Part shown: in pieces, positions 1 to 64,000 of the stretch | Numbering within the stretch: the first letter of the stretch is position 1 | Layout: the number at the start of each line of letters is the position of its first letter | Assembly (NCBI GenBank): GCA_964388035.1 | Contig: CAYLZE010000008.1 | Location: 10,239-74,238, forward strand | From: an uncultured archaeon | Lineage (GTDB): Archaea > Asgardarchaeota > Lokiarchaeia > Sigyniarchaeales > SOKP01 | Length of the DNA: 64,000 nucleotides | Direction of reading: 5' to 3' | Made by a program: the position numbers and the translations under genes | Notes under the pieces: generated by a model | The model's input: the letters and a program-made list of their open reading frames with translations, nothing else | The model's database searches: none | What the model was told of the DNA's origin: nothing

Positions 1-82
1 TCACCCATCCGCCCTTTCTAGACTTAGAAATTGAGTAAATTGCCTTCAGGTAATCTTCATGACTTTCGTTTAATTCAAACAT
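1..82 (-). CDS. DtxR/MntR-family metal-dependent transcriptional regulator, N-terminal fragment (gene runs off the window)
   Basis: Minus-strand ATG at 82..80 translates to MFELNESHEDYLKAIYSISKSRKGGWV. The SxEDYLKxIY start is typical of DtxR/MntR/SirR repressors. Confidence 0.55.
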   Translation of the reverse strand, partial: MFELNESHEDYLKAIYSISKSRKGGWV

Positions 83-125
83 GGTTCTATTACGTTAAAA
101 ATAATTAAAAAATTAAAAAAAAAAA

Positions 126-506
126 TTATTTTTCTTGTTCTAATTCTTGAATTCTTTTTGAAATATCTTCTAAAGCGGTTTGAATTCCTTTTAATTCGGA
201 TTCCATGTAGTCTTTTTCTTGCTTTAGCACGGTTAATTGATCCGCAGAACCAATAGGAACGGGAACATTATATACGGGTGCTGCTGGAGAATAATAAGGA
301 TCATAAGCGGTATATCCCCATCCATAACCCCTTCCATACCAGCCTCGACCACGTCCTCGACCCCAATAACCTCTCCCTCTTCCACGCCCCCATCCCATTC
401 CAGGGCCTCTGGTGTATCCTGGCGTGCTATAGCCTGCGCAATAACCTAATGCTCGTCCTGTCATGGGACCCATTCCTGCGGGTCCCGTTCTATCTCCACC
501 GGGCAT
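126..506 (-). CDS. DUF5320-family protein with an RGG/GRG-rich core and a C-terminal coiled coil
   Basis: The N-terminus MPGGDRTGPAGMGPMTGRALGYCAGY matches the conserved DUF5320 start as I recall it. A GRGRGRGYWGRGRGRGWYGRGYGWGY tract follows, and the C-terminus is heptad-like (QEKDYMESELKGIQTALEDISKRIQELEQEK). Confidence 0.6.
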   Translation of the reverse strand: MPGGDRTGPAGMGPMTGRALGYCAGYSTPGYTRGPGMGWGRGRGRGYWGRGRGRGWYGRGYGWGYTAYDPYYSPAAPVYNVPVPIGSADQLTVLKQEKDYMESELKGIQTALEDISKRIQELEQEK

Positions 507-793
507 TTTTTATTTTTTTCACTCCTTAATTTTGTTTTATTTTTATTTTATTTCTAATATTATGAATGATTATTCATATTTAAATATTATGAATATATAT
601 TCAGTAATTAATAAAAAAAAATCCTTATAATAATTAGGTTTAAAAAAAATTGAAAGATAATATGAAGAGACTTGCCAGGATTAATCTGATAATTATTTTA
701 TTCTATAGTTTTATATATTCATAAACTCCAATACCTTCTTAATCAGAAAAATTAAGAAAAAAAAAAGAATAAAATAGCATTTCAATCGGAGAA

Positions 794-1594
794 TTAAGTT
801 ATCTCCATTTTGTTAAAAAAATGTGCTCCTAATGCAATTAAAGCAACTCCAAAGCCAATTACAACCAAGAAATCGAGCCAAATGGGAAAGAACGCCACGT
901 CCAAAATAATAAATCTAAATAAGTCCACGGAATATGCAAAAGGATTAAAAAGCATAGCAATTTGCATGTAAACCGGTATTGTATTATAAGCAAACAGTGC
1001 ACCAGAGAAAAAGAATAGTGGCATGACGATAAAGGTCTGAATTAAACCAAAAGTTTGGAAGTCTTTCATCCGAGCTCCAATTACTAAACCTAAGCCCACG
1101 ATTCCCAAACTGGCCAGTAAAGCAATAGGAACATATAATAGACCGCGCCAGATGAGATCTGTTCCATAGCCAAAGTAACCAAATGCAATACTAATAAGAA
1201 AAATGATTATACTCTGAATTAATGTCTGCAATGCTAAACCAATGGTTCTTCCTAGCATCAGAATTTGACGACTGGTAGGAGACACGATTAATTCCCTAAT
1301 GAAACCAAACATTTTATCTCTCATGAGCCCCATGCCTCCGAATACCCCAGAAAATAAAATGACCATTGCACATATTCCTGATGCAATGAAGGCTTGAGAA
1401 CTTACATGGATGCCACTTATTGAGATGTTAAAGGAAGAAAACCCTCCGCTAAAAACGAGCAGGAACAATATTCCTTGAACAAAAGAGGAGATTATCCGCG
1501 TTTTATTTCTCCAAAAATCCAAAATCTCTCGTCTTGCTAGCACCCAAACCGCTGATAACAACATTTTCGTGTTAAAAGTAATTATTTCTCCCAT
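794..1594 (-). CDS. ABC-2 type transporter permease
   Basis: 266 aa, about 6 hydrophobic helices, lies 8 nt downstream of the ABC ATPase gene. Typical ABC-2 exporter layout. Confidence 0.75.
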   Translation of the reverse strand: MGEIITFNTKMLLSAVWVLARREILDFWRNKTRIISSFVQGILFLLVFSGGFSSFNISISGIHVSSQAFIASGICAMVILFSGVFGGMGLMRDKMFGFIRELIVSPTSRQILMLGRTIGLALQTLIQSIIIFLISIAFGYFGYGTDLIWRGLLYVPIALLASLGIVGLGLVIGARMKDFQTFGLIQTFIVMPLFFFSGALFAYNTIPVYMQIAMLFNPFAYSVDLFRFIILDVAFFPIWLDFLVVIGFGVALIALGAHFFNKMEIT

Positions 1595-1601
1595 TTTTTT
1601 C

Positions 1602-2930
1602 TCACTTCCTCAGATTTCTCAATTGAATTAATTTTTTTATATTTTGGGTAAAATCAGACTTTTCTTCACGGATCGCACTTCCCACGTAATGGAGAAATAC
1701 GTCTTCCAAGGTAGGTTGATGCATACTTATATTTTTTATTGCCAATTTACTGTCATTAATTTTTTGCACGATTGAAGAGAGTTGTTTGCTCCCATTTTCA
1801 CATGATATCGATAATTTAGGTTCCAATCCATCTTTATCCAATAGATTTTCTCCCTTTTTTATTTTAACAATTTGTTCCTTAACGGTATCTGGAAGTTGGT
1901 CAATGAGATTGTCCGTAAATAAGCTTGCTATCCTCTTTTTCGCTTCTAAAGGCGCATTTAAGAACATTTGCGTGGACATGGGGTATTTATTCAATGCCTT
2001 TATAAGTTTCTTGGGATCTGACATGATACCCCGCATTTGTGCCTGAATTATTTGGGGATTTAAATTTTTCATGCCAGGAGGAAGATTTAATTCCATTTGT
2101 TGGGCATCTTGACGATTCTCAGAATCTGCGATAGAGACATTTTTAACACCGCTGATCTCTTTTATTTGGGAGAGAATTTCAGGTAATTTTAAAGGATTTT
2201 CAATCTTTTCTAATTGAATATCAATGACATCTCCCGAAAGGTGCTTTTTAAGATTTTCAGAAGTATCCAATGCCAATATTTTCCCGTGGTCCATGATACA
2301 AATTCGATCTGCGAGCTCATCCGCTTCTTCCATGTAATGGGTGGTAATTAAAATGGTCATTTCTAATTCTCCTTGATTTAATTCCTTTATTTTATCCCAT
2401 ATTTTTCTTCTAGTCTGTGGGTCTAATCCAAGTGTAGGTTCATCCAAAAAGAGAATTTTAGGGTCATGTAGTAAGCCCCTTGCAATTTCCAAACGGCGTT
2501 TCATGCCTCCTGAATAATTTTTAACGAAAGTTTTAGCTCTATCTTCTAGGTCAACTAGTTTCAATACATCTTGTATCTTTTTTTTCCTTTTACCCGAAGA
2601 TATGCCATATAAAATGGCATGGAGTTCCAGATTTTCCCAACCTGTCATTTCATTGTCTAATGCGGGTTCTTGAAACACGATGCCAATGCTTTTTCTCACC
2701 ATGCCTGAATTTTTTTCCACGTCATAGTTATTGACAATCGCTTGTCCTTTAGTTAGTGGTAATAACGTGGATAGAATGCTGATCGTGGTCGTTTTACCGG
2801 CACCATTTGGTCCTAAAAGCGCAAATATTTCTCCCTTTTCAATTGAAAAACTTATATCATCAACAGCCAATACATTTCCGGTGTCATAGATTTTGGTTAA
2901 ATCCTTTATTTCAATTATCTTTTCACTCAA
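1602..2930 (-). CDS. ABC transporter ATP-binding protein (DrrA/ABC-2 type) with an enlarged C-terminal region
   Basis: Walker A GPNGAGKTT, signature YSGGMKRRLEIA, Walker B ILFLDEPTLGLD, H-loop TTHYMEEA. It is 442 aa, whereas this class is usually about 300 aa. Confidence 0.9.
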   Translation of the reverse strand: MSEKIIEIKDLTKIYDTGNVLAVDDISFSIEKGEIFALLGPNGAGKTTTISILSTLLPLTKGQAIVNNYDVEKNSGMVRKSIGIVFQEPALDNEMTGWENLELHAILYGISSGKRKKKIQDVLKLVDLEDRAKTFVKNYSGGMKRRLEIARGLLHDPKILFLDEPTLGLDPQTRRKIWDKIKELNQGELEMTILITTHYMEEADELADRICIMDHGKILALDTSENLKKHLSGDVIDIQLEKIENPLKLPEILSQIKEISGVKNVSIADSENRQDAQQMELNLPPGMKNLNPQIIQAQMRGIMSDPKKLIKALNKYPMSTQMFLNAPLEAKKRIASLFTDNLIDQLPDTVKEQIVKIKKGENLLDKDGLEPKLSISCENGSKQLSSIVQKINDSKLAIKNISMHQPTLEDVFLHYVGSAIREEKSDFTQNIKKLIQLRNLRK

Positions 2931-3735
2931 TTTTTAGGTTCACCCTTTATATATTTTTAATATCCGTTACTTTGACCCGATGTAATTTAGGATCTCGCAA
3001 TATGTTTAATCATTCTTAAAAATCTAGTTCATTTCGATAGATATCTTTTATCCATCTATCATATTACAGAAAATATATTATTAATGATTAAAAATTTTAA
3101 TCAGACCTTTGGTAACCAAAAAATTTATAAGATTTAAATAAAAAGTGCTAAGAAAAAGCAATTTCATACATATTACGTGATTTAGCTTGAGAAATTAATT
3201 TGATAAAATAGGTTATTTAGTAAGAATTTATGTTTCCAAATGAATTCAAAACAAGAATTAATTCTTTTTCCATCCTTGAATGGTTTCTTACCACTTTTTC
3301 TTCAATTTTCCCTTCAATTTGTTAATTCATAATTGCATCTTTTTTTTCCCTTAATGATAAATAAATAAGCTAATAGGTGGCATGCCTTCTTAATGCATTT
3401 TAAATGCTTTAGAATACTCTTATCGCTCAGTTCATTTTATCTTTCTTTTATGGAATAAATTTTGGAAGCACTTATCCAAGGTATTTTGGAGATAATGAAT
3501 ATTTGTATTGATATTAGAAGGATTTTATCTATTTAAATTTCAAAAATTCTAAAAATTTAAATAAAAGTATAATGGTTAAGTTATTTGGAATGAAACAGTG
3601 AACTATGTCATCACATTGGAACAAATATACTTAAAAAATGAGTATTAAAATTCCTTTAGAAATTACGTATGAGATGATTTAGAGAATAATATTTATACAA
3701 GATAAAAAAAAATTAGAAATTAAAAAATTAAAGGA

Positions 3736-4020
3736 TTATAGTATCTCAAAACAAGTTTTAGCATCCATCCCAGGTTCTAAAAGGGGCAATAATTTTGCCA
3801 AGGATTTTCCCATATTAGATGTATGGAGTTTTAAAGCATCTGAATCCTTATATCTCTCGTAGAAAATAATCATATTTTTTTTCCCTCTAACTGTATGAGG
3901 AATATACTCTAAAGTGCCGGGTTCTGCCGCTTTAATTTGAGGAATCACTTCCTTTAAAACCTCTTTTGCTTCTTCCATTTTACCTTCTTTTACTTGCACG
4001 CTAGCAATTAATGTAACCAT
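3736..4020 (-). CDS. antibiotic-biosynthesis-monooxygenase (ABM/YgiN-like) domain protein
   Basis: 94 aa with a ferredoxin-like ABM pattern: VQVKEGKMEEAKEVLKEV...EPGTLEY...IIFYERYKDSDALKLH. Confidence 0.5.
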   Translation of the reverse strand: MVTLIASVQVKEGKMEEAKEVLKEVIPQIKAAEPGTLEYIPHTVRGKKNMIIFYERYKDSDALKLHTSNMGKSLAKLLPLLEPGMDAKTCFEIL

Positions 4021-4249
4021 AATATCACTTATTCAAATTTTTTGACTGTATATTACAGAAAAATACTTCCTAAGTTTTAATGGTTAGGATTAAAAAAATA
4101 CATACTGAATTATGCTTGAATCCTTTTTAATGAAGACTATAATAAAATAAATTAAAATAAGAAATTTCAAATGGTATTTAATAAAAAGCGAGAGTTTTTA
4201 ATTATTGAACATTTATAAAATCGAAAATAAATTCAAGAGGAATTATATT

Positions 4250-5419
4250 ATGACAACATTACCTAAAGCGATAAAAAAATCCCCGAGCGAAGCAGAATTA
4301 AATATGAGGTTAGAAAAAGTAAAAGAATTAATGAAAAAGGAGAATCTGGATTATTATGTATCGTTTAATCCCATTAATATCTATTATCTAACTAATTTTG
4401 CTAACTATGTCCATGAGCGTCCATTTATCTTGGTGATCCCCAAGAAAGGAGCAATGAATCTTCTAGTTCCTTTTTTAGAGAAAAGTCACGTTGAGACGAG
4501 GGCAGTTAGTCCGCTGGATATAGTTCACTATTTTGAATTTCCCGCTCCTCAAGGGCAGAATTGGTATGATGAATATAGAAAGTTAATTGATAACAGTGCG
4601 AGAGTAGGAATAGAATCTGCAATGACGCTTAGAATTTATGATCAGACTCCCGGAACAAAAATCAAGACGGATATCATTGACGAATGTCGATTAATAAAGA
4701 CGGAATACGAGATAGGAAGAAATGTACATGCGTGTAAAATTATAAGTAAAGGACATGAAAAATTATTAGATGCATGCAAACCGGGCGTGCCTTTTATCAA
4801 AGTATATAATGAAGTATCTGGTTATCTTATGGGGCAAGTCTTAAAAGACATACCAAACCTTAATCCCATGGTTTCAAGAGCCGATGCAATGGTTCTCCCA
4901 CCCAGTAGATCACATGATCCGCATAACATGACAAACATCTTTTTTACCATGGAAAATGGGGGACCTCATGTTTCGGGAGTGGGAGGACAAATTGATGGTT
5001 ACGGAGTGGAAATAGAGCGTTCATTTTTCTTAGGGCAAGTTCCAGAAGCCGCTAAAGAACCATTTGCTGTGATGATGGAAGCTAGAGAAAAAGCCTATGA
5101 ATTAACGATTCCTGGAGGCAATTTCAGTGAGGTGGATGAAGAAGTACGTAAAATCATTGAAAAAAGAGGATATTCTGACAAGCTATTACACCGGACGGGC
5201 CATGGATTAGGAATAACGGGCCACGAAGGCCCTTATATCGCGGTTGGATATGACAAAAAAATTGAACCTGGAATGATAGTAAGTATCGAACCAGGGATTT
5301 ACATTCCTAAAGTAGGAGGATTTCGGCATTCAGATACCGTATTAATTACGGACGACGGAAATATTAGCTTAACTCAAGCACCCGATTCATTAGAAGAATT
5401 AACTCTCTCAATAGAGTAA
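4250..5419 (+). CDS. M24-family Xaa-Pro peptidase (creatinase-like N-domain plus pita-bread domain)
   Basis: Motifs HRTGHGLGITGHEGPY, SIEPGIY and GGFRHSDTVLIT. I prefer the ATG at 4250, preceded by AAGAGG, over the TTG at 4205 given in the ORF track. Confidence 0.85.
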   Translation: MTTLPKAIKKSPSEAELNMRLEKVKELMKKENLDYYVSFNPINIYYLTNFANYVHERPFILVIPKKGAMNLLVPFLEKSHVETRAVSPLDIVHYFEFPAPQGQNWYDEYRKLIDNSARVGIESAMTLRIYDQTPGTKIKTDIIDECRLIKTEYEIGRNVHACKIISKGHEKLLDACKPGVPFIKVYNEVSGYLMGQVLKDIPNLNPMVSRADAMVLPPSRSHDPHNMTNIFFTMENGGPHVSGVGGQIDGYGVEIERSFFLGQVPEAAKEPFAVMMEAREKAYELTIPGGNFSEVDEEVRKIIEKRGYSDKLLHRTGHGLGITGHEGPYIAVGYDKKIEPGMIVSIEPGIYIPKVGGFRHSDTVLITDDGNISLTQAPDSLEELTLSIE

Positions 5420-5497
5420 TATTATATGACAACAATGATTCTTGATAACTCTTGACTAATTAGTTTAAAAAAAATATAGTTAAAATAAAGTATAATC

Positions 5498-7120
5498 TTA
5501 TTTTTTTTCTATTTCCTTCAATACTTCTTTTCGGAGCGTTACCCTATCTGTCTTTTCCAATCTTGTTAGGGGTAAAGAGTCGCGAAATACAATTTTTCTC
5601 GGAACTTTAAAATCAGCCAATTTTTGCTTGCATAATTTTAAAATTTCCTCCTCGCTAGGTTTCTTACCACTTTCCGGAATGACAAATAACCAGATAACTT
5701 CTCCATAAATTTTATCAGGGATTCCAATTGCAGCAGCCATAGCTACATCTGGATGATCTAATACGACTTCCTCCACTTCTGTCGGTAACACGGTAAAGCT
5801 CCCTACACGTATTATAAATTTTTTACGTCCTTTTACCCATAATCCTCCTGTCTCATCAAGATATCCAAGATCTCCCATTTTACACCAACCATCTTTCGTA
5901 AATCCCGCTTTATCTTCGTTGGGCATTTTAAAATAAGATTTAATGGTCATGGGACCTTTCACGAGAATTTCGCCTTCTTCGCCAGCAGGTACTTCCTTTC
6001 CATCATCATCCACGATTTTTATCTTCTGCTCGGGAAGTGGGTTTCCTGCATATCCATTTGCCAATTTTTCTAAAGAATCACCTAAAGCTGAGAAAGTAGT
6101 TTCCGTTCCTGCTTCCGTGCTTCCATACCCATTGATTATATTTTTTGTGAACTTTTCGGTGACTCCTTGCAATAATTCTAAATTCAATTTTTCTCCACTT
6201 AGTAAGACTAATTTCACGGAAGAAAGGTCATATTTATCGAGATCAGGAAGGCTCAATAGAATCGCAAGCATGGTAGGCACGCCTCCGGAAAAAGCAATCT
6301 TCTCTTTTTGAATTGACTCCAAGACGGGATAAGGAGACCAAGACTCCTGGACGACAAGTTGCATGCCGCCACAAAGTGGACATCCGATAATCTCCTCCAC
6401 CCCTCCAACATGACTGGTTGGCAAATTCGAGAGCACCGTTGTTCTTTGAGGAATCCCCACGACTTCGAAATTTTTGAGAAAAGCTTCAGTTTCATAATAG
6501 ATAGAATAGACAATGTTGCCTTGAGAAAGAAGTGCTGCTTTTGGTAAACCCGAGGTACCTCCAGTAAAAACAATCAATGCTCCATCATCATGAGTTAAAG
6601 CCTTTTTTGCCTTATCTAATTCAGCATCCAAGTCAAGGGGCTTTTCTAAAAGCGATTGTAATGACTGATCGATCTTCTTTCCTTCAACAGATATCAATAT
6701 CGCGTTAGGACAAGCACTTTTGGATACATCCAAGACAGTAGATGCAATATCAAATTCATCAAAATTTTCCCGCATTACGATGATTTTTGGATCCACGTGA
6801 GAGAGAAAGCGTTGGTAATCAGCAGGACGATACCTAACATCCATAGGGGTTGTAATTGCCCCAATCATGGTAGAAGCACAGAATGTGAGGATGAATTCCA
6901 AGCTGGTGGGGAGGATCGTTATAATCCTGTCTCCTTTCTTTACACCTAAATAAAGAAAGGCTTTGGCTGTTTGATTAACCAGTTCCAATAATTCTCCCGC
7001 CGTCGTAGTCTTTCCTTTAAACTTAATAGTCGGAAACTCGGGGTCTTTTTTAGCCCAATATTCAAGATATTGCCAAAAATATTCTAATTTCGGTAAATCC
7101 ATTTTAAGATCACTTTTCAA
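5498..7120 (-). CDS. AMP-dependent acyl-CoA synthetase/ligase
   Basis: Adenylate-forming motifs FTGGTSGLPKAA, GYGSTE, GDLGYLDETGGLWVKGRKK and a C-terminal KVPRKIVF. Confidence 0.9.
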   Translation of the reverse strand: MKSDLKMDLPKLEYFWQYLEYWAKKDPEFPTIKFKGKTTTAGELLELVNQTAKAFLYLGVKKGDRIITILPTSLEFILTFCASTMIGAITTPMDVRYRPADYQRFLSHVDPKIIVMRENFDEFDIASTVLDVSKSACPNAILISVEGKKIDQSLQSLLEKPLDLDAELDKAKKALTHDDGALIVFTGGTSGLPKAALLSQGNIVYSIYYETEAFLKNFEVVGIPQRTTVLSNLPTSHVGGVEEIIGCPLCGGMQLVVQESWSPYPVLESIQKEKIAFSGGVPTMLAILLSLPDLDKYDLSSVKLVLLSGEKLNLELLQGVTEKFTKNIINGYGSTEAGTETTFSALGDSLEKLANGYAGNPLPEQKIKIVDDDGKEVPAGEEGEILVKGPMTIKSYFKMPNEDKAGFTKDGWCKMGDLGYLDETGGLWVKGRKKFIIRVGSFTVLPTEVEEVVLDHPDVAMAAAIGIPDKIYGEVIWLFVIPESGKKPSEEEILKLCKQKLADFKVPRKIVFRDSLPLTRLEKTDRVTLRKEVLKEIEKK

Positions 7121-7232
7121 GTAATAATTTACGATAACAAGTGATGATTTGGTCGAATTCTAATTATACCTTTTTATTATTTGCAACCATAATTCCAATT
7201 ATAAGTTTAAAATATTTAAAAAAGGAATAAAA

Positions 7233-8087
7233 ATGGAATTTGAAACCATAAAATTTGAATTAAGAGAGGATGGTATTGGAATTCTCACGCTTAATCGTCC
7301 GGAACAACTGAATGCCATGAATTTTCAGATGTCAGAAGAACTTCATTCACTTTATGACCATCTGATGACGAATCTCAATTGTCGCGTCCTTCTTCTAAGG
7401 GCTGAAGGAAGAGTATTTTGTGCGGGTCTGGATTTAAAGGAGTCCGCCATCATGCAATCTAAAAAAAAGCCCGAGGAATTGAAGCAAAAATTCTTTTTCT
7501 TGAATGTGCCCGAAAAAGATATCATTAAAGCTAAGATTTATGCGCAATGGCGTGCTTCGCAGATCATTATTAAAATGCGCAGAATAAGCCAACCCATTAT
7601 CGCCTTAGTGCAGGGTGCGGCTTCAGGAGTGGGTTTTGCGTTTAGTTTAGCTTCCGACATGATCATAGCAGGTAAAGAAGCAAAATTTAATAATGCTTTC
7701 ATAAACGTGGGCTTTTCTGGATCCGATTTGGCTTCAAGCTATCACTTACCCCGGCTTATTGGCATGTCCCGAGCGGCAGAACTTTTATACACGGGCAGAT
7801 TCGTGGAAGCGGAAGAGGCGGTGCGAATTGGTTTGGCTTTGAAAAGGGTAGAAAATGACAAGTTACTTGAAAGTGGCATGGAGTTAGCGAATAGTTTGCT
7901 GGCTAAAAGTCCCTTAGGGTTAAGAATGACAAAAGAAGCGATTAATCTTTCCCTTGATTCGCCAAGCCTTGAAACTATGATAAATCTAGAGAATAGAACT
8001 CAGATGCTCTGTTCCTCCTCAACTGACATGAATGAGGGTATTGCTGCCTTTTTTGAGAAGAGAAAACCTAAATATCCCCTACAATAA
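7233..8087 (+). CDS. enoyl-CoA hydratase/isomerase (crotonase) family protein, paralog 1
   Basis: LNRPEQLNAM, FCAGLDLKE, QGAASGVGFAFSLASDM, AFFEKRKPKY. Confidence 0.85.
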   Translation: MEFETIKFELREDGIGILTLNRPEQLNAMNFQMSEELHSLYDHLMTNLNCRVLLLRAEGRVFCAGLDLKESAIMQSKKKPEELKQKFFFLNVPEKDIIKAKIYAQWRASQIIIKMRRISQPIIALVQGAASGVGFAFSLASDMIIAGKEAKFNNAFINVGFSGSDLASSYHLPRLIGMSRAAELLYTGRFVEAEEAVRIGLALKRVENDKLLESGMELANSLLAKSPLGLRMTKEAINLSLDSPSLETMINLENRTQMLCSSSTDMNEGIAAFFEKRKPKYPLQ

Positions 8088-8165
8088 TAAATAAATTATC
8101 TTTTTTTTCTTCAATTTCTTTTTTAAAAGCCATGTATTAAGCGAAATATTCGCTAAGTAATTAAG

Positions 8166-8837
8166 CTAAAGATATTTCTCATAATCGGAGCATAATAAAT
8201 AAATAGGTTCCGTATCCTCCTCAATTTCCATGTAACGTCGATTTACTCCGATATAGAAATTATCTGATTTATCATCATTAACACTAGAGATTTCACCAAT
8301 TAAGATCCACCCCGAGGTCTCTTTTGCCCAAAATCTATGAAAAACACGAGCGGGTAAATATATTGATTGACCCGGTTGCAGGATTATTTTTTCTCGAGGC
8401 TGTACAACTTTTTTAATTCCATCAATGGATATCATGACATTTTCATCGGAAAATTCATTTTCTTTCGTTTTATGCCGTACTTGAACTATCAATTCTCCTC
8501 CTCCTCTGTTCATTATGTCCTCGAATTTATTAAAATGATAATGCCAAGGAAGCTTTTGACCTGGAAGCCCAATCATCACTTTTTCACAAAAATTTCTTCC
8601 CGAATTATATTTTCCATTGCGTATCGTAAAATGAATTAGTCCAAACTTATAAAAGTCTCCCTTTCCATAATCCGTGATATCCCATCCTAACAGATGGTTG
8701 CGTATATCTTCGATTTCATTGCTCTTTTCTTGCCATGTGGTTAATGTCCAATACGCAAATTCGGGCAAATAAAACTTATTTTTGTTGAAAAAATCAATCG
8801 ATTTTAATATTAGATTATCTATATATGATCTTTTCAT
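8166..8837 (-). CDS. D-lyxose/D-mannose ketol-isomerase (cupin)
   Basis: Colinear from end to end with the D-lyxose isomerase family as I remember it: LGWDITDYG, WHYHFNKFEDIMNRGGGELIVQV, EISSVNDDKSDNFY. Confidence 0.75.
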   Translation of the reverse strand: MKRSYIDNLILKSIDFFNKNKFYLPEFAYWTLTTWQEKSNEIEDIRNHLLGWDITDYGKGDFYKFGLIHFTIRNGKYNSGRNFCEKVMIGLPGQKLPWHYHFNKFEDIMNRGGGELIVQVRHKTKENEFSDENVMISIDGIKKVVQPREKIILQPGQSIYLPARVFHRFWAKETSGWILIGEISSVNDDKSDNFYIGVNRRYMEIEEDTEPIYLLCSDYEKYL

Positions 8838-9062
8838 GACAATAATACTAGATTGCTTAATTTTTAGAAAAATTCGAGATGTATTAAAATATCTTATTAT
8901 TTGTGAGGTTGAGTTCCTTTAAATAGGTACAAACTTATTGGAAAAGGGATTTCTTTTGAATAGATATAAAAGAAGCGGCATTGAAATTCTGCTCATTTAG
9001 CACCTTTTGGTAGAAAAATGAGTATCATTTTCTGATATCTCTGAGTTCTTTAAAAATCATGT

Positions 9063-10052
9063 TTAATCTTGAGGCATTATTCCTAATACTTCTTTTATTA
9101 ATTTTGCCGCGGCGTATCCCGTGATATTGGACACATCGAATTGGGGGCAATATTCCACAATATCAAAAGCAGATATTGGCAATTCCTCTAAATTTTGAAG
9201 TAAATCCACGATATCAGCAGTTGACAAGCCGCCCGGTTCGGGATTTCCAACTCCCGGAGCAAAACCGGGATCTAATACGTCCAAATCCAAGGATAGATAA
9301 ACACTTTCTATTTCCTTTAGATGATTTTTTATTTCTTTGGCTATCGATATAGCTCCCTTCTCCTTAAACTCACTCTTTGTTATTGTCGTAATTTCATTAT
9401 GCTTAATATAATCATATTGAAGATTAGTACTAGCTCGTATTCCCGCAAGAAGGATATTTTTAGGATCTATTGATGTTTCATCAATGATCCGTCGCAAAAC
9501 GCAAGCATGTGAAAATTTATTATCCTCATATTGTTCGTATAAATCAGGATGGGCATCGATATAAATAATACCGACACTCTTGTTATTAAATACTTCCATT
9601 CTATTAAGCGCAGTAAAGCAAAAGAAAGTAATCAAATGATCTCCTCCTAAAAAAAGGTATTTTTTCTCATTCCCTCCCACTGTTAAAAGAAGGTCAGAGA
9701 CTCTTTTTGGCATGCTGGAAGGATCCTCTTTTGTCAATGATAAGTCTCCCAAATCAAAAATCTTCCATTTTTGAGCAATATTTACTAATTTTTCTGTATA
9801 AGGATTATAAAGTTTTGCTGTGGTACTAGTTCTTAATAACGCGGGGGCATCGCGTGCACCTTTTCGAAATGAAGAGGAAGCATCCCAAGGAATCCCCAAT
9901 ACTGCTAAATTAGAGCTCATGGCATCGTTAACCAATGCACCAAAAAACAGATCTTTATTACTTATTGTTGTCAAGAAAATATCATCATTTAGAAAATAAG
10001 ATTTAAAAGAAGAAAATTGATATGAAATAAGAAATTTTTGAATGGAAATCAC
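9063..10052 (-). CDS. speB: agmatinase/ureohydrolase family protein
   Basis: Arginase-fold motifs LGIPWDASSSFRKGARDAP, GGDHLITF, IDAHPDL, SLDLDVLDPGFAPGVGNPEPGG. The start is uncertain: GTG at 10052, or an internal ATG near 9920. Confidence 0.8.
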   Translation of the reverse strand: MISIQKFLISYQFSSFKSYFLNDDIFLTTISNKDLFFGALVNDAMSSNLAVLGIPWDASSSFRKGARDAPALLRTSTTAKLYNPYTEKLVNIAQKWKIFDLGDLSLTKEDPSSMPKRVSDLLLTVGGNEKKYLFLGGDHLITFFCFTALNRMEVFNNKSVGIIYIDAHPDLYEQYEDNKFSHACVLRRIIDETSIDPKNILLAGIRASTNLQYDYIKHNEITTITKSEFKEKGAISIAKEIKNHLKEIESVYLSLDLDVLDPGFAPGVGNPEPGGLSTADIVDLLQNLEELPISAFDIVEYCPQFDVSNITGYAAAKLIKEVLGIMPQD

Positions 10053-10145
10053 TCTTTCAAAAATAGTCTATTTATAATAAGTTCTTCTGGATTAAGGAAG
10101 ATTAAAAAAAGAATTTATCAGTTCTTGAAATCGGAATTGAAGAAG

Positions 10146-11270
10146 TTAATTTTTACTCCTCAATTTTCTCTTTAGAAGCTTTTCTTTTTTTTCAAGTTTA
10201 CTCTCTAAAATCTTTGAATAAAGATCTTCAAAATCTTTAGGGGGAACTGCTTCTAAAGGTCTTCTTTTCAGAGAAATGGCTTCAATCGGACAGCTTATTA
10301 CACAAACACCGCAGCCAATGCATCTATTCATGTTGACCTTCGAGCAATCATCATCAAGCGTGATTGCCTCCATTTGGCATCGATTGACACATACCCCGCA
10401 TCCAGTGCATTCTTCAGCGTTCACTTCAGCATAAAAATTCGTCCCGATATATTCATGAGGTTTATACATCCGTTTTAAACCCGCGGCCATCCCGCAACAG
10501 CACGTGCAACAACCACAGAAGAAAGTAGGATTTTCCGTATTTTCTACTTGTAAAATAAGCCCATCCTCTTCATTCTTGCGCAATACTTCTAAAGCTTCTT
10601 CTCGAGTAATTTCTCGACCCCATCCTTGATTGATATAAAGTTGTGCCATCCAATCTACAGCCATGCAAATCTCCCTGCGATCTGTTATTTTACATGGCCG
10701 ATGAATGAGATCGGCGCCTTTCTTGCAAATACAATCTGCAAGACCAATTGGACCCTTCGCATTTTGAATTATTTTTTTAATATCTTCATAATTTGCGATA
10801 TTTTTGTGGCTTTCAATGCTTAAATCTACGGGAATCGTACGCAATTGATTAACTTTGGTAGAGAGAATCTCAAATCCAAAAGCTTCTCTTATATAATGGA
10901 AAAAATCTTTCACCAGGTCAGGAGTAAGATTTGAAAGCTGATATTCGTACATACCAACCACGATGGGCGCATTTGCCCAATATTTAAAGCCATCTTTTTC
11001 TTTAAAGCTCAAGCCACCATTCTTAACAATATGATCCAATGTTACTTCTAAATCTTTCAAAGAAATCTTTTCTTTTCCATATAATTTATGGATTTCTTCT
11101 AAATTTTTCCATTTCCAATCCAAGAAACAGGCTATTTCCGCTTGTTCGGGAGAGAAGATGTATTTCAATATTCTCAGTTCGACTCCCGATTTAGTGGAAG
11201 GATATCCTATCGGCATGCTATCAAGATGCGCTTGCAATTTCCTATAAATGTCTGATTCACTTTTAGTCAT
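10146..11270 (-). CDS. 4Fe-4S dicluster domain protein with a Cys-rich central region
   Basis: CTGCGVCVNRCQMEAI and CIGCGVCVISCPIEAI ferredoxin motifs, plus FFCGCCTCCCGM. Confidence 0.6.
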   Translation of the reverse strand: MTKSESDIYRKLQAHLDSMPIGYPSTKSGVELRILKYIFSPEQAEIACFLDWKWKNLEEIHKLYGKEKISLKDLEVTLDHIVKNGGLSFKEKDGFKYWANAPIVVGMYEYQLSNLTPDLVKDFFHYIREAFGFEILSTKVNQLRTIPVDLSIESHKNIANYEDIKKIIQNAKGPIGLADCICKKGADLIHRPCKITDRREICMAVDWMAQLYINQGWGREITREEALEVLRKNEEDGLILQVENTENPTFFCGCCTCCCGMAAGLKRMYKPHEYIGTNFYAEVNAEECTGCGVCVNRCQMEAITLDDDCSKVNMNRCIGCGVCVISCPIEAISLKRRPLEAVPPKDFEDLYSKILESKLEKKEKLLKRKLRSKN

Positions 11271-11432
11271 TTTCGATTCAGAGTGAAAAGAATTTAATAT
11301 GATTAAACTAACACATTATGTATTCCATTTTAAATTTATCCCAATCTTTTTAAGTAAATTTGAATGGAAATTTTATTTGAATGAGTGTTTTTTTATAAAA
11401 TGTTATTAATATCAACATGAGGTTCAATAATT

Positions 11433-12287
11433 ATGGATTATAGTAAATTTGAAGCAATTCATTTTGAATTGAGGCAGGAAGGAATTGGAATTCTCAGTCT
11501 CAATCGTCCTGAAAAATTAAATGCCATTTCCTTTCAAATGGAAGAAGAACTGCATGAACTCTTGGATCATCTAATGGTTAATTTAGAGTGCCGTGTAATA
11601 CTATTTAAAGGAGAAGGACGGGCATTCTGTGCGGGAACCGATCTTCAAGAAGGATTAATGCTTGATGCTAAACGACCCCCGAAAGGATTTGAACACGTTT
11701 ATTTTTTAAACATTCCCGAACCCTTAAAGCGAAAAATGTATCATCAATGGAGAATCAGTCAGATCTATGTAAAGATGAGGAAAATTAGTCAACCAATCAT
11801 CACATTGGTTCACGGTGCCGCCGCTGGGGGAGGATTTGGTTTCGCCATGGCCTCTGATATGCGTATTGCCAGCAGCGACGCTAAATTTATTAATGCTTCT
11901 ATTAATATCGGACTCACTGGAGCGGATGTGGGAGGAAGTTATTTTCTTCCGCGCTTGATTGGATTATCAAGAGCTGCAGAAATCTTATATACGGGAAAGC
12001 AAGTTAGTGGAGAAGAAGCAGAAAAAATTGGATTAGTTTTAAAAGTGGTAGAAAAGGAAAAATTAATTGAAGAGGGATTAAGCTTGGCGCAAGAACTTTT
12101 AAGTAAAAGTCCCTTGGGGTTGAGGATGACCAAAGAAGCTGTCAATCTCTCATTAGATTCTCCTAGTTTAGAGAATATCGTTCAATTTGAGAACAGTTCT
12201 ATTGTATTAACCTTTTGTTCAAAAGACGTGCAGGAAGCTTCGGCAGCATTTTTTGAAAAAAGAACCCCCAAGTATGAGTTGAAATGA
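11433..12287 (+). CDS. enoyl-CoA hydratase/isomerase (crotonase) family protein, paralog 2
   Basis: Same 284-aa length as 7233..8087 and roughly half of positions identical by eye: LNRPEKLNAI, FCAGTDLQE, HGAAAGGGFGFAMASDM, AFFEKRTPKY. Confidence 0.85.
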   Translation: MDYSKFEAIHFELRQEGIGILSLNRPEKLNAISFQMEEELHELLDHLMVNLECRVILFKGEGRAFCAGTDLQEGLMLDAKRPPKGFEHVYFLNIPEPLKRKMYHQWRISQIYVKMRKISQPIITLVHGAAAGGGFGFAMASDMRIASSDAKFINASINIGLTGADVGGSYFLPRLIGLSRAAEILYTGKQVSGEEAEKIGLVLKVVEKEKLIEEGLSLAQELLSKSPLGLRMTKEAVNLSLDSPSLENIVQFENSSIVLTFCSKDVQEASAAFFEKRTPKYELK

Positions 12288-12506
12288 CCCTTGGGAATCT
12301 TTTAATCCTAACTAGAAAAATAGCAAATTTTAACAACGCCTTTTTTATTTTATTTCAAATAAAAATTTATAATTTCAAGAGCTTAGAAATGTAAACAATT
12401 CTAATCTCATTTGATTTGGAAAAATGAAACAATTTTAACGTTAAAAGCGCTATTCAATATTGAAATAAAAAAAAGATGGATTAATTTGTGTTAGAAAGTA
12501 CAGTAT

Positions 12507-13016
12507 TCACTTTTTAATTTGAACTTTGGGCTTAATGGGAGAAGCTCCACCAAAATTGGTAATGACGGGGCAATGTGCAAAAACTTTATCCATTAATTCA
12601 TTTATTTTTTCTTCGGAAGCATTTGCTTTAATCCTAATAACAGGCTCTAATTTATCATAACCTGCCATTTTTTTATCATCAATTCCAAAAATTGCACCAA
12701 GATTAATATGCCCACGAGAGAAAACTTGCATTTCCTCAATGGTAATACCCATTATTAGAGCCCAAAAACGAGTCACTGCTATAATACAAGCCCCTATTGA
12801 AGAAAGAATGACTAATAACGGGGATGGACCTATATTTGTTCCGTTCAATCCTCCCGGTGCATCAATCAGCAATTTGAAAGGCTCTCCAGCAGGATTACCC
12901 ATGGAGCATTCAATTTGCATGCCTTCTTTTTGCATGGTACATTCTACATTAAAATTCTTCTCTCCTGCATCCCAATTCGCTTTAATTGCATCATACGTCT
13001 CTTTAAATGATGGCAT
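12507..13016 (-). CDS. OsmC/Ohr-family protein
   Basis: 169 aa. GPSPLLVILSSIGACIIAV and a C-terminal FAHCPV motif are typical of the OsmC-like fold. Confidence 0.5.
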   Translation of the reverse strand: MPSFKETYDAIKANWDAGEKNFNVECTMQKEGMQIECSMGNPAGEPFKLLIDAPGGLNGTNIGPSPLLVILSSIGACIIAVTRFWALIMGITIEEMQVFSRGHINLGAIFGIDDKKMAGYDKLEPVIRIKANASEEKINELMDKVFAHCPVITNFGGASPIKPKVQIKK

Positions 13017-13631
13017 TTTTATTTTTCACTTTTTCTTTTTTGATTGTTTTTTTGAATATTTATTCGATATTCTTTTTCTAGAATGCTCATTCCTATAAAA
13101 AGGTTATGTTTTACCCCAACAAGTTAAATTCGTGGCGGTGGTAGTCAAAAAAAGTGAGGAAAAACTCGCTGGCGGAGATGATATATTCGGGATTAATGCG
13201 GGTATAATCTTTTTTCGGATTGTAATAGATGGTGTCGTGAAAATCAAAAATGACTGTTTCTTTCCCTTTTAATGTAATTTGGTCGGGAGAAAAACGGAAT
13301 TATTGCCATTTAAATCACGGCGGGTCGGGAATTTTCTGATTTAGGCGGGAATTCCGACAGTCCTAACCGTTAAAAAAGTGAGAAAAATGAATCTTAATAT
13401 AGAAAAAAACGGTAAATATAAAGTTAACAAGTAAAGAATTGGAATATTGTGAGAAAGTGAATAGTTTTTCTTACTATTCATGTGTTTTAATAAAATACTG
13501 AGCTTTCCATTTTTAAACTAGCAATTTTCTGGTGATTCAGATTTTGATTTATCCCTGTGTAAGGATATGCAAAGAACGACTAACTTTTTTGAAAAAAAAG
13601 TGATAAAATAAAGTGAATTTAGTGAAAAAGA

Positions 13632-14420
13632 TTAGAAGAAAACAGAGATTAATCCATATAGTAGTTTTGAAACGAATTCTTTTCCTTTTCCTACATGTTC
13701 TTGAATATAATAGGTTCTTTTTGGATCTGTCCATCCCTTTTTTTCCCAATAATTATAATCAACAGGATTTGATAGTTCGGGATTAGCACGATGTTTTTGC
13801 TGTATTTTGAAAACCGCAAGCGATAAAATGGACGGGTTTAAAAAACTTTCCATTTTAATCCCAAAATATAATTTTCTTGCCAATTTAGAGATTGATTTGC
13901 TATATCGTTGCTTCAGACTTTCCAAGGAATCAAGAGAAGATTTAGTAGTAAATCCCTTTGATCCTAACACTTTAAATCCCCAACTGAATGTAGCTGCGCC
14001 CATCGTATGGATGGTACGTTTTAAACTTGTTGCATTAGTCGTAGCGATGAGTAAGGCACATTTCTGATAAAATTCTTGTCGATGACAAATATAAGCTAGT
14101 CTATCGATTAAAGCTTTCATGGAAGAGCTTATATCTCCTACATATACTGGACTCGCAAAAATTATTCCATCGGCATCATGAATCTTGGACTTAATGAGAG
14201 GAACATCATCTTTCCAAGGACAAGCCTCCTCCCCAATTTCCATGCAAGCACGACATCCTTTGCAATGGTTAATTTCATAATCTCCCAAATATAACTTTTC
14301 AAATTCTAATGAATCATTATCTTTTATATTTAATTTCTCCATTTGCTTTTGTATGAGAGAAACTATTTTAGATGTGTGCCCATTTTTCCTATAACTACTA
14401 ATAATAGCTACTATTTTCAT
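13632..14420 (-). CDS. flavodoxin-like fold NAD(P)H-dependent FMN reductase / iron-sulfur flavoprotein-like, with a C-terminal extension
   Basis: MKIVAIISSYRKNGHTSK start, CKGCRAC cysteine motif, DGIIFASPVY. Confidence 0.55.
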   Translation of the reverse strand: MKIVAIISSYRKNGHTSKIVSLIQKQMEKLNIKDNDSLEFEKLYLGDYEINHCKGCRACMEIGEEACPWKDDVPLIKSKIHDADGIIFASPVYVGDISSSMKALIDRLAYICHRQEFYQKCALLIATTNATSLKRTIHTMGAATFSWGFKVLGSKGFTTKSSLDSLESLKQRYSKSISKLARKLYFGIKMESFLNPSILSLAVFKIQQKHRANPELSNPVDYNYWEKKGWTDPKRTYYIQEHVGKGKEFVSKLLYGLISVFF

Positions 14421-14784
14421 TTTTAAAGGTTAGATGTGTAATTCAATTTTATTACTATGATCAAATATAGTTAATAATCTACATATAAAAGGATGTTCCA
14501 GCATGTTTCAAAAAAAATGATACCTGACTCACGTAAATTTACTTTTTTCTCAACTTACTTGGAAAAGAAATGATCATTTTGCATGCTAAAATTTCTTCTT
14601 AAAGGTATCCAAATTAAAAATTATTATTTTAAACGATAAAAGTAAACTAATTATATTTTATACGAGATGAATTTTTATAGCTTTTTGGGGAAATATCGTC
14701 ATAGAAAAAGTATTAGTGTGGATTAGATTGATAAAGCTTTTTCTTTTTTCATTTTAAAAAGTTATGATGTTTAATTTATTTGGA

Positions 14785-14792
14785 TTTAATTT
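14785..14792. repeat. target-site duplication TTTAATTT (left copy)
   Basis: This 8-mer directly abuts the left inverted repeat. The identical 8-mer abuts the right inverted repeat at 16578..16585. Confidence 0.6.
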
Positions 14793-14815
14793 GATTAATT
14801 GTTATTTTTTTTGTA
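14793..14815. repeat. IS terminal inverted repeat (left)
   Basis: Matches the reverse complement of 16555..16577 at 21 of 23 positions. The first 13 nt are perfect. Confidence 0.65.
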
Positions 14816-14818
14816 TAT

Positions 14819-16467
14819 TTAAATAAGCATGGGCTCCTCTAAATACCATTCGATCCGTCCCGAAAATTGCGTGTTCAACCGCCCTAATATCCGATCCTTC
14901 TTAAGAAGATTATTTCCCGCACGAAAGGGCTTTTTAAACGCCGTATTGTAATGTTCCATGTTGGCATGCTGAGCATTCGTGAATCCCGGGTGGAGGGAGG
15001 CGTATGCGACAAAGCGAAGGAGGGAATCCCGGTGGTTTTTGAGGGTCCTAATGGCAGTATTGAGCTTCTTGGTGTATTTTTTGGAGGGCTGCAAGGAATC
15101 AATTTGATGTCCGTCAATCTCCGCAGGAGGCAAGCGGGAAAGCTCTCCTACCTGTAAGGTCATTTCCCGATACTCTTTTAAACCGGGATGTCGGGCTAAA
15201 AATTCTTTCAAAAAAACTTGGCGCTGGAGCGTCATCTTTTCCGGCTGGAAAAAAAGAATGGAACACTCTTTGAAAAATTGAATGCTCTCCTCATCCAAAG
15301 GCTTCCGAAACTCCAAATAAAAGCTTTTCAACTTTTTGAGCAGCTCTGTTTTAATGTGGTTCATGCCCTTTTCCGTAAAGCGCTTTTTGGGTAAGTGGGA
15401 GGCAAGAGCTGCAAGGAAGGAAGGAAAGTACGAATCAGAACTTAGCTTGCTTAACAGGCGCTTTAAATTCCGGAAAAAGAGCTCGGGGGTTTGTACTTTA
15501 ATCAGGGAGAAGACCTGTCCTGTGAGCCGGGCACAGGAGGAGCTCCGCTCGTGAGATGCTACAAAGGAAGGAACTCGAGGTAGGAGTACTTTTCCTCCCT
15601 TATTTCCTCTAATGGCTTTCTCTCTCTTTTGAAGAGTGCTCACGATGGTTCTCAAAAGGCGTTATTCTCCCCGTTCTGCATCATAGTGGCGTTCCCGATA
15701 GCGTAATAAATCCGCCTTGATGGCTCGATTTAATTCCTGCATGACGTGAAAGAGGTCAATTTGAATGACCTCTTCTCCATAGACTTCGATGATGGCCGCC
15801 AGTAGAACGGGAGAGAAATCGCAGGTGATCAGATCGGGATGGACTCCTAGCTCTTTCAAGCGGTATAAAATGCGACGGGCGTTGTCTAGGGTTTCATCTC
15901 GGACAAGGTGAGTGAGAAGGTCCCGTTTTTTAGACTGGTCAATGACAATAAGACCACAGAGCTTTTTTTTCCGATGAGTTCCCTGCCGACCGAGGTAAAC
16001 GTGCCATCCAAGGAAACCGTTTTAACCTCTTCGGGATGAGTAATGGGCTTTTCCTTCTGGAGCGAAGCCAGGAATTTCTCTCCATGGGCTTTAATCCAGG
16101 TAGTAATGGTATCCAAGGGGACCTCCACGTTGAGTTTTTGATTTAAATCCTTGCAAATAGAAGGAGCGGAGCAATTAAATCGGAAATAACTCTCCAGGGC
16201 ATAGGTGATGACGGCGGGCGTATATTCTAATTTCGGGGGATAGTCCGGGTGTTTCGGACTAAAGTAATGCCCGCAAGAACATTCAAAATAGGTGACTTGG
16301 AGGCGGATGACCCGTCGTTCCCGGGGCGTACCTAAATCTGCAAGGGTTCGCCAATAACTCGAGCGCTTTTTCAATTGAGGACCCCCACATTTCTCACAGG
16401 GCCCCTTAAAATAGGCTTCTATGGGAATATCCCCCTGAGTGGTTTTAATCTCCGTTGGGAACTCCAT
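14819..16467 (-). pseudogene. ISL3-family-like transposase, interrupted by one frameshift and one in-frame TAA
   Basis: Three consecutive minus-strand ORFs. The first (16467..15886) has an N-terminal zinc finger, CEKCGG...CSCGH. The second (15859..15662) contains DLFHVMQELNRAIK, similar to the ISL3 D-x-FHV motif. The third (15655..14819) is the C-terminal part. ORF1 to ORF2 needs a -1 shift at an A8 run. ORF2 and ORF3 share a frame and are separated only by TAA at 15664..15662. Confidence 0.7.
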
Positions 16468-16554
16468 GAAGAAGTAGATAGTACACCGATAATATTTACG
16501 TGTGATATCCCGGTGATAAGGAGAATAGAAAAACAATTAAAAGTGGATTCGTTT

Positions 16555-16577
16555 TACAAATAATATAACAATTAATC
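16555..16577. repeat. IS terminal inverted repeat (right)
   Basis: Reverse complement matches 14793..14815. Confidence 0.65.
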
Positions 16578-16585
16578 TTTAATTT
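16578..16585. repeat. target-site duplication TTTAATTT (right copy)
   Basis: Identical to 14785..14792 and directly abuts the right inverted repeat. Confidence 0.6.
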
Positions 16586-16850
16586 TTAAATACTTATATT
16601 TTTTTTAAGAATAGAGTTTATGGAAGAAATACACTTAGAAGCTAGAAATGAATTTAACTTTAGTTAAAACCAAATTTAAAGGGTTTTATTCAACATTTTT
16701 AGAAATTTACACGAATTGCATCCCTCCTAATTTAAAAAAGAAATCATTAAGCAAGAGGAAAATTAATAAAATTTTTCAACCAATAGATGAAATATGATTA
16801 GAGATTGAAAATTTAATCCAAATAATCGTATAGAAAAATTAAAGAATATC

Positions 16851-18233
16851 ATGGATAATCAAAAACGTTTAAAAGAGAGTTCATCTGAACAGACAACTAC
16901 TCGGGAAATGAGATTTAAGCATGAGAGAGATACCTTATTAAATATTTTGAATCAAATGAATCTTGTCTTGTGTTTAATTAATCGAAATCATGAAATTGTT
17001 TATTATAATCAAAGATTTCAAGATCTTTTTGGTATTCCAGATAACAGAAAATGTCATGAGATTTTTAAAAATCTACAAAAAGATTGTGAATCTTGCAATC
17101 TTAATACGGATATCGATTATTTAACCAAAAAACTTGAGGAAATTGAAACAACATCACAAAAAATATATGAAGTTTCCGAAATTCCATATAAAAATTTAAA
17201 AGGTGATTTCTTTAAATTAAAAATATTGTATGATATAACTGAAATAAGACAGAAAGAAAAAAGCCTCAAAGAAACTAATATAGAACTTAATAATACTATT
17301 CAGAAAATTCAACAATTATCCGCAAAATTAGAATTTCAGTCAGTGTTAATCAATAATATAAATGAAGCGGTAATTGCATCAAATGAAGAGCATGAAATCC
17401 AATTTTGGAATAAAGCCGCAGAGAATTTATATGGATGGAAAAAAAAGGAGGTTCTAGGAAAAAAAGTGCATGATCTTTTAAAAACTAAATATTTCAATGA
17501 AAGTCGAAGTAATATTATAGAAATTATTAAGAATGAAGGCCGTTGGACCGGCAATGTCATTCAAAAGCATAAAGACGGAGATAAAATCGATATTTTCTCT
17601 TCCGTGAGAAGGTTTAATAATCCCGTTAATCATGAAGTAATATATATAATCATTAATCGAGATATTCGCGATATTATTAGCGCTAAAAATAAAATTAATG
17701 AAATGACACAATTTCCACTTGGAAATCCTAATCCCGTATTAGGGGTAGATAAGGAAAAAATAGTTTATATCAATCCTTCAGCCATTAAACTCTTAAAAAG
17801 GAATAAAGGAGAACCAATTCCAATTATATTAAAAGAACTAATAGAAACAACATATGATAAAAAAGAGGTTATAACTGAAGAAATAGAAATTGGAAAAGAA
17901 TTCTATGCCTTTGTTTCAATCTTAGTAGAGGAATTCAACTCGATCAATCTTTATGGAATGAATATTACAAAAATGAAGCGAGCAGAAAAAGAATTGAAGC
18001 ATTCAATTACTATAATTGGACATAAATTGCAAACACCATTGACTGTTTTTCAATTAGGGATCCATAACTTGAAGAATATTGGTCATCAAATGACATCCGA
18101 ACTAAGAACGGAATTATTTAGTGATTTACAAAATAACATAGATGAGTTGACAAATTTGATAAAGAAACTATTAGATAATGCTCGAAATAGCATTAATGGA
18201 TTTTCTAATAATTACTTTAATCCAAATACTTAA
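16851..18233 (+). CDS. multi-PAS sensor protein ending in a HisKA-like dimerisation/phosphoacceptor helix, with no ATPase domain
   Basis: PAS-like segments (LCLINRNHEIVYYNQRFQDLFG; INEAVIASNEEHEIQFWNKAAENLYGWKKKEVLGK; PVLGVDKEKIVYINPSA), then an H-box-like IIGHKLQTPLTV. The protein ends about 70 aa after that. Confidence 0.65.
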   Translation: MDNQKRLKESSSEQTTTREMRFKHERDTLLNILNQMNLVLCLINRNHEIVYYNQRFQDLFGIPDNRKCHEIFKNLQKDCESCNLNTDIDYLTKKLEEIETTSQKIYEVSEIPYKNLKGDFFKLKILYDITEIRQKEKSLKETNIELNNTIQKIQQLSAKLEFQSVLINNINEAVIASNEEHEIQFWNKAAENLYGWKKKEVLGKKVHDLLKTKYFNESRSNIIEIIKNEGRWTGNVIQKHKDGDKIDIFSSVRRFNNPVNHEVIYIIINRDIRDIISAKNKINEMTQFPLGNPNPVLGVDKEKIVYINPSAIKLLKRNKGEPIPIILKELIETTYDKKEVITEEIEIGKEFYAFVSILVEEFNSINLYGMNITKMKRAEKELKHSITIIGHKLQTPLTVFQLGIHNLKNIGHQMTSELRTELFSDLQNNIDELTNLIKKLLDNARNSINGFSNNYFNPNT

Positions 18234-18503
18234 TCTATCTATTTCAGAAAAATTGAAAATCTAAAATTTTCATCCTTAATCTAAAAAAAGAAGACTAATT
18301 GGCTTCTTATATTAACTTAACCATTCTCACCTTTTTAGAGGAATTAAACAAAAATTTATGCTTTTTTTTAGATTCATCTAATTAAGTCTTTAAGAGATCT
18401 TACGAACAAATACAAGAGTTCAAATCTTTCTTTAAAAATTAATGAAATTACAAAACATGTATAGCTTAATTTTTTATTTTTTTTTCCTTTCTTTTAATAT
18501 ATA

Positions 18504-19415
18504 ATGGATGAAATGGATCTCAATATAATCCTCCTCCTCTTCAATAACTCACGATTAACGTATCGTGAAATTTCGGACTTTTTAGGATTGTCAGTTAATG
18601 CTATCTATAAGCGAATACAAGCGCTTATTGAATTAAAAACCATTAATAGATTTACTGCTAGTTTAAAACCTTATGCCATTAATAGCTTGTATACGTTCAT
18701 ATTCGGCCAATGTAATTCACAAGACATGGAAAGGACGATTCAAGAATTGGGAAATCACGAAAATACTTGGCAAATTATTCTCTCAAGTAGAAATTATATG
18801 TATATCGGGGCAATGTTAGAAAATATCCATCAATTAGAGCCTTACACCGCTTTTATTGCAAAAACAGCCCTAATGCAAGCCCCGAAAGTAGGTTTGCTTT
18901 CTAACGTGCAATACAAAGCTCCAATTCCATACATTATTCCAAAATCAAGTTCAATGCAGTATGATCAATTGGATCAAGAGATAATTCGTTCTTTACGTTA
19001 TGATTCGAGAAAACCCATTGCAGAAATCGCGGAGGATATCAACAGAACATCAAATACTGTTCGACGTAGATTAAATCGGTTGATAAATGAAGGAATTATT
19101 GATCTTTCCATTCAATTCAATCCAGAGGCTTCGAAAGATATTTTTGCATTGTTCCAAATTACCCTCCCTCCATATATAGAAAAAATAGAATTTGCCAAAT
19201 ATTTGAACGAGAAATATCATCCCCATCTATTTTATATTTGGTCCTTTAGCAACTTACCAAGTCTAATATTATGTTGGGTTTGGGTCAATAGCATGAAAGA
19301 ATTTAATGACTTAATTGAAAATGTAAAAAGAGAAAAAATTGAGTCCTTGCTTTTTGATATAATGTACAAAGTTTATTATTTTGAAACGTGGAAAGAAAAA
19401 TTGGTTCAAGATTAA
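18504..19415 (+). CDS. Lrp/AsnC-type regulator with two tandem HTH-plus-RAM-like halves
   Basis: Two HTH_AsnC-like segments: LNIILLLFNNSRLTYREISDFLGLSVNAIYKRIQAL and LDQEIIRSLRYDSRKPIAEIAEDINRTSNTVRRRLNRLINEGII. Confidence 0.6.
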   Translation: MDEMDLNIILLLFNNSRLTYREISDFLGLSVNAIYKRIQALIELKTINRFTASLKPYAINSLYTFIFGQCNSQDMERTIQELGNHENTWQIILSSRNYMYIGAMLENIHQLEPYTAFIAKTALMQAPKVGLLSNVQYKAPIPYIIPKSSSMQYDQLDQEIIRSLRYDSRKPIAEIAEDINRTSNTVRRRLNRLINEGIIDLSIQFNPEASKDIFALFQITLPPYIEKIEFAKYLNEKYHPHLFYIWSFSNLPSLILCWVWVNSMKEFNDLIENVKREKIESLLFDIMYKVYYFETWKEKLVQD

Positions 19416-19574
19416 AGATTATTAAACTGATAAAGGCTAATGTTTTCAGATTTTTTTTAAAATTCATAATTATTGACCCATTTCCTATTCTTAATACTTA
19501 TTTTTTTTATATCCAAATCTTTTAAATATCGAATTTTACGATACTATAACAAAAAGTCATGGTAAAATATTAAT

Positions 19575-20096
19575 ATGGAAAAAAAAAGTGTATCGACCTC
19601 AAAAGTACAAATAGCTCAAATTATGATGCCCAATAATTCTAATCCTTCAGGAAATATTTTCGGAGGCGTGATCATGAGCATCATAGATAATGCCGCTGCA
19701 ATCGCTGCATTGAGACACACGCATCATAATTGTGTGACCGCATCGGTTGATAGAATTGATTTTTTGTCCCCTGTATATGTGGGTAATCTGGTAATAGCAA
19801 AAGCATCCGTCAACTATGTATCACATACTTCCATGGAAATAGGGGTGAAAGTAGAAGCAGAATGCCTTCTCAAAGGCACTAAATCCCATATTGCATCTGC
19901 TTATTTAACATTCGTAGCGCTCGATGAAAATGATAAACCAACTAGCGCACCTGAGCTAATATTAGAGTCTGAGGAAGAGAAAAGAAGATTTGAAGAAGGC
20001 AAAATTAGAAGGGAATCAAGAATAAAGAAAAGAAAAAGGGTATCACCTAATGCACCCTGTATAGATAGATCAAATAGGCGAGGACTTTCATTTTGA
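19575..20096 (+). CDS. acyl-CoA thioesterase (hotdog fold, YciA/acyl-CoA hydrolase type)
   Basis: MMPNNSNPSGNIFGGVIMSIIDNAAAIAA and ASVDRIDFLSPVYVG are typical of this family. It has a basic C-terminal tail. Confidence 0.75.
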   Translation: MEKKSVSTSKVQIAQIMMPNNSNPSGNIFGGVIMSIIDNAAAIAALRHTHHNCVTASVDRIDFLSPVYVGNLVIAKASVNYVSHTSMEIGVKVEAECLLKGTKSHIASAYLTFVALDENDKPTSAPELILESEEEKRRFEEGKIRRESRIKKRKRVSPNAPCIDRSNRRGLSF

Positions 20097-20189
20097 ACAA
20101 TCAATAATAAAAAATGAAAGGAAAGAGTAATTCTGAAACAAAAAATCTAAAGAAAGTTAATTGGGAAAAAAAGAGGGCATAATTTGGTT

Positions 20190-20483
20190 CTATTTAACAT
20201 TATTATGTTCTTTAAGTTCCACGTTGGATAACTTTTCTTTTAGATCCTCCGAGGGATTAAACACGTTTAGAAGACAAATGAGAGAGTCATGAATTGCATA
20301 AATATTATCAAATCCGGTATCATAAAAGATACTTTCTTTTTCAAAATTAATTTGAATGATCTCCGACAACCCTATTAGACCTTCTTTAATGATTTCATAA
20401 TATTCCAATGCTTCATTAAAATCTTGTAGAGAATTTTTTTTTCCCGACATGTTATAATTCCTCGAAAATTTCAATTTACTCAT
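20190..20483 (-). CDS. hypothetical protein
   Basis: 97-aa ORF with no recognisable motif. It sits between convergent neighbours. Confidence 0.3.
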   Translation of the reverse strand: MSKLKFSRNYNMSGKKNSLQDFNEALEYYEIIKEGLIGLSEIIQINFEKESIFYDTGFDNIYAIHDSLICLLNVFNPSEDLKEKLSNVELKEHNNVK

Positions 20484-20757
20484 ACATAGTTCACTTTAAT
20501 TAAATTGTATCAAGCTGGACTATAAAATGATCTTTAGTCCAATTTTTAACGAGTTATACCCTAAATATATACCGATGATCTTCGTGAAATGTTGATTTCC
20601 CGTTGATTTTAATATTTGTAGATATCACATTTTAAATTATAAGAATAAATATAATCGACAATTTCAAAATGTCTTTTGCATGAAAATTTTGATCACTTTC
20701 ACTTGCGATTTCAGATAAATTTAATCATTTCTTCCTCTAATGGATTATTCTTTTAAA

Positions 20758-21888
20758 TCAAAGCAGAGCATCAAATAAATAATCCGTAATATATCTAGTC
20801 TTTTTATCGTTTTGGGTTTTATAAGCAACATATCTATAATTAAATACACACAAAGGACAAGAAGAGATAATTTCCTCTGATTTCGATTCTTTAAGTATCG
20901 TTGTTCCGATTTTGATACTTAGCCCAGAATCCACTCCTCTTATTCCCGATCCTGCCCCGCAACACTTAGTATTTTCTTTATTTTTTGTCAATTCTTTAAC
21001 TTTTGTGTTAGTCTTTTCAAGAAGTTCTCGTGGTTCTTCATAGACATCAAAACCTTTAATTTTTCGCCCCGTTCTACACGCATCATGATACGTAACGGAA
21101 TTATTCGCTGGCTTAAATTGTATTTTCCCCTTCTCCTCCAATTCCCGGATTATTTGAACCACGTGCTTGACATTAATATCGAAATTCTCAACATACTTGG
21201 GATAAATGTTATTAAAAGCATATAAACACCCTCCACAAGTAACAATCAAGGTTTTTATCCCGTGTTTTTTGAATAAAGCGAAATTCTCATTAAAGATTTG
21301 TTTCGATAATTCAAGATTACCTGCACTATAGATATATTCACCGCAACAGGGTTCATTTCTTAATATTTTAAAGTCATAACCTCCTCTTTTTAGGATTTCA
21401 TACGACGCACTAGCACTTTCTTTTACTCTGAAAGAGGACATGCATCCTAAAAAAAGTAGCGTATCTGATTCTTTATCTTCAAAAAGTTCATTATTTTTAT
21501 AGTTCTCTGGAAGCCAATCTAAGCGTTCTTCGGGATTTCCATTTACAGAATTTCCTTTTTCTAATATTCCTTTTATTATATTTTTATGAACGTCTAAGGG
21601 AGCCTGATCTAATTCCACCAATCTTGTTTTAGAAGCATGAATCATTTCGGAAATGGGAATATCTTGAGGACAAACTAGATCACAAGAAGAGCATGAAGTA
21701 CATGTATATATCGCGATTAATTCCTCATTAGTCAGAATATCGCCCGTGAACACTTTTTCAGCAATTTTTAATCTTCCATAAGGAGATTTTAAGGGATCCT
21801 GAGTTACTTCAAAAGTATCGCACTCATCATTACATACTTTACAATCTACACAGGATTGTATCACGTCCAAAATTTTTGAATCATTCAT
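20758..21888 (-). CDS. HdrD/GlpC/LutA-like Fe-S oxidoreductase (two 4Fe-4S motifs plus two CCG domains)
   Basis: CVDCKVCNDECD and CTSCSSCDLVCPQDI cluster motifs, then EPCCGEY and TKCCGAGSG CCG motifs. Confidence 0.75.
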   Translation of the reverse strand: MNDSKILDVIQSCVDCKVCNDECDTFEVTQDPLKSPYGRLKIAEKVFTGDILTNEELIAIYTCTSCSSCDLVCPQDIPISEMIHASKTRLVELDQAPLDVHKNIIKGILEKGNSVNGNPEERLDWLPENYKNNELFEDKESDTLLFLGCMSSFRVKESASASYEILKRGGYDFKILRNEPCCGEYIYSAGNLELSKQIFNENFALFKKHGIKTLIVTCGGCLYAFNNIYPKYVENFDINVKHVVQIIRELEEKGKIQFKPANNSVTYHDACRTGRKIKGFDVYEEPRELLEKTNTKVKELTKNKENTKCCGAGSGIRGVDSGLSIKIGTTILKESKSEEIISSCPLCVFNYRYVAYKTQNDKKTRYITDYLFDALL

Positions 21889-21930
21889 TATTATCTAATA
21901 ATTTACTATATTCTTATGAATTTTTTTTAT

Positions 21931-22725
21931 TCATTTTTTTTTCCAAGGTTCTTTTTCTAATTCTGAAATAATGAATTTCTTAAATTGAGAGCTTAAAATG
22001 AATGCATTCTTGGGATCATGGGTAAATAAATAGAAACGATAAGAATCCGAAATACGTGGGCTTACATTCCATTCATATCTTCCTCCCAAGGGATCATTGA
22101 TAGTAAAAGTGTACTCTGAATTGATAGAATTGATAGCTACCCAGTGAAATCCTCTATTTAAGGTTAATGAGGGAATTTTATTATAATACTTCGCGTTTAA
22201 ATGAGACCAAAGGATTTTAATTTTTTTTTCATATTTTCTGTTATCATTTTTAAAATCATTTTTAGTAAAATAAAGACTGCCCGTACCATCGGGATATTCT
22301 TGCTGTTGAGGAAAAAACGCTCCACCAAAAAGATAAAATAAAATTTTTAAATCGGCATCGGTTCGCATGGTCTGAGCAAAAATTTGTAACATTTTCGAGT
22401 TAATGCGGTTTTCCATTTGTAAGGTCGGCTCCTTAAATTCATGGATAATGATTGGCATGTAATCATGTACAAGTGACTCATTTTGCTTCAAGATATAGGC
22501 ATTCAAGATATTAGAGCCTATACATTTTAATAATATATAACTCAAGCTATAAGCCCATTTTAATTCCTCTTTTAATTGATTCTTATTTGTAGAAATATAA
22601 TTACTTATTTCACCCAGAATGATTTTATAATTAACATTACTCTCGGGATTAATCATCATTAAAAATGTACTAAGCCCACACCCATTGGGTAATTGAGAAT
22701 ATAGGGGCAAATCATATTTCTTCAT
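21931..22725 (-). CDS. hypothetical protein, possible papain-fold (C39-like) cysteine peptidase
   Basis: YSQLPNGCGLSTFLMM (Gln, spacer, then Cys nucleophile pattern) and later GFHWVAINSI...NDP (His and Asp/Asn). Confidence 0.35.
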   Translation of the reverse strand: MKKYDLPLYSQLPNGCGLSTFLMMINPESNVNYKIILGEISNYISTNKNQLKEELKWAYSLSYILLKCIGSNILNAYILKQNESLVHDYMPIIIHEFKEPTLQMENRINSKMLQIFAQTMRTDADLKILFYLFGGAFFPQQQEYPDGTGSLYFTKNDFKNDNRKYEKKIKILWSHLNAKYYNKIPSLTLNRGFHWVAINSINSEYTFTINDPLGGRYEWNVSPRISDSYRFYLFTHDPKNAFILSSQFKKFIISELEKEPWKKK

Positions 22726-23110
22726 TTGATAAATAATTCTAAAACTGAATATAATTAAAATTAATGATTTTTATCTCGTCAGCTCGATTCAATATAAAAT
22801 ATTTTGGATGGAATCAAGAAAAAAGAAATAAGAATATGTTATCATTTAAGGCAAGATATTTTAAATCTGAAGCAAGGAAGCGTCTGCTAATTCTTTTAAA
22901 AGTTTATTTCGAATAGAACCTTCAATAACTGCCTCTTCCTTGGCTTCTCCAAAACTTTTTATTAATTCTTTATCGACAAACATCGTGATTTTTATTTACT
23001 TCTTTATATATAAACTCAAAGAAAATGTATCAGATATAGGTAAATGAGTTTTTATAATAATCCAATTGGATTTCTAATTTGCTTATTTTTAAAAAGAATA
23101 AAGAATGGAA

Positions 23111-23857
23111 TTAATAAAAAAGATTTTCTAGCTTGCAGTATCCAACTACATCATCCCGTAAAAATATTTGAAATGGGAAGGTTTTATCTTTATAGGGTTT
23201 AAGAATTTCTAAAAGCCGACCATGATAAGGGCTTTCAAACATTTCTTTATTTTCCATTCCTACACCTTCAGAATATTGATATTGCTGCAGTACAAAATTA
23301 CCCTCAAAATAATTACTTTCTAAGAATTTTAAGATTAGATCAATGTCCTCTGGAACATGAAGATTCTCAACATAAGTAGTACGTACTTCAAAATCAAGAC
23401 TTTTTTCTTCATTAATAAGTTCAAAGGATCGAATAATTACTTCTGGTTTTATCTCGACTTTAGTTATCCGCTTCAATTGTTCTCGTTCAAGTGGGCCTTT
23501 GATATCCAAAGCAAATCGATTCACGTGAGGAATAAGGCTCTCGATTACTCGAGGATTGGAGCCATTTGTATCAATACTAATATATTTATTCAATTTTGAA
23601 GCACGAATGCAAAAATCTAGTAGATCTTTTTGTAAGGTGGGCTCCCCTCCTGTAATACTTATTGCACTCACTAAATAATTGTTTTTAATCAAGGTAAGAA
23701 GTTCACTAATACTATATTCTTTTCCCACTTTAAGGTTTAATAAATATTTATTATGGCAAAATTCACACTTAAAATTACATCCCACCGTGAAAAAAACCAT
23801 GCTTGATTTCCCAGGAATATCTTTCGTGGAAATTTCTATTATCCCGCCCAGTTTAAT
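23111..23857 (-). CDS. radical SAM activating enzyme, NrdG/PflA-like small class
   Basis: GCNFKCEFCHN CxxxCxxC motif and GGEPTL. The conserved N-terminal segment IKLGGIIEISTKDIPGKSS lies upstream of the first ATG (23800) and has no canonical start. The putative start is ATT at 23857, directly after a TGA. Confidence 0.7.
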   Translation of the reverse strand: MKLGGIIEISTKDIPGKSSMVFFTVGCNFKCEFCHNKYLLNLKVGKEYSISELLTLIKNNYLVSAISITGGEPTLQKDLLDFCIRASKLNKYISIDTNGSNPRVIESLIPHVNRFALDIKGPLEREQLKRITKVEIKPEVIIRSFELINEEKSLDFEVRTTYVENLHVPEDIDLILKFLESNYFEGNFVLQQYQYSEGVGMENKEMFESPYHGRLLEILKPYKDKTFPFQIFLRDDVVGYCKLENLFY

Positions 23858-23913
23858 TCAACTTTCACCTTCTTTTTGAATTAAAGATTCTATAATTAAA
23901 ATTAGTTATTGTA

Positions 23914-24639
23914 TTAAATATTGTTTACAATGATTGGAATGAGGATACCAAAAAATTTTCTCAATAGATTAACATTTAATCTAATCCTTCTAGAGAGTTC
24001 CAATTGAAATGCATTAATATTTTCCCTTTGGAAGTAGTGATAAAGAATATAGCCTCCTGAATATGCGACGTTATAGTCATCTAATCCAAGGCCGTCATCC
24101 AGCGTGAATTTACGAGATAATTCTAATACCAATTCCGAAAAAACCCAATATTTAGGTTTTTCTGAGTCGGCTTTATTGGAGGAAGTCAATAGATATTTTA
24201 GAGAGTTTCCAAAAATATTGCCTAGTATGAAATCTGGATAATCTGATCGGGGTCGCGTGTATCCATGAATATCAATTACTAAGCACTTCTTATACTTTTC
24301 AGTACATTCATTGGAATAGTGGGTCAAGATATCATGATAAAAATCATAAATCTCTTTTGCTTCAGAAGATCCTTTAAAATATGATGAAATTGAAAGAGGA
24401 GGTCTATTAAAATCAATCTTGCTTCTATGAATTTTACTAATAACATAATAAGGTCTAATATCATGTTCATGTAAAAGCCTTACGATCTGTTTAGTTATCC
24501 AGAAGGTATTATCATCTGGTAATTTATCTCCTTTTAATTTGTCAGGGATTATAACAGGTTTTTTAAACCCTCCATGAGGACATGATAAGATAAGTGGCAC
24601 ATTCCCTTTCTCATGCTCGATGTATCTTTGAATCCACAC
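23914..24639 (-). CDS. N-formylglutamate amidohydrolase (FGase) family protein
   Basis: LILSCPHGG, KIDFNRPP and VIDIHGY occur in the family's order. GTG start. Confidence 0.5.
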   Translation of the reverse strand: MWIQRYIEHEKGNVPLILSCPHGGFKKPVIIPDKLKGDKLPDDNTFWITKQIVRLLHEHDIRPYYVISKIHRSKIDFNRPPLSISSYFKGSSEAKEIYDFYHDILTHYSNECTEKYKKCLVIDIHGYTRPRSDYPDFILGNIFGNSLKYLLTSSNKADSEKPKYWVFSELVLELSRKFTLDDGLGLDDYNVAYSGGYILYHYFQRENINAFQLELSRRIRLNVNLLRKFFGILIPIIVNNI

Positions 24640-25014
24640 TTCAAATAAAGAAATTATTTAATTTATACTAGTAATAATCAATCACAGCAAAAAAAATAAT
24701 GTAACTTGAAATGCATTCCTCATCTTTCTTTGTTTTTTTATAATCAGTTAATCATTTTGCTCTTTTTTTATGTACTTTCAATTAACTATAAACATATTAT
24801 ATTATAATTTTTTGAGAAACGTTCGAATATTTAAATTGTCGACTTATTCAATAAATACGAGCACAGATAACAACTATATATATGATATAACTTATAGAGG
24901 CAGACATCAAAACAAAAGTTTTATAAATTCTCCTATTTTATTTATATTAAACAATTTTGTACATTTCCAGTCTTTTTAATATCAAATATAGGAATTAAAT
25001 ATGGGGATTTAATA

Positions 25015-25308
25015 ATGGAATTAGATGATGTAATTTCTTTTTTGAAAAAGAAAGGATTCAAGGACACTTTTTACGTTTTGACAAAGTTTAAAAACAATAA
25101 GACCGACAAACACACCTTTTATGATGAGTTAAATAAATTCAGCTATTATAACTCATTTTTTAGAGTAAAGGAAGATCTCCTTGACAAGGGCCTTATAGAG
25201 ATTAAAAATCATAATAACATGAAAACTATAGGGTTGACGAAAAAAGGGGAGAATATTTACGCGAAATTAATGGAGATTAACCAGCTTATTAATACCAAAA
25301 ATACTTAA
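25015..25308 (+). CDS. small winged-helix DNA-binding protein (putative)
   Basis: 97 aa. DELNKFSYYNSFFRVKEDLLDKGLIEIKN...IGLTKKGENIY resembles a recognition helix followed by a wing. Confidence 0.35.
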   Translation: MELDDVISFLKKKGFKDTFYVLTKFKNNKTDKHTFYDELNKFSYYNSFFRVKEDLLDKGLIEIKNHNNMKTIGLTKKGENIYAKLMEINQLINTKNT

Positions 25309-25403
25309 AATTTAAGATTTAACGATTCTTATTATTCTTAATTTTTTATTTATCACCTTTAATTCTTATCTATATTTCGATTAAGTGAGACTTTTATTTC
25401 CCC

Positions 25404-26036
25404 ATGATATTTAAAAAAGTAATTATTGGACCATTAACTACCAATTGCTATATTTTCGGCTCATCTCAGACAAGAGAGGTCATCGTAATAGATCCCGCAT
25501 TTGAAATCGATCAAATTCAGCAAAATATCAATACTTTAGGAGCGCGTCCTATAGCGGTATTAATAACGCATTCGCATTTTGATCACGTCATGAAGGTTAA
25601 AAAATTCTTGCGTATTTATAATGTACCTTTAATGTACAGCAAGAGGGATTACAAAAATGGAATGAGTCCTTTAGTAGAAGCAGATCGATGGTTAAATGAA
25701 GGGGATACTATAAAAGTGGGGGAATTGACAATACACGTATTAGAGACTCCCGGACATTCTCCAGGTTCTCTCAGCTATTATTGTAAAGATGTGAAAGAAT
25801 TTGATGAAAAGAAAGTGGACGGCTTGATATTTACGGGAGATTTGCTATTTAGGAGAAGTATTGGCAGATCAGACGTGCCAGGTGGAGACCAAAGAATTTT
25901 ATTTGAAAGCATTAAAAATAAAATCATGTATAATGGAGAATTATCTGATGATTTTATTGTCTTACCCGGCCACATGGGATCTACCACCATCGGTGAAGAA
26001 AGAAAACAAAATATGTTTAGACAATATTTCTTGTAG
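25404..26036 (+). CDS. MBL-fold metallo-hydrolase (glyoxalase II-like)
   Basis: THSHFDH motif, TPGHSPGS, GDLLF, PGH. Confidence 0.8.
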   Translation: MIFKKVIIGPLTTNCYIFGSSQTREVIVIDPAFEIDQIQQNINTLGARPIAVLITHSHFDHVMKVKKFLRIYNVPLMYSKRDYKNGMSPLVEADRWLNEGDTIKVGELTIHVLETPGHSPGSLSYYCKDVKEFDEKKVDGLIFTGDLLFRRSIGRSDVPGGDQRILFESIKNKIMYNGELSDDFIVLPGHMGSTTIGEERKQNMFRQYFL

Positions 26037-26079
26037 AAATAGGATTATATAAAGGATTTTTTATCATATTGCGACGAGA

Positions 26080-26565
26080 ATGACAAGAAAAGTATTAGTA
26101 TTTGAACCAAAAAAATGTATTGGGTGTAGACTTTGCGAACAAATCTGCTCCATGACTCATTTTAATATGACTAATCCAAAAAAAGCGTCGATTCGTATTA
26201 TACGGGATACCGTGGCACAGCTTGATCTTGCAATTTATTGTCACCAATGTAAAAATCCTCCTTGTGTAAATGCGTGCAAGTTTGATGCACTTTCAATAGA
26301 ACCCATGACTCATGCGATCCATGTAGAATCGGAAAAATGCATTTTATGCAGAAAATGTATCCAAGAATGTCCCCATGCTGCTCCATCCATCCATCCGACG
26401 GAGGAATATGTTTTAATTTGCGATTTGTGTAAAGGAAAACCTGCTTGTGTAGAAATTTGTCCCGAACACGCCATTCAATATCTTGAGGTTGCGAGGGCAG
26501 ATAACATTTATAAATCAATTTACGTGAAAGAAATGGCGCAAAAGTTAATTCAGGAGGAAAATTAA
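26080..26565 (+). CDS. 4Fe-4S ferredoxin-type subunit (multi-cluster) associated with AOR
   Basis: CIGCRLCEQIC, CHQCKNPPCVNAC, CILCRKCIQECP, CDLCKGKPACVEICP. Its stop lies 1 nt before the AOR start. Confidence 0.8.
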   Translation: MTRKVLVFEPKKCIGCRLCEQICSMTHFNMTNPKKASIRIIRDTVAQLDLAIYCHQCKNPPCVNACKFDALSIEPMTHAIHVESEKCILCRKCIQECPHAAPSIHPTEEYVLICDLCKGKPACVEICPEHAIQYLEVARADNIYKSIYVKEMAQKLIQEEN

Positions 26566-26566
26566 G

Positions 26567-28393
26567 GTGGTTTTAGCAACAAGCATCTATGGAAAAGTTC
26601 TGAGAATAAACCTTACTGAGAAGAATTATAGAGTAGATACTTATGGTCGACAAGAAGTAGAACTCTTTTTAGGCGGAAGAGGATTGGGAGCTTATTTTTT
26701 ATTCAAAGAAGTTCCTCCCAGAATGGACCCATTAGAGCCAGAGAATAAATTGATTTTTATGAATGGCCCCTTGGCTGGGACATTAATTCCAGGAAATAAT
26801 AAAGTATGCGTTACTTTTAAATCACCACTAACAAATAGTTATTCTTACTCTTTATGTGGAGGACATTGGGGTCCCGAGTTAAAATTTGCAGGGTATGATG
26901 GATTAATCATTGAAGGAAAGGCTGATCGCCCCGTATTCATATGGATTAATAATTCAGAAATTAAGATTAAACCTGCTGAAAACATTTGGGGAAATACGAT
27001 TCCAAAAACTGAAGAATTAATTCGAAATGAATTAGGTGATGATAATTCCATTCAAATTGCCGGGATTGGGCAAGCAGGGGAAAAATTGGTTAGTTATGCT
27101 TGTATTACTGCGGGATTATATAGAGAATTTGGTCGAGGCGGCTCGGGTGCGGTAATGGGTTCGAAGAATTTGAAAGGAATTGCAATAAGTGGGTCAAATG
27201 ATGTTAAGGTGGTATGTCCAGAGGATGTAATAGCGTTAAGTAAGAAACTTATTCAAAATGTACGAAATTCTAAAATAGGTCAAGTTCGAAGAATTTATGG
27301 GACGATGGAATTAGTTGAGCGCATTAATAATGCCGGATTTTGGGTGACACGTAATTTTTCTGAAGGCCATTTTAAGGATGGATACAAATTGGAAGGTACT
27401 CAAATGCGCGAAAAAATAATTTCCGGGGATAGTTCCTGTTTTGGATGCCCAATCGGATGCGGAAAATGGACTTTCATCCAAAATGAAGAAGACTTGTCAA
27501 AAATTCAAATGGAAGGTCCCGAATTTGAAACCGTAGGCATGTTGGGTTCCAATTGTGGCATAAGTAGTTGGAAAACGCTTCTAAAGGCATCAAAGATTTG
27601 TGATACTTACGGACTCGATACCATTAATGCTGGAGCGTGCATTTCTATGGCGATGGAAGCTTTTGAAAAGGGAAGATTGACCCTAAAAAATACAGATAAC
27701 ATCGAGTTAAAATTCGGCAACGATGCTGCCCTCCTTGCAATGTTAGAAAAAATTGGTAATCGAGAGGGATTAGGGAATATTTTAGCAAAAGGCGTAGAAC
27801 GAGCGGGAATTGAGTTAAAAATAGTTGACTTAGCAAATCATTCTAAAGGACAATCTTTTCCCGTATATGACCCTAGAGGTGCTAAAGCAATGGCTCTCAC
27901 GTATGCAACATCCCCTAAAGGCGCTCATCACATGTATGCGACCACTTTTGGATTAGAACTCAGTCTTGGGAACCGATTTGAAGAAAAAGGAAAGGGTGTT
28001 ATTGAAAGAAATCAACAATTTAGCATGGCCATTGTGGATTCGATTGCACTCTGTTCCTCAATGCGGGGTGGAATACCTCTTGAGGATCAAGCCGAAGCAT
28101 TTTCTCTTGTGACCGGAATTCCCATGAATGTTGAAAGGTTAACTTTAGCTGCTGAACGGATAATAAATCTTGAGCGAATGTATAATGTAAGACTGGGCTT
28201 TAATAGGAGCAATGACACTCTTCCTGAAAGATTTACCAAAGAGACATTATCCGATGGTAATAGCAAGGGGCAAATAGTAGATTTGAATTATTTATTAGAT
28301 GATTATTACAGCATTATGGGGTGGAACTCTAACGGGGTTCCAAAAGAGAAGAAATTGAAAGAACTTGGATTACTCGAGTTAATTACTCCTTAA
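26567..28393 (+). CDS. aor: aldehyde:ferredoxin oxidoreductase family (tungstopterin) enzyme
   Basis: 608 aa with an AOR N-domain start (GKVLRINLTEKNY...GGRGLG). CFGCPIGCG cluster motif, EGPEFETVGMLGSNCG, DTINAG. GTG start. Confidence 0.9.
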   Translation: MVLATSIYGKVLRINLTEKNYRVDTYGRQEVELFLGGRGLGAYFLFKEVPPRMDPLEPENKLIFMNGPLAGTLIPGNNKVCVTFKSPLTNSYSYSLCGGHWGPELKFAGYDGLIIEGKADRPVFIWINNSEIKIKPAENIWGNTIPKTEELIRNELGDDNSIQIAGIGQAGEKLVSYACITAGLYREFGRGGSGAVMGSKNLKGIAISGSNDVKVVCPEDVIALSKKLIQNVRNSKIGQVRRIYGTMELVERINNAGFWVTRNFSEGHFKDGYKLEGTQMREKIISGDSSCFGCPIGCGKWTFIQNEEDLSKIQMEGPEFETVGMLGSNCGISSWKTLLKASKICDTYGLDTINAGACISMAMEAFEKGRLTLKNTDNIELKFGNDAALLAMLEKIGNREGLGNILAKGVERAGIELKIVDLANHSKGQSFPVYDPRGAKAMALTYATSPKGAHHMYATTFGLELSLGNRFEEKGKGVIERNQQFSMAIVDSIALCSSMRGGIPLEDQAEAFSLVTGIPMNVERLTLAAERIINLERMYNVRLGFNRSNDTLPERFTKETLSDGNSKGQIVDLNYLLDDYYSIMGWNSNGVPKEKKLKELGLLELITP

Positions 28394-28501
28394 ATTACAT
28401 TCTTGTTCCAACATTCATTCCTACCTTTTTACTTAAAACGTCTCAATTTTTTTAACTTTAGCATAGAATTATTTTGCTTCGCTTAATTAAAGAAATTGAA
28501 A

Positions 28502-29788
28502 ATGGTAAATTTACAAATACCTAATTTTAACATTAAAGATTATGAACTACCCAAAGTTCGCTGTGTTCAGCAAGCTATTCCTCTTCCATTAATTGAAAAT
28601 ATCGAATCCAAAATAAGAGAAGAGTTGAAAAAGATTGGCATAAATGAAAATATAAAAATGGGAGAGAAAATTGCCATTACTGCGAGTTCTCGAGGAATTC
28701 CAAATCAAGCACTCATTTTAAAAACCATAGCTACGTACTTTAAAGAGTTAAAGACAGAACCTTTTATTATTCCCGCCATGGGAAGTCATGGAGGAGCAAC
28801 GGCTGAAGGGCAACTTTCTTTATTACGAGATTATGGAATTACTGAAAAAAAAGTAGGATGCCCCCTTAAATCCTCAATGGAAGTTGTTAAAATAGGAGAA
28901 ACCAATACGGGTATACCTGTTTATTTGGATAAATATGCCGCCCTTGCGGATAAAATCTTCATTTTTAATCGAATAAGGAGTCATTCTAAATTCATTGGAG
29001 AAGTAGAGAGCGGATTAAGCAAGATGTGTCTCATGGGATTAGGAAAACATGAGGGAACGAAATTATACCATCAATTTATCGAACAACAATCGTGGCCTGA
29101 AGTGGTAGACGCTATACGAAATGTAGTTTTTAATAAAGCTAAAATCATCGGGGGCTTGGCAATTATCCAAAATATTAATAATCAAATAGCAGAACTGCAT
29201 GCTCTGCGTCCAGAAGAGTTTTCTACCAAAGAGCCTATTTTATTGCAGAGATATAAAGAATTGACTGAGAAAATGCCTTTTCAATATATTGATTTATTAA
29301 TTGTTGATGAAATGGGAAAGAATATCTTTGGAACGGGAATGGATACTAACATTACAGGAAGAAAATCAGTTTCAAAAATTAGGATAAAATGGTTATTCGT
29401 ACGGGATTTAACTGAGGAAACCCATGGTAATGCGCAAGGAATTGGTTTGGCAGATTTTACCACTAAGCGAGTGATAGAAAAGATAGATTTATCAAAAACC
29501 TATTTAAATGCATTAACTGCTTATCGAACAGATTCTCCTAAATTACCTATCATTCTCTCCACTGATAAAGATGTCTTTAACATTATCTCATTCCTCCTAG
29601 GTCCAGATGAGATGAGCTCCTTGCAAATGGTATGGATCCAAAACACGTCAAAGTTGCTTAAAATGTTAGTCTCAGAAGCTCTATTTGAACAAGTTCAATC
29701 AAACGAACTTCTCAGATTTTGCGGTGAAGCAGAATCTATAAAATTTGATTCTGAAGGATTTTTGATAACCTCTAAAAAATATTGGTAA
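28502..29788 (+). CDS. LarA_N/DUF2088-like (lactate racemase N-terminal domain) protein
   Basis: The segment order parallels LarA: IAITASSRGIP, IIPAMGSHGG, VVKIGE, ADKIFIFNRIRSHSKF. The ORF track starts at a TTG at 28496. Confidence 0.5.
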   Translation: MVNLQIPNFNIKDYELPKVRCVQQAIPLPLIENIESKIREELKKIGINENIKMGEKIAITASSRGIPNQALILKTIATYFKELKTEPFIIPAMGSHGGATAEGQLSLLRDYGITEKKVGCPLKSSMEVVKIGETNTGIPVYLDKYAALADKIFIFNRIRSHSKFIGEVESGLSKMCLMGLGKHEGTKLYHQFIEQQSWPEVVDAIRNVVFNKAKIIGGLAIIQNINNQIAELHALRPEEFSTKEPILLQRYKELTEKMPFQYIDLLIVDEMGKNIFGTGMDTNITGRKSVSKIRIKWLFVRDLTEETHGNAQGIGLADFTTKRVIEKIDLSKTYLNALTAYRTDSPKLPIILSTDKDVFNIISFLLGPDEMSSLQMVWIQNTSKLLKMLVSEALFEQVQSNELLRFCGEAESIKFDSEGFLITSKKYW

Positions 29789-29947
29789 TAGAACTCTTAA
29801 ATTATTTATTCAACCATAACTTATTCCGTCTGTTTCTTGATCATGATCAAGCTACTCTTGAAAGTGATCTATTTCTTAGCTCACTTTCATGTTTTTAAAT
29901 ATTTGGACAATAATCTCAAGCTGGAATTCTTATTCTTTTAAGTATTT

Positions 29948-31042
29948 TTATTTTGAAAAAAATAATCGAACATTTTTACTGTAATCAGCATCGCTCAATA
30001 TGTTAGAATTATCGATAAATTGACTTATTGTTCCGATGGGATATTTAATTTTGTCAAATCTCACTTTCAATTTTTTATTAATTTCTCCAATAATGGGTTT
30101 GAAATTAACTATTCTTTGCGAACGGGTGAAGAAGTTCTGAGCTTTAAGCTCTACCTTAGGAATGATCTTCAACGAGTTGATTTTTTGAACTAGTTCCAGA
30201 TATGCATTGCATATTAATTTCTCCCTCAGTCTCCAATTCCTTTCAAAAACTGTTTCGGTTAAGATTGGCTTGAGAACTGGAGCAAGAGATAGCCCTTCAA
30301 AGGCTTTTCCAAACCATTTGGGATATGGGATATATTTCTTTTCGAGAATAAATGCCATTTCCATTATAAATTTTACCAATCGATTAGTTTCAATCAATGA
30401 TCCCAAGTTATCACCCGTTTCTCCTGTCCTCCCTATGAATGCCATTTCTTGAGATATTCGGTCTAATTGTGCTACAATTTTAAATAGCCATATGGAGTGA
30501 GGATAATAGGCTAAAGCCTTCCGTGCTTGGGTTAAATCTCCATAGCTATCATAAAAGACCTTTCCTGAAGTAAATTCAAGCAAAATTTGTTCTGGGATAG
30601 AAACCCACTCCAGTTCGCTTAGTTCAGGTGAAGGTACTGATAAATTCTCTCTCAGATATGACTTTACAGTGTAAATTTCAATTCGATGATTAATAGGAGA
30701 TTTATCCTTTTCTTCAAGAAACTGATTCATTGAATCATTCGGATCGGGTTCCGACCAATGAGTGGAATATCCGAGAAATGACGTTGGCAAGGTTTGCCTC
30801 AAGAGTTCTTTAATTTTTAAATGATAAGCTTTAAAATCTTCGTCTTTTAGGAAGATATGGAATCTTGGTCCCCAATGATGGTCTGTTGAGATGTTATCAT
30901 CATACCCTAAAACTTCAGATCCTTGACCTATTAATCCGGCGGCATAATCTAAATTGGGGTAATTATTTTCTATCTTCTCCTTTACTACCTCCTTATAAAA
31001 GCGTTCAGATAATATTAATCCAGATAAAAAAGATTTAGTCAA
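29948..31042 (-). CDS. DUF4037-like protein
   Basis: GQGSEVLGYDDNISTDHHWGPRFHIFL matches the conserved DUF4037 core as I recall it. TTG start. Confidence 0.45.
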   Translation of the reverse strand: MTKSFLSGLILSERFYKEVVKEKIENNYPNLDYAAGLIGQGSEVLGYDDNISTDHHWGPRFHIFLKDEDFKAYHLKIKELLRQTLPTSFLGYSTHWSEPDPNDSMNQFLEEKDKSPINHRIEIYTVKSYLRENLSVPSPELSELEWVSIPEQILLEFTSGKVFYDSYGDLTQARKALAYYPHSIWLFKIVAQLDRISQEMAFIGRTGETGDNLGSLIETNRLVKFIMEMAFILEKKYIPYPKWFGKAFEGLSLAPVLKPILTETVFERNWRLREKLICNAYLELVQKINSLKIIPKVELKAQNFFTRSQRIVNFKPIIGEINKKLKVRFDKIKYPIGTISQFIDNSNILSDADYSKNVRLFFSK

Positions 31043-31386
31043 TTAATACACCTCAAGGATATACACTTTTTATGAAAAGAAAGAAATTCATAGTAATCTT
31101 TTCGCATTATATCCAATGAGGATATATATCATTATTGCTTTTTAATTGTTCTTTATTTCTCATGAATATGATTATGAAATTATTTCTCTTCTTTAGAGTA
31201 TCTTTTACTCTGAATTAGATTAGGATTTAACCCAGAAAATAAGGAGAAGTATCACTTTTAATTTCATAACGCTATATTTAGAAAAAGAAGACTTGATCAT
31301 GTAATACATTAAATTTTCATAAAATATTTCGTATAGGTTTTAAGAAAAGTAACCAAATAATAATTTTAGATTAATGCACTAAAAAA

Positions 31387-31671
31387 TTATTTTAATACAA
31401 TTAATATCAATGAGCTTTCTAAGGCGATCATAATTTCTCCTTTTGACGTCTCTAGTCGGATAAATCTCATGGTACCTTCTTGGAGAGCCTCAACAACTTG
31501 TTTGGATTTTCCGATTAAACTGGTAATATATGCAGATACAGATTCCGATAATTCCGTATCGAGATTTGATTTTATAGGAAGCCCGGATGAATCACAAATA
31601 ATTACTCCCCGCACACCTTCCTTTTCTTCAAAGCGTCTGATGATTGCTTTTACCTCGTTAGTGTCAATCAT
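31387..31671 (-). CDS. Roadblock/LC7 (dynein light chain Robl-like) domain protein
   Basis: 94 aa. GVRGVIICDSSGLPIKS and MRFIRLETSKGEIMIALESSLILIVLK closely parallel the eukaryotic Robl C-terminus. Confidence 0.8.
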   Translation of the reverse strand: MIDTNEVKAIIRRFEEKEGVRGVIICDSSGLPIKSNLDTELSESVSAYITSLIGKSKQVVEALQEGTMRFIRLETSKGEIMIALESSLILIVLK

Positions 31672-31915
31672 TCTATTTTATCACTCTTTTAATAAAAATG
31701 AATTGAGATATTTCGATTTTATTATTAATATTATAGCGTTATTTACATAAAAATCTATTTAAATTCTATTTGAAAAAACCGCAAATTGAAGTGGAAGGAT
31801 ATAACTTGTTTAAACATTAAAGACATAGAATTTAAATCTTAATTTTTTTATTACTTATTTAAGCAATTTCATATTAATTATATTTATAATGAATTATTTA
31901 TAGAGAAGAATTTGC

Positions 31916-32263
31916 ATGAGTAAAGAAGAGATTGAGCCGAAATTAGCTGAATTAATGGATAATGTTCCCGAATGTGAAGGTTTAATCGCTGCGGATAAAA
32001 ATGGAACGGTGATCGTAGGGCAAACTATCACGGATATGGATCATTCTAAAATAGCAAAGGCTTGTGCGAAAATCATTCAAGATTCAAATGAATTAGGGAA
32101 AGATATCGGAAAAGGATCCTTAAAAGCGACCACGATTGAATTGGACAATGGTTATGCAGTTTTAGTTGGTTCAGACGAGACAATATTAATATGTTTAACG
32201 GGTATTGATGGAAAAGCTTCTTTAGCCCTATTAAAACGTAATCTTATCTCAATTTTAAAATAA
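31916..32263 (+). CDS. Roadblock/LC7 (MglB-like) domain protein
   Basis: 115 aa. ECEGLIAADKNGTVIVGQT...TTIELDNGYAVLVGSDETILICLTG. Confidence 0.7.
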   Translation: MSKEEIEPKLAELMDNVPECEGLIAADKNGTVIVGQTITDMDHSKIAKACAKIIQDSNELGKDIGKGSLKATTIELDNGYAVLVGSDETILICLTGIDGKASLALLKRNLISILK

Positions 32264-32377
32264 CTTCAATAATCCCCTATAAAAAAACTAAGTTATAAGA
32301 AGATTTTATTGCTTTTTCCTATTTTTTTTTAAATTTATCATTAAAAATAACTAATTTTGTTTAGAAGTTATAAGGTA

Positions 32378-35300
32378 TTATTCCTTATCAAGACCCTCTT
32401 TCTTTAATAAATCGTCTAACTTAACTTTAGCTTCTTTCTCTTCTTTTTTAGCTTCTTTCTCTACCGTTGGTTTTTCTTCAGAAGGTACTTTTTTTGTTTC
32501 ATCAGTCTTTAATTCTGAAACCTTGACATATTTACCTTTTACTTTTTTCACTTTGGGTTTCGCTTTTTCCAGAGGGGTCTCAATCTTACGGATCAGTTTT
32601 CTTGCATACCAAATAGTAAAAAGCCAAATTCCTCCAATTCCTATTAAGATTGATACAGTCATGACAACAGATGGGAAAGGAGGATCCAAGATATCTAAAG
32701 AAGTCTTACCTTCAGTTCTCACAATTTGTTTAGAAAGGACATTTTGTCCTTTAATAGTCACCGTAATATTCAACAAGTCATAGGTTGTATCAGGTACAAA
32801 AAAGTCTATAGTAATTGATGTAGATTCACCTGGTTTCAATCGAGCTAATTCATAATTATTTATGGCAACGATGGTAAAATTAATTCCCTTTTCCAATGCG
32901 ATATTGGTCTCTAATATTGAAACTGTAGAATTCCCCGTATTTAATATAGCAAAAGTTAAAGTTCCATTTTCATTACGATACACGGCTTGATTCGGTAGAA
33001 CATCAAAACCTAGAGAAAGTTCATTAAACTCGGAAGTAATATTGATAGGAATTTCATGACTTTTACTTAGAAAATTACTATCTCCTGGCCAATATAACCG
33101 AAATTTAAAATCTTCCATAATATATAGGGGCACAGTATCAATTTCAAATTCTAATATTCCCTCCGAATCAGATCTTACACCTGTAATGTTTATCCAAGAC
33201 GTTCCATCAAAATACTCGCAGGAAACTATTTTACCCGCTAAGATTTCATTAAACTCTGTCTCCATGATGGAAGAAATAGTTACCGTATCTCCTTCAATGG
33301 GATTTTGGGGCGTATAAGTAATATTTACAAATTTGCTATTTATTTTAAAAATATTTGATATATTTGAACTTATTAAAATACTCATGTAATTTTCATCAAA
33401 TAGGTTCACGATAAAATAGGTTTTCTTCGGAGAATACAGACATTCATCTCTTTCAAACACTTTTGTGATAGTATTACTTGAAGTATTGAATGAAGTCTTG
33501 GTTGAAATGATTTCTCCTTCGAAATCATGTTCATCTGCAAGCGTAATTAAAGAATATTGTGGACTATCAAAATAACCCACATTTTTTCCTTCAATATATA
33601 TTAATACTCTTGTTTTTACTCCGCCTAACCTCATGGGACAATTAACACCTTTCCAGGATTTTGTTGCGGGATCATATTGAGGCATCATCATGCTTAAATT
33701 ATACATGATGCTATCTTGATTGTTGCCAAAATATTTCAATAACACGGTATCGCTTGAATTTTCGGCGATAATCCATTGATCATTTGCCAAAGACAAGAGT
33801 TGTACTTTAATCCTGACATTGAGATCGGTTATGTCATCTCTGTTTTGAAGCAAAATTTTAAATGTAATTTCCTCTCCTGGATTCAAAATGCTCTCGTTTT
33901 GTCTGAATGAATTTAAAGATACGTCAAAATCTAAACTTCCTAACTCGTAAGAAAATAATTGGTTGATAGAAAGATTACTAATGGTATAATAATCAGGTCT
34001 GTTTGTACCGGTTGTTTCATTAACAGTAGCCATTAGGATGGAATATTTATTAAGAATTCTCGTGATAAAATTTCCCTCAAGCACGTTACTTCCTACTTCG
34101 GGATAGAAAGTTGCTCCCGTTAAATCTACCTCATAATCATTTATTTGAATGAAAACCTTTTTACAGCCAATTGCAGTACCATTAGTCCAAAAAAAGCCAA
34201 TTTGGTAGCGCCCCAAAATGGGGATGGAAGTAGTGATATTAATGATAGTATTGTTAGAAAAATCATATTTCAAAAGGGAATCAATCAAAACACCATTATT
34301 AGAAAAGAGTTCTGCAGTGGGAACTCTCGTATTATTGGGATAAAAAAGAGTAGCATTCACACTTCCTCCGTCTGGAGCAATCCCAAATTCATCTTGAATG
34401 TATACGCTCAAAGACACGTTATCTCCATACATGAATCCTTCTGTTTCCCATAAAATGCCTTCAAAATTAATGAAACTATGCATTTGATTAATGGAATTAT
34501 AGCTTGTCAAATTTAGCACGTAAGAGCCGTTATATACGGGCATTGATACATTTATTAAGGCGGTGGTTAGAATTAATTTATTAAATAGAGGGTCGTCAGA
34601 TAATTCTGAAGCACTCCCTATTTGATCGAGAACATCTCCATCAAGGGGGTTTGGTGTTGTTAGATTAAGGGGTGTCCAATAATTAGGAAATATAAACCAA
34701 TATTCTGTAAAATTCCAGTTAGGATAATATTGATTTGGATCGAGCGTATCATTTAAAGTCCAGAGAGGAATATCGTTATAATATATCTTAAATAGGGCGG
34801 TGACATTTTCATATCTATAAATTTTAGCAAGGTAAGTCACGTTAAAAAGTAAACCTTTTGTAAGAGTGATATATCCTGTAAAATTAACAAAAAGTGTATT
34901 AAAGCGATCAGCTTCAATATAATCCGTAAGATCATGGAGCCATCGACCGCTTCCCCATTCCATTATATTAACATTACTTTCATTATATGGATAAACATCA
35001 ATTCTTTGGTCAACAAGTGTTAAATTCTGTATTCTTAACTCACCATTAAAATCGGAAGGCATATATCCTCGTGTAACGTTTAATTCAAAAGAACTTGCGT
35101 CTAATTGTGTAGATGTATATGGAGTCGAAGTAGTTTCAATTAACTTTTTCGCATTAGTCCACGTAACCCCATTATTGGTGGTTCTTTTTAATTGCTGTTC
35201 TAATTTTCCATCCCCAATTGATGCATCAGAAGGGATGGTAACTAAGCTATAGATTAAATCGCTCGAACTTGAGTTTATCACAATAAAATAATTTCCAATA

Positions 35301-36538
35301 CCCAGGTTCACCGCATTAATTGAACTTAAATCAAAATAAGTAATTCCATCCCCTTTAAAAGAATCTATCAAAATCGAACCTAAATATTGAGAATAATCAG
35401 GAGATATCATAGTTTTTTGTAATCCATCGCTATCCCGCACGATAGAATTATTAGACCTGTAAAGACTAATATTTAATTTAACTCCAGAAGCCATCGTTCG
35501 ATTTAACGTTCGTATCCAGGCATTAAATCCATTAATGGTCGTTCCTTCACCTCTCAAATCAAATTCTAATGCCACATAAGATTCACTAGTAATCGGAAGA
35601 TCAAAAGCTAATGCTGCTTGCAAATCAAATTCGAATAATGAGACATTAAAAGTGGAAGAATGATCCGTTCTGTTAAAATAGAACTGAATTAGAGAAATAT
35701 CACTCGAATTAATGAAATCCAAATTGGTGTTTATGAATCTCTCATCTATTTGCTGGGTTATGGGAAGACTACTATTTATTGGAATAATATCGGTTATATT
35801 AATCCATGCGCCTTGAGTGACGTTCCAAGCTTTAATGGTAAGATTTGCATCTAAAGTGATATTGAATTTTATGGAGAGGAGAAATCCAAGAATTTCTGTA
35901 CGATTAAACACGGTTTCCACGGTTCCACTTGGGGGGACATTATCAGTTGAGGTAGATTTGGAAAAATTCGCATTAATAGAAAAATTTAAAGCTCCATTTT
36001 GAGAAGTAAGGTTCCAATAAGTGATAAGATTAGAAATGGCTGTAAAATCTTCGTTTAATGGATTTTGACCTTCAAGTAGATTCAGACCCGATGTTGGTTT
36101 ATTATATGGATATAAAATCATCTTGCTAGGATCCAAACTGGTTAAAGCATTGTCATTTTCAATGACATGTTCCGTGGTGTAATTATTATTGAACGTGAAA
36201 TTAAAATCTCCATGACTGAGATTCATGTAATTATCGGGGACGGATATATTAAAAGATCCCAAATTATTATTGGAATAGGATTGATTTACAAAATAAGTCC
36301 TAATAGTTTGATTATCACCGTGTCCAGTAATACTTTCATTTGCTTTTAAATTAGAATTGGAACTGGTAAGATCATTTTTATTATATTCTTTATCAGGAAT
36401 AGAAGAATCATTATTAATCGATTCTTGATTTGGATTCAACATTCCAAAATTGTTAAATTGACTAAGAGTTGTTAATAAGAAAATTGCTACGATAAAACTT
36501 ACACTAAAGACCTTAAAAGCTTTTTTTTTCGATAGCAA
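32378..36538 (-). CDS. giant cell-surface protein (S-layer/adhesin-like), N-terminal signal anchor, C-terminal TM anchor, Lys/Glu-rich cytoplasmic tail
   Basis: 1386 aa. N-terminal hydrophobic segment FKVFSVSFIVAIFLLTTL and C-terminal TM VVMTVSILIGIGGIWLFTIWY, followed by a KKVKGKYVK...EKEAKKEEKEAKVK tail. I counted about 55 N-x-S/T sequons by hand. Confidence 0.75.
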   Translation of the reverse strand: MLSKKKAFKVFSVSFIVAIFLLTTLSQFNNFGMLNPNQESINNDSSIPDKEYNKNDLTSSNSNLKANESITGHGDNQTIRTYFVNQSYSNNNLGSFNISVPDNYMNLSHGDFNFTFNNNYTTEHVIENDNALTSLDPSKMILYPYNKPTSGLNLLEGQNPLNEDFTAISNLITYWNLTSQNGALNFSINANFSKSTSTDNVPPSGTVETVFNRTEILGFLLSIKFNITLDANLTIKAWNVTQGAWINITDIIPINSSLPITQQIDERFINTNLDFINSSDISLIQFYFNRTDHSSTFNVSLFEFDLQAALAFDLPITSESYVALEFDLRGEGTTINGFNAWIRTLNRTMASGVKLNISLYRSNNSIVRDSDGLQKTMISPDYSQYLGSILIDSFKGDGITYFDLSSINAVNLGIGNYFIVINSSSSDLIYSLVTIPSDASIGDGKLEQQLKRTTNNGVTWTNAKKLIETTSTPYTSTQLDASSFELNVTRGYMPSDFNGELRIQNLTLVDQRIDVYPYNESNVNIMEWGSGRWLHDLTDYIEADRFNTLFVNFTGYITLTKGLLFNVTYLAKIYRYENVTALFKIYYNDIPLWTLNDTLDPNQYYPNWNFTEYWFIFPNYWTPLNLTTPNPLDGDVLDQIGSASELSDDPLFNKLILTTALINVSMPVYNGSYVLNLTSYNSINQMHSFINFEGILWETEGFMYGDNVSLSVYIQDEFGIAPDGGSVNATLFYPNNTRVPTAELFSNNGVLIDSLLKYDFSNNTIINITTSIPILGRYQIGFFWTNGTAIGCKKVFIQINDYEVDLTGATFYPEVGSNVLEGNFITRILNKYSILMATVNETTGTNRPDYYTISNLSINQLFSYELGSLDFDVSLNSFRQNESILNPGEEITFKILLQNRDDITDLNVRIKVQLLSLANDQWIIAENSSDTVLLKYFGNNQDSIMYNLSMMMPQYDPATKSWKGVNCPMRLGGVKTRVLIYIEGKNVGYFDSPQYSLITLADEHDFEGEIISTKTSFNTSSNTITKVFERDECLYSPKKTYFIVNLFDENYMSILISSNISNIFKINSKFVNITYTPQNPIEGDTVTISSIMETEFNEILAGKIVSCEYFDGTSWINITGVRSDSEGILEFEIDTVPLYIMEDFKFRLYWPGDSNFLSKSHEIPINITSEFNELSLGFDVLPNQAVYRNENGTLTFAILNTGNSTVSILETNIALEKGINFTIVAINNYELARLKPGESTSITIDFFVPDTTYDLLNITVTIKGQNVLSKQIVRTEGKTSLDILDPPFPSVVMTVSILIGIGGIWLFTIWYARKLIRKIETPLEKAKPKVKKVKGKYVKVSELKTDETKKVPSEEKPTVEKEAKKEEKEAKVKLDDLLKKEGLDKE

Positions 36539-36706
36539 TCTTAAAATACCTAAAGTGTTTAGATTATTTTTTTATAAAATCCTTCATTTCATTAAAAATT
36601 TCCTAATACGAGTCTAAGCATGAGCGGGGAAATTTGTACAAAATTTTATTATCAATAATTTCATTTTTTAACCTAACTTAACTCTGTATGAAATATAGGA
36701 TTTATA

Positions 36707-38059
36707 ATGAGCGAAGAAATTATAATTAAAGAAATTGAGGAAAATACGGAAGAGTATATTACTTTTCTTCAAGAATTGATTCAAACTAATTCCTATAATC
36801 CACCCGGAAATGAAAATAGTGTTGCTGTAAAAATAAAGGAATATCTTGAAAAAGATGGAATCAAATGCGATGTTTATCCTTTTGGAGATAATCGGGCTAA
36901 CGCAATTGCTTATTTAAATGAAAATTTTGATTATAAAAATCTCTTATTCAATGCCCACATGGATGTCGTACCTCCCGGGGAAGAATCGGAATGGAAAAAT
37001 CCCCCATTATCAGCTAATATTAAGCGAAAAAAGATGCTATTTGGTAGAGGCGCAACAGATATGAAGGGCGGTCTTGCTGCAATGGTCATTGCCCTTAAAA
37101 TCTTGAAGAAGTTAAACTTGTCTCTCAAGGGTAATTTAATACTTAATGCCGTGGCAGACGAAGAAATGGGGGGAATATTAGGTACAAAATGGTGCTTAGA
37201 GAATAAGCTAAATTCATTCAAGTTTGATTTTACTGTCGTGGGTGAGCCAACGGGAATTAATCCTCTGCCTAAAGCTGTAGTCGTTGGAGAAAGGGGACAC
37301 TTAATTCTAAAAGTAATCGCAAATGGGATTTCTGCCCATTCTTCCATGCCTTCTTTAGGAAAAAATGCGATATACATGATGAGTGAACTCATGCAAGCAC
37401 TCGATAAAGTAAATAATTATATTCCTGATTTAAAGCCACCATTATCTCTAGAAAAATTAAAAAGTCTTATGAGTAAAGCCTTCCCGAGTAGAGAGATATT
37501 CGAAAATATTCTATCCGATCAAGAACTTTTACAAAATTTGCTCCAATCCTTAGTCACCTTCACTAAGAGTGTCAATATGATTAAAGGGGGAATTAAAGAA
37601 AATGTAGTTCCCGATAAATGTGAAGTCCTGATTGATTTTCGGCTCTTACCGGGACAAAAAGTCGAAGATATTTTCCACGGAATGAGAACTCTAATCGAGA
37701 AAGATTTACACTATAAGGTAGTTGAACTTGAAGAAGTCAAGCCGAACGAGCCATCGTTTACATTAGAAAGCGCAGGTGAGTCGGAAGGTTCTTATTGGCG
37801 AGACTGGGAAAACTCTCCCATCTTAAAGGATTTCATGAAGATAACTGAAGAAATTTACATGAAAACCCCCTTCATCTTGCTGTATCCTGCCGCAGCGGAC
37901 GCCCATTATCTTAGAAATGATGGATATTGCCCAAGCACGATCCTATTTGGTCCCGGAAGTGCGGGTACGGCTCATGCTATTGATGAATACATTGAAATAA
38001 AAGATTTTATTGATTCCATTAAGGTATATGCATTATTTGCATTTAAATTTCTTAAATAG
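36707..38059 (+). CDS. M20-family metallopeptidase (ArgE/DapE/CPG2-like)
   Basis: NAHMDVVP, GRGATDMKGG, ADEEMGG, GERGH. Confidence 0.85.
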   Translation: MSEEIIIKEIEENTEEYITFLQELIQTNSYNPPGNENSVAVKIKEYLEKDGIKCDVYPFGDNRANAIAYLNENFDYKNLLFNAHMDVVPPGEESEWKNPPLSANIKRKKMLFGRGATDMKGGLAAMVIALKILKKLNLSLKGNLILNAVADEEMGGILGTKWCLENKLNSFKFDFTVVGEPTGINPLPKAVVVGERGHLILKVIANGISAHSSMPSLGKNAIYMMSELMQALDKVNNYIPDLKPPLSLEKLKSLMSKAFPSREIFENILSDQELLQNLLQSLVTFTKSVNMIKGGIKENVVPDKCEVLIDFRLLPGQKVEDIFHGMRTLIEKDLHYKVVELEEVKPNEPSFTLESAGESEGSYWRDWENSPILKDFMKITEEIYMKTPFILLYPAAADAHYLRNDGYCPSTILFGPGSAGTAHAIDEYIEIKDFIDSIKVYALFAFKFLK

Positions 38060-38144
38060 AATTCATATTGAATTATTACATGTAAAAATTGATATACACG
38101 TAATTATATTTATTTTTTATATTAATTGTAAACTGAAGTAGAAT

Positions 38145-39323
38145 TTGCGAGACACTACCAAAGTAGAAGACTGTGTTGCCTTACTTGATGTTTCACGTTC
38201 AATGTTAAAAACAGACTTCAAACCGAATAGATTAAATAATGCAATTGAGACCTTAAAAAATTTCATTCACTCCAAGTTATCCTTGGATCCAAGCGATAAA
38301 ATTGCCCTTATCACGTTTGGTGGGAATGCGAAAAGATTAGTACCTTTTACAAATGAAGAAACTATTTTGATAAATTCATTCCAAAAAATTCGCGTGAGTG
38401 GAAGGGGTAACATATCTCAAGGAATTTCTTTTTCTATCCAATTATTAATAAAGGAAATGCAAAAGCTAGGAGGAAAAATTTCAAGAATCTTCATTCTCAC
38501 GGATAATAAAATAATTGAAGAAGATGGAAAATTAAACGAAATTGTTGAAGTAGCAAAGGGATTGGGCGTTTATGTGGATGTGTGTCAAATAGGGAAAACA
38601 GAGGATTATCGTCAAAGCAAATTGAAACTCCTAACTCGGCAGACCGGAGGGGAATATGGATATTTCAATAATACTAAAGCGTTAGTCAATTCTGGAAAAT
38701 CATTCGCTTCCAAAAAAGAATTAAAATTTTCACGCGATTATTTCGCTCGGGATAATAAAAGTGAAAACGCGCCCTTATTAAATGAGATCGCCCTACCATT
38801 AAAGCGACCCTCTGTTTTAGAATTAAAAGCCATGATAAATAGTCACGATACGGATTTAGAAAAATGTCAGATATGTCATTCCATGAAATCTCCGGTAACT
38901 AATGCCGATCTCTATTCCGAGGGGCGCATATGCCCTTCATGTGAGCATCCCATGCATTTATCGTGTGCAGCCATGTGGGCAAAGGGGACAGAATATTCCG
39001 AAAGCGTGTTTCGATGCCCGTTCTGTTATTACCTATTAAAAATACCTACCTCCGCCCTCAAGATTGCTGAGATAAGGCAAGCCAATGCTCAAAACACTAC
39101 TAAAGACACTTTGAAAGAACATAAACAAACAAGAATGAAATTAATCCCTAATGAAGAAGTTGAATCGATTTACGGTTCGTGTAGTTATTGTCGAAATATA
39201 TTCATGGGAGAGCACGATGTATATCAATGCGAGCAGTGCGGGGCTTATTATCACGAACCTTGTCTCCAAAAAATGTTCAAAGAGCTAAAAAGTTGCCGTA
39301 ATTGTGGTGCTCAAATAGTATAA
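38145..39323 (+). CDS. vWA domain (Rpn10/Ssl1-like signature) protein with two C-terminal RING-like zinc fingers
   Basis: The MIDAS motif DVSRSM is followed by TDFKPNRL. The first finger is CQIC-x18-CPSC-E-H-x2-H-x2-C-x16-CPFC, which has RING-H2 spacing. The second is CSYC-x12-CEQC-x4-H-x2-C-x10-CRNC. TTG start. Confidence 0.7.
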   Translation: MRDTTKVEDCVALLDVSRSMLKTDFKPNRLNNAIETLKNFIHSKLSLDPSDKIALITFGGNAKRLVPFTNEETILINSFQKIRVSGRGNISQGISFSIQLLIKEMQKLGGKISRIFILTDNKIIEEDGKLNEIVEVAKGLGVYVDVCQIGKTEDYRQSKLKLLTRQTGGEYGYFNNTKALVNSGKSFASKKELKFSRDYFARDNKSENAPLLNEIALPLKRPSVLELKAMINSHDTDLEKCQICHSMKSPVTNADLYSEGRICPSCEHPMHLSCAAMWAKGTEYSESVFRCPFCYYLLKIPTSALKIAEIRQANAQNTTKDTLKEHKQTRMKLIPNEEVESIYGSCSYCRNIFMGEHDVYQCEQCGAYYHEPCLQKMFKELKSCRNCGAQIV

Positions 39324-39465
39324 TGATTTTCGATATTTGACAATACTTGTTAAGATGCTTGAGAAAATATTAGATTGATAATTTTAATAGAAAAATCTTA
39401 TTTTATTTAATTTATTACCTTTTTCATCTAAATCTAATTTTGTAGTTATTAAGAGGTTGATTACG

Positions 39466-41520
39466 ATGCCTAACGAGGATAAACGAAAATGGGTGGTGAC
39501 TTCGGCTTGGCCTTATGTAAACGCTACACCGCATTTAGGCACGATGGTCGGAAGTGTCTTATCTGCTGACGTTTTTGCCAGATTCCTACGATTATTGGGA
39601 GATGAAGTGGTGTTTGTTTCGGGATCCGATGTTCATGGAACTCCCGTGGCAGTAGAGGCAAAAAAGCAAGGGATTTCTGCTGAGGAATTAGCGGAAAGAA
39701 ATCACGAAATAACCGCTTCATTATTCAAGCGTTGGAATATATCTTATGATAATTACACGCAAACCCATAATCCAACCCATATTGAATTTTGTCAAGATTT
39801 TTATCTTGAAGTGCAAAAAAATGGGTTCGTGGAAGAGAAGGAAATCGAATCGTTATATTGTGAAAAGGATGCCATGTATCTCCCAGATAGATTCGTAGAA
39901 GGGGAATGTCCTTATTGTGGAGCAGAAAATGCAAGAGGGGATCAATGTGATAAATGTCAAAAATTATTAACTCCTTTAGAATTAGTAAAACCTCGATGTG
40001 CGATTTGTGGTAATCCTCCTGTTATTCAGAAAACTAGACACTGGTATTTACTTTTTCCAAAACTACAAGATCAATTGAAAGCGTTTATTGAACAAAATGA
40101 GATCATTCCACAAAATGCCAAGCAATTATGTCTCAATAGTATTGAAGAAGGATTGCCCGAACGTGCTATCACCCGAGATCTGGAATGGGGCATTCCAGCA
40201 AAATTCAAGGGAGCTGAGGGTAAAACTATTTATGTTTGGTTTGAAGCAGTACTGGGATACATTTCTGCAGTAAAGGAGTGGGCGGATAAGATACTTAAAG
40301 TGCCCGAAAAATTCGATTACTTCTGGAAGGATCCTAACACGAGAACGGTTTATTTTATTGGAAAGGATAATATCATTTTTCATTTGATTGTTTTTCCGGG
40401 ACTTATAATGGCTTACAATAAAAATAAAAAGAAAGATGAAAGACTGGTGCTTCCCTATAACGTTTCTTCAACGGAATTTCTCATGTATGAAAATGATAAG
40501 TTTTCTAAATCCAGAGGAGTAGGAATATGGATTGATGAAGCATTGGAATTAGCCCCTTTAGACTATTGGCGGTTCAATTTGATTTATAACAGACCCGAAA
40601 AGAGCGATACGTCTTTTTTATGGTCTGAATTTGAAAATGATATTAAGATGCTAAATGATGTGATTGGAAACTTCATCCACCGCACGTTAACTTTTATCAA
40701 TAAGCAATTCAAGAGCAAAATTCCCGAACAATTAAGCTTCGATGAAAAAGATAAGGCGTTCGCAGTAAAAATTAATTCTATCGCTAAAACTATTGGAAAC
40801 TTGATGGAGCAATTTGAATTAAGAAATGCTCTCCGAGAGATCGTTAATTTTGCGCGAGACGGAAATGTCTATTTAAACGATAAAGCGCCATGGCATCTGA
40901 TTAGCAAGGAGAAAACTTTAGCGGGACAAGTTTTTAACTTATGCGGACAGGCAGTTTATGCTCTTGCAGTTCTACTAGCACCATTTATACCGGATACATC
41001 GCAGAGGATCTTAGAATATTTGAATTATTCTAAGGGATTGGATCACATTGAGTGGAATAGCATATCAGAAAAAGTATTGGAAAATGGGCATTCAATAAAG
41101 AAACCACAACCGTTATTTACAAAATTAGATATTGATGAATTGAAAGAAAAACTAAATGACATTAGGAAGGATAAAAGTAAAATGGTAGAAAAACAGGAAG
41201 ATATTTCATATAATGAATTTAAAAGATTGGATATCAGAATTGCTCAAATACTCGAAGTCGAATCCGTTCCAAAAACAGAGCATTTATTAAAATTGACCAT
41301 TGATATTGGTACAGAAAAAAGAACTCTAGTAGCAGGGTTGGCTCAACATTATAAACCAAATGAATTAATTAACAAAAAAATTGTTGTTCTTACAAATTTA
41401 GAACCGAAAAAACTGAGAGGAATAACAAGTCAAGGGATGCTTTTAGCTGCAGTAGAAGGAGATAAGGTAGCTATTTTAACACCTGATTCAGAAATTCCCC
41501 CGGGAGCCAAGATAGAATAG
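39466..41520 (+). CDS. metG: methionine--tRNA ligase with a C-terminal Trbp111/EMAP-II-like tRNA-binding domain
   Basis: HLGT (HIGH-type) motif, zinc knuckles CPYCG...CDKC and CAICG, KFSKSRG (KMSKS), C-terminal LDIRIAQILEVE...LVAGL. The ATG at 39466 is preceded by AAGAGG. Confidence 0.95.
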   Translation: MPNEDKRKWVVTSAWPYVNATPHLGTMVGSVLSADVFARFLRLLGDEVVFVSGSDVHGTPVAVEAKKQGISAEELAERNHEITASLFKRWNISYDNYTQTHNPTHIEFCQDFYLEVQKNGFVEEKEIESLYCEKDAMYLPDRFVEGECPYCGAENARGDQCDKCQKLLTPLELVKPRCAICGNPPVIQKTRHWYLLFPKLQDQLKAFIEQNEIIPQNAKQLCLNSIEEGLPERAITRDLEWGIPAKFKGAEGKTIYVWFEAVLGYISAVKEWADKILKVPEKFDYFWKDPNTRTVYFIGKDNIIFHLIVFPGLIMAYNKNKKKDERLVLPYNVSSTEFLMYENDKFSKSRGVGIWIDEALELAPLDYWRFNLIYNRPEKSDTSFLWSEFENDIKMLNDVIGNFIHRTLTFINKQFKSKIPEQLSFDEKDKAFAVKINSIAKTIGNLMEQFELRNALREIVNFARDGNVYLNDKAPWHLISKEKTLAGQVFNLCGQAVYALAVLLAPFIPDTSQRILEYLNYSKGLDHIEWNSISEKVLENGHSIKKPQPLFTKLDIDELKEKLNDIRKDKSKMVEKQEDISYNEFKRLDIRIAQILEVESVPKTEHLLKLTIDIGTEKRTLVAGLAQHYKPNELINKKIVVLTNLEPKKLRGITSQGMLLAAVEGDKVAILTPDSEIPPGAKIE

Positions 41521-41521
41521 C

Positions 41522-42745
41522 TCATACTTTTAAAGAAAAAATCGGAGTTAATTTAGCTAGAATTTCTCCTAATTCTAGATACATGGACTTTAAAACCACA
41601 GCTCTCCCACGATATTTGAACTCCAGGTCTGCAACATCGCGAATTATCTTTAACCTCTCTGCTTTTGATAAGGAACAGACAAAATATCTCTGATCTTTAT
41701 ATTCCATGACCTCAATTACATTTTTTATATCTGGTAATGCATATCCTCCTCCGTGTGGTAGGATATTGGCATTTACCAGTTGATCTGAAACTTCTAATTC
41801 TTTTGCTTGGAGATCAAAATTTAAACTTTTTATGATTGTTGACGAGAAATTCGGTTTACCTTTTAATAAATAACAGGAAATATTTGCCCTTAAAGCAACG
41901 GGGAAAATGCTCGATTGGACATAACCACTCATTAAATCCGTACAATTAGCTCCTAAATACATATTATTAAAGTCATTTAAAAATTGATGGAATTGATTGC
42001 TGATTGCTTGATATTTACCAAAAATGTGTTCTGCTATTAATTCTCTTTTAACTTTTGAGAATTTACTTACTTTTTGATTGAAGCGGTAATAGTCTTTTGC
42101 ATTTGAATCTAAAAGCAGATGTTGGATTGTTCCAAATACCGTTGATTCTCTTATAGAAAGATCCTTTAAAGTCTGTGATTTGTCCACGTAAAGGCCCATG
42201 CCATATGTATCATCCTTAAATTCGGGTACAGAACCGTGAATGAAGAATATATAGGGAGGTAACTTAATATCAGAATAATTTTGTATTTTAAAGCAATTTA
42301 TAAAGTGATTTGAAACATTAAAATCCCACGTGATTTTAATATCCCATCCATTTAATGAATAGTAAAGAGGGGAAGTTTTTATTTCGTCAATTTTTTTTAT
42401 AATTTCTAACGCTTCTGGCTTTTCCTCCAAACCACCCACTAAAATTCCACAATAATTTGGTTTTGTATTAAGAAATATGGCATGTTCTTTTCCATTTCCC
42501 CAGTTCAGTTTTCCTCCATATCCAAATCCGGAATTCCAACGGAATGGATTCTTTGAGATGGTCTCATCGGGGGAGGAAATAAAGCAAGCTTTAGGGGTAA
42601 ACCCGTATTTTTCTTGAATAAGGTGAATTTGAGCCAAGCCATAAGCCATGTTCTTTTTACATAAAATAGAAGCACCATCATTAATTCCCGTAGAAAAAAT
42701 GAATCTACTGGCTCTGTTCAATAATTCTGATTTAGATAATTTCAC
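41522..42745 (-). CDS. divergent RtcB-like protein (putative RNA ligase superfamily member)
   Basis: Ordered remnants of RtcB motifs: NYCGILVGG (like D-I-N-C-G), VSNHFINCF (like GSGNHF), IHGSVPEF (like HxGSRG), NQFHQF, LPHGGGYAL (like HGAGR). Confidence 0.4.
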   Translation of the reverse strand: MKLSKSELLNRASRFIFSTGINDGASILCKKNMAYGLAQIHLIQEKYGFTPKACFISSPDETISKNPFRWNSGFGYGGKLNWGNGKEHAIFLNTKPNYCGILVGGLEEKPEALEIIKKIDEIKTSPLYYSLNGWDIKITWDFNVSNHFINCFKIQNYSDIKLPPYIFFIHGSVPEFKDDTYGMGLYVDKSQTLKDLSIRESTVFGTIQHLLLDSNAKDYYRFNQKVSKFSKVKRELIAEHIFGKYQAISNQFHQFLNDFNNMYLGANCTDLMSGYVQSSIFPVALRANISCYLLKGKPNFSSTIIKSLNFDLQAKELEVSDQLVNANILPHGGGYALPDIKNVIEVMEYKDQRYFVCSLSKAERLKIIRDVADLEFKYRGRAVVLKSMYLELGEILAKLTPIFSLKV

Positions 42746-42839
42746 TAAGTTCTGTGTTGCGATGGAAATGAAAGATCCACCTCCGTAGTTTTATTTATGT
42801 ACAATTAAGTATTTATATATACGCATTATATATTTAAGA

Positions 42840-43490
42840 TTGACCGTGTTAAATTACAATATGGACCAGAATATGGTTTTGTATGACGATTTCAAAGGTA
42901 TCCTATCGAATGGATCTTTTACTGGTTGTTCAATCATAACGAAATGTCAGGATTCATCTAATTCCATCATTTTTTCTGATAACATAACCATTTCGGAAGA
43001 TCAGAAAATTGTGATTAAAGAGGGATTGAAAATTGGTTTTAGTTTAAATTTAAATAAGGAAACCGCTTTTTCTGAAAAGAGAGATTTTACCTGGGAAGAA
43101 GATTTTACTTCTTTAGAATATTCCGTATTAATTCCCGAACGTGTCATGGAATTATACGATGAAGGGCGATTTTCTGAATCATATCCTTTCACTATTAATT
43201 TATTGCATACTGCGGGGCTTTTTTTTCGAACAGCAAATGGAGGAAATTTAAACCATCTGGATTTTGTTATTGGAGAAATAATAAAAAATCCCATTTGTTT
43301 AATCGAAAATGGGATTATAGTAGCAGATAGAGTTGTTATTGATGATAGAGGAGATCCCGTTTTTTATGATTGCATTATAGTTGGGAGAGACCAAGAAGAT
43401 AATCTTTCTGTTTCATATGAACCATTTGCAAACGTTTCAGAAGGACTGATTTACATAATCATTTTAGGAAAAGAATCCTTAAGGGAATGA
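42840..43490 (+). CDS. hypothetical protein
   Basis: 216-aa ORF, 10 nt upstream of the P-loop gene on the same strand. No recognisable motif. TTG start. Confidence 0.4.
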   Translation: MTVLNYNMDQNMVLYDDFKGILSNGSFTGCSIITKCQDSSNSIIFSDNITISEDQKIVIKEGLKIGFSLNLNKETAFSEKRDFTWEEDFTSLEYSVLIPERVMELYDEGRFSESYPFTINLLHTAGLFFRTANGGNLNHLDFVIGEIIKNPICLIENGIIVADRVVIDDRGDPVFYDCIIVGRDQEDNLSVSYEPFANVSEGLIYIIILGKESLRE

Positions 43491-43500
43491 AAATATTTGA

Positions 43501-44763
43501 TTGAAAGGGTTAATAAGAATGCTATTATATGAAAATAAAAAGAAGAAATTTTTACGAATACTCCAAATCGGGATAAATCCCTTTCAAAAATTTGTATCTA
43601 CAGGAGAAATCAAGGAAACCCTTGGAATGGTTCCCTCAAGGAAAGATTTTATGGATGCAATCATAGATCTTATCGAGAGTAATGAAAATTTCATTCTCCC
43701 AATCATTGGAGATACTGGAAGAGGAAAGACCCACTTGTTCTGGGCATTACGAAATGAATTAACCTACAATTATATCGTCCATATTTCCCCAGAGAATCTT
43801 TATCGCAAGTTTTATTATAATATATATTCCGAATTCATAGAAACTTTAGGGATAAATGTGCTACGAAGTATAACAAATCAATTATGTAATCAATGGGGCG
43901 CCCTGGAGAGAAAATTTGGATTTTTTTATTTAGCCGATATAGAGAAAGTGCGAAAGATGGCTTTTAACACGTTAGAATCGCAATTTAAAAATAAGGAAGC
44001 CTTAAAGGATGTCATTCAAACCATAACTTCTCATCAATTAGATCCTTATAGAAGGTTGGATGCGGAAAATTGGTTATTAGGGAATATCATGGATTTCAAA
44101 GAGCTTTCAATGTTAAACGTGCAAAATGATCTAAGTAAAAGTATCTATGCCTATACCATGTTAAAATTATTGATCGAAAATGCAAAACTTGAAAGTATTG
44201 TTTTCATTGACGATTTTGATCGAATTCTCTCTCTTTTAAAATTCGAAGAAGAAGTGGAAGAAGTTTTCGATCCAAGTTGGTTATATGGCAAAAATGAAGA
44301 ACAATCTATTTCCAGAAGTAACACCATCATGAAAGTTATTGATAAGATTTCTGAATTAGTGCAGATACAGGGGTTAAAGTGCATTATAACTCTCCGGTCT
44401 CTGGATGCTCTTGAACAAATTAAGGAATTATTCAGCAAAACACATTTAGAAACCTTATCTCTCTTTAAACAACCCTTATTTTTGACAGATTTTAACAGAA
44501 ATGATATTTTTTATTTTTATAGAGAGTATATAAAAATCTTTTTGGACGATATTGGGTTTCCAGAATTATTAGATTTGAATACAGATCCATACTATCCTCT
44601 TACTGAAAAAATCCTTCATGACTTTTTTTCAATTTCCCAAGGAAATCCAAGAAATGTAATTAAGACATTAATCAACATTTTTAACGAAATAATCATGAGT
44701 AATGAAAGTCTTGAAGATATTATCGCAAATTATGAAAAAATAGCTCATCCTAAATCGTTTTGA
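43501..44763 (+). CDS. P-loop NTPase (AAA/archaeal-ATPase-like)
   Basis: Walker A GDTGRGKTH and Walker B-like IVFIDDFDR. The first ATG is at 43519. Confidence 0.55.
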   Translation: MKGLIRMLLYENKKKKFLRILQIGINPFQKFVSTGEIKETLGMVPSRKDFMDAIIDLIESNENFILPIIGDTGRGKTHLFWALRNELTYNYIVHISPENLYRKFYYNIYSEFIETLGINVLRSITNQLCNQWGALERKFGFFYLADIEKVRKMAFNTLESQFKNKEALKDVIQTITSHQLDPYRRLDAENWLLGNIMDFKELSMLNVQNDLSKSIYAYTMLKLLIENAKLESIVFIDDFDRILSLLKFEEEVEEVFDPSWLYGKNEEQSISRSNTIMKVIDKISELVQIQGLKCIITLRSLDALEQIKELFSKTHLETLSLFKQPLFLTDFNRNDIFYFYREYIKIFLDDIGFPELLDLNTDPYYPLTEKILHDFFSISQGNPRNVIKTLINIFNEIIMSNESLEDIIANYEKIAHPKSF

Positions 44764-45493
44764 GGAATATCTTGATGTAAATGTCTATTTCATTCAAGAT
44801 CATTTCTTTAACCTCCTTTTCCCATTTCGCATTCTCAACCAGCAACTTGAAGGAATTTAATGATCCGAATTTTAATGGATTATCAAATATAATAACAAGA
44901 AGCTTACGTATCATTCTTTTATTTAATTTTTTACGAAATTCAGCTTCATTTAAAATATCGAATAAGGCCTTTTCCTCCTTTACATGCTCATTAATTATCT
45001 TAGAAGTAAGCTCCCCAATTCTTGAATTATTATCTTCCAATAAAAGAATGATATCCTTTAAAAGTTCATTATTGATCTCTTTTAAATTACTTATAAAATT
45101 AAGAGCACTGATTCTGATTAAGTCATAATCCTCCTTCAAACTAACTTGGAATAATGACATGTTTTGATCTGAAATGGGATTCATATCCGAAATCTTATCT
45201 AATGCTTGAATTATCTCATTTCGAATCCATCTATCGGAGTTAAAATAAGAATCATTAAGATAATCGATGTATTTTTTTGGAAGTTTTTCTTTTTGTCCAA
45301 TATTCCCTAGTAGATAAATTATATTTATCTTTACTTTTTCAAGGAATGAAGAATTGAAAGAGCTTATTAAAAAATCTATTACTTGTAAGTGATCTGAGCT
45401 AGCATCTTGCCCTAAAGTGAGTAAGACATCATTAATCTTTTCAGGGTTTTTCTCTTTCTTAATGCTTTTCAATATTTCATCTAGTGATTTCAA
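44750..45493 (-). CDS. HEAT/PBS-lyase-type repeat protein
   Basis: Repeats such as NSDRWIRNEIIQALDKISD and EDYDLIRISALNFISNL in an all-helical pattern. The 3' end overlaps the convergent P-loop gene by 14 nt. Confidence 0.45.
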   Translation of the reverse strand: MKSLDEILKSIKKEKNPEKINDVLLTLGQDASSDHLQVIDFLISSFNSSFLEKVKINIIYLLGNIGQKEKLPKKYIDYLNDSYFNSDRWIRNEIIQALDKISDMNPISDQNMSLFQVSLKEDYDLIRISALNFISNLKEINNELLKDIILLLEDNNSRIGELTSKIINEHVKEEKALFDILNEAEFRKKLNKRMIRKLLVIIFDNPLKFGSLNSFKLLVENAKWEKEVKEMILNEIDIYIKIFLKTI

Positions 45494-45620
45494 GTTATCA
45501 TTCCGAAATACGCATTGATCAATATTAATGCTTCATGCTTTATATTTCATTCATGTAGAAATGGAGTACTGAAGAAAATGCAACGTAAATAAACCAAGAT
45601 AATGGCGCTTGATGGCGGAA

Positions 45621-45869
45621 TCAACGCTTAATTTTCTTCCGAAAATCTAGTACATCTTCATTTATATCTAAAACAATATAGTTCTTCACTCTTTGAGCAA
45701 TGGCGTGTAAATAATCCCATTCTGCATCAATGAAGTTTCCACATGATGAACAATATGGACTTGCTGAACTACTGGGTTTGTAAATTTTTTGCATTAGAGG
45801 TTTAAAACAATATGGACATTTTTCTGGATAAGCATCGATTATTTTTTGAATTTTCGCAAGTTCATCCAT
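45621..45869 (-). CDS. small zinc-ribbon protein
   Basis: 82 aa with a CPYC...CSSCGN pair. Confidence 0.45.
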   Translation of the reverse strand: MDELAKIQKIIDAYPEKCPYCFKPLMQKIYKPSSSASPYCSSCGNFIDAEWDYLHAIAQRVKNYIVLDINEDVLDFRKKIKR

Positions 45870-45966
45870 TTTTTGTCACCTTTTTAGGAACAATTCATTG
45901 AATGAATATTATTATTTATAAATTAAAAATGGATTTATTATTATTTAAAGAAATTTCTTATTTTTT

Positions 45967-46710
45967 TCATTTAATTCTATTACCTACAACTCCGACGTAT
46001 AATGCGATCTCTTCTTTTCCATCAATACCTAATATCGTATTTAATTCGTCATCATAAATTGCTCCTATCGTGCAAGCCCCCAGATTTAATGCTTCCGCAA
46101 CTAAATAAAAGTTTTGTGCGATATGTCCGCAATCTAGATAAAGATAGCGATAGCATCTCTGTAAATATTTCCATTTAGAGCGTTCAATCATGGCGGTCCA
46201 TATTACATTCACGGCAGATTTATATGCCATTTTTTGATCTAAACAAGCTTTTGCAACATCCAAGCTAAAATCCCCTATTTTAATCAGTTCAAGAGCATGA
46301 TCTGAGATATTATAATGGTAAATCCCTTTTTTCAAGTCAACAACATTATTGCTTGTTATATAAACCTCAATAGGATACAATCCTCCTGCAGAAGGGCTTA
46401 CGCGAAAAGAGAATTGGGGATATACTCTTGTTATGCCCGTCATTCCAAATAATAAGAGACTTAATTGCATCAAAGTGAGAGGCTCACTGGAAAAATTTCT
46501 TGTTGAGTGCCGATTGATCAACACGGTCCAAAAATCTTTCTTATCATTGAATTCAGTGAATTCAGGTCTTGGTAATTGAATAGTATCTAAAGCATCTTTA
46601 TAAACTTTATATGGCGCAGGTTGATGCTCCCAATCTAACTGATGTCTTGGTAATCTGCCCCTATGATACTTGGACTTTTCTTGGAAATTATCCCCATAAT
46701 TTTCATTCAT
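45967..46710 (-). CDS. SagB/ThcOx-type nitroreductase-family dehydrogenase
   Basis: YHRGRLPRHQLDWEHQPAPYKVY N-terminal motif, RHSTRNF, PSAGGLYPIEVY, ACTIGA. Confidence 0.65.
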   Translation of the reverse strand: MNENYGDNFQEKSKYHRGRLPRHQLDWEHQPAPYKVYKDALDTIQLPRPEFTEFNDKKDFWTVLINRHSTRNFSSEPLTLMQLSLLLFGMTGITRVYPQFSFRVSPSAGGLYPIEVYITSNNVVDLKKGIYHYNISDHALELIKIGDFSLDVAKACLDQKMAYKSAVNVIWTAMIERSKWKYLQRCYRYLYLDCGHIAQNFYLVAEALNLGACTIGAIYDDELNTILGIDGKEEIALYVGVVGNRIK

Positions 46711-46950
46711 TGAGAATTATATTCCAAGAATACAATAAAAATTTTAATTTAATGAATTATAATTTAGCTGATCTTCTCATGTCCTTAATCCGGAATATAA
46801 ATAATGACAAATGAATGAGAAAAAATTATAAAAAAATTATTATATTGTAAGAATTTATCCTAAAATCACAAGCATTTTCATTCAATTTAAATTTCATTAA
46901 CACAACAATGGGATTTAGAATTAATCGTTTTGAATTAAAGTAAAAAAAAA

Positions 46951-47604
46951 TCAAACAAACAGTATCTTATCATCTTTTATTTTTTGAATAAATTCTCCTA
47001 ACCACTCCAGTCTTGCTAAAAGTTCTTTATATGGTCGTTCAAAAAGTGCTAAAAGATTATTTAGAACTGGTTTCAATTCTTCTGTTATTAAAAAATGCCC
47101 CGCTATATCACCTTTTTTTCCCCTCTTTAATCCATCGACGTATGATTTTAGAGAATCAATACTCTTTTTTGTCATTAATGCGTAATTTTCTAAAGAATTA
47201 ATTGCTTTTTGTTTACTTAATAATCCAATATACCCAATAGCTAAATCAAAGGGATTTTTTAAAATAATAGGTGTTGATAAGAAACGTTCCATATGATCCA
47301 GTAAGGCTCTTTCTCCATTTTCAGTAGAAAAATATTTTTTTATTCTTCTTTGATTTGCTACATCCTCTTCTGAAATTAAATAACCATATTCTTCCAAGCG
47401 ATTCAAGCAATTATACACCGTGGAATACTGGATATCAACCCATGTTGGATATTTTGCTTCCCTCATTTCAGAAATTATTTCTTTACCTGTTATCCCATCA
47501 AACCTATCCATGGATTTCCGAGAAATAATAATACCTAAAATAGCTACATCACTAATAGGGAGTTCATCGGGAGGGGTTTTGATTGATTTATGCTTATCAT
47601 TCAA
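46951..47604 (-). CDS. PadR-family transcriptional regulator with a C-terminal extension
   Basis: ILGIIISRKSMDRFDGITGKEIISEM...STVYNCLNRLEEYGYLISEE winged helix. Confidence 0.55.
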   Translation of the reverse strand: MNDKHKSIKTPPDELPISDVAILGIIISRKSMDRFDGITGKEIISEMREAKYPTWVDIQYSTVYNCLNRLEEYGYLISEEDVANQRRIKKYFSTENGERALLDHMERFLSTPIILKNPFDLAIGYIGLLSKQKAINSLENYALMTKKSIDSLKSYVDGLKRGKKGDIAGHFLITEELKPVLNNLLALFERPYKELLARLEWLGEFIQKIKDDKILFV

Positions 47605-47670
47605 GAATATAATTCACAGTTTTATTTATAATTGAAAATAATTTTACTTTTTAATTAAAAAAAAACCTGT

Positions 47671-48159
47671 TTATTCTAATAATAAGTTAATTTCTGTTTG
47701 CCACTTATTCTGATCCGGTTCCTTATGAGGATCAGTTAAATAAACTTCCCACCAAATATTTGTATATTTATAGCCTTCTTTCTGAATCCACTCTTTCATG
47801 ATATCATATATTTTAGAAATCTTTCGAAGCTTACCGGTATATATATAATAAGCCGTCTTCCCACTGGGAAGATTACTCGATTCAATCTCTCCTTCTGGTG
47901 TTATGGGTTCTGAAATGGGCATTCCTACCTCTATTTCTCCTTTACCTTTTTCAAAACCATAATAAATAGCAAGTGGGGCTCCAATGGGTTGAATCCTCTT
48001 TTCCTCTAAGAAAGAAAATAATTTCATCATTAATTTAGGAAATACTTTTGGTATTTGCCATGCTTTTATCTTCTTTTTAATAGACGCAATAGGTTGAGAT
48101 TCTAATTCTCTCAGTTCTACCTTATCGTTCATTTTTCCACCTTTCAAATTTTTTTTCAT
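47671..48159 (-). CDS. GyrI-like small-molecule-binding domain protein
   Basis: IASIKKK...PLAIYYG...EVGMPI...YYIYTGKLRKISKIYDIMKEWIQKEGY...WEVYLTDP. The true start is probably the ATG at 48132. Confidence 0.5.
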   Translation of the reverse strand: MKKNLKGGKMNDKVELRELESQPIASIKKKIKAWQIPKVFPKLMMKLFSFLEEKRIQPIGAPLAIYYGFEKGKGEIEVGMPISEPITPEGEIESSNLPSGKTAYYIYTGKLRKISKIYDIMKEWIQKEGYKYTNIWWEVYLTDPHKEPDQNKWQTEINLLLE

Positions 48160-48374
48160 TACACTTCTAATTTATAAAAAAATCAAATTCCTTATTTTTT
48201 AATGCTGGATCCATCATTGGATCTATATTTAGATCGAAATAATCTTCCTATTTAAATTTGATTAATCTAACTTTTCCCTATACTCCTCAGTTAAAAATAG
48301 GTTTTTGAATAACTCATATCCCTTTAATAAAAATTTAATAAAAAGTATTAAAATGATTTTAGTTTTTTTTTCTC

Positions 48375-48740
48375 ATGAATGAAAAGATGAGTTTAAAAGA
48401 TTTATTCATATCATGGGAATCTTTTAATTCAAACATTTCAGAATCATTTAATTCATTAGATTTTTCCAGCGTGAGGGACGTGCGAAATAAACAAAGAGAA
48501 ATTGAGGATATAATTTACGCTTCCCTATTGGAAAATGCTCCTGAAGATTTAAAGCAAATTCTTCCGGAAGATTGCGGAGAAATGGAAATTGGGTATGATA
48601 TAGGCAATGAGAAATTTTACTTTTTAATGGAGGATCCTTTTTCCGATCCTGAAGAAGAGGAATTAAAAATTTTAGCAATCACTATAGATACTGACAGTAA
48701 AGTGGAGACAATAAAGGATTTTCACGTTGATGAAGATTAA
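48375..48740 (+). CDS. hypothetical acidic protein
   Basis: 121-aa ORF rich in D/E, with no recognisable motif. Confidence 0.3.
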   Translation: MNEKMSLKDLFISWESFNSNISESFNSLDFSSVRDVRNKQREIEDIIYASLLENAPEDLKQILPEDCGEMEIGYDIGNEKFYFLMEDPFSDPEEEELKILAITIDTDSKVETIKDFHVDED

Positions 48741-49476
48741 TTCCTTAATCTCTCTCATAATTATAAGTATAAAAGAAAATAATACCCTAGAACGCACTCA
48801 TTCCTATAGAATTGTAAATTCAAGGATTAATTTTAAAATCTTACTTATTTTACTTATTCCCTTGAAATTATTTTATTATAATATTGAATCCATGAGGAAT
48901 TCAAAGCAATTAAACAAAAAACTTGTCGAGTCCTCACACTTAAATTAATAACTAATTTTTTTTTAATTCAAAGGATAAAATCTAGATTTAATTAAAAAAG
49001 GAGGAGCATGAAACGAGAAAATGTAAATATTACTCTGCTTGCATGTATCATGATTCCGAGAGTATTACCTGCAGAAAATTAAGCGGTGAAGGGTGCGGTA
49101 AAAAAAAAGAATTTGATGATTATTCATACTCAAAACATGGAAAAGAAATCTCGATTAATAGAGAAAAACAATCAATATCACTTTTATTCGATATTTAATT
49201 ATTTTTCAAAAATTTTCTCTTTTCTTTCGCATCCCAATTCATTGAATAAATCACTTTATTTTTCTTAATTTTTAATATAATAGCAATACTTTATAGGATT
49301 CATGAGCATGAACGATTAAGAAATGATTCCACTAACCATGTTTTCCAATTTAATTATTTATTATTAAAAATAGCAGGTAAATTATTTAATGGATAGAAGG
49401 GGAAAAAAAAATTTTAATAGTTATTTTATTAAACAATGCTTCTACTCAAAATGAGAGAGATTTCATTATCAAACGG

Positions 49477-51006
49477 TCAAAATTTATCGGAATCCTCATA
49501 CCAGTCAGGAAACCACTGATAATACTCCTTGGGAAAAGCTTCTTGCAATCCTTTATAAGAAGCTTTAACTAGATCGATTTTTCCTTGTCGATCTTTATGG
49601 GTCACTACTTTCATACTTTCCTCTAAGTTTTCCACAACCTTTCTTACTGCAGACCTGCTTCCACCTATATCTTCTCTAATATCGTCCAATGTCATGTATA
49701 AGCCGGGATTTACTTTATAATCATGCGCAATTACTTTTAAAATATTTTCCTCGTTAACTTCTAAACCATTAAATTTAGAAGGCTTGCTTGATACAAGAGG
49801 AGCATTAACTTCATCATTCCATCGCAAACGGATAGGCTTTGTAAAGAAAGGTAACATTGAGGAAAACCTGTAAATAATCATCTTTTGGACTTCCGTAGTA
49901 CCCGCAACGATTTCTCCGATCTTTCCCTCTCTGACGATACGTTCCGCGGGATAAAACTTGGTTAATCCATCTCCCCCCATTACCTGAACCGCCTTGAGAC
50001 CTGCATCCCTCACATATTCACTAATCATCCATTTTGCAATGGAAGCATCAATCATGGGTTCTAGTCCATCGTCAAGTTGTTTTGCACAATTATATGAAAA
50101 AAGCCTGCCCATCCGATATTTTGCAACAATTTCAGCAATTTCATTTTGGATTCCTGGGAATTGGCTCGTGGCGCGATTAAATTGTATTCTCCTTTTGGTA
50201 TAATGAAAGAGTAATTGAATTATATCTTTCATCACACCTACATAGACCGCTCCCGCGATTAATCGCTCGAAATTAAGACCGGACATCATGACACTCCATC
50301 CTTTACCAATGGGTCCTATTCGGTTCTCATCGGGAATACGCACGTTTTCAAAACTTAAATATGCGTTAGGAACGTTATCAAATCCGACTAATGGATTAAT
50401 TCGTTCTAAAGAAAATCCGGGGGTTCCTTTTTCTACAATGAAGGACGTGATATGACCATATTCCTTTCGCGTAGCAGGATCTTCGCTCGTTTTTGCATAA
50501 ATGAAGTATCTATCAGACACTCCCCCCCCAGTAATATACCGTTTTTTACCATTTATCACCCACTCATCTCCTTCTTTTACGGCTGTTGTCATGACATTAG
50601 CCGCATCTGAACCCGCAAAAGGTTCTGTAATGCATACTGCGCCCAATTTCTTGCCACTAGCTAATTGTGGTAACCATTTTGCTTTTTGTTCCTCTGTAGC
50701 ATACCTTAATAATTGTTCTAAACCTGCTAACATGCTGACTACAAACACGTGCCCGACGGAATACAATCTTCCCAGTTGTTCTGCTACGATACAAGCTCCA
50801 GTTGCTCCTAATTCCAAGCCCCCATATTTTTTGGGAATTCCAGCTCCAAAATATCCTTTATCAGCCACCTCACGAACAATGTCCCAAGGAAATTTCCGTT
50901 TCCAGAAGTATTTTTCAGCGTCTTCAAATTTCGCCTCTACGAATTGTTCTACTTCTTTCGCAATCGCTTTTTGATCTTCATTCCACCAGAAAAAAGCTTC
51001 GCTCAT
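49477..51006 (-). CDS. acyl-CoA dehydrogenase with an extra ~130-aa C-terminal domain
   Basis: ACAD motifs: CITEPFAGSDA, KRYITGGG, GLNFERL, QVMGGDGL, GEIVAGTTEVQKMII. The protein continues about 130 aa past the usual end. Confidence 0.85.
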   Translation of the reverse strand: MSEAFFWWNEDQKAIAKEVEQFVEAKFEDAEKYFWKRKFPWDIVREVADKGYFGAGIPKKYGGLELGATGACIVAEQLGRLYSVGHVFVVSMLAGLEQLLRYATEEQKAKWLPQLASGKKLGAVCITEPFAGSDAANVMTTAVKEGDEWVINGKKRYITGGGVSDRYFIYAKTSEDPATRKEYGHITSFIVEKGTPGFSLERINPLVGFDNVPNAYLSFENVRIPDENRIGPIGKGWSVMMSGLNFERLIAGAVYVGVMKDIIQLLFHYTKRRIQFNRATSQFPGIQNEIAEIVAKYRMGRLFSYNCAKQLDDGLEPMIDASIAKWMISEYVRDAGLKAVQVMGGDGLTKFYPAERIVREGKIGEIVAGTTEVQKMIIYRFSSMLPFFTKPIRLRWNDEVNAPLVSSKPSKFNGLEVNEENILKVIAHDYKVNPGLYMTLDDIREDIGGSRSAVRKVVENLEESMKVVTHKDRQGKIDLVKASYKGLQEAFPKEYYQWFPDWYEDSDKF

Positions 51007-51228
51007 GCGAAAAAAAATATTGTAACTTTAATATACATTATTAAATTGCATTGAACTTAATTTATTTCCCTTATCATTGACAATTAAATATGAGCTAACA
51101 TGCCCGTATCCTAATGAAAAAGACTCTTAATTTGAGAATAGGTATACATCATTGAACAAGTTTTATTGACATGTAAATCGATATTAATATCTGAAAATAC
51201 ATTAATAATGTAGATAATGTCAATCTAA

Positions 51229-51462
51229 GTTGAATGTGATCTAGAAATTCTTGGAGGAAAACCTGTAATTAAGGGAACGAGAGTTCCTGTTTCGTTAATA
51301 TATGAATTAATTGGTTCTAACTACACAATAGAAGAAATATTTAAAGATTATACACGCTTTAATCGAGATGTGATTTTGAAACTACTTAAACTTGGAAAGG
51401 ATGCAGTTAAAAATCTCTCTAACGTGGATATTAATAAGATAATTGCTCACGAGGTACAATAA
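51229..51462 (+). pseudogene. DUF433-like (antitoxin-type) gene remnant lacking a start codon
   Basis: The open frame VECDLEILGGKPVIKGTRVPVSLIYELIGSNYTIEEIFKDYTRFNRDVILKLLKLG contains the DUF433 core GGKPxIxGTRxPV. There is no ATG, GTG or TTG after the upstream TAA at 51226. Confidence 0.5.
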
Positions 51463-51465
51463 TAC

Positions 51466-51555
51466 GTGAAGTTTTTGCTCGATGAACGCGTACCTTATTC
51501 AATGAAAGAAGTTAATCAACAACTTTTGAAAATAAAACTCTTTTTTATGTATTGA
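51466..51555 (+). pseudogene. DUF5615/PIN-like toxin gene remnant (first ~13 codons recognisable, then premature end)
   Basis: The GTG-initiated VKFLLDERVPYSM resembles the MKFLxDENxP start of DUF5615 partners of DUF433. The ORF is only 29 codons. Confidence 0.35.
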
Positions 51556-51738
51556 ACAAGATTCTTCAGCAAATAAAAATTAAAGATTTCAAATGATAAG
51601 ATTTATTATATCCATTTTTTTTACTTCTTATAATTAGTTAAGAAATCAAATTTAATTGGAAGTGAGTCAACGATTTCTATTCCCTCTTCATTACGATTAG
51701 GAATAAGAACTACTAACACCCTTGTTAAGAAGCGATAT

Positions 51739-53289
51739 TTGATTGTCTATTTTTTATTATTAGTATTCAGTGCTCAACCGGCAATCGTTTATTTCTGGTT
51801 TTTTTGGCAATTGTTTCCTACTAACCTCAATCTTACCTTCTTTATCCTATTTCCATTCATATTCGTCTTAGGTATCATGATATTTATTTTAAGTTCCATT
51901 ATCGTAGCAAAAATATTTTTATTAATTGTTAATGTAATACATAAACCAAAAGAAGGCGTTTATGAAAGGACAAATCAAGATAAGGATTATTGTTATTGGA
52001 GTTTGAGAAATCTTATTAAAAAATGGCCTGCTTGGATCTGCAGGCAACTTAATCTTCCTTTATTTGAAATTATAGCATTAAAAATTTTTGGGGTTAAAAC
52101 TTCTTTTTCTAATGCCCTTCATGAGGCATGGATTGATTCAGAATTTATTCAAATGGGGAAAAATGTAAAAGTAGGCCAAGGGAGCCTTGTAACCTCAACA
52201 TTATTGGCTAAAAATAAGTTAATTCTTAAAAGAGTCATTATTGGAGATAATGTAATAACGGGAATTCACTCTACAATCTTGCCCGGAACAATAATAGACT
52301 CTAACACGATTTTAGACACGAATTCTATGACCGCAGTAAATCAGCATTTGGAAGGAAAATCCGTGTATAGAGGTATACCCGCTGAGAAAATTTCACTCCC
52401 ATCCAATCACCAACTATATCCAAGTTTAGAGCAACTTATTTTTAAAAAATCAGAAGAAGAAATAAATTTTAATCAATTACTTAGCGCAGAGGGCAAAGAA
52501 ATAAAAATACCTTTCATGTTTTACGTTTTAAGTGGGATGATAATAATTGGAGGATCTTTCATTCTACCGGGATTTTTATTCGTACTCTTTTTCTTTGGGT
52601 TTCTAATTCCTGGATTCTTAACCACCACCTTTTCTTTCAGCTCTTTTTTAGAGATTAAAACTATTTTAATATTATTTTCGACTCCATTAATTTTTGTTGG
52701 ACTTTATCTTTTGCATCTCTTTTTTATTGCCTTGATTACCAGCTGGTTTTATATTTATGCAGATAAGTATGGTGCCGTGCAAGGAGTATTTGATAGGAAT
52801 TTAGATGAAACATCGCGCGAAATAGACTATTATCACGTGCGTTCATTTCTTTTTAAATATCCTATTTTTTCCATAACTCGTTCACCTTTTCCCTGGTTAT
52901 TGAATTGGGTATTAGCTCTTTGTAGATCTAATCAAATAGGGAAAGGAACCGTATTAGAAGAAACCTTCATCCATAGTCATGTTGATTTCGAGGAAAATTG
53001 CTATTTGGGAACCATGGCCCATATGACAAACCATTTAGTAGACGGTGTATATGGGGAAGAGAACCTGACGTTTTTTGGAATTAAAGTAGGTAAAAATTCT
53101 GTACTTAATGCCCTCACGGGAGGATTACCAGGAACCGAAATTGGCCCTAATTCTACGTTATTACCGATGGCAACTACCGTGAAATACGATAAATTAGAAG
53201 GAAATGGCATTTATTCGGATTTTCCTATTAGACGAATGGATGATGAAAAAATAAAGATGCTTTTAGGAGGAATATTAGATGACAAGTGA
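51739..53289 (+). CDS. polytopic membrane protein with two left-handed beta-helix (hexapeptide-repeat) modules
   Basis: Hydrophobic helices flank two soluble modules. The first is MGKNVKVGQGSLVTS...VIIGDNVITGIHSTILPGTIIDSNTIL. The second is NCYLGTMAHMTNHLV...IKVGKNSVLNALTGGLPGTEIGPNSTL. TTG start. Confidence 0.65.
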   Translation: MIVYFLLLVFSAQPAIVYFWFFWQLFPTNLNLTFFILFPFIFVLGIMIFILSSIIVAKIFLLIVNVIHKPKEGVYERTNQDKDYCYWSLRNLIKKWPAWICRQLNLPLFEIIALKIFGVKTSFSNALHEAWIDSEFIQMGKNVKVGQGSLVTSTLLAKNKLILKRVIIGDNVITGIHSTILPGTIIDSNTILDTNSMTAVNQHLEGKSVYRGIPAEKISLPSNHQLYPSLEQLIFKKSEEEINFNQLLSAEGKEIKIPFMFYVLSGMIIIGGSFILPGFLFVLFFFGFLIPGFLTTTFSFSSFLEIKTILILFSTPLIFVGLYLLHLFFIALITSWFYIYADKYGAVQGVFDRNLDETSREIDYYHVRSFLFKYPIFSITRSPFPWLLNWVLALCRSNQIGKGTVLEETFIHSHVDFEENCYLGTMAHMTNHLVDGVYGEENLTFFGIKVGKNSVLNALTGGLPGTEIGPNSTLLPMATTVKYDKLEGNGIYSDFPIRRMDDEKIKMLLGGILDDK

Positions 53290-54166
53290 AAAAGAGAGTG
53301 CTTCTAAACCAGAACAAGATGTATTGGATTTAACTCAACTTCCAATTACAACGGGAACCTTTTACTGGACACCCACATCGACGATATTATATATCTTACT
53401 TCAATGTTTATCATTAATGATTCCCTTATCCTTGATATTGACATTTTTTACCGATGCATTATATAGTAACTTTTTCCATTGGAGGATTTTTTTTATCGTA
53501 TTTGATATTCTGGCTTGGTGGGGATCGTATCTCCTTGCCAGTATCACGATCGGGAAACTATTATTGTTTTTATTAAAATTAATTCACACCCCAAAAGAAG
53601 GAATGTTCGATATGAAAGGGAAGGACAGGGATTATCAATTTTATTGCTTACGCGTCACGGTTAAAAAGTTTATTTTCTGGATTTGGAATAATTTTTGTTT
53701 TCCATGGGTGGCGAACATGGCGTTCAAAGCATGCGATATGAGAGCAGACTTCAAATCAACCATGTTTGATGGATGGACAGACGTGGAATTTATTGAATTT
53801 GGAAATAATATGATGATAGGACAAGGAGCAGTAGTTCTTTCAAGCATGATTCTGGGAGATAAATTATTATTGAAAAAAACAATTATTGGGGACCACGTCG
53901 TATTAGGAGGAAATTGCGTTGTAGCGCCTGGGACAATCATTGGAAAAGGAACAACCTTGGGTATCTGGGCAGTTACCCATATTAACCAAATACTAGAGCC
54001 AGATTGGATATATATTGGAAGACCCGCTCGTAAATTCGTACCTACTAATACAATGATTGAAGAAAGCAAGAAGAAGTTTATAAGGAGGATTGTTGATACG
54101 GGAGAACGAATTCCGTTTGACGTTAACAAATACAAGCGAGAATTGCGCAAAAAGAGAAAAATCTAG
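53279..54166 (+). CDS. membrane protein with one hexapeptide-repeat module, paralogous to the modules of 51739..53289
   Basis: IHTPKEGMFDMKGKDRDYQFYCLRVTVKKF parallels IHKPKEGVYERTNQDKDYCYWSLRNLIKKW in the upstream gene. The hexapeptide segment is FGNNMMIGQGAVVLS...TIIGDHVVLGGNCVVAPGTIIGKGTTL. There is an 11-nt overlap with the upstream gene (ATGACAAGTGA). Confidence 0.65.
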   Translation: MTSEKESASKPEQDVLDLTQLPITTGTFYWTPTSTILYILLQCLSLMIPLSLILTFFTDALYSNFFHWRIFFIVFDILAWWGSYLLASITIGKLLLFLLKLIHTPKEGMFDMKGKDRDYQFYCLRVTVKKFIFWIWNNFCFPWVANMAFKACDMRADFKSTMFDGWTDVEFIEFGNNMMIGQGAVVLSSMILGDKLLLKKTIIGDHVVLGGNCVVAPGTIIGKGTTLGIWAVTHINQILEPDWIYIGRPARKFVPTNTMIEESKKKFIRRIVDTGERIPFDVNKYKRELRKKRKI

Positions 54167-54318
54167 TCTTCTAAAAAGTAATAATCTAAATACAAGATAA
54201 AAATCAAAGCGATGATCTTCACATCTCTTACCTATACTTCTCATTCTATTAATATATTAATAAAGAAAAAGTGTTATATTAGAAGTAAAAAATAAAAAAA
54301 TTAAAAAAATTAAAAAAA

Positions 54319-55716
54319 TTAAAGACCCCTTTCTATAAGGTTAATCTTATTATTCTCCGCATCTTCTTTAGAGATCTTGTACATGAAACCGAAGATGAGT
54401 ATAGCAATTAAGATGATAATCATTGGTATTATTGACATTTGAAATTTTAATCCAAATTTAGCCAAATCGCTATTAGCAGTTCCTAAGGCGGGATCATAAC
54501 CTGTAAAGCCGGATATGATACTAAAGATAAGCGTTTGAAAGAAGTATGAAAAAGCAGTAAATACTCTCAAGATTCCATTATAACTACCTTCTTCTCGCCT
54601 TCCCGTCTTTAAAGCAGCATTATCGATGCCTTCCGCATAGAGGAGTTTATATACCACGGTAAATGTTCCACTATATGCTACGCCTATAAATGCAAATACT
54701 AATATTGTTCCCAGAAGATCAGTGAAAAATATGAAAGCACCCGCACAGGCTGCTATGATGATCAAACCTATTAAATAAGCTTTTTTTACTCCCGTCCTTT
54801 TAGCAATCCATGCCCAGATAGGGGCGAAACAGAGACTTACTATGCCTGTTACAGCGATTGGAAAAGCAGTTGCACCAATTGATAAACCTAAATTATGTAC
54901 GACAAAAAAATTTAATCCATAGGAGATGCACACTCCACCAACGGAGTATAAGAAAGATGTGAGTGTAATCGCCATCCAGTTTCTATCTCTAAAAATGCGG
55001 GATAATAAATTTTTAACAGAAGAGGAACCCTTTTTCTCACTATCTAATTCCGTTCGAAAAGTTTTCATATCAGCGGGCTCTCGGATCCCAAAACTATAAG
55101 GAACTATGAAGATAAAGACAATTATTATAATAATAAATACAGCAGTTAAATAAGCAGTGGAGCTAAGACCACCAAAGGAAGAGATGAGTGTTGGAACTAT
55201 AAGAGCCGTTGCAATTGCAACAATACCAGTTATAACCCCAAGAAGTCCAGTAAGTTTTCTTCGATCTGAAAGTTCTCTAAATAAATCAGGAAATAATAAA
55301 TCATGATTAACTTCATAGAGGGTCAAGGCGCTTTCATAAATGATCATCATGATTGCTAACCAAATAGCCGCTAATGTCATGTTATTTGTAATGGGAATAA
55401 AGCATATAATCAAAAGAATTGGGCAACTAATCACTCCAATCATTATATAGGGAAAACGCTTGCCAAATTTAGATGTGTACCTTGTTGAACGATCTGTTAA
55501 ATAACCTATTATGGGATCATTCAAACCATCTACGATGGAATAAACAAGGTAAATCACGGTAATCATTGCCTGCGGAATTAATAATACCGCGGCGGCATAA
55601 AATTGAATTTGTCACTATGTAGAGAAAATAAATCCACTAATGACTGCTTGAAATGAAAAAAATAGTATTCTTTTATTGGTAATTTTTTCAGAATATTTAG
55701 TTTTTGATTCTGTCAT
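54319..55716 (-). pseudogene. GPH/MFS-family sugar:cation symporter interrupted by tandem in-frame TAG-TGA
   Basis: The ATG at 55716 gives MTESKTKYSEKITNKRILFFSFQAVISGFIFST, then TAG (55617..55615) and TGA (55614..55612). The same frame continues QIQFYAAAVLLIPQAMITVIYLVYSIVDGLNDPIIGYLTDRS into the 415-aa ORF. It is colinear with the paralog at 59939. Confidence 0.6.
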
Positions 55717-55901
55717 CATTTCTCATTCAATTTTTTTAGTTTTATAATGAAAAGTTTTAAATGATAATATATCATTTATTAAATGATAATATTCATTTAT
55801 ATTCTATCGTATTTAAGTTTTTTTTTCTCATTCGTTTAAAATTTTTTATAACTTCAATCATTAAAGAAAAATTAAAGCACTCGGTAGGTAAATGATTTTT
55901 G

Positions 55902-56564
55902 ATGAATCCGAAAAAAGCAACTAGAGCCCGATCACCCGAAAAAAAGTTAGCTAATTTCAAGAAGATTATTGAAATCGGTAAAAGACAACTTGCAAAACAC
56001 GGAACGAGGGGATTAAGCTTGCGCTCTATAGCGAAGCAGATGAATATGGGGCAAACCAACATTTATAATTATGTACAGAGCAAAAGAGAACTGTGGATCC
56101 TTATAAGATCCAGTTATTATAATGAATTTCTCGTTCCCTTTGATGAGATTATCAAAAATCATGTAGGAGATTATTTAAGTCTATACATGAAACTTGCAGA
56201 ATTCTTTCTTGATTTTGCTGGCAAGGATTATAACAGATTCGAAATAATGTTTTTAATTTCAGCACCTCCATCTAAAAAGAAAGGACCTTATGAACGAGCT
56301 TATGAACCCTTTCAAATAACGAAGAGATTGCTTATCCTTTTGGAAAAGGCAATCGAAGCAGGAGATGTTAGAAAAGAAGAAGAACTGATCAAATTAAATT
56401 ATCAAATATTCAGCATGCTGATAGGTGCGGCAAGAATGGAGGCAGATCTAAAAGATCATTTTCAGATCATTGAACCCTTTGATATAAAATCCCTTTTAAA
56501 ATCTCCCGAAGATTTTCGAAATTATGTGTTAAAAGTCTTAGAAACTATATTAAAAGTAATGTAA
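55902..56564 (+). CDS. TetR/AcrR-family transcriptional regulator
   Basis: N-terminal HTH: IIEIGKRQLAKHGTRGLSLRSIAKQMNMGQTNIYNYVQSKRELW. Confidence 0.7.
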   Translation: MNPKKATRARSPEKKLANFKKIIEIGKRQLAKHGTRGLSLRSIAKQMNMGQTNIYNYVQSKRELWILIRSSYYNEFLVPFDEIIKNHVGDYLSLYMKLAEFFLDFAGKDYNRFEIMFLISAPPSKKKGPYERAYEPFQITKRLLILLEKAIEAGDVRKEEELIKLNYQIFSMLIGAARMEADLKDHFQIIEPFDIKSLLKSPEDFRNYVLKVLETILKVM

Positions 56565-56829
56565 AAACACAGTGTTCCTCAATTTTTTAACACATGTGTG
56601 AACCCTTAAATAGAGTTTATATAAAATAAATATTCTTACTCTTCGATTTTTTCTATAGGCATTACGTTATTAACTTTATTAACAATATAAAATCCTATTT
56701 CTGCGTAGATTAGCATCTTGTAAAAGGATTTAAAGTTAAGAAAATGAAATTAAAAAATGAAGTCAATTAACTTTTTCCGTAAAATTAATTAAAAAAAATT
56801 AAAAAGAAAAAATGAATTATGAAAAAATT

Positions 56830-57309
56830 TTATTGTTCTATGACTTGCGGTATTAGCATTTGAGCAACTTTCTTAGGCATAAGCCAACCGATATAGCTAA
56901 ACACATTTCCAACAACGTAGAGCGATCTTGTTAGTATAATGGTAAAGGGCGTATCTGAAATGACAATACTTATGATTGCAGAAAAAACTCCAATCATTAT
57001 TCCTAAAAAGATGAATTTACCTTTCAATCGAACTCTCGCATCTTTTGAACGAAGAAATTGCCTTAAAAAAAGTGATGTTGTTATAATAACAGATATCAAT
57101 GAAAATAATAAGAAAGTGTTTATATAAAGAAAAGTTTCATTAAGGGTTGCTCCCGAACGTTGACCCAGGATTGTAGGATTGATTACAAGGAAAATTCCAA
57201 GGCCGACATCATAGATAGTACAAATGCTTAAAAAGACCGCCATTATTTTTTTCAAAGATTTAGGATAAATAAGAAGAGAAATAGAGTATATCCAAAGAAT
57301 TAATCCCAA
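56830..57309 (-). CDS. hypothetical polytopic membrane protein (possibly the 3' part of a frameshifted gene that starts at 57472)
   Basis: 159 aa with 4-5 hydrophobic helices. The upstream overlapping ORF 57260..57472 also begins with a TM helix. Confidence 0.4.
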   Translation of the reverse strand: MGLILWIYSISLLIYPKSLKKIMAVFLSICTIYDVGLGIFLVINPTILGQRSGATLNETFLYINTFLLFSLISVIITTSLFLRQFLRSKDARVRLKGKFIFLGIMIGVFSAIISIVISDTPFTIILTRSLYVVGNVFSYIGWLMPKKVAQMLIPQVIEQ

Positions 57310-58022
57310 GGGAACGATTAAGTGGAATGTCAGGTGAAATACTAAATTGGGTTCGCTTAAATTCGCGGTATTTGTATGCTATGCGAAGTCCAATGATAAA
57401 TGATATGATAACATTTATCGTAGTGAAAATTCCGTGAAAAATCTCGATTTCTGGTAAACTTCCTAGTGCCAATAATATCCCCTTAAAACGTTAAACTTGT
57501 TTTATTAAATTCCCAAAAAACGATATAATTAAACTATACTCACTCGACAAAATATTGCTTGGATACTATAGTGTTCCGATTTAAGATCCTTTCATTTGTG
57601 TAAAAAGCGTAAAATTTTTTTTGTTTTTCGTCGGCAATTGAAAAATTATCATTCTTGTCAAAATGGGAGAAAATTCATATGAACTCACTCGTCACTTTCG
57701 TAAATTCTTACCTCATCGGGTCTATATGGTTTCGTTAGGTGAGTACGGTTTGATTTCATTGCAAAGAAAAAGAGTTATATTTAAGTTTTTACTTTTTCCA
57801 TGAATTACATATTATCATAAAAACGTGAAATCTTTAAGAGTATTATTTTATAATTGGTAAAATAACAACAAATACACACAAAGAATTACAAAAAAGCTAA
57901 TGAATGGAGAGAAATAATTCTATAATTTTAATAAATTAAAAGGATTAAAAAAGAAAATAATGGTTTTATTAGCACTATATTTAAGTAATTCAAGAAATAA
58001 AATAAAAAGGAAAATTAAGAAG

Positions 58023-58856
58023 TTATATAATTTTGGGTTTTTCGGAAGGATTCCCTAGCATTTCGCTCATCAACATCTGAAAATTATCAAAATGCCCTGG
58101 AAGTGTTTTTTGAACAAAAAAACATTCTGCAACCTCTAAATCTACTTTTTTTCCAATCGCAATTGCCATAGAACGGAGCAACCTTTCAGCATATTTTTCT
58201 AATTTTTTAAGCTCTTCTGGACTTACATTGGCAGGATCTATATTTGGGGTAAAAATTTCCGCTAATAAGGTAAAAGTCGATTCAAATTTTAGAAAAGAAT
58301 CTACTTTTTTTCTCATGGTTGAAGAAATGTTTACATAATAATTGGGGGGATGCCCCAAAATTCCCATGAACCATACTTCAGAGCACTCATATGGCTTTAT
58401 ATCACCTTTAATTTGTTCGGGATATAAGAGAGGAAATGCCGCAAATGCCCCTGCTTCCGCTGCTATTCTTCCTGTTGCAATATGATCGGGGTGTATTTCA
58501 TATGTTTGCCATGGATCGAAGGTTATTATACGATCTGCCTTTAACTTTCTAACGTGATAAATTAAATCTTTTCTTAATTTTGATCCATCTATGAAACCCG
58601 CATCTGGATATCCTAACATTATAGTCTCCTTTACTCCCAAGATTTCATTTGCGGCTCTTAATTCTTTTTCTCTCATTTCTGCCACATCTTCTAAGGTTAA
58701 ATCCGTTCTAAAAGTGCCTACATTGCCACTCGTGCAGCAAATGGCATATATGTCATGCCCCTCTTCTGCCCATCGGGCAACTGTACCTGCACAAGAAAGT
58801 GCCATGTCATCCGGATGGGCAAAAATAACAACTATATTTAATTTATTATCATTCAA
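58023..58856 (-). CDS. PIG-L/LmbE-family N-acetylglucosaminyl deacetylase
   Basis: VVIFAHPDDMALSCAGT and HPDHIATG zinc-binding motifs. Confidence 0.8.
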   Translation of the reverse strand: MNDNKLNIVVIFAHPDDMALSCAGTVARWAEEGHDIYAICCTSGNVGTFRTDLTLEDVAEMREKELRAANEILGVKETIMLGYPDAGFIDGSKLRKDLIYHVRKLKADRIITFDPWQTYEIHPDHIATGRIAAEAGAFAAFPLLYPEQIKGDIKPYECSEVWFMGILGHPPNYYVNISSTMRKKVDSFLKFESTFTLLAEIFTPNIDPANVSPEELKKLEKYAERLLRSMAIAIGKKVDLEVAECFFVQKTLPGHFDNFQMLMSEMLGNPSEKPKII

Positions 58857-59019
58857 ATTAACTCGCCTCGATTTAATATTGATACCTCTTAATTAAAAGG
58901 ATTATATTGAAATAGAATTTTTTATCTATTTTATACAAATTTGAAGATAACATTTGATTTAATATTTGAATTAAATAAGCAGAGCTTTAAATTATATAAA
59001 AGTAAATTTAAATTTAATA

Positions 59020-59823
59020 ATGTACCAAAACAATTCCCATAAAGTCAAACTATTAATAATTAATCCACATCCTGACGATGCAGAATTCGCTTGCGCATCC
59101 ACTTGTAAACAAGCGATTGAACTGGGATGGGAGGTTTATGAAATTTTAATGACCTCTGATGAATATGGAACTACAAGAAAAGAGTTTAAAGGAGAAAGGA
59201 TTAAAAGAATCAGAAAACATGAGATGAGAGAAGCAGTAAAAGTCTATGGAGTAAATCCCGATGGAACTCCTAAAATCAATTTAATTTGGTTTGGCGAAAT
59301 TGATGGATATCTCCCCTTTAATAGAAAGGTCTTCCTAAAACTCAAAAGAATTATCTTGAGAATTAATCCCGATATCGTAATCGGGCCGGATAGCTTTTTT
59401 TCAATGGATTTGCATCCTGATCATGAACATGCAGGATGGCTCGTTTATTTAGCAATCAAGTCAATCAAACCCTCATTGAGACCTACTTTACTTTTATATC
59501 TCTCGTTTAATCCTAATCTTTACATTCCGATTAAGGATCTATCGATTCAATTAGAAGCGTGGTCAAAACACGTTTCTCAAACTAGTCCATTAGGTCTGAA
59601 GATTCTCAAACCTTTAAGGTTGATTTATTATTTATTAAGGATGCGCAAAATTGGACCTGTTTTTGCAGAAGGGTTTAGGAAAGTAAATTTTACTGAGAAT
59701 GAGAATAAAATTAGAACATTCAAACATGAATTTCTTTACACTTTTATCGTAAAAAGAATGAGCGGTCCTCCTAAAGAAAGATATCTCCCGACACCCACAG
59801 AATTAGGATTAAATATAAAATAA
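59020..59823 (+). CDS. PIG-L/LmbE-family deacetylase (second, divergent copy)
   Basis: LIINPHPDDAEFACAS and HPDHEHAG motifs. Confidence 0.75.
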   Translation: MYQNNSHKVKLLIINPHPDDAEFACASTCKQAIELGWEVYEILMTSDEYGTTRKEFKGERIKRIRKHEMREAVKVYGVNPDGTPKINLIWFGEIDGYLPFNRKVFLKLKRIILRINPDIVIGPDSFFSMDLHPDHEHAGWLVYLAIKSIKPSLRPTLLLYLSFNPNLYIPIKDLSIQLEAWSKHVSQTSPLGLKILKPLRLIYYLLRMRKIGPVFAEGFRKVNFTENENKIRTFKHEFLYTFIVKRMSGPPKERYLPTPTELGLNIK

Positions 59824-59938
59824 ATATTTTCAAAGATATAGTCTCCCTTCAATAAAAACCGAATATTTATAAGATGAAGAATCAAAATAAATACTTAACA
59901 TTCTAAAATAATTCAAACAAAAAATAGAGAAAAAAAAA

Positions 59939-61357
59939 ATGGAAAACGAAAATCTACAATCAACAGGACCACGAAAATTCAGTATCAAAGAGCGATTATA
60001 TTGGGGATCAGCTTCTTTCGGTGGGGCAATTATAAGTGGAATTTATGCGAGTCTCTTACCCATATTTTTTACGGACTATCTTGGACTAGTGGAATCCGCA
60101 TGGATAATTTACGTTGTGAGCTTTATCTATGCAATCTGGAATGCGATTAATGATCCCATATTTGGTATCATAAGCGATAGAACCAAGTCAAAAAAAGGAA
60201 GAAGAATCCCTTTCATGCGTTATACTGCCCCGTTCTTGGCATTGTTTTTCATATTTATTTGGTTTGCAGATCCAAGCTTCTCAGAATTCGCTCTTTTTTG
60301 GTGGATGCTGATTACGATGCTTCTTTATGATACCGCTTATACAATCATCTTTTTAGTGTTTTCAGCATTATTACCAGAAATTACCGAATCAGAGCCAGAG
60401 CGAAATGGACTACAAGTATTTAGTTCTTTTTTTAGCTTGATTGGTCAAATTCTTGGATTCGTTATTCCTGACATATTTAGACACCAAGCAAGTTTTCTTC
60501 CTCTTAGAATGTCGATGATTGCTGTAGGAATAATTGGCGCAGGATTCATCATGCTGACAACCTATAAGTTCAAAGAACGCCCCGAATTCACGACAGTCGA
60601 TCAACCATTAGGATTGTGGGACATGGTAAAGTTCACTTTTAAAAGTAAGGCGTTCATTGTTGCCGTGATTGCAAATTTCATGAGCATTCTCCTCCAGTCA
60701 TTAATACTAGGTTCGCTTTTTTATTTAGCAGATTATGTTACACAAACTTCCACGATAATTCTAATAATCTTCGTCTTTGTTCCCTTGCTTATAGGAATTT
60801 GGATCACGCCCCAGTTGATTAAGAAATGGGGAGTCGTTAAATCGGATCAACTATTACTTGTCATCGGTGGTATAGGATTGATTCTTTTAACATTCATGCC
60901 AACGAATATAACTATTTATATCTCATTGGTGATTGCTTCATTTGGATTTGTCGGGCCGCTAGTCTACACGAACCTGCTATTTGCCCAAGTGTGTGATGAA
61001 GATGAAATACGCACGGGTGTGAGAAGAGAAGCGATGTTTTTTGGTGTAAATGCCTTGATTACTAAGCCCGCTCAGAGCGTTGCTTTAGTGATCCCAGTAG
61101 CACTTTTAGCCGCCACGGGGTTCATTCCTCGAACATTAACTGGTGGAATAGCGGACCCCAGTATTCAACCTGCAGCAGCTCTATTTGCCATAAGACTCTT
61201 TATTGGATTAATTCCTGGTATTGCATTGATTTTAGAAGCCCTAATTTTATTGGCTTATCCTTTAAAGGGAGAATATTGGACAAAGATCCAAAAAGAGATT
61301 TTAATTCTTCATGATGAGAAGCATAAGAAATTACAGGAAATGATGAAAAAACAATAA
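59939..61357 (+). CDS. GPH/MFS-family glycoside:cation symporter
   Basis: 472 aa with about 12 TM helices. NDPIFGIISDRTKSKKGRRIPFM is the GPH signature region. Confidence 0.75.
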   Translation: MENENLQSTGPRKFSIKERLYWGSASFGGAIISGIYASLLPIFFTDYLGLVESAWIIYVVSFIYAIWNAINDPIFGIISDRTKSKKGRRIPFMRYTAPFLALFFIFIWFADPSFSEFALFWWMLITMLLYDTAYTIIFLVFSALLPEITESEPERNGLQVFSSFFSLIGQILGFVIPDIFRHQASFLPLRMSMIAVGIIGAGFIMLTTYKFKERPEFTTVDQPLGLWDMVKFTFKSKAFIVAVIANFMSILLQSLILGSLFYLADYVTQTSTIILIIFVFVPLLIGIWITPQLIKKWGVVKSDQLLLVIGGIGLILLTFMPTNITIYISLVIASFGFVGPLVYTNLLFAQVCDEDEIRTGVRREAMFFGVNALITKPAQSVALVIPVALLAATGFIPRTLTGGIADPSIQPAAALFAIRLFIGLIPGIALILEALILLAYPLKGEYWTKIQKEILILHDEKHKKLQEMMKKQ

Positions 61358-61527
61358 AATTACATATTTTTTTCTTTTCATTTACTTCTTTTAATTTATT
61401 TAATCAAATTAAATCGCGTTATCTGTAGTTTCATTTTTTCTGAGCAATTTAATCAACTTTAAATCGGAATGATTAAATAAAAAAATAGAAGAAATTGGAA
61501 CGATTTAAACTTTTTTTGAGATTTTCT

Positions 61528-63555
61528 TCATAAATATTCGAATTTAGCTTCTTGGAGCATATTTCTGGAAGAATTCCCAATTAAAATTTTAAAAATTCCT
61601 TTTTCAGATTTCCATACATTATCCTGTTCATCAAAAAAACGTAAATCTTGTTCTTTTATTGTAAATTTAACCGTGGTTTTTTCTTTTGGGTTCAATATCA
61701 CTTTCCTAAATCCTATTAATTCCTTTAAAGGTCTTTTTATACTACTTTCTACATCTTGCAAATATAACTGTACGATTTCAGCACCTTTCTTGTCACCTAT
61801 ATTAATGATATCAATTGATACTATGAGGTCCTGCTCTTTATTCATTTTTGGGCTGCTTAAATTTATATTCTCGAAAGCAAAGTTTGTATAGGAAAGACCG
61901 AATCCAAAAGGAAATTGCGGTTCGATTTGCTTGGTATCATGATGTCGATACCCAATAAAAATATCTTCCGCATAAAGCACGTCTTTATCACCAGGATATG
62001 TTTCTTTCGAGCCGTGTGCAGGAGAATCGGTTAATTCTTTAGGAAAGGTGATTGGTAATTTTCCAGAAGGATTCACTTCTCCGAAAAGCACATTCGCAAG
62101 AGCATTTCCGCCTTCTAAGCCAGCATACCATGGAATAACTACCGCGGGAACTTCTTCAATCCATTCTTTCATGCTAACGGGGCTTCCAATTATTAATACA
62201 ACAATAATATTTGGGTTTTTTAAGGCTGTCTCTTGTATCTTTCTTACTTGGTCCTCGGGAAGATGAAAGGAACTTTTATCTTGACCTTCCGCATCCATGT
62301 TAGCTTCATGATTCAACCCCCCAAAAAATATAACTACATCAGCTTCAGAAGGAGAGGCATTGAGGTCAATCTTTCCATTACATATACTTTTTAAGCCTTG
62401 AAGAGGAGTAATTTCATATGGAGGGCGAATTTCCGAGCTTCCTCCATCCTCGGCCATTCTCTTATCAGCATTGGGACCTAATATGGCTATCTTCTTTACT
62501 TTATTTGTATCCAACGGCAACAAATTGTTTTCATTCTTTAAAAGGACAATTCCCTCTTCAGCAATTCTCCTTGCTATCTGTTGATGCTCGGGAGTATTTC
62601 TGCTGCCTTTAGGAAGGGTACTCTCATCATCAAATAGACCTACTAGGAACATGACTCTCAAGAGTCTTCTTATATTCTCATCAAGTGCTTCTTGCGAGAA
62701 TTTACTTGCATCATATGCTTTCTGCATCCTTTTTACCTTATATTGTATGGGACGTGGCATTTCCAAGCTGAGTCCAGCGTTAATACAGTTTTCAATACTA
62801 GTACAATGAGCAGTTGCTCCCCAATCAGTAACTACAAATCCACGGAATCCCCACTCTTGCATTAGTCTCTTTTTTAATAGATCCTCACTTTCACTTCCGT
62901 ATATGCCATTCACTTTATTATAACAACTCATGAAAGACCACGCATCTGCTTCCGTCACGGTTGCTTTAAAGGCAGGCAAGTATATTTCTTGGAGGGCTCT
63001 TTCACTCACTTTAGCATTATAAATAAAGCGATTCGTTTCTTGATTATTACAGGCGTAATGTTTTACACATGCTGCTATCTTTTGACTCTGAATGCCTTTC
63101 ACTGTTGCGACAGCGAGTTTTTTATTAAGATAGGGATCTTCAGTTTGATATTCAAAAGTCCTCCCGCCCATTGGAGTACGATCAATATTGATGCCTGGAC
63201 CTAAGATCATGTGATATCCGATTTCTCTGACCTCTTCCCCCACGGAAATTCCGAATTTCTCTGAAAGTTCTGGATTCCAAGTTGCCGCCCTGCATATTGC
63301 GGTAGGGAAATATGTGCATTCTTTTTCTCCAGAACTATGTGGAGCAATTCCATGAGGTCCATCAGTCATTTTGAAAGATGTTACTCCCAATCTCTTGATT
63401 GGTTTGGTATACCACATTTGCTTGCCCGAACAGAGTTTAAATTTTTCTTTTAATGTCAATCTGTTCAGTAGGTCTTCAACCCTTTCTTCGAGAGCGAGGT
63501 TCATGTTCATGAAAGGAAGCTTTGAAAGCTCATCTTCAGAAATTTTCTCATTCAT
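61528..63555 (-). CDS. glycoside hydrolase family 3 (BglX-like beta-glucosidase) with a C-terminal Fn3-like domain
   Basis: KHYACNNQE, GFVVTDWGA (nucleophile Asp), a/b sandwich domain, FGFGLSYTNF, VQLYL. Confidence 0.85.
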   Translation of the reverse strand: MNEKISEDELSKLPFMNMNLALEERVEDLLNRLTLKEKFKLCSGKQMWYTKPIKRLGVTSFKMTDGPHGIAPHSSGEKECTYFPTAICRAATWNPELSEKFGISVGEEVREIGYHMILGPGINIDRTPMGGRTFEYQTEDPYLNKKLAVATVKGIQSQKIAACVKHYACNNQETNRFIYNAKVSERALQEIYLPAFKATVTEADAWSFMSCYNKVNGIYGSESEDLLKKRLMQEWGFRGFVVTDWGATAHCTSIENCINAGLSLEMPRPIQYKVKRMQKAYDASKFSQEALDENIRRLLRVMFLVGLFDDESTLPKGSRNTPEHQQIARRIAEEGIVLLKNENNLLPLDTNKVKKIAILGPNADKRMAEDGGSSEIRPPYEITPLQGLKSICNGKIDLNASPSEADVVIFFGGLNHEANMDAEGQDKSSFHLPEDQVRKIQETALKNPNIIVVLIIGSPVSMKEWIEEVPAVVIPWYAGLEGGNALANVLFGEVNPSGKLPITFPKELTDSPAHGSKETYPGDKDVLYAEDIFIGYRHHDTKQIEPQFPFGFGLSYTNFAFENINLSSPKMNKEQDLIVSIDIINIGDKKGAEIVQLYLQDVESSIKRPLKELIGFRKVILNPKEKTTVKFTIKEQDLRFFDEQDNVWKSEKGIFKILIGNSSRNMLQEAKFEYL

Positions 63556-63687
63556 TTCAAGTCATTGAATTTAATTTGATAAGTAATAATATAATATAGA
63601 AAAGGATTTTCTTAAACCTTATTTATTCAAGTTCTTTTTTCTTGTCATATTGAGAATCATCAATTCTATTAAGATAAAGAGAATATT

Positions 63688-64000
63688 TTATTCCACGTTC
63701 TCTTTTTTAAGCTTCTCCATGGCTTTACGTTCTAAAGTTTTTGAATAGGTCTCCCATTTATCTGCTTCTCCAGCATTTTTTCTTTGAATTATAAATTTAC
63801 ACGTTTTGGCTCCTGATGGGATGGTAGAAGTAAATTCTACTTGAAATTCAGAAGAGAAAACATGATCTCTAAAATAGTCTAATATTCCTTGAACCAAATA
63901 GCGTTGAACCCTACAATCAAATGCAGAATATACATCTTGTAAAGGACACCATAGTATATCAAAAGAGCACCTATCCTCACTTTCAATCACGGGATCTTCG
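63688..64000 (-). CDS. hypothetical protein, C-terminal part (ORF open to the window edge); weak resemblance to the ATC-hydrolase-like Cys motif family
   Basis: The frame stays open upstream of the GTG at 63990 (..EDPVIESEDRCSFDILWCPLQ..GAKTCKFIIQRK). Confidence 0.3.
   Translation of the reverse strand, partial: EDPVIESEDRCSFDILWCPLQDVYSAFDCRVQRYLVQGILDYFRDHVFSSEFQVEFTSTIPSGAKTCKFIIQRKNAGEADKWETYSKTLERKAMEKLKKENVE

What the first reader, a model, noticed from the sequence alone, without database searches (positions are those of the whole stretch)
38145..39323. Rpn10/Ssl1(p44)-type vWA domain fused to a RING-H2 finger and a second RING/PHD-like finger
- Seen in sequence: a vWA domain whose MIDAS motif DVSRSM is followed directly by TDFKPNRL. 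The D-F/Y-x-P-x-R-L motif is what I associate with the Rpn10/Ssl1 vWA subfamily rather than generic bacterial vWA.
- After a linker, 38865..39026 encodes CQIC-x18-CPSC-E-H-x2-H-x2-C-x16-CPFC. The spacing C-x2-C...C-x-H-x2-H-x2-C...C-x2-C is exactly that of a RING-H2 cross-brace.
- 39180..39305 encodes CSYC-x12-CEQC-x4-H-x2-C-x10-CRNC, a second cross-brace-like finger.
- The domain order (vWA, then Zn, then Zn) and the length (392 aa) parallel eukaryotic TFIIH p44/Ssl1, which has E3 ligase activity.
- RING-H2 fingers are rare outside eukaryotes and Asgard archaea. With the roadblock genes 6 kb away, this looks like a eukaryote-signature ubiquitin-type E3 or adaptor candidate.
Basis: partly seen in the sequence, partly recalled or inferred. 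Interest (0 to 1): 0.72.

Follow-up and report, generated by a model that had tools for sequence, protein, structure and literature searches.

The report
Asgard vWA protein with two RING-type fingers
This gene encodes a strongly conserved, uncharacterised Asgard-archaeal protein whose vWA domain and two RING-type zinc fingers give it the build of a ubiquitin-ligase-type adaptor, and its nearest solved structural match is the eukaryotic TFIIH subunit p44/Ssl1.

Summary
All 16 zinc ligands are invariant in 22 homologues.

Three corrections apply:
- The "RING-H2" histidine (H268) is Arg in most homologues. The conserved ligand set of both fingers is C4HC3.
- The D-F-x-P-x-R-L motif is not specific to Rpn10/p44. 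It also occurs in bacterial BatB and in other prokaryotic vWA proteins.
- By profile comparison the vWA domain is much closer to prokaryotic stand-alone vWA proteins than to Rpn10 or p44, and it is equidistant from those two.

The p44 parallel does hold at the level of architecture. The top 23 Foldseek hits in the PDB are full-length p44/Ssl1, and finger 2 has the same ligand spacing as the p44 C-terminal RING.

Finger 1 carries the residues RING E3s use to contact E2 enzymes (Ile243, Trp278, Pro292). The modelled zinc half matches RING E3 domains best. In a paralogous clade, finger 2 hits Arkadia-type RINGs significantly by sequence.

The family is found across Asgard archaea, has two ancient paralogous clades, and sits next to MetRS. 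No ubiquitin, E1 or E2 gene lies in the window. My best reading is an E3-type adaptor. This is inferred, not shown.

The parts
38145..39323 (+). Complete ORF, 392 aa (TTG start, stop codon included): vWA, linker, RING-type finger 1, helix, RING-type finger 2. No transmembrane segment.
   Evidence: Homologue N-termini align at residue 1. Maximum Kyte-Doolittle 19-residue window is 0.93.
38163..38714 (+). vWA domain (residues about 7-190), VWA_2 class, ending in the invariant A-S-K-K (188-191).
   Evidence: Pfam VWA_2 60.2 bits, VWA 41, Ssl1 36. AF2 pLDDT is mostly 80-94, with an alternating beta/alpha pattern. Foldseek TM 0.85-0.87 to the p44 vWA and 0.83 to Rpn10. hhalign score 249.8 to prokaryotic vWAs.
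38187..38201 (+). MIDAS-type D15-x-S17-x-S19 motif. The further acidic MIDAS residue is D120. The usual MIDAS Thr position is not conserved.
   Evidence: D15, S17, S19 and D120 are invariant in 22 homologues. In the alignment to prokaryotic vWAs, their conserved 'GGxT' Thr falls on a variable column of this family.
38214..38234 (+). D-F-K-P-N-R-L motif (residues 24-30) on the first helix of the vWA domain.
   Evidence: D24, F25, P27 and R29 are invariant. The same motif is seen in BatB, Rpn10 and p44 and prokaryotic stand-alone vWAs, so it marks the class and not Rpn10/p44.
38769..38810 (+). Conserved linker motif A-P-L-x2-E-I-A-L-x-L-[KR]-R-P (residues 209-222) between the vWA domain and finger 1. 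Role unknown.
   Evidence: P210, L211, E214, A216, L217, L219, R221 and P222 are invariant. AF2 confidence is low around it.
38865..39026 (+). Finger 1 (residues 241-294). C4HC3 binuclear RING-type finger with Ile243, Trp278 and Pro292 at the positions RING E3s use to contact E2 enzymes. The most conserved segment of the protein.
   Evidence: Ligands are invariant and H268 is not conserved. [IV]-W-x at these positions in about 78 of 84 representatives, I-W-P in 49. Weak Pfam hits to FANCL_C, PHD and zf-RING_16. Beta-beta-alpha core in both models. Mean column identity 0.88.
39048..39095 (+). Predicted helix (residues 302-317) at the start of the less conserved inter-finger linker.
   Evidence: DSSP on the AF2 model. 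Inter-finger mean column identity 0.57.
39180..39305 (+). Finger 2 (residues 346-387). C4HC3 RING/PHD/C1-like finger with the same ligand spacing as the C4C4 RING of p44. It lacks the E2-contact residues (Tyr348, Met377, Arg385 instead).
   Evidence: Pfam zf-RING_2 25.6, C1_1 25.2, Prok-RING_1 25.0 bits, all just under their cut-offs. pLDDT 80-94. HMMER and hhalign place it in register with p44 residues 352-389. In clade B the homologous finger hits Arkadia at 1.8e-8.
38110..38126 (+). AT-rich TATA-like stretch 20-35 nt upstream of the start codon. A possible promoter of the gene's own, implying a short or absent leader. Inference only.
   Evidence: Read directly from the sequence. No archaeal promoter tool was available.
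39457..41520 (+). Methionyl-tRNA synthetase, the conserved downstream neighbour on the same strand.
   Evidence: Pfam. Adjacent in 77 of 83 loci, and still linked in the divergent loci L086 and L087, where the other neighbours differ.
36707..38059 (+). M20-family peptidase, the conserved upstream neighbour on the same strand, 85 bp away.
   Evidence: Pfam. Adjacent in 79 of 83 loci, but not in the divergent loci.

Best explanation
The gene encodes a soluble, cytoplasmic adaptor of the RING E3 type that belongs to a family found across Asgard archaea.

**Proposed mechanism (inferred)**
- The N-terminal vWA domain is the partner- or substrate-binding module. It retains D-x-S-x-S and the distal Asp of a metal-ion-dependent adhesion site.
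- Finger 1 is a cross-brace C4HC3 RING that docks an E2-like ubiquitin(-like) conjugating enzyme through Ile243, Trp278 and Pro292.
- Finger 2 is a second RING/PHD-like finger without those contact residues. It acts as a structural or second-partner module, either as an in-chain 'pseudo-dimer' partner of finger 1 or as a docking site for another protein, in the way the p44 RING docks the p34 vWA domain.

**Relation to eukaryotic proteins**
The architecture (vWA, Zn, RING; about 390 aa) is the one seen in TFIIH p44/Ssl1. This family is therefore a plausible prokaryotic relative of that architecture, without being an orthologue.

**What is shown and what is inferred**
Shown: domain composition, ligand conservation, fold-level similarity, distribution and synteny. 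Inferred: zinc binding, the cross-brace wiring, E2 binding, ligase activity and the target.
For: - Domains and conservation.
- Finger 1 keeps Ile/Val after Cys1 and Trp on the helix in about 78 of 84 cluster representatives across all paralogous architectures. The full I-W-P set is present in 49.
- The model of the zinc half matches RING E3 domains captured with E2~Ub best (RNF165/Ark2C, RNF38, RNF12, RNF13, listerin, gp78, HRD1). Foldseek probability is up to 1.0 and TM 0.55-0.72.
- In the sister clade B, finger 2 hits Arkadia (1.8e-8), ARK2C (8e-8), RNF4 (5e-7), RNF13 and RLIM by sequence alone.
- vWA plus finger 1 is a constant module joined to variable C-terminal parts in several paralogous architectures. 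This is typical of adaptor or ligase families.
- The closest stand-alone vWA (P0210) lies in a cluster of three JAB genes, a vWA, a vWA+Prok-RING_1+FHA protein, a further vWA and a YukD/ubiquitin-like protein. One clade-B member sits head-to-head with a ThiF (E1-family) gene.
- Lokiarchaeota-type Asgard archaea are reported to encode ubiquitin, E1 and E2 homologues (PMC9192718).
- p44-like architecture. The p44 RING itself resembles RNF38 and Ark2C and uses its E2-type face to bind p34 (PMC5737387).
Against: - No ubiquitin, E1, E2 or JAB gene is among the window's ORFs of 110 aa or more, or in the conserved block of about 14 kb in 80 related genomes.
- The only recurrent neighbour is MetRS, which has no obvious link to ubiquitylation.
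- All Pfam RING and PHD scores for the window protein are below their curated cut-offs.
- The Foldseek E-values for the zinc half are weak (0.017 or higher), and parts of finger 1 are modelled at low confidence when the vWA domain is left out.
- The residue after the last Cys of finger 1 is aromatic, not the 'linchpin' Arg or Lys that many active RINGs have (the rule is from my own knowledge).
- Family members are labelled Thorarchaeota in some MAGs, a group reported to lack ubiquitin. Those labels are doubtful.
- Very high conservation (52-57% identity across the clade) is more typical of a subunit of a core complex than of an E3.
Confidence: 0.45

Rival explanations
1. p44/Ssl1-like non-catalytic scaffold. 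The vWA domain binds and regulates a partner enzyme such as an XPD-type helicase. The fingers hold a second vWA-zinc protein (the clade-B paralogue), as the p44 RING holds p34 in the TFIIH core.
For: - The top 23 Foldseek PDB hits are full-length p44/Ssl1 (4e-16 against about 1e-12 for p44 vWA-only entries), followed by p34/Tfb4.
- Length and domain order match.
- Finger 2 has the p44 RING ligand spacing and aligns in register with it.
- Two ancient paralogues with the same build sit 3-4 kb apart in two divergent lineages. This resembles the p44/p34 pair.
- Very high sequence conservation.
- Faint Tfb4 Pfam hits occur in some members.
Against: - The vWA domain is no closer to p44 than to Rpn10, and is far closer to prokaryotic vWAs.
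- The Pfam C1_4 model does not hit.
- Finger 1 is a full binuclear RING, not the C4 finger of p44.
- The comparison of the zinc halves is weak (probability 19%, P = 0.0012).
- Clade B is not closer to Tfb4 (2.6e-5) than to p44 (6e-11).
- No helicase or repair gene lies in any neighbourhood examined.
- The family has many paralogues with variable C-termini, unlike p44.
Confidence: 0.2
2. A vWA-based regulatory adaptor unrelated to ubiquitin. The fingers are only protein- or ligand-binding modules (PHD/C1-like). The protein would work with the translation apparatus (MetRS linkage) or with small-GTPase/roadblock signalling.
For: - MetRS is adjacent in 77 of 83 loci and remains linked in divergent lineages whose other neighbours differ.
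- Arf/Rag-type GTPases lie within two genes of clade-B members in 3 of 7 loci.
- Roadblock genes are in the conserved block.
- Finger 2 scores as well against C1 and PHD models as against RING.
Against: - Linkage within a long, rigidly syntenic block is weak functional evidence.
- Asgard genomes are rich in small GTPases, so some adjacency is expected, and 4 of 7 clade-B loci have none.
- The conserved E2-contact residues of finger 1 would be left unexplained.
Confidence: 0.2
3. An Rpn10-like proteasomal ubiquitin receptor. The vWA domain docks on a proteasome-activating complex, and the C-terminal half captures substrates.
For: Rpn10 is the best single-sequence and profile hit among solved structures (1e-6 and 2.5e-10). 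The 'SGKGxLxEGIAF' loop resembles that of Rpn10.
Against: - There is no ubiquitin-interacting motif. The C-terminal half is two zinc fingers.
- p44 scores equally, and prokaryotic vWAs score far higher.
- No proteasome genes are nearby.
Confidence: 0.05

Closest known systems
TFIIH subunit p44 / Ssl1 (GTF2H2)
   Same: - N-terminal vWA domain followed by two zinc modules, in a protein of almost the same length (392 against 395 aa).
- Best full-length structural match in the PDB.
- The C-terminal finger has the same C-x2-C-x11/12-C-x2-C-x4-[C/H]-x2-C-x10-C-x2-C spacing.
- Both C-terminal RINGs resemble RNF38 and Ark2C.
   Different: - The middle module of p44 is a mononuclear C4 finger. Here it is a full eight-ligand RING with E2-contact residues.
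- The p44 RING is C4C4. Here it is C4HC3.
- Pfam C1_4 does not hit.
- The vWA domain is no closer to p44 than to Rpn10, and is closer to prokaryotic vWAs.
- No TFIIH partners are known or seen nearby.
Proteasome subunit Rpn10 / PSMD4
   Same: A vWA domain of the same class with the D-[FY]-x-P-x-R motif. It is the top sequence hit among solved structures.
   Different: Rpn10 continues with ubiquitin-interacting motifs and has no zinc fingers. Its D-x-S-x-S site is degenerate (DNSEW), whereas this family keeps D-x-S-x-S.
C4HC3 RING variants of eukaryotic E3s (FANCL C-terminal RING, NSE1 RING-like, PHD-type RINGs) and RING-H2 E3s (RNF38, Ark2C/RNF165, Arkadia, RNF12)
   Same: - Eight-ligand spacing and a beta-beta-alpha core.
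- Ile, Trp and Pro at the E2-contact positions in finger 1.
- Best fold matches for the zinc half.
- Significant sequence hits for clade-B finger 2.
- Weak FANCL_C, NSE1 and EL5 hits for finger 1.
   Different: Two fingers in tandem behind a vWA domain. All scores for the window protein itself are below the family cut-offs. No linchpin Arg. Activity is untested.
Prokaryotic vWA proteins of the VWA_2/BatA-BatB class and prokaryotic vWA + Prok-RING fusions
   Same: - Nearest sequence relatives of the vWA domain (hhalign 249.8, E = 3e-36), including the C-terminal 'A-x-K-K' motif.
- A vWA+Prok-RING_1+FHA protein and JAB and ubiquitin-like genes neighbour one of them.
- Finger 2 scores 25 bits on Prok-RING_1.
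   Different: Those proteins are mostly stand-alone or membrane-anchored, with a complete MIDAS (GGxT). This family is soluble, lacks the conserved MIDAS Thr, and carries two RING-type fingers in a fixed 390-aa format restricted, so far, to Asgard archaea.

Membership tests
TFIIH p44/Ssl1 (GTF2H2) | N-terminal vWA domain matching the Ssl1 model (Pfam PF04056) | tested here: inconclusive
   Ssl1 scores 36.0 bits against a cut-off of 27. VWA_2 scores higher (60.2), and Rpn10 proteins also carry PF04056 hits, so the model does not discriminate.
TFIIH p44/Ssl1 (GTF2H2) | C-terminal zinc region matching the TFIIH C1-like model (Pfam PF07975: C4 finger plus C4C4 RING) | tested here: not met
   No PF07975 hit at E up to 10, although vertebrate p44 fragments carry it. 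hhalign of the zinc halves gives probability 19%, P = 0.0012. Finger 1 has eight ligands, not four.
TFIIH p44/Ssl1 (GTF2H2) | vWA domain specifically closer to p44 than to other vWA families | tested here: not met
   hhalign scores: p44 80.2, Rpn10 82.5, prokaryotic vWA set 249.8.
TFIIH p44/Ssl1 (GTF2H2) | Overall fold and domain order like p44 | tested here: met
   The top 23 Foldseek PDB hits are p44/Ssl1 chains aligned over about 390-400 columns, E from 4e-16 to 4e-11.
TFIIH p44/Ssl1 (GTF2H2) | Assembly with XPD, p34, p52 and p62 in a TFIIH core | not testable with these tools
   No such genes are in the window or in the related loci. This needs biochemistry or whole-genome co-folding.
Rpn10/PSMD4 | vWA domain followed by ubiquitin-interacting motif(s) | tested here: not met
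   vWA similarity is present. The C-terminal half consists of two zinc fingers, and no UIM model is hit.
RING-H2 finger (C3H2C3) | Conserved C-x-H-x2-H ligands 3 to 5 | tested here: not met
   H268 is Arg in 19 of 22 homologues, while C263 and C266 are invariant. The conserved set is C4HC3.
RING-type (cross-brace) E3 finger, broad sense | Eight conserved Zn ligands with RING/PHD spacing | tested here: met
   Both fingers. Ligands are invariant in clade A and invariant or nearly so in clade B.
RING-type (cross-brace) E3 finger, broad sense | Score above the curated cut-off of a RING family model | tested here: not met
   zf-RING_2 scores 25.6 against 27.3, Prok-RING_1 25.0 against 29.1, FANCL_C 18.9 against 27.3. 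The homologous finger 2 of clade B does reach E = 1.8e-8 against the Arkadia RING.
RING-type (cross-brace) E3 finger, broad sense | Cross-brace RING fold rather than zinc ribbon | tested here: inconclusive
   Both models show a beta-beta-alpha core, and the best fold matches are RING E3 domains (probability up to 1.0, TM 0.55-0.72). However, E is 0.017 or higher, the model holds no metal, and I could not read its coordinates.
RING-type (cross-brace) E3 finger, broad sense | Hydrophobic E2-contact residues (after Cys1, on the helix, after Cys7) | tested here: met
   Finger 1 has I243, W278 and P292, all invariant. Across representatives I-W-P occurs in 49 and [IV]-W-x in about 78 of 84. Finger 2 lacks them (Y, M, R). 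The rule itself is from established knowledge of RING E3s.
RING-type (cross-brace) E3 finger, broad sense | E2-dependent ubiquitin(-like) transfer | not testable with these tools
   Needs a reconstituted assay.
PHD finger | C4HC3 spacing plus a score above the Pfam PHD cut-off | tested here: not met
   The spacing fits, but PHD scores 17.0 against a cut-off of 24. Peptide-binding cage residues were not examined.
Prokaryotic VWA_2 (BatA/BatB-like) vWA proteins | vWA domain with D-x-S-x-S, D-[FY]-x-P-x-R and distal S/T-D-G motifs | tested here: met
   VWA_2 is the best Pfam hit. hhalign E = 3e-36 to the stand-alone set. The MIDAS Thr is not conserved, and the membrane anchors of BatA/BatB are absent.

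The most novel reading that the evidence does not exclude
The two ancient Asgard paralogues (clade A, to which this gene belongs, and clade B), both built as vWA plus zinc fingers and still adjacent in some lineages, form a heteromeric module. On this reading, that module is the direct prokaryotic ancestor of the eukaryotic intracellular vWA-zinc proteins, namely the p44-p34 pair at the heart of TFIIH. The ancestor was an active RING E3, and its ligase function was later lost or reduced, with the reported Ssl1 E3 activity as a remnant.
Probability: 0.1. Interest if true: 0.85.

Novelty: new variant of a known kind. Interest (0 to 1): 0.58.

Why it matters
Eukaryotes have a small set of intracellular vWA proteins (Rpn10, p44, p34, Ku, Sec23/24) embedded in core machines. 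Their prokaryotic origins are poorly resolved. This is a soluble protein found across Asgard archaea and constrained very strongly in sequence. It combines the same class of vWA domain with two eukaryote-type RING fingers, in the exact order and size of p44.

If it is an active E3, it would be a substrate-recognising ligase for the Asgard ubiquitin system. So far only minimal RING proteins have been studied from archaea.

If it is a scaffold, it points to an unrecognised conserved complex in the closest archaeal relatives of eukaryotes.

Either way it gives a concrete, expressible 392-aa protein with clear point mutants for testing. I found no paper in the held library that describes it. I could not check the supplementary ESP/asCOG tables of the main Asgard surveys.

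Tried and rejected
- **Literature.** Searches for Asgard with p44, TFIIH, Ssl1, Rpn10, vWA, von Willebrand or RING found nothing on this family. The TFIIH-like item in PMC9258230 concerns an XPB/Rad25 homologue. PMC12962969 does not mention it, and its supplements are not held. Two key papers could not be opened: Liu et al. 2021, and Burroughs et al. 2011 on prokaryotic RINGs.
- **Pfam as a discriminator between generic VWA_2 and Ssl1/Rpn10.** Rejected, because Rpn10 and p44 themselves hit VWA_2 and Ssl1.
- **NCBIfam.** Gave only weak generic vWA hits.
- **A paralogue in the window.** None found.
- **Ubiquitin-system, proteasome or TFIIH partner genes among the window's ORFs of 110 aa or more.** None found. 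Short ORFs the size of ubiquitin were not scanned.
- **Clade B as a p34/Tfb4 counterpart.** Not supported. Tfb4 scores 2.6e-5, against p44 at 6e-11 and a bacterial vWA at 1.4e-18.
- **Small-GTPase linkage of clade B.** Seen in 3 of 7 loci only, so left as a lead.
- **Full-length eukaryotic p44 sequences.** The search returned only fragments and vertebrate isoforms, so the p44 zinc-half profile is shallow.
- **Model coordinates.** I could not read them, so zinc-ligand geometry was judged only from secondary structure and Foldseek matches.
Full report
**1. The observation**

The ORF at 38145..39323 (+) exists, starts with TTG and encodes 392 aa. An identical protein of the same length is already called in the public collection, and the N-termini of the homologues align from residue 1.

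All the listed motifs are present at the stated coordinates:
- DVSRSM (residues 15-20), followed after two residues by TDFKPNRL.
- Finger 1 (38865..39026): C241-x2-C244-x18-C263-x2-C266-x-H268-x2-H271-x2-C274-x16-C291-x2-C294.
- Finger 2 (39180..39305): C346-x2-C349-x12-C362-x2-C365-x4-H370-x2-C373-x10-C384-x2-C387.

Two roadblock/LC7 genes lie 5.9-6.8 kb upstream. The protein has no hydrophobic segment long enough to span a membrane.

**2. Conservation corrects the reading of finger 1**

A search of 5.8 billion proteins found 327 relatives. The best 120 are all about 390 aa, 51-72% identical, and named only 'VWA domain-containing protein' from Asgard MAGs (Promethearchaeota, Lokiarchaeota, Thor- and Hodarchaeota labels).

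In an alignment of 22 of them, all 16 Cys/His ligands are invariant. H268, the residue needed for the 'C-x-H-x2-H' RING-H2 reading, is not conserved. It is His only in the window protein and its two nearest relatives, and Arg in the other 19.

The conserved ligand set of finger 1 is therefore C241, C244, C263, C266, H271, C274, C291, C294. This is C4HC3, the same type as finger 2.

Finger 1 is the most conserved part of the protein, with mean column identity 0.88. Finger 2 has 0.83, the vWA domain 0.73 and the inter-finger linker 0.57.

**3. The vWA domain**

*Database hits.*
- Pfam gives VWA_2 60.2 bits, VWA 41.0 and Ssl1 36.0, against an Ssl1 cut-off of 27.
- Against solved structures, the single sequence hits Rpn10 (1e-6), bacterial BatB (2.5e-6) and p44 (5e-5).
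- The family profile separates these. Rpn10 scores 2.5e-10 and p44 2.7e-10, while a bacterial vWA (4rck) scores 5e-5 and BatB 1.6e-3.

So there is real affinity to the Rpn10/p44 pair among solved structures. Two further tests show it is not exclusive.

*The motif.* The D-[FY]-x-P-x-R-L motif also occurs in BatB (DVQPSRL). It occurs as well in a set of stand-alone prokaryotic vWA proteins found by an exhaustive profile search of 1.84 billion representatives (consensus D-x-S-x-S-M-x3-D-Y-x-P-x-R). One of these is from Patescibacteria.

*Profile-profile comparison.*

| Comparison | hhalign score | E-value |
|---|---|---|
| Family vs p44 vWA | 80.2 | 1.5e-10 |
| Family vs Rpn10 vWA | 82.5 | 3.5e-11 |
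| p44 vs Rpn10 | 83.7 | 1.3e-11 |
| Family vs prokaryotic set | 249.8 | 3e-36 |
| Prokaryotic set vs Rpn10 | 133.3 | 1.8e-19 |
| Prokaryotic set vs p44 | 97.3 | 1.5e-13 |

The prokaryotic set was chosen as the best hits to the family, so its closeness to the family is partly built in. Its higher scores to Rpn10 and p44 are not built in, although its greater sequence diversity helps it.

The vWA domain therefore belongs to the broad VWA_2 class. It is about equidistant from Rpn10 and p44 and has closer prokaryotic relatives.

*Metal site.* The D-x-S-x-S motif (D15, S17, S19) and D120 are invariant. The usual MIDAS Thr position is variable.

**4. The zinc half**

*Secondary structure.* AlphaFold models of the whole protein (pLDDT 74.7, pTM 0.65) and of residues 228-392 (pLDDT 69.7, finger 2 at 80-94) give each finger two short strands followed by a helix that carries the sixth ligand. 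That is the RING/PHD treble-clef core and not a zinc ribbon.

*Fold matches.* Foldseek of the zinc half against the PDB returns RING E3 domains first: RNF165/Ark2C, RNF38, RNF12, RNF13, listerin, gp78, HRD1 and Rbx1. Probabilities reach 1.0 and TM is 0.55-0.72 over 46-64 columns. C1 and tandem-PHD entries rank lower. E-values are weak (0.017 or higher), as expected for 50-residue domains. I could not inspect the coordinates, so cross-brace wiring is supported but not proven.

*Sequence scores for the window protein.*
- Finger 2: zf-RING_2 25.6, C1_1 25.2 and Prok-RING_1 25.0 bits, each just below its cut-off.
- Finger 1: weak hits to FANCL_C (18.9) and PHD (17.0), and to NSE1, FANCL and EL5 chains.

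*E2-contact residues.* Finger 1 carries the three hydrophobic residues that RING E3s use to hold an E2 enzyme. They are Ile after the first Cys (I243), Trp four residues after the sixth ligand (W278) and Pro after the seventh (P292). The rule is established knowledge of RING E3s.
- All three are invariant in the family.
- Among the 50%-identity representatives that contain finger 1, I-W-P occurs in 49 and [IV]-W-x in about 78 of 84.
- Finger 2 has Tyr, Met and Arg at these positions.

**5. The p44 parallel**

Foldseek of the full model puts p44/Ssl1 chains in all of the first 23 places. The alignments span about 390-400 columns, that is the vWA domain plus both zinc modules, with E from 4e-16 to 4e-11. 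They score better than p44 vWA-only entries (about 1e-12, TM 0.85-0.87) and Rpn10 (4e-11, TM 0.83). p34/Tfb4 and BatB follow at about 1e-10.

Vertebrate p44 sequences show C-x2-C-x11-C-x2-C-x4-C-x2-C-x10-C-x2-C in the C-terminal RING. Finger 2 has C-x2-C-x12-C-x2-C-x4-H-x2-C-x10-C-x2-C. HMMER and hhalign both place the two in register.

The statistics for the zinc halves are weak (probability 19%, P = 0.0012, shallow p44 profile). The Pfam model for this region of p44 (C1_4) does not hit. The middle module of p44 is a four-Cys finger, whereas finger 1 has eight ligands.

In the hhalign alignment, the two Cys pairs of the p44 finger fall on ligands 3-4 and 7-8 of finger 1. That would be consistent with a RING that lost one zinc site, but this is speculation.

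The published p44 RING structure is itself most similar to RNF38 and Ark2C, and it uses the E2-type face to bind the p34 vWA domain (PMC5737387). p44's finger is classed with RING-like binuclear treble clefs (PMC4506424).

**6. Family structure and distribution**

*Size of the family.* The exhaustive search found 2280 proteins at E of 1e-3 or better, and 63 at 1e-30 or better.

*Two clades.* A rough neighbour-joining tree splits the full-length members (365-418 aa) into two clades. Clade A contains the window protein. Clade B is about 28-33% identical to it and has the same vWA, finger 1, finger 2 build.

*Linked paralogues.* In two divergent lineages, both clades sit on one contig, 3-4 kb apart and flanking MetRS:
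- L086 has P0122 (clade A) and a 404-aa clade-B gene.
- L087 has P0130 (clade A) and a 401-aa clade-B gene.

*Clade B against solved structures.*
- Finger 2 hits RING E3 domains significantly by sequence: Arkadia 1.8e-8, ARK2C 8e-8, RNF4 5e-7, and also RNF13, RLIM, RNF24 and RNF38.
- The vWA domain is closest to a bacterial vWA (4rck, 1.4e-18), then Rpn10 (2.5e-13), p44 (6e-11) and Tfb4 (2.6e-5).

*Other architectures.* Further paralogous architectures keep the vWA domain plus finger 1 and replace the rest. Examples are proteins of 404-473 aa with coiled-coil tails and of 619-686 aa with long C-terminal regions.

*Taxonomic spread.* A pattern scan of one genome per GTDB species found 123 relatives. 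The best 80 carry Asgard or generic 'uncultured archaeon' labels, apart from one contig labelled as an actinobacterium that carries the whole Asgard gene block and is evidently mis-binned.

**7. Genomic context**

*Gene content.* The window (GC 33%) holds metabolic and housekeeping genes. No ubiquitin, ThiF/E1, E2, JAB, proteasome or XPD/XPB gene is among the ORFs of 110 aa or more.

*Conserved block.* The block Robl, a 1386-aa surface protein (-), M20 peptidase, this gene, MetRS, and four proteins without clear Pfam assignment is conserved almost without change. M20 is adjacent in 79 and MetRS in 77 of the 83 loci examined (the 80 scan loci plus three fetched earlier). That reflects rigid synteny in this clade and says little about function.

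*MetRS linkage.* Only the MetRS linkage survives in divergent clade-A loci.

*Hints of a ubiquitin-like connection.* These are few. A ThiF gene sits head-to-head with one clade-B member. The nearest stand-alone vWA relative lies in a cluster of three JAB genes, a vWA, a vWA+Prok-RING_1+FHA protein, a further vWA and a YukD/ubiquitin-like protein.

*Possible promoter.* An AT-rich TATA-like stretch 20-35 nt upstream of the start suggests the gene has its own promoter. This is inference.

**8. Interpretation**

*What is shown.* This is a soluble family, found across Asgard archaea and under very strong constraint. It is built from a VWA_2-class vWA domain and two C4HC3 RING-type fingers, and its overall build matches p44/Ssl1 better than any other solved protein.

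*Mechanism I think most likely (about 0.45).* An E3-type adaptor:
- The vWA domain binds the partner or substrate.
- Finger 1 docks an E2-like enzyme.
- Finger 2 supports finger 1 or binds a second partner.

*Main rival (about 0.2).* A non-catalytic p44-like scaffold, perhaps paired with the clade-B paralogue.

*Other rivals.* A non-ubiquitin adaptor role tied to MetRS or small GTPases (about 0.2). An Rpn10-like receptor role (about 0.05).

*Membership.* It is not a member of the p44 family as defined by Pfam's zinc-region model or by vWA sequence affinity. It is not a RING-H2 finger. It works, at the level of architecture, like p44 and like vWA-RING E3s.

**9. Novelty**

The held literature contains no description of this family. 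Public annotation is generic: 'VWA domain-containing protein', or 'YegL/RPC12'. I could not check the supplementary protein tables of the large Asgard surveys, so prior listing there cannot be excluded.

I rate it a new variant of a known kind (vWA plus RING-type fingers, p44-like architecture). It is of moderate to high interest for the origin of eukaryotic intracellular vWA proteins and for the Asgard ubiquitin system.

Noticed in passing
window 31387-45493; loci L001-L083: A block of about 14 kb is conserved almost gene for gene in about 80 species-level Asgard genomes whose proteins are only about 50-57% identical. Its order is Robl, 1386-aa surface protein (-), M20 peptidase, vWA-2xRING, MetRS, hyp407 (-), hyp216, hyp420, HEAT-like 247 (-). 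This is unusually rigid synteny for unrelated genes.
   Followed up: partly
window 41522-44763 (ORFs 41522..42745 -, 42840..43490 +, 43501..44763 +): Three conserved proteins (407, 216 and 420 aa) downstream of MetRS have no Pfam hit at E of 1e-3 or better, yet are retained in most related loci (55-66 of 83).
   Followed up: no
window 32378-36538 (-): A 1386-aa protein with an N-terminal hydrophobic segment, a very high density of N-x-S/T sequons, a C-terminal transmembrane helix and a Lys/Glu-rich tail. It has no Pfam hit. It is probably a heavily glycosylated surface protein and is conserved in the block.
   Followed up: no
window 25404-32263 compared with L001 666-2217 and L002 599-2191: In related genomes the order is Lactamase_B, Robl, Robl, all on one strand. 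In the window about 5 kb (ferredoxin, aldehyde:ferredoxin oxidoreductase, LarA-N-like, DUF4037) lies between Lactamase_B and the roadblock genes, and the first roadblock gene is inverted. This is a local rearrangement or insertion.
   Followed up: partly
L086 4771-10560; L087 1720-8052: Clade-A and clade-B vWA-2xRING paralogues lie 3-4 kb apart on either side of MetRS in two divergent lineages. In L086 an Arf/Ras-type GTPase lies directly upstream of the clade-B gene.
   Followed up: partly
L086 8223-9140; L088 109-1737; L092 1890-3098: Arf/Rag/Roc-type small GTPases lie within two genes of clade-B paralogues in 3 of 7 loci examined. Asgard genomes are rich in such GTPases, so the significance is uncertain.
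   Followed up: partly
L088 2158-2973 (-): A 271-aa ThiF-family (E1-like) gene sits head-to-head, 154 bp from the clade-B member P0128.
   Followed up: no
L091 1-10735: A gene cluster of unknown taxon: three JAB-domain proteins, a small vWA (P0210, among the nearest relatives of the family's vWA domain), a membrane vWA+Prok-RING_1+FHA protein, another membrane vWA protein, and a YukD/ubiquitin-like protein. It looks like a prokaryotic ubiquitin-like/vWA system.
   Followed up: no
L008 (DATKTW010000029.1): A contig labelled 'Candidatus Nanopelagicaceae bacterium' carries the complete Asgard gene block (Robl, surface protein, M20, vWA-2xRING, MetRS and the rest). It is almost certainly mis-binned or mislabelled.
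   Followed up: no
window 39457-39468: The mechanical MetRS ORF starts at TTG 39457, but an in-frame ATG follows at 39466 (TTG ATT ACG ATG). The true start is ambiguous.
   Followed up: no

Follow-up and report, generated by a model that had tools for sequence, protein, structure and literature searches.

In the window, by which we mean the whole 64,000-nucleotide stretch of DNA that was analyzed, we found two overlapping genes, here called A and B, that carry three paralogous membrane modules, in each of which a transmembrane (TM) hairpin comes before a P-x-EG-x-F strand, a pair of helices and a left-handed beta-helix (LbH). We propose that A and B together make one membrane acyltransferase, a ring-shaped pseudo-trimer with a single active site, and we give this reading a probability of roughly 0.6. 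Most likely, it would be a cytoplasm-facing, thioester (acyl-CoA)-dependent acyltransferase that works on a membrane-proximal acceptor. As judged from sequence, the A/B set appears to belong to a number of Asgard-specific paralogous sets and to be a split, distant relative of the Pls/PosA polymerization domain without an adenylation (A) or a thiolation (T) domain.

Gene A (51739..53289, + strand) encodes the two-module subunit (A1 and A2; 516 aa) from a TTG start, and gene B (53279..54166, +) encodes the single-module subunit (295 aa) from an ATG start. The first-pass annotation had reported both ORFs with an 11-nt overlap, and we find them at these coordinates with the overlap reading ATGACAAGTGA. 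In the coupling region (53265..53289, +), an AGGAGG Shine-Dalgarno-like motif (53265-53270) ends 8 nt upstream of the B ATG (53279), and the A stop codon lies at 53287-53289. The 11-nt overlap (ATGnnnAAT[GA]A) is kept in 18 other loci; elsewhere, it is 8, 14, 17 or 20 nt. The internal Shine-Dalgarno-like motif is conserved as well. The annotation had called the two genes translationally coupled; the overlap is there, and because of the overlap, the internal Shine-Dalgarno-like motif and the conservation of the overlap, we infer that coupling is likely. Homologues share conserved residues over the first ~46 positions (TM1), and this supports TTG as the start codon of A. A orthologues are ~500-540 aa in every Asgard locus examined, and the database call for protein A (P0269, 470 aa) is N-terminally truncated. 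Current database labels for A and B are 'acyltransferase' or 'hypothetical protein'.

When we compared the modules with each other, A1 (aa 1-250) and B were 34% identical over 234 aa (E 2e-40), A2 (aa 251-516) and B were 25% identical (E 3e-8), and A1 and A2 were 23% identical (E 3e-7); by this comparison, the module triplication is far above chance. The paralogy and the presence of a TM hairpin in each module bear out the earlier description of three modules of one design, and the three juxtamembrane motifs named in that description are all present verbatim, each preceded by two hydrophobic helices in the hydropathy plot. On the TM topology, which had been left to prediction, hydropathy and repeat analysis, together with AF2, give two helices per module and six in total. 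Pfam Hexapep (PF00132) scores above its gathering cutoff of 27 in both A (41.8 bits, best stretch at aa 166-192, within A1) and B (28.4 bits). Of the hexapeptide LbH that had been placed after each motif, those of A1 and B are thus found by Pfam; for A2, where Pfam gives no evidence of hexapeptide repeats, an LbH is probable from the AF2 model and from profile matches to LacA (96.5%) and to bacterial LbH modules (95%).

In A1, hydropathy gives a TM hairpin at aa 1-66 (51739..51936, +) with an inter-helix loop, QLFPTNLN, that has no K or R; the second TM helix is helical in an AF2 model of a fusion homologue, a model that does not include TM1. The juxtamembrane motif IHKPKEGVYERTNQDKDYCYWSLRNLIKKW (aa 67-96; 51937..52026, +) forms a short beta-strand and the start of helix 1, and AF2 places a strand at the EG-x-F position, with two helices after it. 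This motif holds 7 K/R and so is predicted to lie on the cytoplasmic side. The A1 LbH (~aa 131-220; 52129..52398, +; WIDSEF at 131-136, GQG at 146-148) is of the non-catalytic type and is where Pfam Hexapep matches. In A2, the TM hairpin from hydropathy (aa 257-341; 52507..52761, +) corresponds to two long helices at the equivalent position of the AF2 fusion model (pLDDT ~90). The A2 juxtamembrane motif and helices, read in the sequence (aa 345-386, GAVQGVFDRNLDETSREIDYYHVRSFLFKY...RSPFPW; 52771..52896, +), rank with the best-conserved parts of the family (DRNLDE, YYH.RSFL.KYP and RSPFPW). The A2 LbH (~aa 405-505; 52951..53253, +) is of the catalytic type; hhalign matches it to the bacterial LbH modules, and AF2 models it as beta-strands with pLDDT 85-95. 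In B, hydropathy gives a TM hairpin at aa 33-100 (53375..53578, +), and B modeled alone has helices at 32-53 and 66-102 (pLDDT 75-92). Its juxtamembrane motif, read in the sequence as IHTPKEGMFDMKGKDRDYQFYCLRVTVKKF (aa 102-131; 53582..53671, +), is modeled as a strand at 108-111, with helices at 117-139 and 142-151. The B LbH (~aa 166-252; 53774..54034, +; WTDVEF at 166-171, GQG at 181-183) is also of the non-catalytic type, with Pfam Hexapep at aa 201-228, and is followed by a basic C-terminal tail (aa 255-295; 54041..54163, +) with 14 K/R and a conserved RR.VDTGE.IPFD. There are 0-1 K/R in the hairpin loops and 4-7 in the segments after the hairpins; the LbH domains are predicted to face the cytoplasm.

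To judge from profile alignments, a LacA-type catalytic loop is kept only in A2 and deleted in A1 and B. A profile of diverse A2-type modules matches LacA (96.5%, E 8e-10), and His432 of A pairs with LacA His115, but only in the permissive MAC alignment; the stricter one puts the gap elsewhere. The candidate general base is His432 (codon CAT, 53032..53034, +; motif T-N-H-L-V-D-G), a residue that 77 of 83 diverse A2-type modules share. When A1 is aligned to LacA (hhalign 96.4%), a 13-aa gap falls exactly at LacA 111-123, His115 included. B aligns to A1 without gaps and at equal length across the region of the missing loop, and the alignment of LacA to B begins only at aa 201. The C-terminal G-x-P-A-[KR] segment that CoA-dependent LbH transferases typically have is retained and lines up with LacA and AntD. 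The histidine is confined to one module in relatives too, namely m2 of bacterial stand-alone three-module proteins and C3 of Pls, and this grammar of one His-bearing and two loop-deleted modules per gene set probably extends to Pls, where His is found only in C3. Since the catalytic loop is found only in A2, the enzyme would have a single active site, located at one inter-helix cleft.

The AF2 model of an A1-A2-B fusion (pTM only 0.60; pLDDT >90 in modules 1-2) shows a TM hairpin, a strand, two helices and an LbH in every module. The strand and two helices predicted before the LbH in all three modules agree with the published AlphaFold model of PosA, in which a beta-strand and two alpha-helices separate the hairpin from the LbH and the packing is pseudo-three-fold (PMC10522769). 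The LbH of B has pLDDT <50 when modeled alone and 65-85 in the fused context, so in these models it appears to depend on its partner modules. The best Foldseek matches are maltose and galactoside O-acetyltransferases (~187/189 residues, TMt 0.56-0.58), and PDB matches are AntD, Maa and LacA, with weak matches to gamma-carbonic anhydrase (gamma-CA) and complex-I CA/CAL chains. We found no experimental structure of a Pls-type polymerization domain in the PDB copy searched, and the 2023 PosA paper likewise states that this domain is without one (PMC10522769).

We found B orthologues in 84 species genomes, all of them Asgard archaea, with 56-80% identity between Loki-, Hod-, Hermod-, Thor- and Odin-type lineages; the A/B pair, likewise seen only there, stays about 60% identical from one Asgard phylum to another. 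Single-chain A1-A2-B fusions occur naturally in Promethearchaeota (P0123, P0275). Two or more paralogous sets per genome accompany A/B in Asgard archaea. In the window and in 72 paralogous loci, the layout is [A2][B][A1], [A2+B][A1], [A1+A2][B] or fused, and every layout preserves the cyclic order A2→B→A1 with a single His-motif module in each set. This persistence of cyclic module order through fission and fusion events amounts to a design principle, and order and single His module, both kept, speak for a pseudo-trimer that is closed and has one active site. Five or seven modules occur in some paralogous loci (e.g., 2+2+1), and for these the ring model needs an extra assumption, namely that alternative catalytic subunits share partners.

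Through intermediates, A/B are homologous to the Pls C-terminal region at the superfamily level. Asgard A matches the bacterial stand-alone three-module proteins over two whole modules (99.5%, E 4e-22), and A1 matches them over the whole module, including TM2 and the helices (99.1-99.4%). These bacterial proteins match genuine Pls (99.8%, E 2e-30), collinear over 587 columns, and their modules match Pls C1-C3 at 99.0-99.8%. Direct Asgard-Pls likeness is essentially limited to the LbH, at about 91-95%: profile matches of A1 with C1 (94.3%), A1 with C3 (95.4%) and B with C1 (94.1%) take in the LbH with or without a helix, and the Asgard pre-LbH segments alone have no match in Pls (E 0.1-0.2). 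TIGR02353, named in the first-pass annotation as the model of the Pls terminal domain, is indeed the NCBIfam model of the Pls/PosA terminal domain. This family takes in the epsilon-poly-L-lysine, delta-poly-L-ornithine and poly-DAP synthetases. The annotation had held that a lack of significant HMM similarity would speak against a Pls connection; TIGR02353 is in fact the second-best NCBIfam match of A (E 6e-8) and B (E 4e-7). The match covers one LbH in each protein (profile positions 108-232 of a 695-position model) and scores 31.6 bits for A and 28.6 bits for B against a cutoff of 423.1, whereas genuine Pls score 638-750 bits. These scores rule out membership of A/B in the Pls/PosA family.

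A and B might instead form a Pls-type iterative polymerase that receives its monomer in trans from a carrier protein, CoA or tRNA and threads the chain out through the six-helix bundle, giving an Asgard homopolymer. Polymerization is still conceivable because of the homology to a known iterative polymerase, and the triplicate Pls/PosA architecture (TM hairpin, strand, helix pair, LbH), the strong profile chain to genuine Pls and the single His-bearing module in the Pls triad all fit, as does the identity held across Asgard phyla, which would suit a dedicated machine. We nevertheless consider this explanation unlikely. The TIGR02353 scores, 32 and 29 bits, fall well short of 423, and the pre-LbH parts alone find no Pls match; moreover, the A2 catalytic loop is LacA-like in length and position, and the bacterial stand-alone relatives lie beside glycosyltransferase, Rml and dehydrogenase genes, not monomer-supply genes. 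Among 58 A/B loci and 72 paralogous loci, we found no linked gene for an A/T domain, PPTase or ATP-grasp protein; there is no T domain within the 64-kb window, its sole ANL ORF is 46 kb from A/B, and within A and B themselves Pfam and NCBIfam find Hexapep/LbH alone and no A/T domain. The earlier observation that no adenylation or thiolation domain is adjacent therefore holds in the window and in the 58 and 72 loci, and with no carrier or adenylating partner linked in these loci, nothing there supports polymer synthesis by A/B. Of the annotation's proposal of a stand-alone, split version of the Pls polymerase part, the homology and the layout stand, family membership falls and polymerase activity is unsupported.

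That A and B are ordinary, independent membrane-tethered hexapeptide acetyltransferases, each forming its own homotrimer and acetylating a sugar such as the precursor of a cell-surface glycan or, like LacA beside LacY, a glycoside that has been imported, with a likeness to Pls that reflects the LbH fold only, is to us quite improbable. The best single-family matches are generic LbH acyltransferases (NF058585, WcaF, WbbJ and NeuD), and the PDB matches to AntD, Maa and LacA and the restriction of direct Pls likeness to the LbH point the same way. However, A1 and B are without the catalytic loop, so that B alone would be without a LacA-type base, and the two LbH in A are incompatible with a symmetric three-helix homotrimer; A1 also has whole-module homology (TM2 and helices) to the bacterial three-module proteins at 99%. 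Genes A and B always overlap and in some lineages are fused, and cyclic order with one catalytic module per set is held over four layouts. The gene neighborhoods divide on this question. In the window, an MFS_2 (glycoside-type) transporter gene adjoins A/B, as it does in 24 of 58 loci, and bacterial relatives are near GT1/Rml and MFS_2/GH2 genes, but no glycan-synthesis genes were seen in the 58 Asgard A/B neighborhoods, which also give no hint of donor or acceptor. A link to polysaccharide O-acetylation genes, which the first-pass annotation took as the mark of ordinary sugar acyltransferases, thus has a counterpart in the bacterial relatives, which lie beside sugar-modifying genes, but not in the Asgard loci. 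Less probable still is a metal-dependent or scaffolding LbH assembly that is not an acyltransferase, modeled on the gamma-CA heterotrimer in the complex I membrane arm of plants and protists, with the A2 cluster of H412, H414, H428 and H432 binding metal. In the orthologue group of the window, these four histidines are invariant and lie on two adjacent coils, with H414 exactly 18 residues (one coil) before H432, and gamma-CA and complex-I CA/CAL chains are among the weak PDB matches. Yet H412, H414 and H428 are invariant only within that group, leaving H432 (77/83) as the one histidine kept in the wider A2-type family; the G-x-P-A-[KR] segment is kept, and the best fold matches are acetyltransferases. 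The gamma-CA family itself was rejected, with negligible matches to NF050158 (E 0.15 for A and 0.0036, or about 0.004, for B; 12-17 bits against a cutoff of 250).

In the preferred reading, A and B would be two subunits of one membrane-embedded enzyme, in which the LbH of A1, A2 and B pack against one another into a pseudo-trimer at the cytoplasmic face, anchored by a six-TM-helix bundle with one hairpin per module. The ring would imitate the obligate homotrimer of soluble hexapeptide acyltransferases with three non-equivalent subunits. A2 would be catalytic, with His432 as general base, and A1 and B, having lost the loop, would be structural and substrate-binding partners. An acceptor hydroxyl or amine, held close to the membrane surface or within the TM bundle, would attack an acyl thioester; the donor is most plausibly acyl-CoA, with the pantetheine arm bound as in LacA, Maa or LpxA. 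A single acyl transfer would be likelier than polymerization.

A more speculative extension, which we regard as improbable, is that Asgard archaea at large use multiple paralogous LbH rings of one catalytic and two scaffold modules, sister lineages of the Pls polymerization domain, to couple cytoplasmic thioester chemistry to passage through the six-helix bundle. Such rings might build a new Asgard polymer from monomer supplied in trans, or add acyl groups to a lipid or glycan and export it, and their specificity might be set by interchangeable catalytic subunits (alternative A2-type genes). If true, this would be a new acyl-transfer/export machine in the closest archaeal relatives of eukaryotes and a minimal A/T-free model for the unsolved Pls polymerization mechanism. 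In the archaeal lineage nearest eukaryotes, A/B stand for a membrane function that is conserved but unstudied, and, as a small, naturally split, A/T-free relative with an evident single catalytic module, they offer a tractable route to Pls structure and mechanism.

Compared with known systems, A/B share with Pls/PosA the three tandem TM-hairpin and LbH modules, with six TM helices in three pairs, the modeled strand and two helices before the LbH, and a His in one module of three. Unlike Pls/PosA, A/B have their modules split 2 + 1 over two overlapping genes without A/T domains; the His-bearing module is the middle one (A2) in the Asgard set and C3 in Pls/PosA, and Pls/PosA are bacterial or fungal whereas A/B are archaeal (Asgard-only). 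The bacterial stand-alone proteins (~680-690 aa; Planctomycetales, Omnitrophota and Elusimicrobia; e.g., P0251 and P0194, and P0232 with an N-terminal SDR) resemble A/B in having three TM-hairpin and LbH modules, no A/T domains and the His in the middle module. In contrast to A/B, they are single polypeptides with modules more evenly alike, and they are much nearer to Pls (TIGR02353 157-184 bits, hhalign 99.8%); their neighbors encode GT1, GMC oxidoreductase, SDR and RmlA/B/D, or MFS_2, sugar ABC and GH2 proteins. NF058585 (heptaprenylglyceryl phosphate O-acetyltransferase, YvoF-type) is the top NCBIfam match (A 40.8 bits, B 34.3 bits, LbH only), with WcaF, WbbJ and NeuD as other generic LbH matches. 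Membership was rejected, as ~100 LbH residues match and the scores are far under the cutoff of 300. The NF058585 enzyme, unlike A/B, has no TM hairpins and no three-module design; it acts on an archaeal-type membrane lipid, an acceptor class that is thematically attractive for A/B. In LacA and Maa, nearly the whole chain superposes on the soluble part of one A/B module at ~15-20% sequence identity, and A2 shares with them the catalytic loop, H432 (corresponding to LacA His115) and the C-terminal G-x-P-A-[KR]; each of these two enzymes is a soluble homotrimer whose three active sites are identical, whereas A/B have three non-identical modules with TM hairpins, two of them loop-deleted.

ORF A (51739..53289, + strand, 516 aa, TTG start) and ORF B (53279..54166, + strand, 295 aa) lie in a window with a G+C content of 33% and overlap by 11 nt (ATGACAAGTGA), and an AGGAGG is present within the end of A, 8 nt 5' of the ATG of B. 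In both proteins, we found that two hydrophobic helices open every module, that the three juxtamembrane motifs are all present and that Pfam Hexapep scores over threshold. When we compared the parts by BLASTP, A1 (aa 1-250) matched B at 34% identity over 234 residues (E 2e-40), A2 (aa 251-516) matched B at 25% identity (E 3e-8) and A1 matched A2 at 23% identity (E 3e-7); therefore, the triplication is real and A2 is the divergent copy. The ORFs, overlap, motifs, BLASTP repeats and Hexapep matches all agree with the first-pass annotation, which described an overlapping pair of membrane proteins carrying three paralogous modules of TM helices and hexapeptide repeats. TM1, in the first 46 residues of A, is kept among homologues, indicating that the TTG at 51739 (or a start codon very close to it) is the real start. 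The public call for A, P0269 (470 aa), uses an internal Met start and is missing TM1 (window 51739-51876), and we judge this database version to be truncated at the N-terminus; several NCBI calls for A orthologues (450-458 aa) are shortened in the same way.

The nearest homologues of A and B are exclusively Asgard (Promethearchaeota/Lokiarchaeota, Hod-, Hermod-, Thor- and Odinarchaeota), with identities among the homologues listed of 51-71% for A and 58-80% for B, and the databases give them generic labels ('acyltransferase', 'DapH/DapD/GlmU-related', 'hypothetical'). Among GTDB species genomes, we found a B orthologue in 54 genomes with single-sequence patterns and in 84 with profile patterns, all of them Asgard, and A is directly 5' of B in every case. 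The commonest A/B overlap is 11 nt (18 other loci), with overlaps of 8, 14, 17 or 20 nt elsewhere, and there are natural single-chain A1-A2-B fusions, P0123 (797 aa, identical in two assemblies) and P0275 (808 aa).

The best NCBIfam match of both A and B is NF058585, which is as weak as the second-best match, the Pls/PosA terminal domain TIGR02353 (A, E 6e-8 and 32 bits; B, E 4e-7 and 29 bits; one left-handed beta-helix (LbH) covered in each). Because these scores fall far under the cutoff of 423 bits, the pair is outside the Pls/PosA family. Searching 1.8 billion representatives exhaustively with A yielded 565 relatives, among them bacterial single-chain three-module proteins that have neither an adenylation nor a thiolation domain: P0194, P0251 and P0232, the last with an SDR fused at its N-terminus. 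TIGR02353 is the top match of these three (168-184 bits, in three stretches) and also of the Asgard paralogues P0125, P0137, P0140 and P0186, where the alignments take in TM parts. As reference Pls/PosA proteins we used P0418, P0415 and P0417 (TIGR02353 638-750 bits). As called, these references (873-956 aa) have one or two thiolation domains at the start and no adenylation domain, which could mean that the gene calls are cut short or that these are variants without it.

In profile-profile comparisons, the bacterial stand-alone proteins match Pls at 99.8% (E 2e-30) over 587 collinear columns, and Asgard A matches the bacterial stand-alone proteins at 99.5% (E 4e-22) over two whole modules. A1 matches each of the bacterial modules m1, m2 and m3 at 99.1-99.4% from TM2 to the end (E down to 2e-21), and m1 and m3 match C3, the third LbH domain of the Pls polymerisation region, at 99.0-99.2% with the TM hairpin included (E down to 2e-19). 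Directly, A1 matches C1 and C3 and B matches C1 at 94-95% (E about 1e-7), over the LbH with or without a helix. The segments that precede the LbH gave no significant match to Pls when searched alone (E 0.1-0.2); that of A1 matches the bacterial stand-alone proteins weakly, yet in register and at corresponding positions of m1-m3 (best E 8e-5), and the other pre-LbH segments have no match to those proteins. No one-to-one pairing of Asgard and Pls modules came out of these comparisons; A1 fits m1, m2 and m3 equally well. Taken together, these comparisons indicate that Asgard A/B, the bacterial stand-alone proteins and Pls form one superfamily of TM hairpin plus LbH modules in which the Asgard branch is distant; it is the LbH, the architecture and the intermediates that carry the direct sequence link between the Asgard pair and Pls. 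The resemblance to the C-terminal part of Pls-type synthetases that had been proposed thus stands as homology through intermediates and as module layout, whereas membership of TIGR02353 does not.

Beside the window type, at least two more paralogous sets are present in Asgard genomes (for example at locus L178, 438-14130). A second system, present at 72 loci and frequently in genomes that have the first, consists of one to three two-module genes (A2-type plus B-type) and, after them, a gene for a single A1-type module. At many of the 72 loci there are, in addition, three successive single-module genes; their order is A2, B, A1 without exception, and they usually lie 5' of a CN-hydrolase gene. 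In some loci, two A1-type genes are preceded by alternative A2-type genes, two or three in number. The [A2+B]/A1 set is immediately preceded by a gene for a glucose-dehydrogenase-like Zn-ADH in 58/72 loci, and in 66/72 the other strand encodes a CxxCxxCC protein. A heliorhodopsin gene (Pfam E 1e-95) is found a few genes 5' of the second system at L187 (6077-6901, - strand) and 20 other loci. At L057 (7498-8856, + strand; 12212-15043, - strand), an ADP-forming acyl-CoA synthetase alpha-type gene lies among the genes of the cluster, and an AMP-binding ligase (609 aa) with a partial second copy borders it; we rejected these genes as the donor source because they are absent from the other 71 loci. 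Protein cluster c7 (546 aa), at L196 (4182-5822, - strand) and 28 other loci, is encoded near the second system and has an 'FCHTSGTT' reminiscent of the ANL P-loop; it gave no Pfam or PDB match, and any ANL kinship is tentative. L232, whose contig bears the label 'Candidatus Nanopelagicaceae bacterium' (an actinobacterial MAG), holds a typical Asgard-type five-gene set at 54% identity and is probably a mis-binned Asgard contig.

In the E. coli galactoside acetyltransferase LacA, the general base is His115, in TGH(115)PVHHELRKNG. When A1 is aligned with LacA (96.4%), a gap of 13 residues takes out the His115 loop, and B is as long as A1 over this region. A profile of 83 diverse A2-type sequences aligns with LacA at 96.5% (E 8e-10), and window His432 (T-N-H-L-V-D-G) lands on LacA His115 in the MAC alignment. 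H432 is kept in 77 of the 83 sequences; H412, H414 and H428 are invariant within the orthologue group only, and H414 precedes H432 by exactly 18 residues, or one coil. In the bacterial stand-alone proteins an invariant His is found in m2 only, and in Pls (n=3) a His of the catalytic-loop region is found in C3 only, so the asymmetry of one His module per Asgard set also holds for both of these groups.

We modelled the fusion P0275 with AF2 using an MSA built from A homologues only, which is deep for modules 1-2 and for that reason has no depth over the B module; MSAs that mixed A and B homologues were discarded because MAFFT stacked A1 modules on the B module. In this model (mean pLDDT 75, pTM 0.60; modules 1-2 above 90, B module 65-85), each module has a TM hairpin, a short strand at P-x-EG-x-F, two helices (the first of ~20 and the second of ~10 residues) and an LbH. 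When B was modelled alone with a deep MSA, the hairpin, strand and helices were confident and the LbH fell to a pLDDT below 50, which gives soft support to the idea that the LbH of B may need partners. The hairpin loops contain 0-1 K/R and the 30 residues past each hairpin contain 7, 4 and 7. Judged by the positive-inside rule, the proposed ring of LbH domains would thus be cytoplasmic, on the side that offers CoA thioesters. A Foldseek search of PDB entries up to April 2026 returned soluble LbH enzymes alone, the best being maltose and galactoside O-acetyltransferases with almost the entire chain covered (TMt 0.56-0.58); neither Foldseek nor sequence searches found a Pls-like membrane structure in the PDB to that date. 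A strand and two helices ahead of each LbH are likewise described for the published PosA model. In that model the three LbH domains are packed like sugar-nucleotide acyltransferase trimers, and according to that paper no experimental structure existed (PMC10522769).

The conserved Asgard block consists, on the 5' side, of a CPBP protease, a GNAT, a nitroreductase, a small acidic protein and, in part of the loci, an acyl-CoA dehydrogenase, then A and B, followed by MFS_2 or other genes, a GpmA-type mutase, a rhodanese, an alpha/beta-hydrolase, a RING-finger protein and DUF998, in mixed orientations. No gene in this block points to the donor or acceptor. An NRPS adenylation or thiolation domain, an ATP-grasp enzyme and a glycan-synthesis gene were all sought around A and B and none is in the conserved block; no carrier domain is present across the whole 64-kb window and its sole ANL enzyme lies 46 kb from the pair, bearing out the earlier statement that no adenylation or thiolation domain is adjacent. 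The very acidic protein (48375-48740, + strand, 121 aa) is the commonest same-strand upstream neighbour of A (37-39/58 loci); these 118-121-aa neighbours were rejected as carriers, having no Pfam match and no obvious carrier-protein motif. The acyl-CoA dehydrogenase (49477-51006, - strand, 509 aa) is divergent from A, occupies the same position in 27/58 loci and has a C-terminal extension of ~125 aa without a Pfam match. An MFS_2 gene adjoins the pair in the window and in 24/58 loci. The window copy (54319-55719, - strand), convergent with B, is broken by stops: its N-terminal piece runs in frame from an ATG at 55719 into paired stops TAG TGA (~55617-55612), and the frame resumes as a 415-aa ORF (54319..55566; homologues are ~467 aa). 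It is likely a pseudogene or a sequencing error, and an intact paralogue of 472 aa is present at 59939..61357 (+ strand).

Across four gene layouts, including the window arrangement [A1+A2][B] and the fused A1-A2-B, the modules keep the cyclic order A2→B→A1 with one His-motif module per set, as would be expected of three modules closed into a ring in which each has fixed neighbours. Separate homotrimers of A and of B would make this order and the single His module hard to explain.

LbH acyltransferases generally use pantetheine thioesters (CoA or ACP). Because the pair has no linked carrier or adenylating partner and has a LacA-like catalytic loop, the most economical reading is that Asgard A+B would act as an acyl-CoA-dependent, single-site acyltransferase on a membrane-proximal acceptor. 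In Pls-type enzymes the donor is an aminoacyl thioester bound to the thiolation domain, and the C1-C3 region makes amide bonds and needs all three domains (PMC4668381, PMC7179176); an iterative, Pls-like polymerase whose substrate is fed in trans seems to us an unlikely description of the Asgard pair. Hints as to the acceptor class come from relatives only. A Planctomycetales stand-alone protein (690 aa; L059, 8971-17407) is encoded by the first gene of what looks like an operon, whose other genes are for a glycosyltransferase (GT1, EryCIII-like), a GMC oxidoreductase, an SDR, RmlA, an RmlD-like protein and RmlB, and one Omnitrophota stand-alone copy lies 3' of MFS_2, sugar ABC and GH2 genes. 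Together with the SDR fusion of P0232 and the Zn-ADH and MFS_2 neighbours of the Asgard sets, these hints point to a sugar, polyol or glycolipid, rather than an amino-acid polymer, as the putative acceptor.

In the searchable literature we found no description of relatives of the Pls terminal domain without adenylation and thiolation domains or of the Asgard A/B family, and nothing turned up on TIGR02353, on the structure of Pls by cryo-EM or on membrane acyltransferases of the hexapeptide type in Asgard archaea. We place the pair in the [TM hairpin + LbH] × 3 superfamily, of which the Pls/PosA synthetases are the sole characterised members, as a branch that is split, carrier-less and Asgard-specific.
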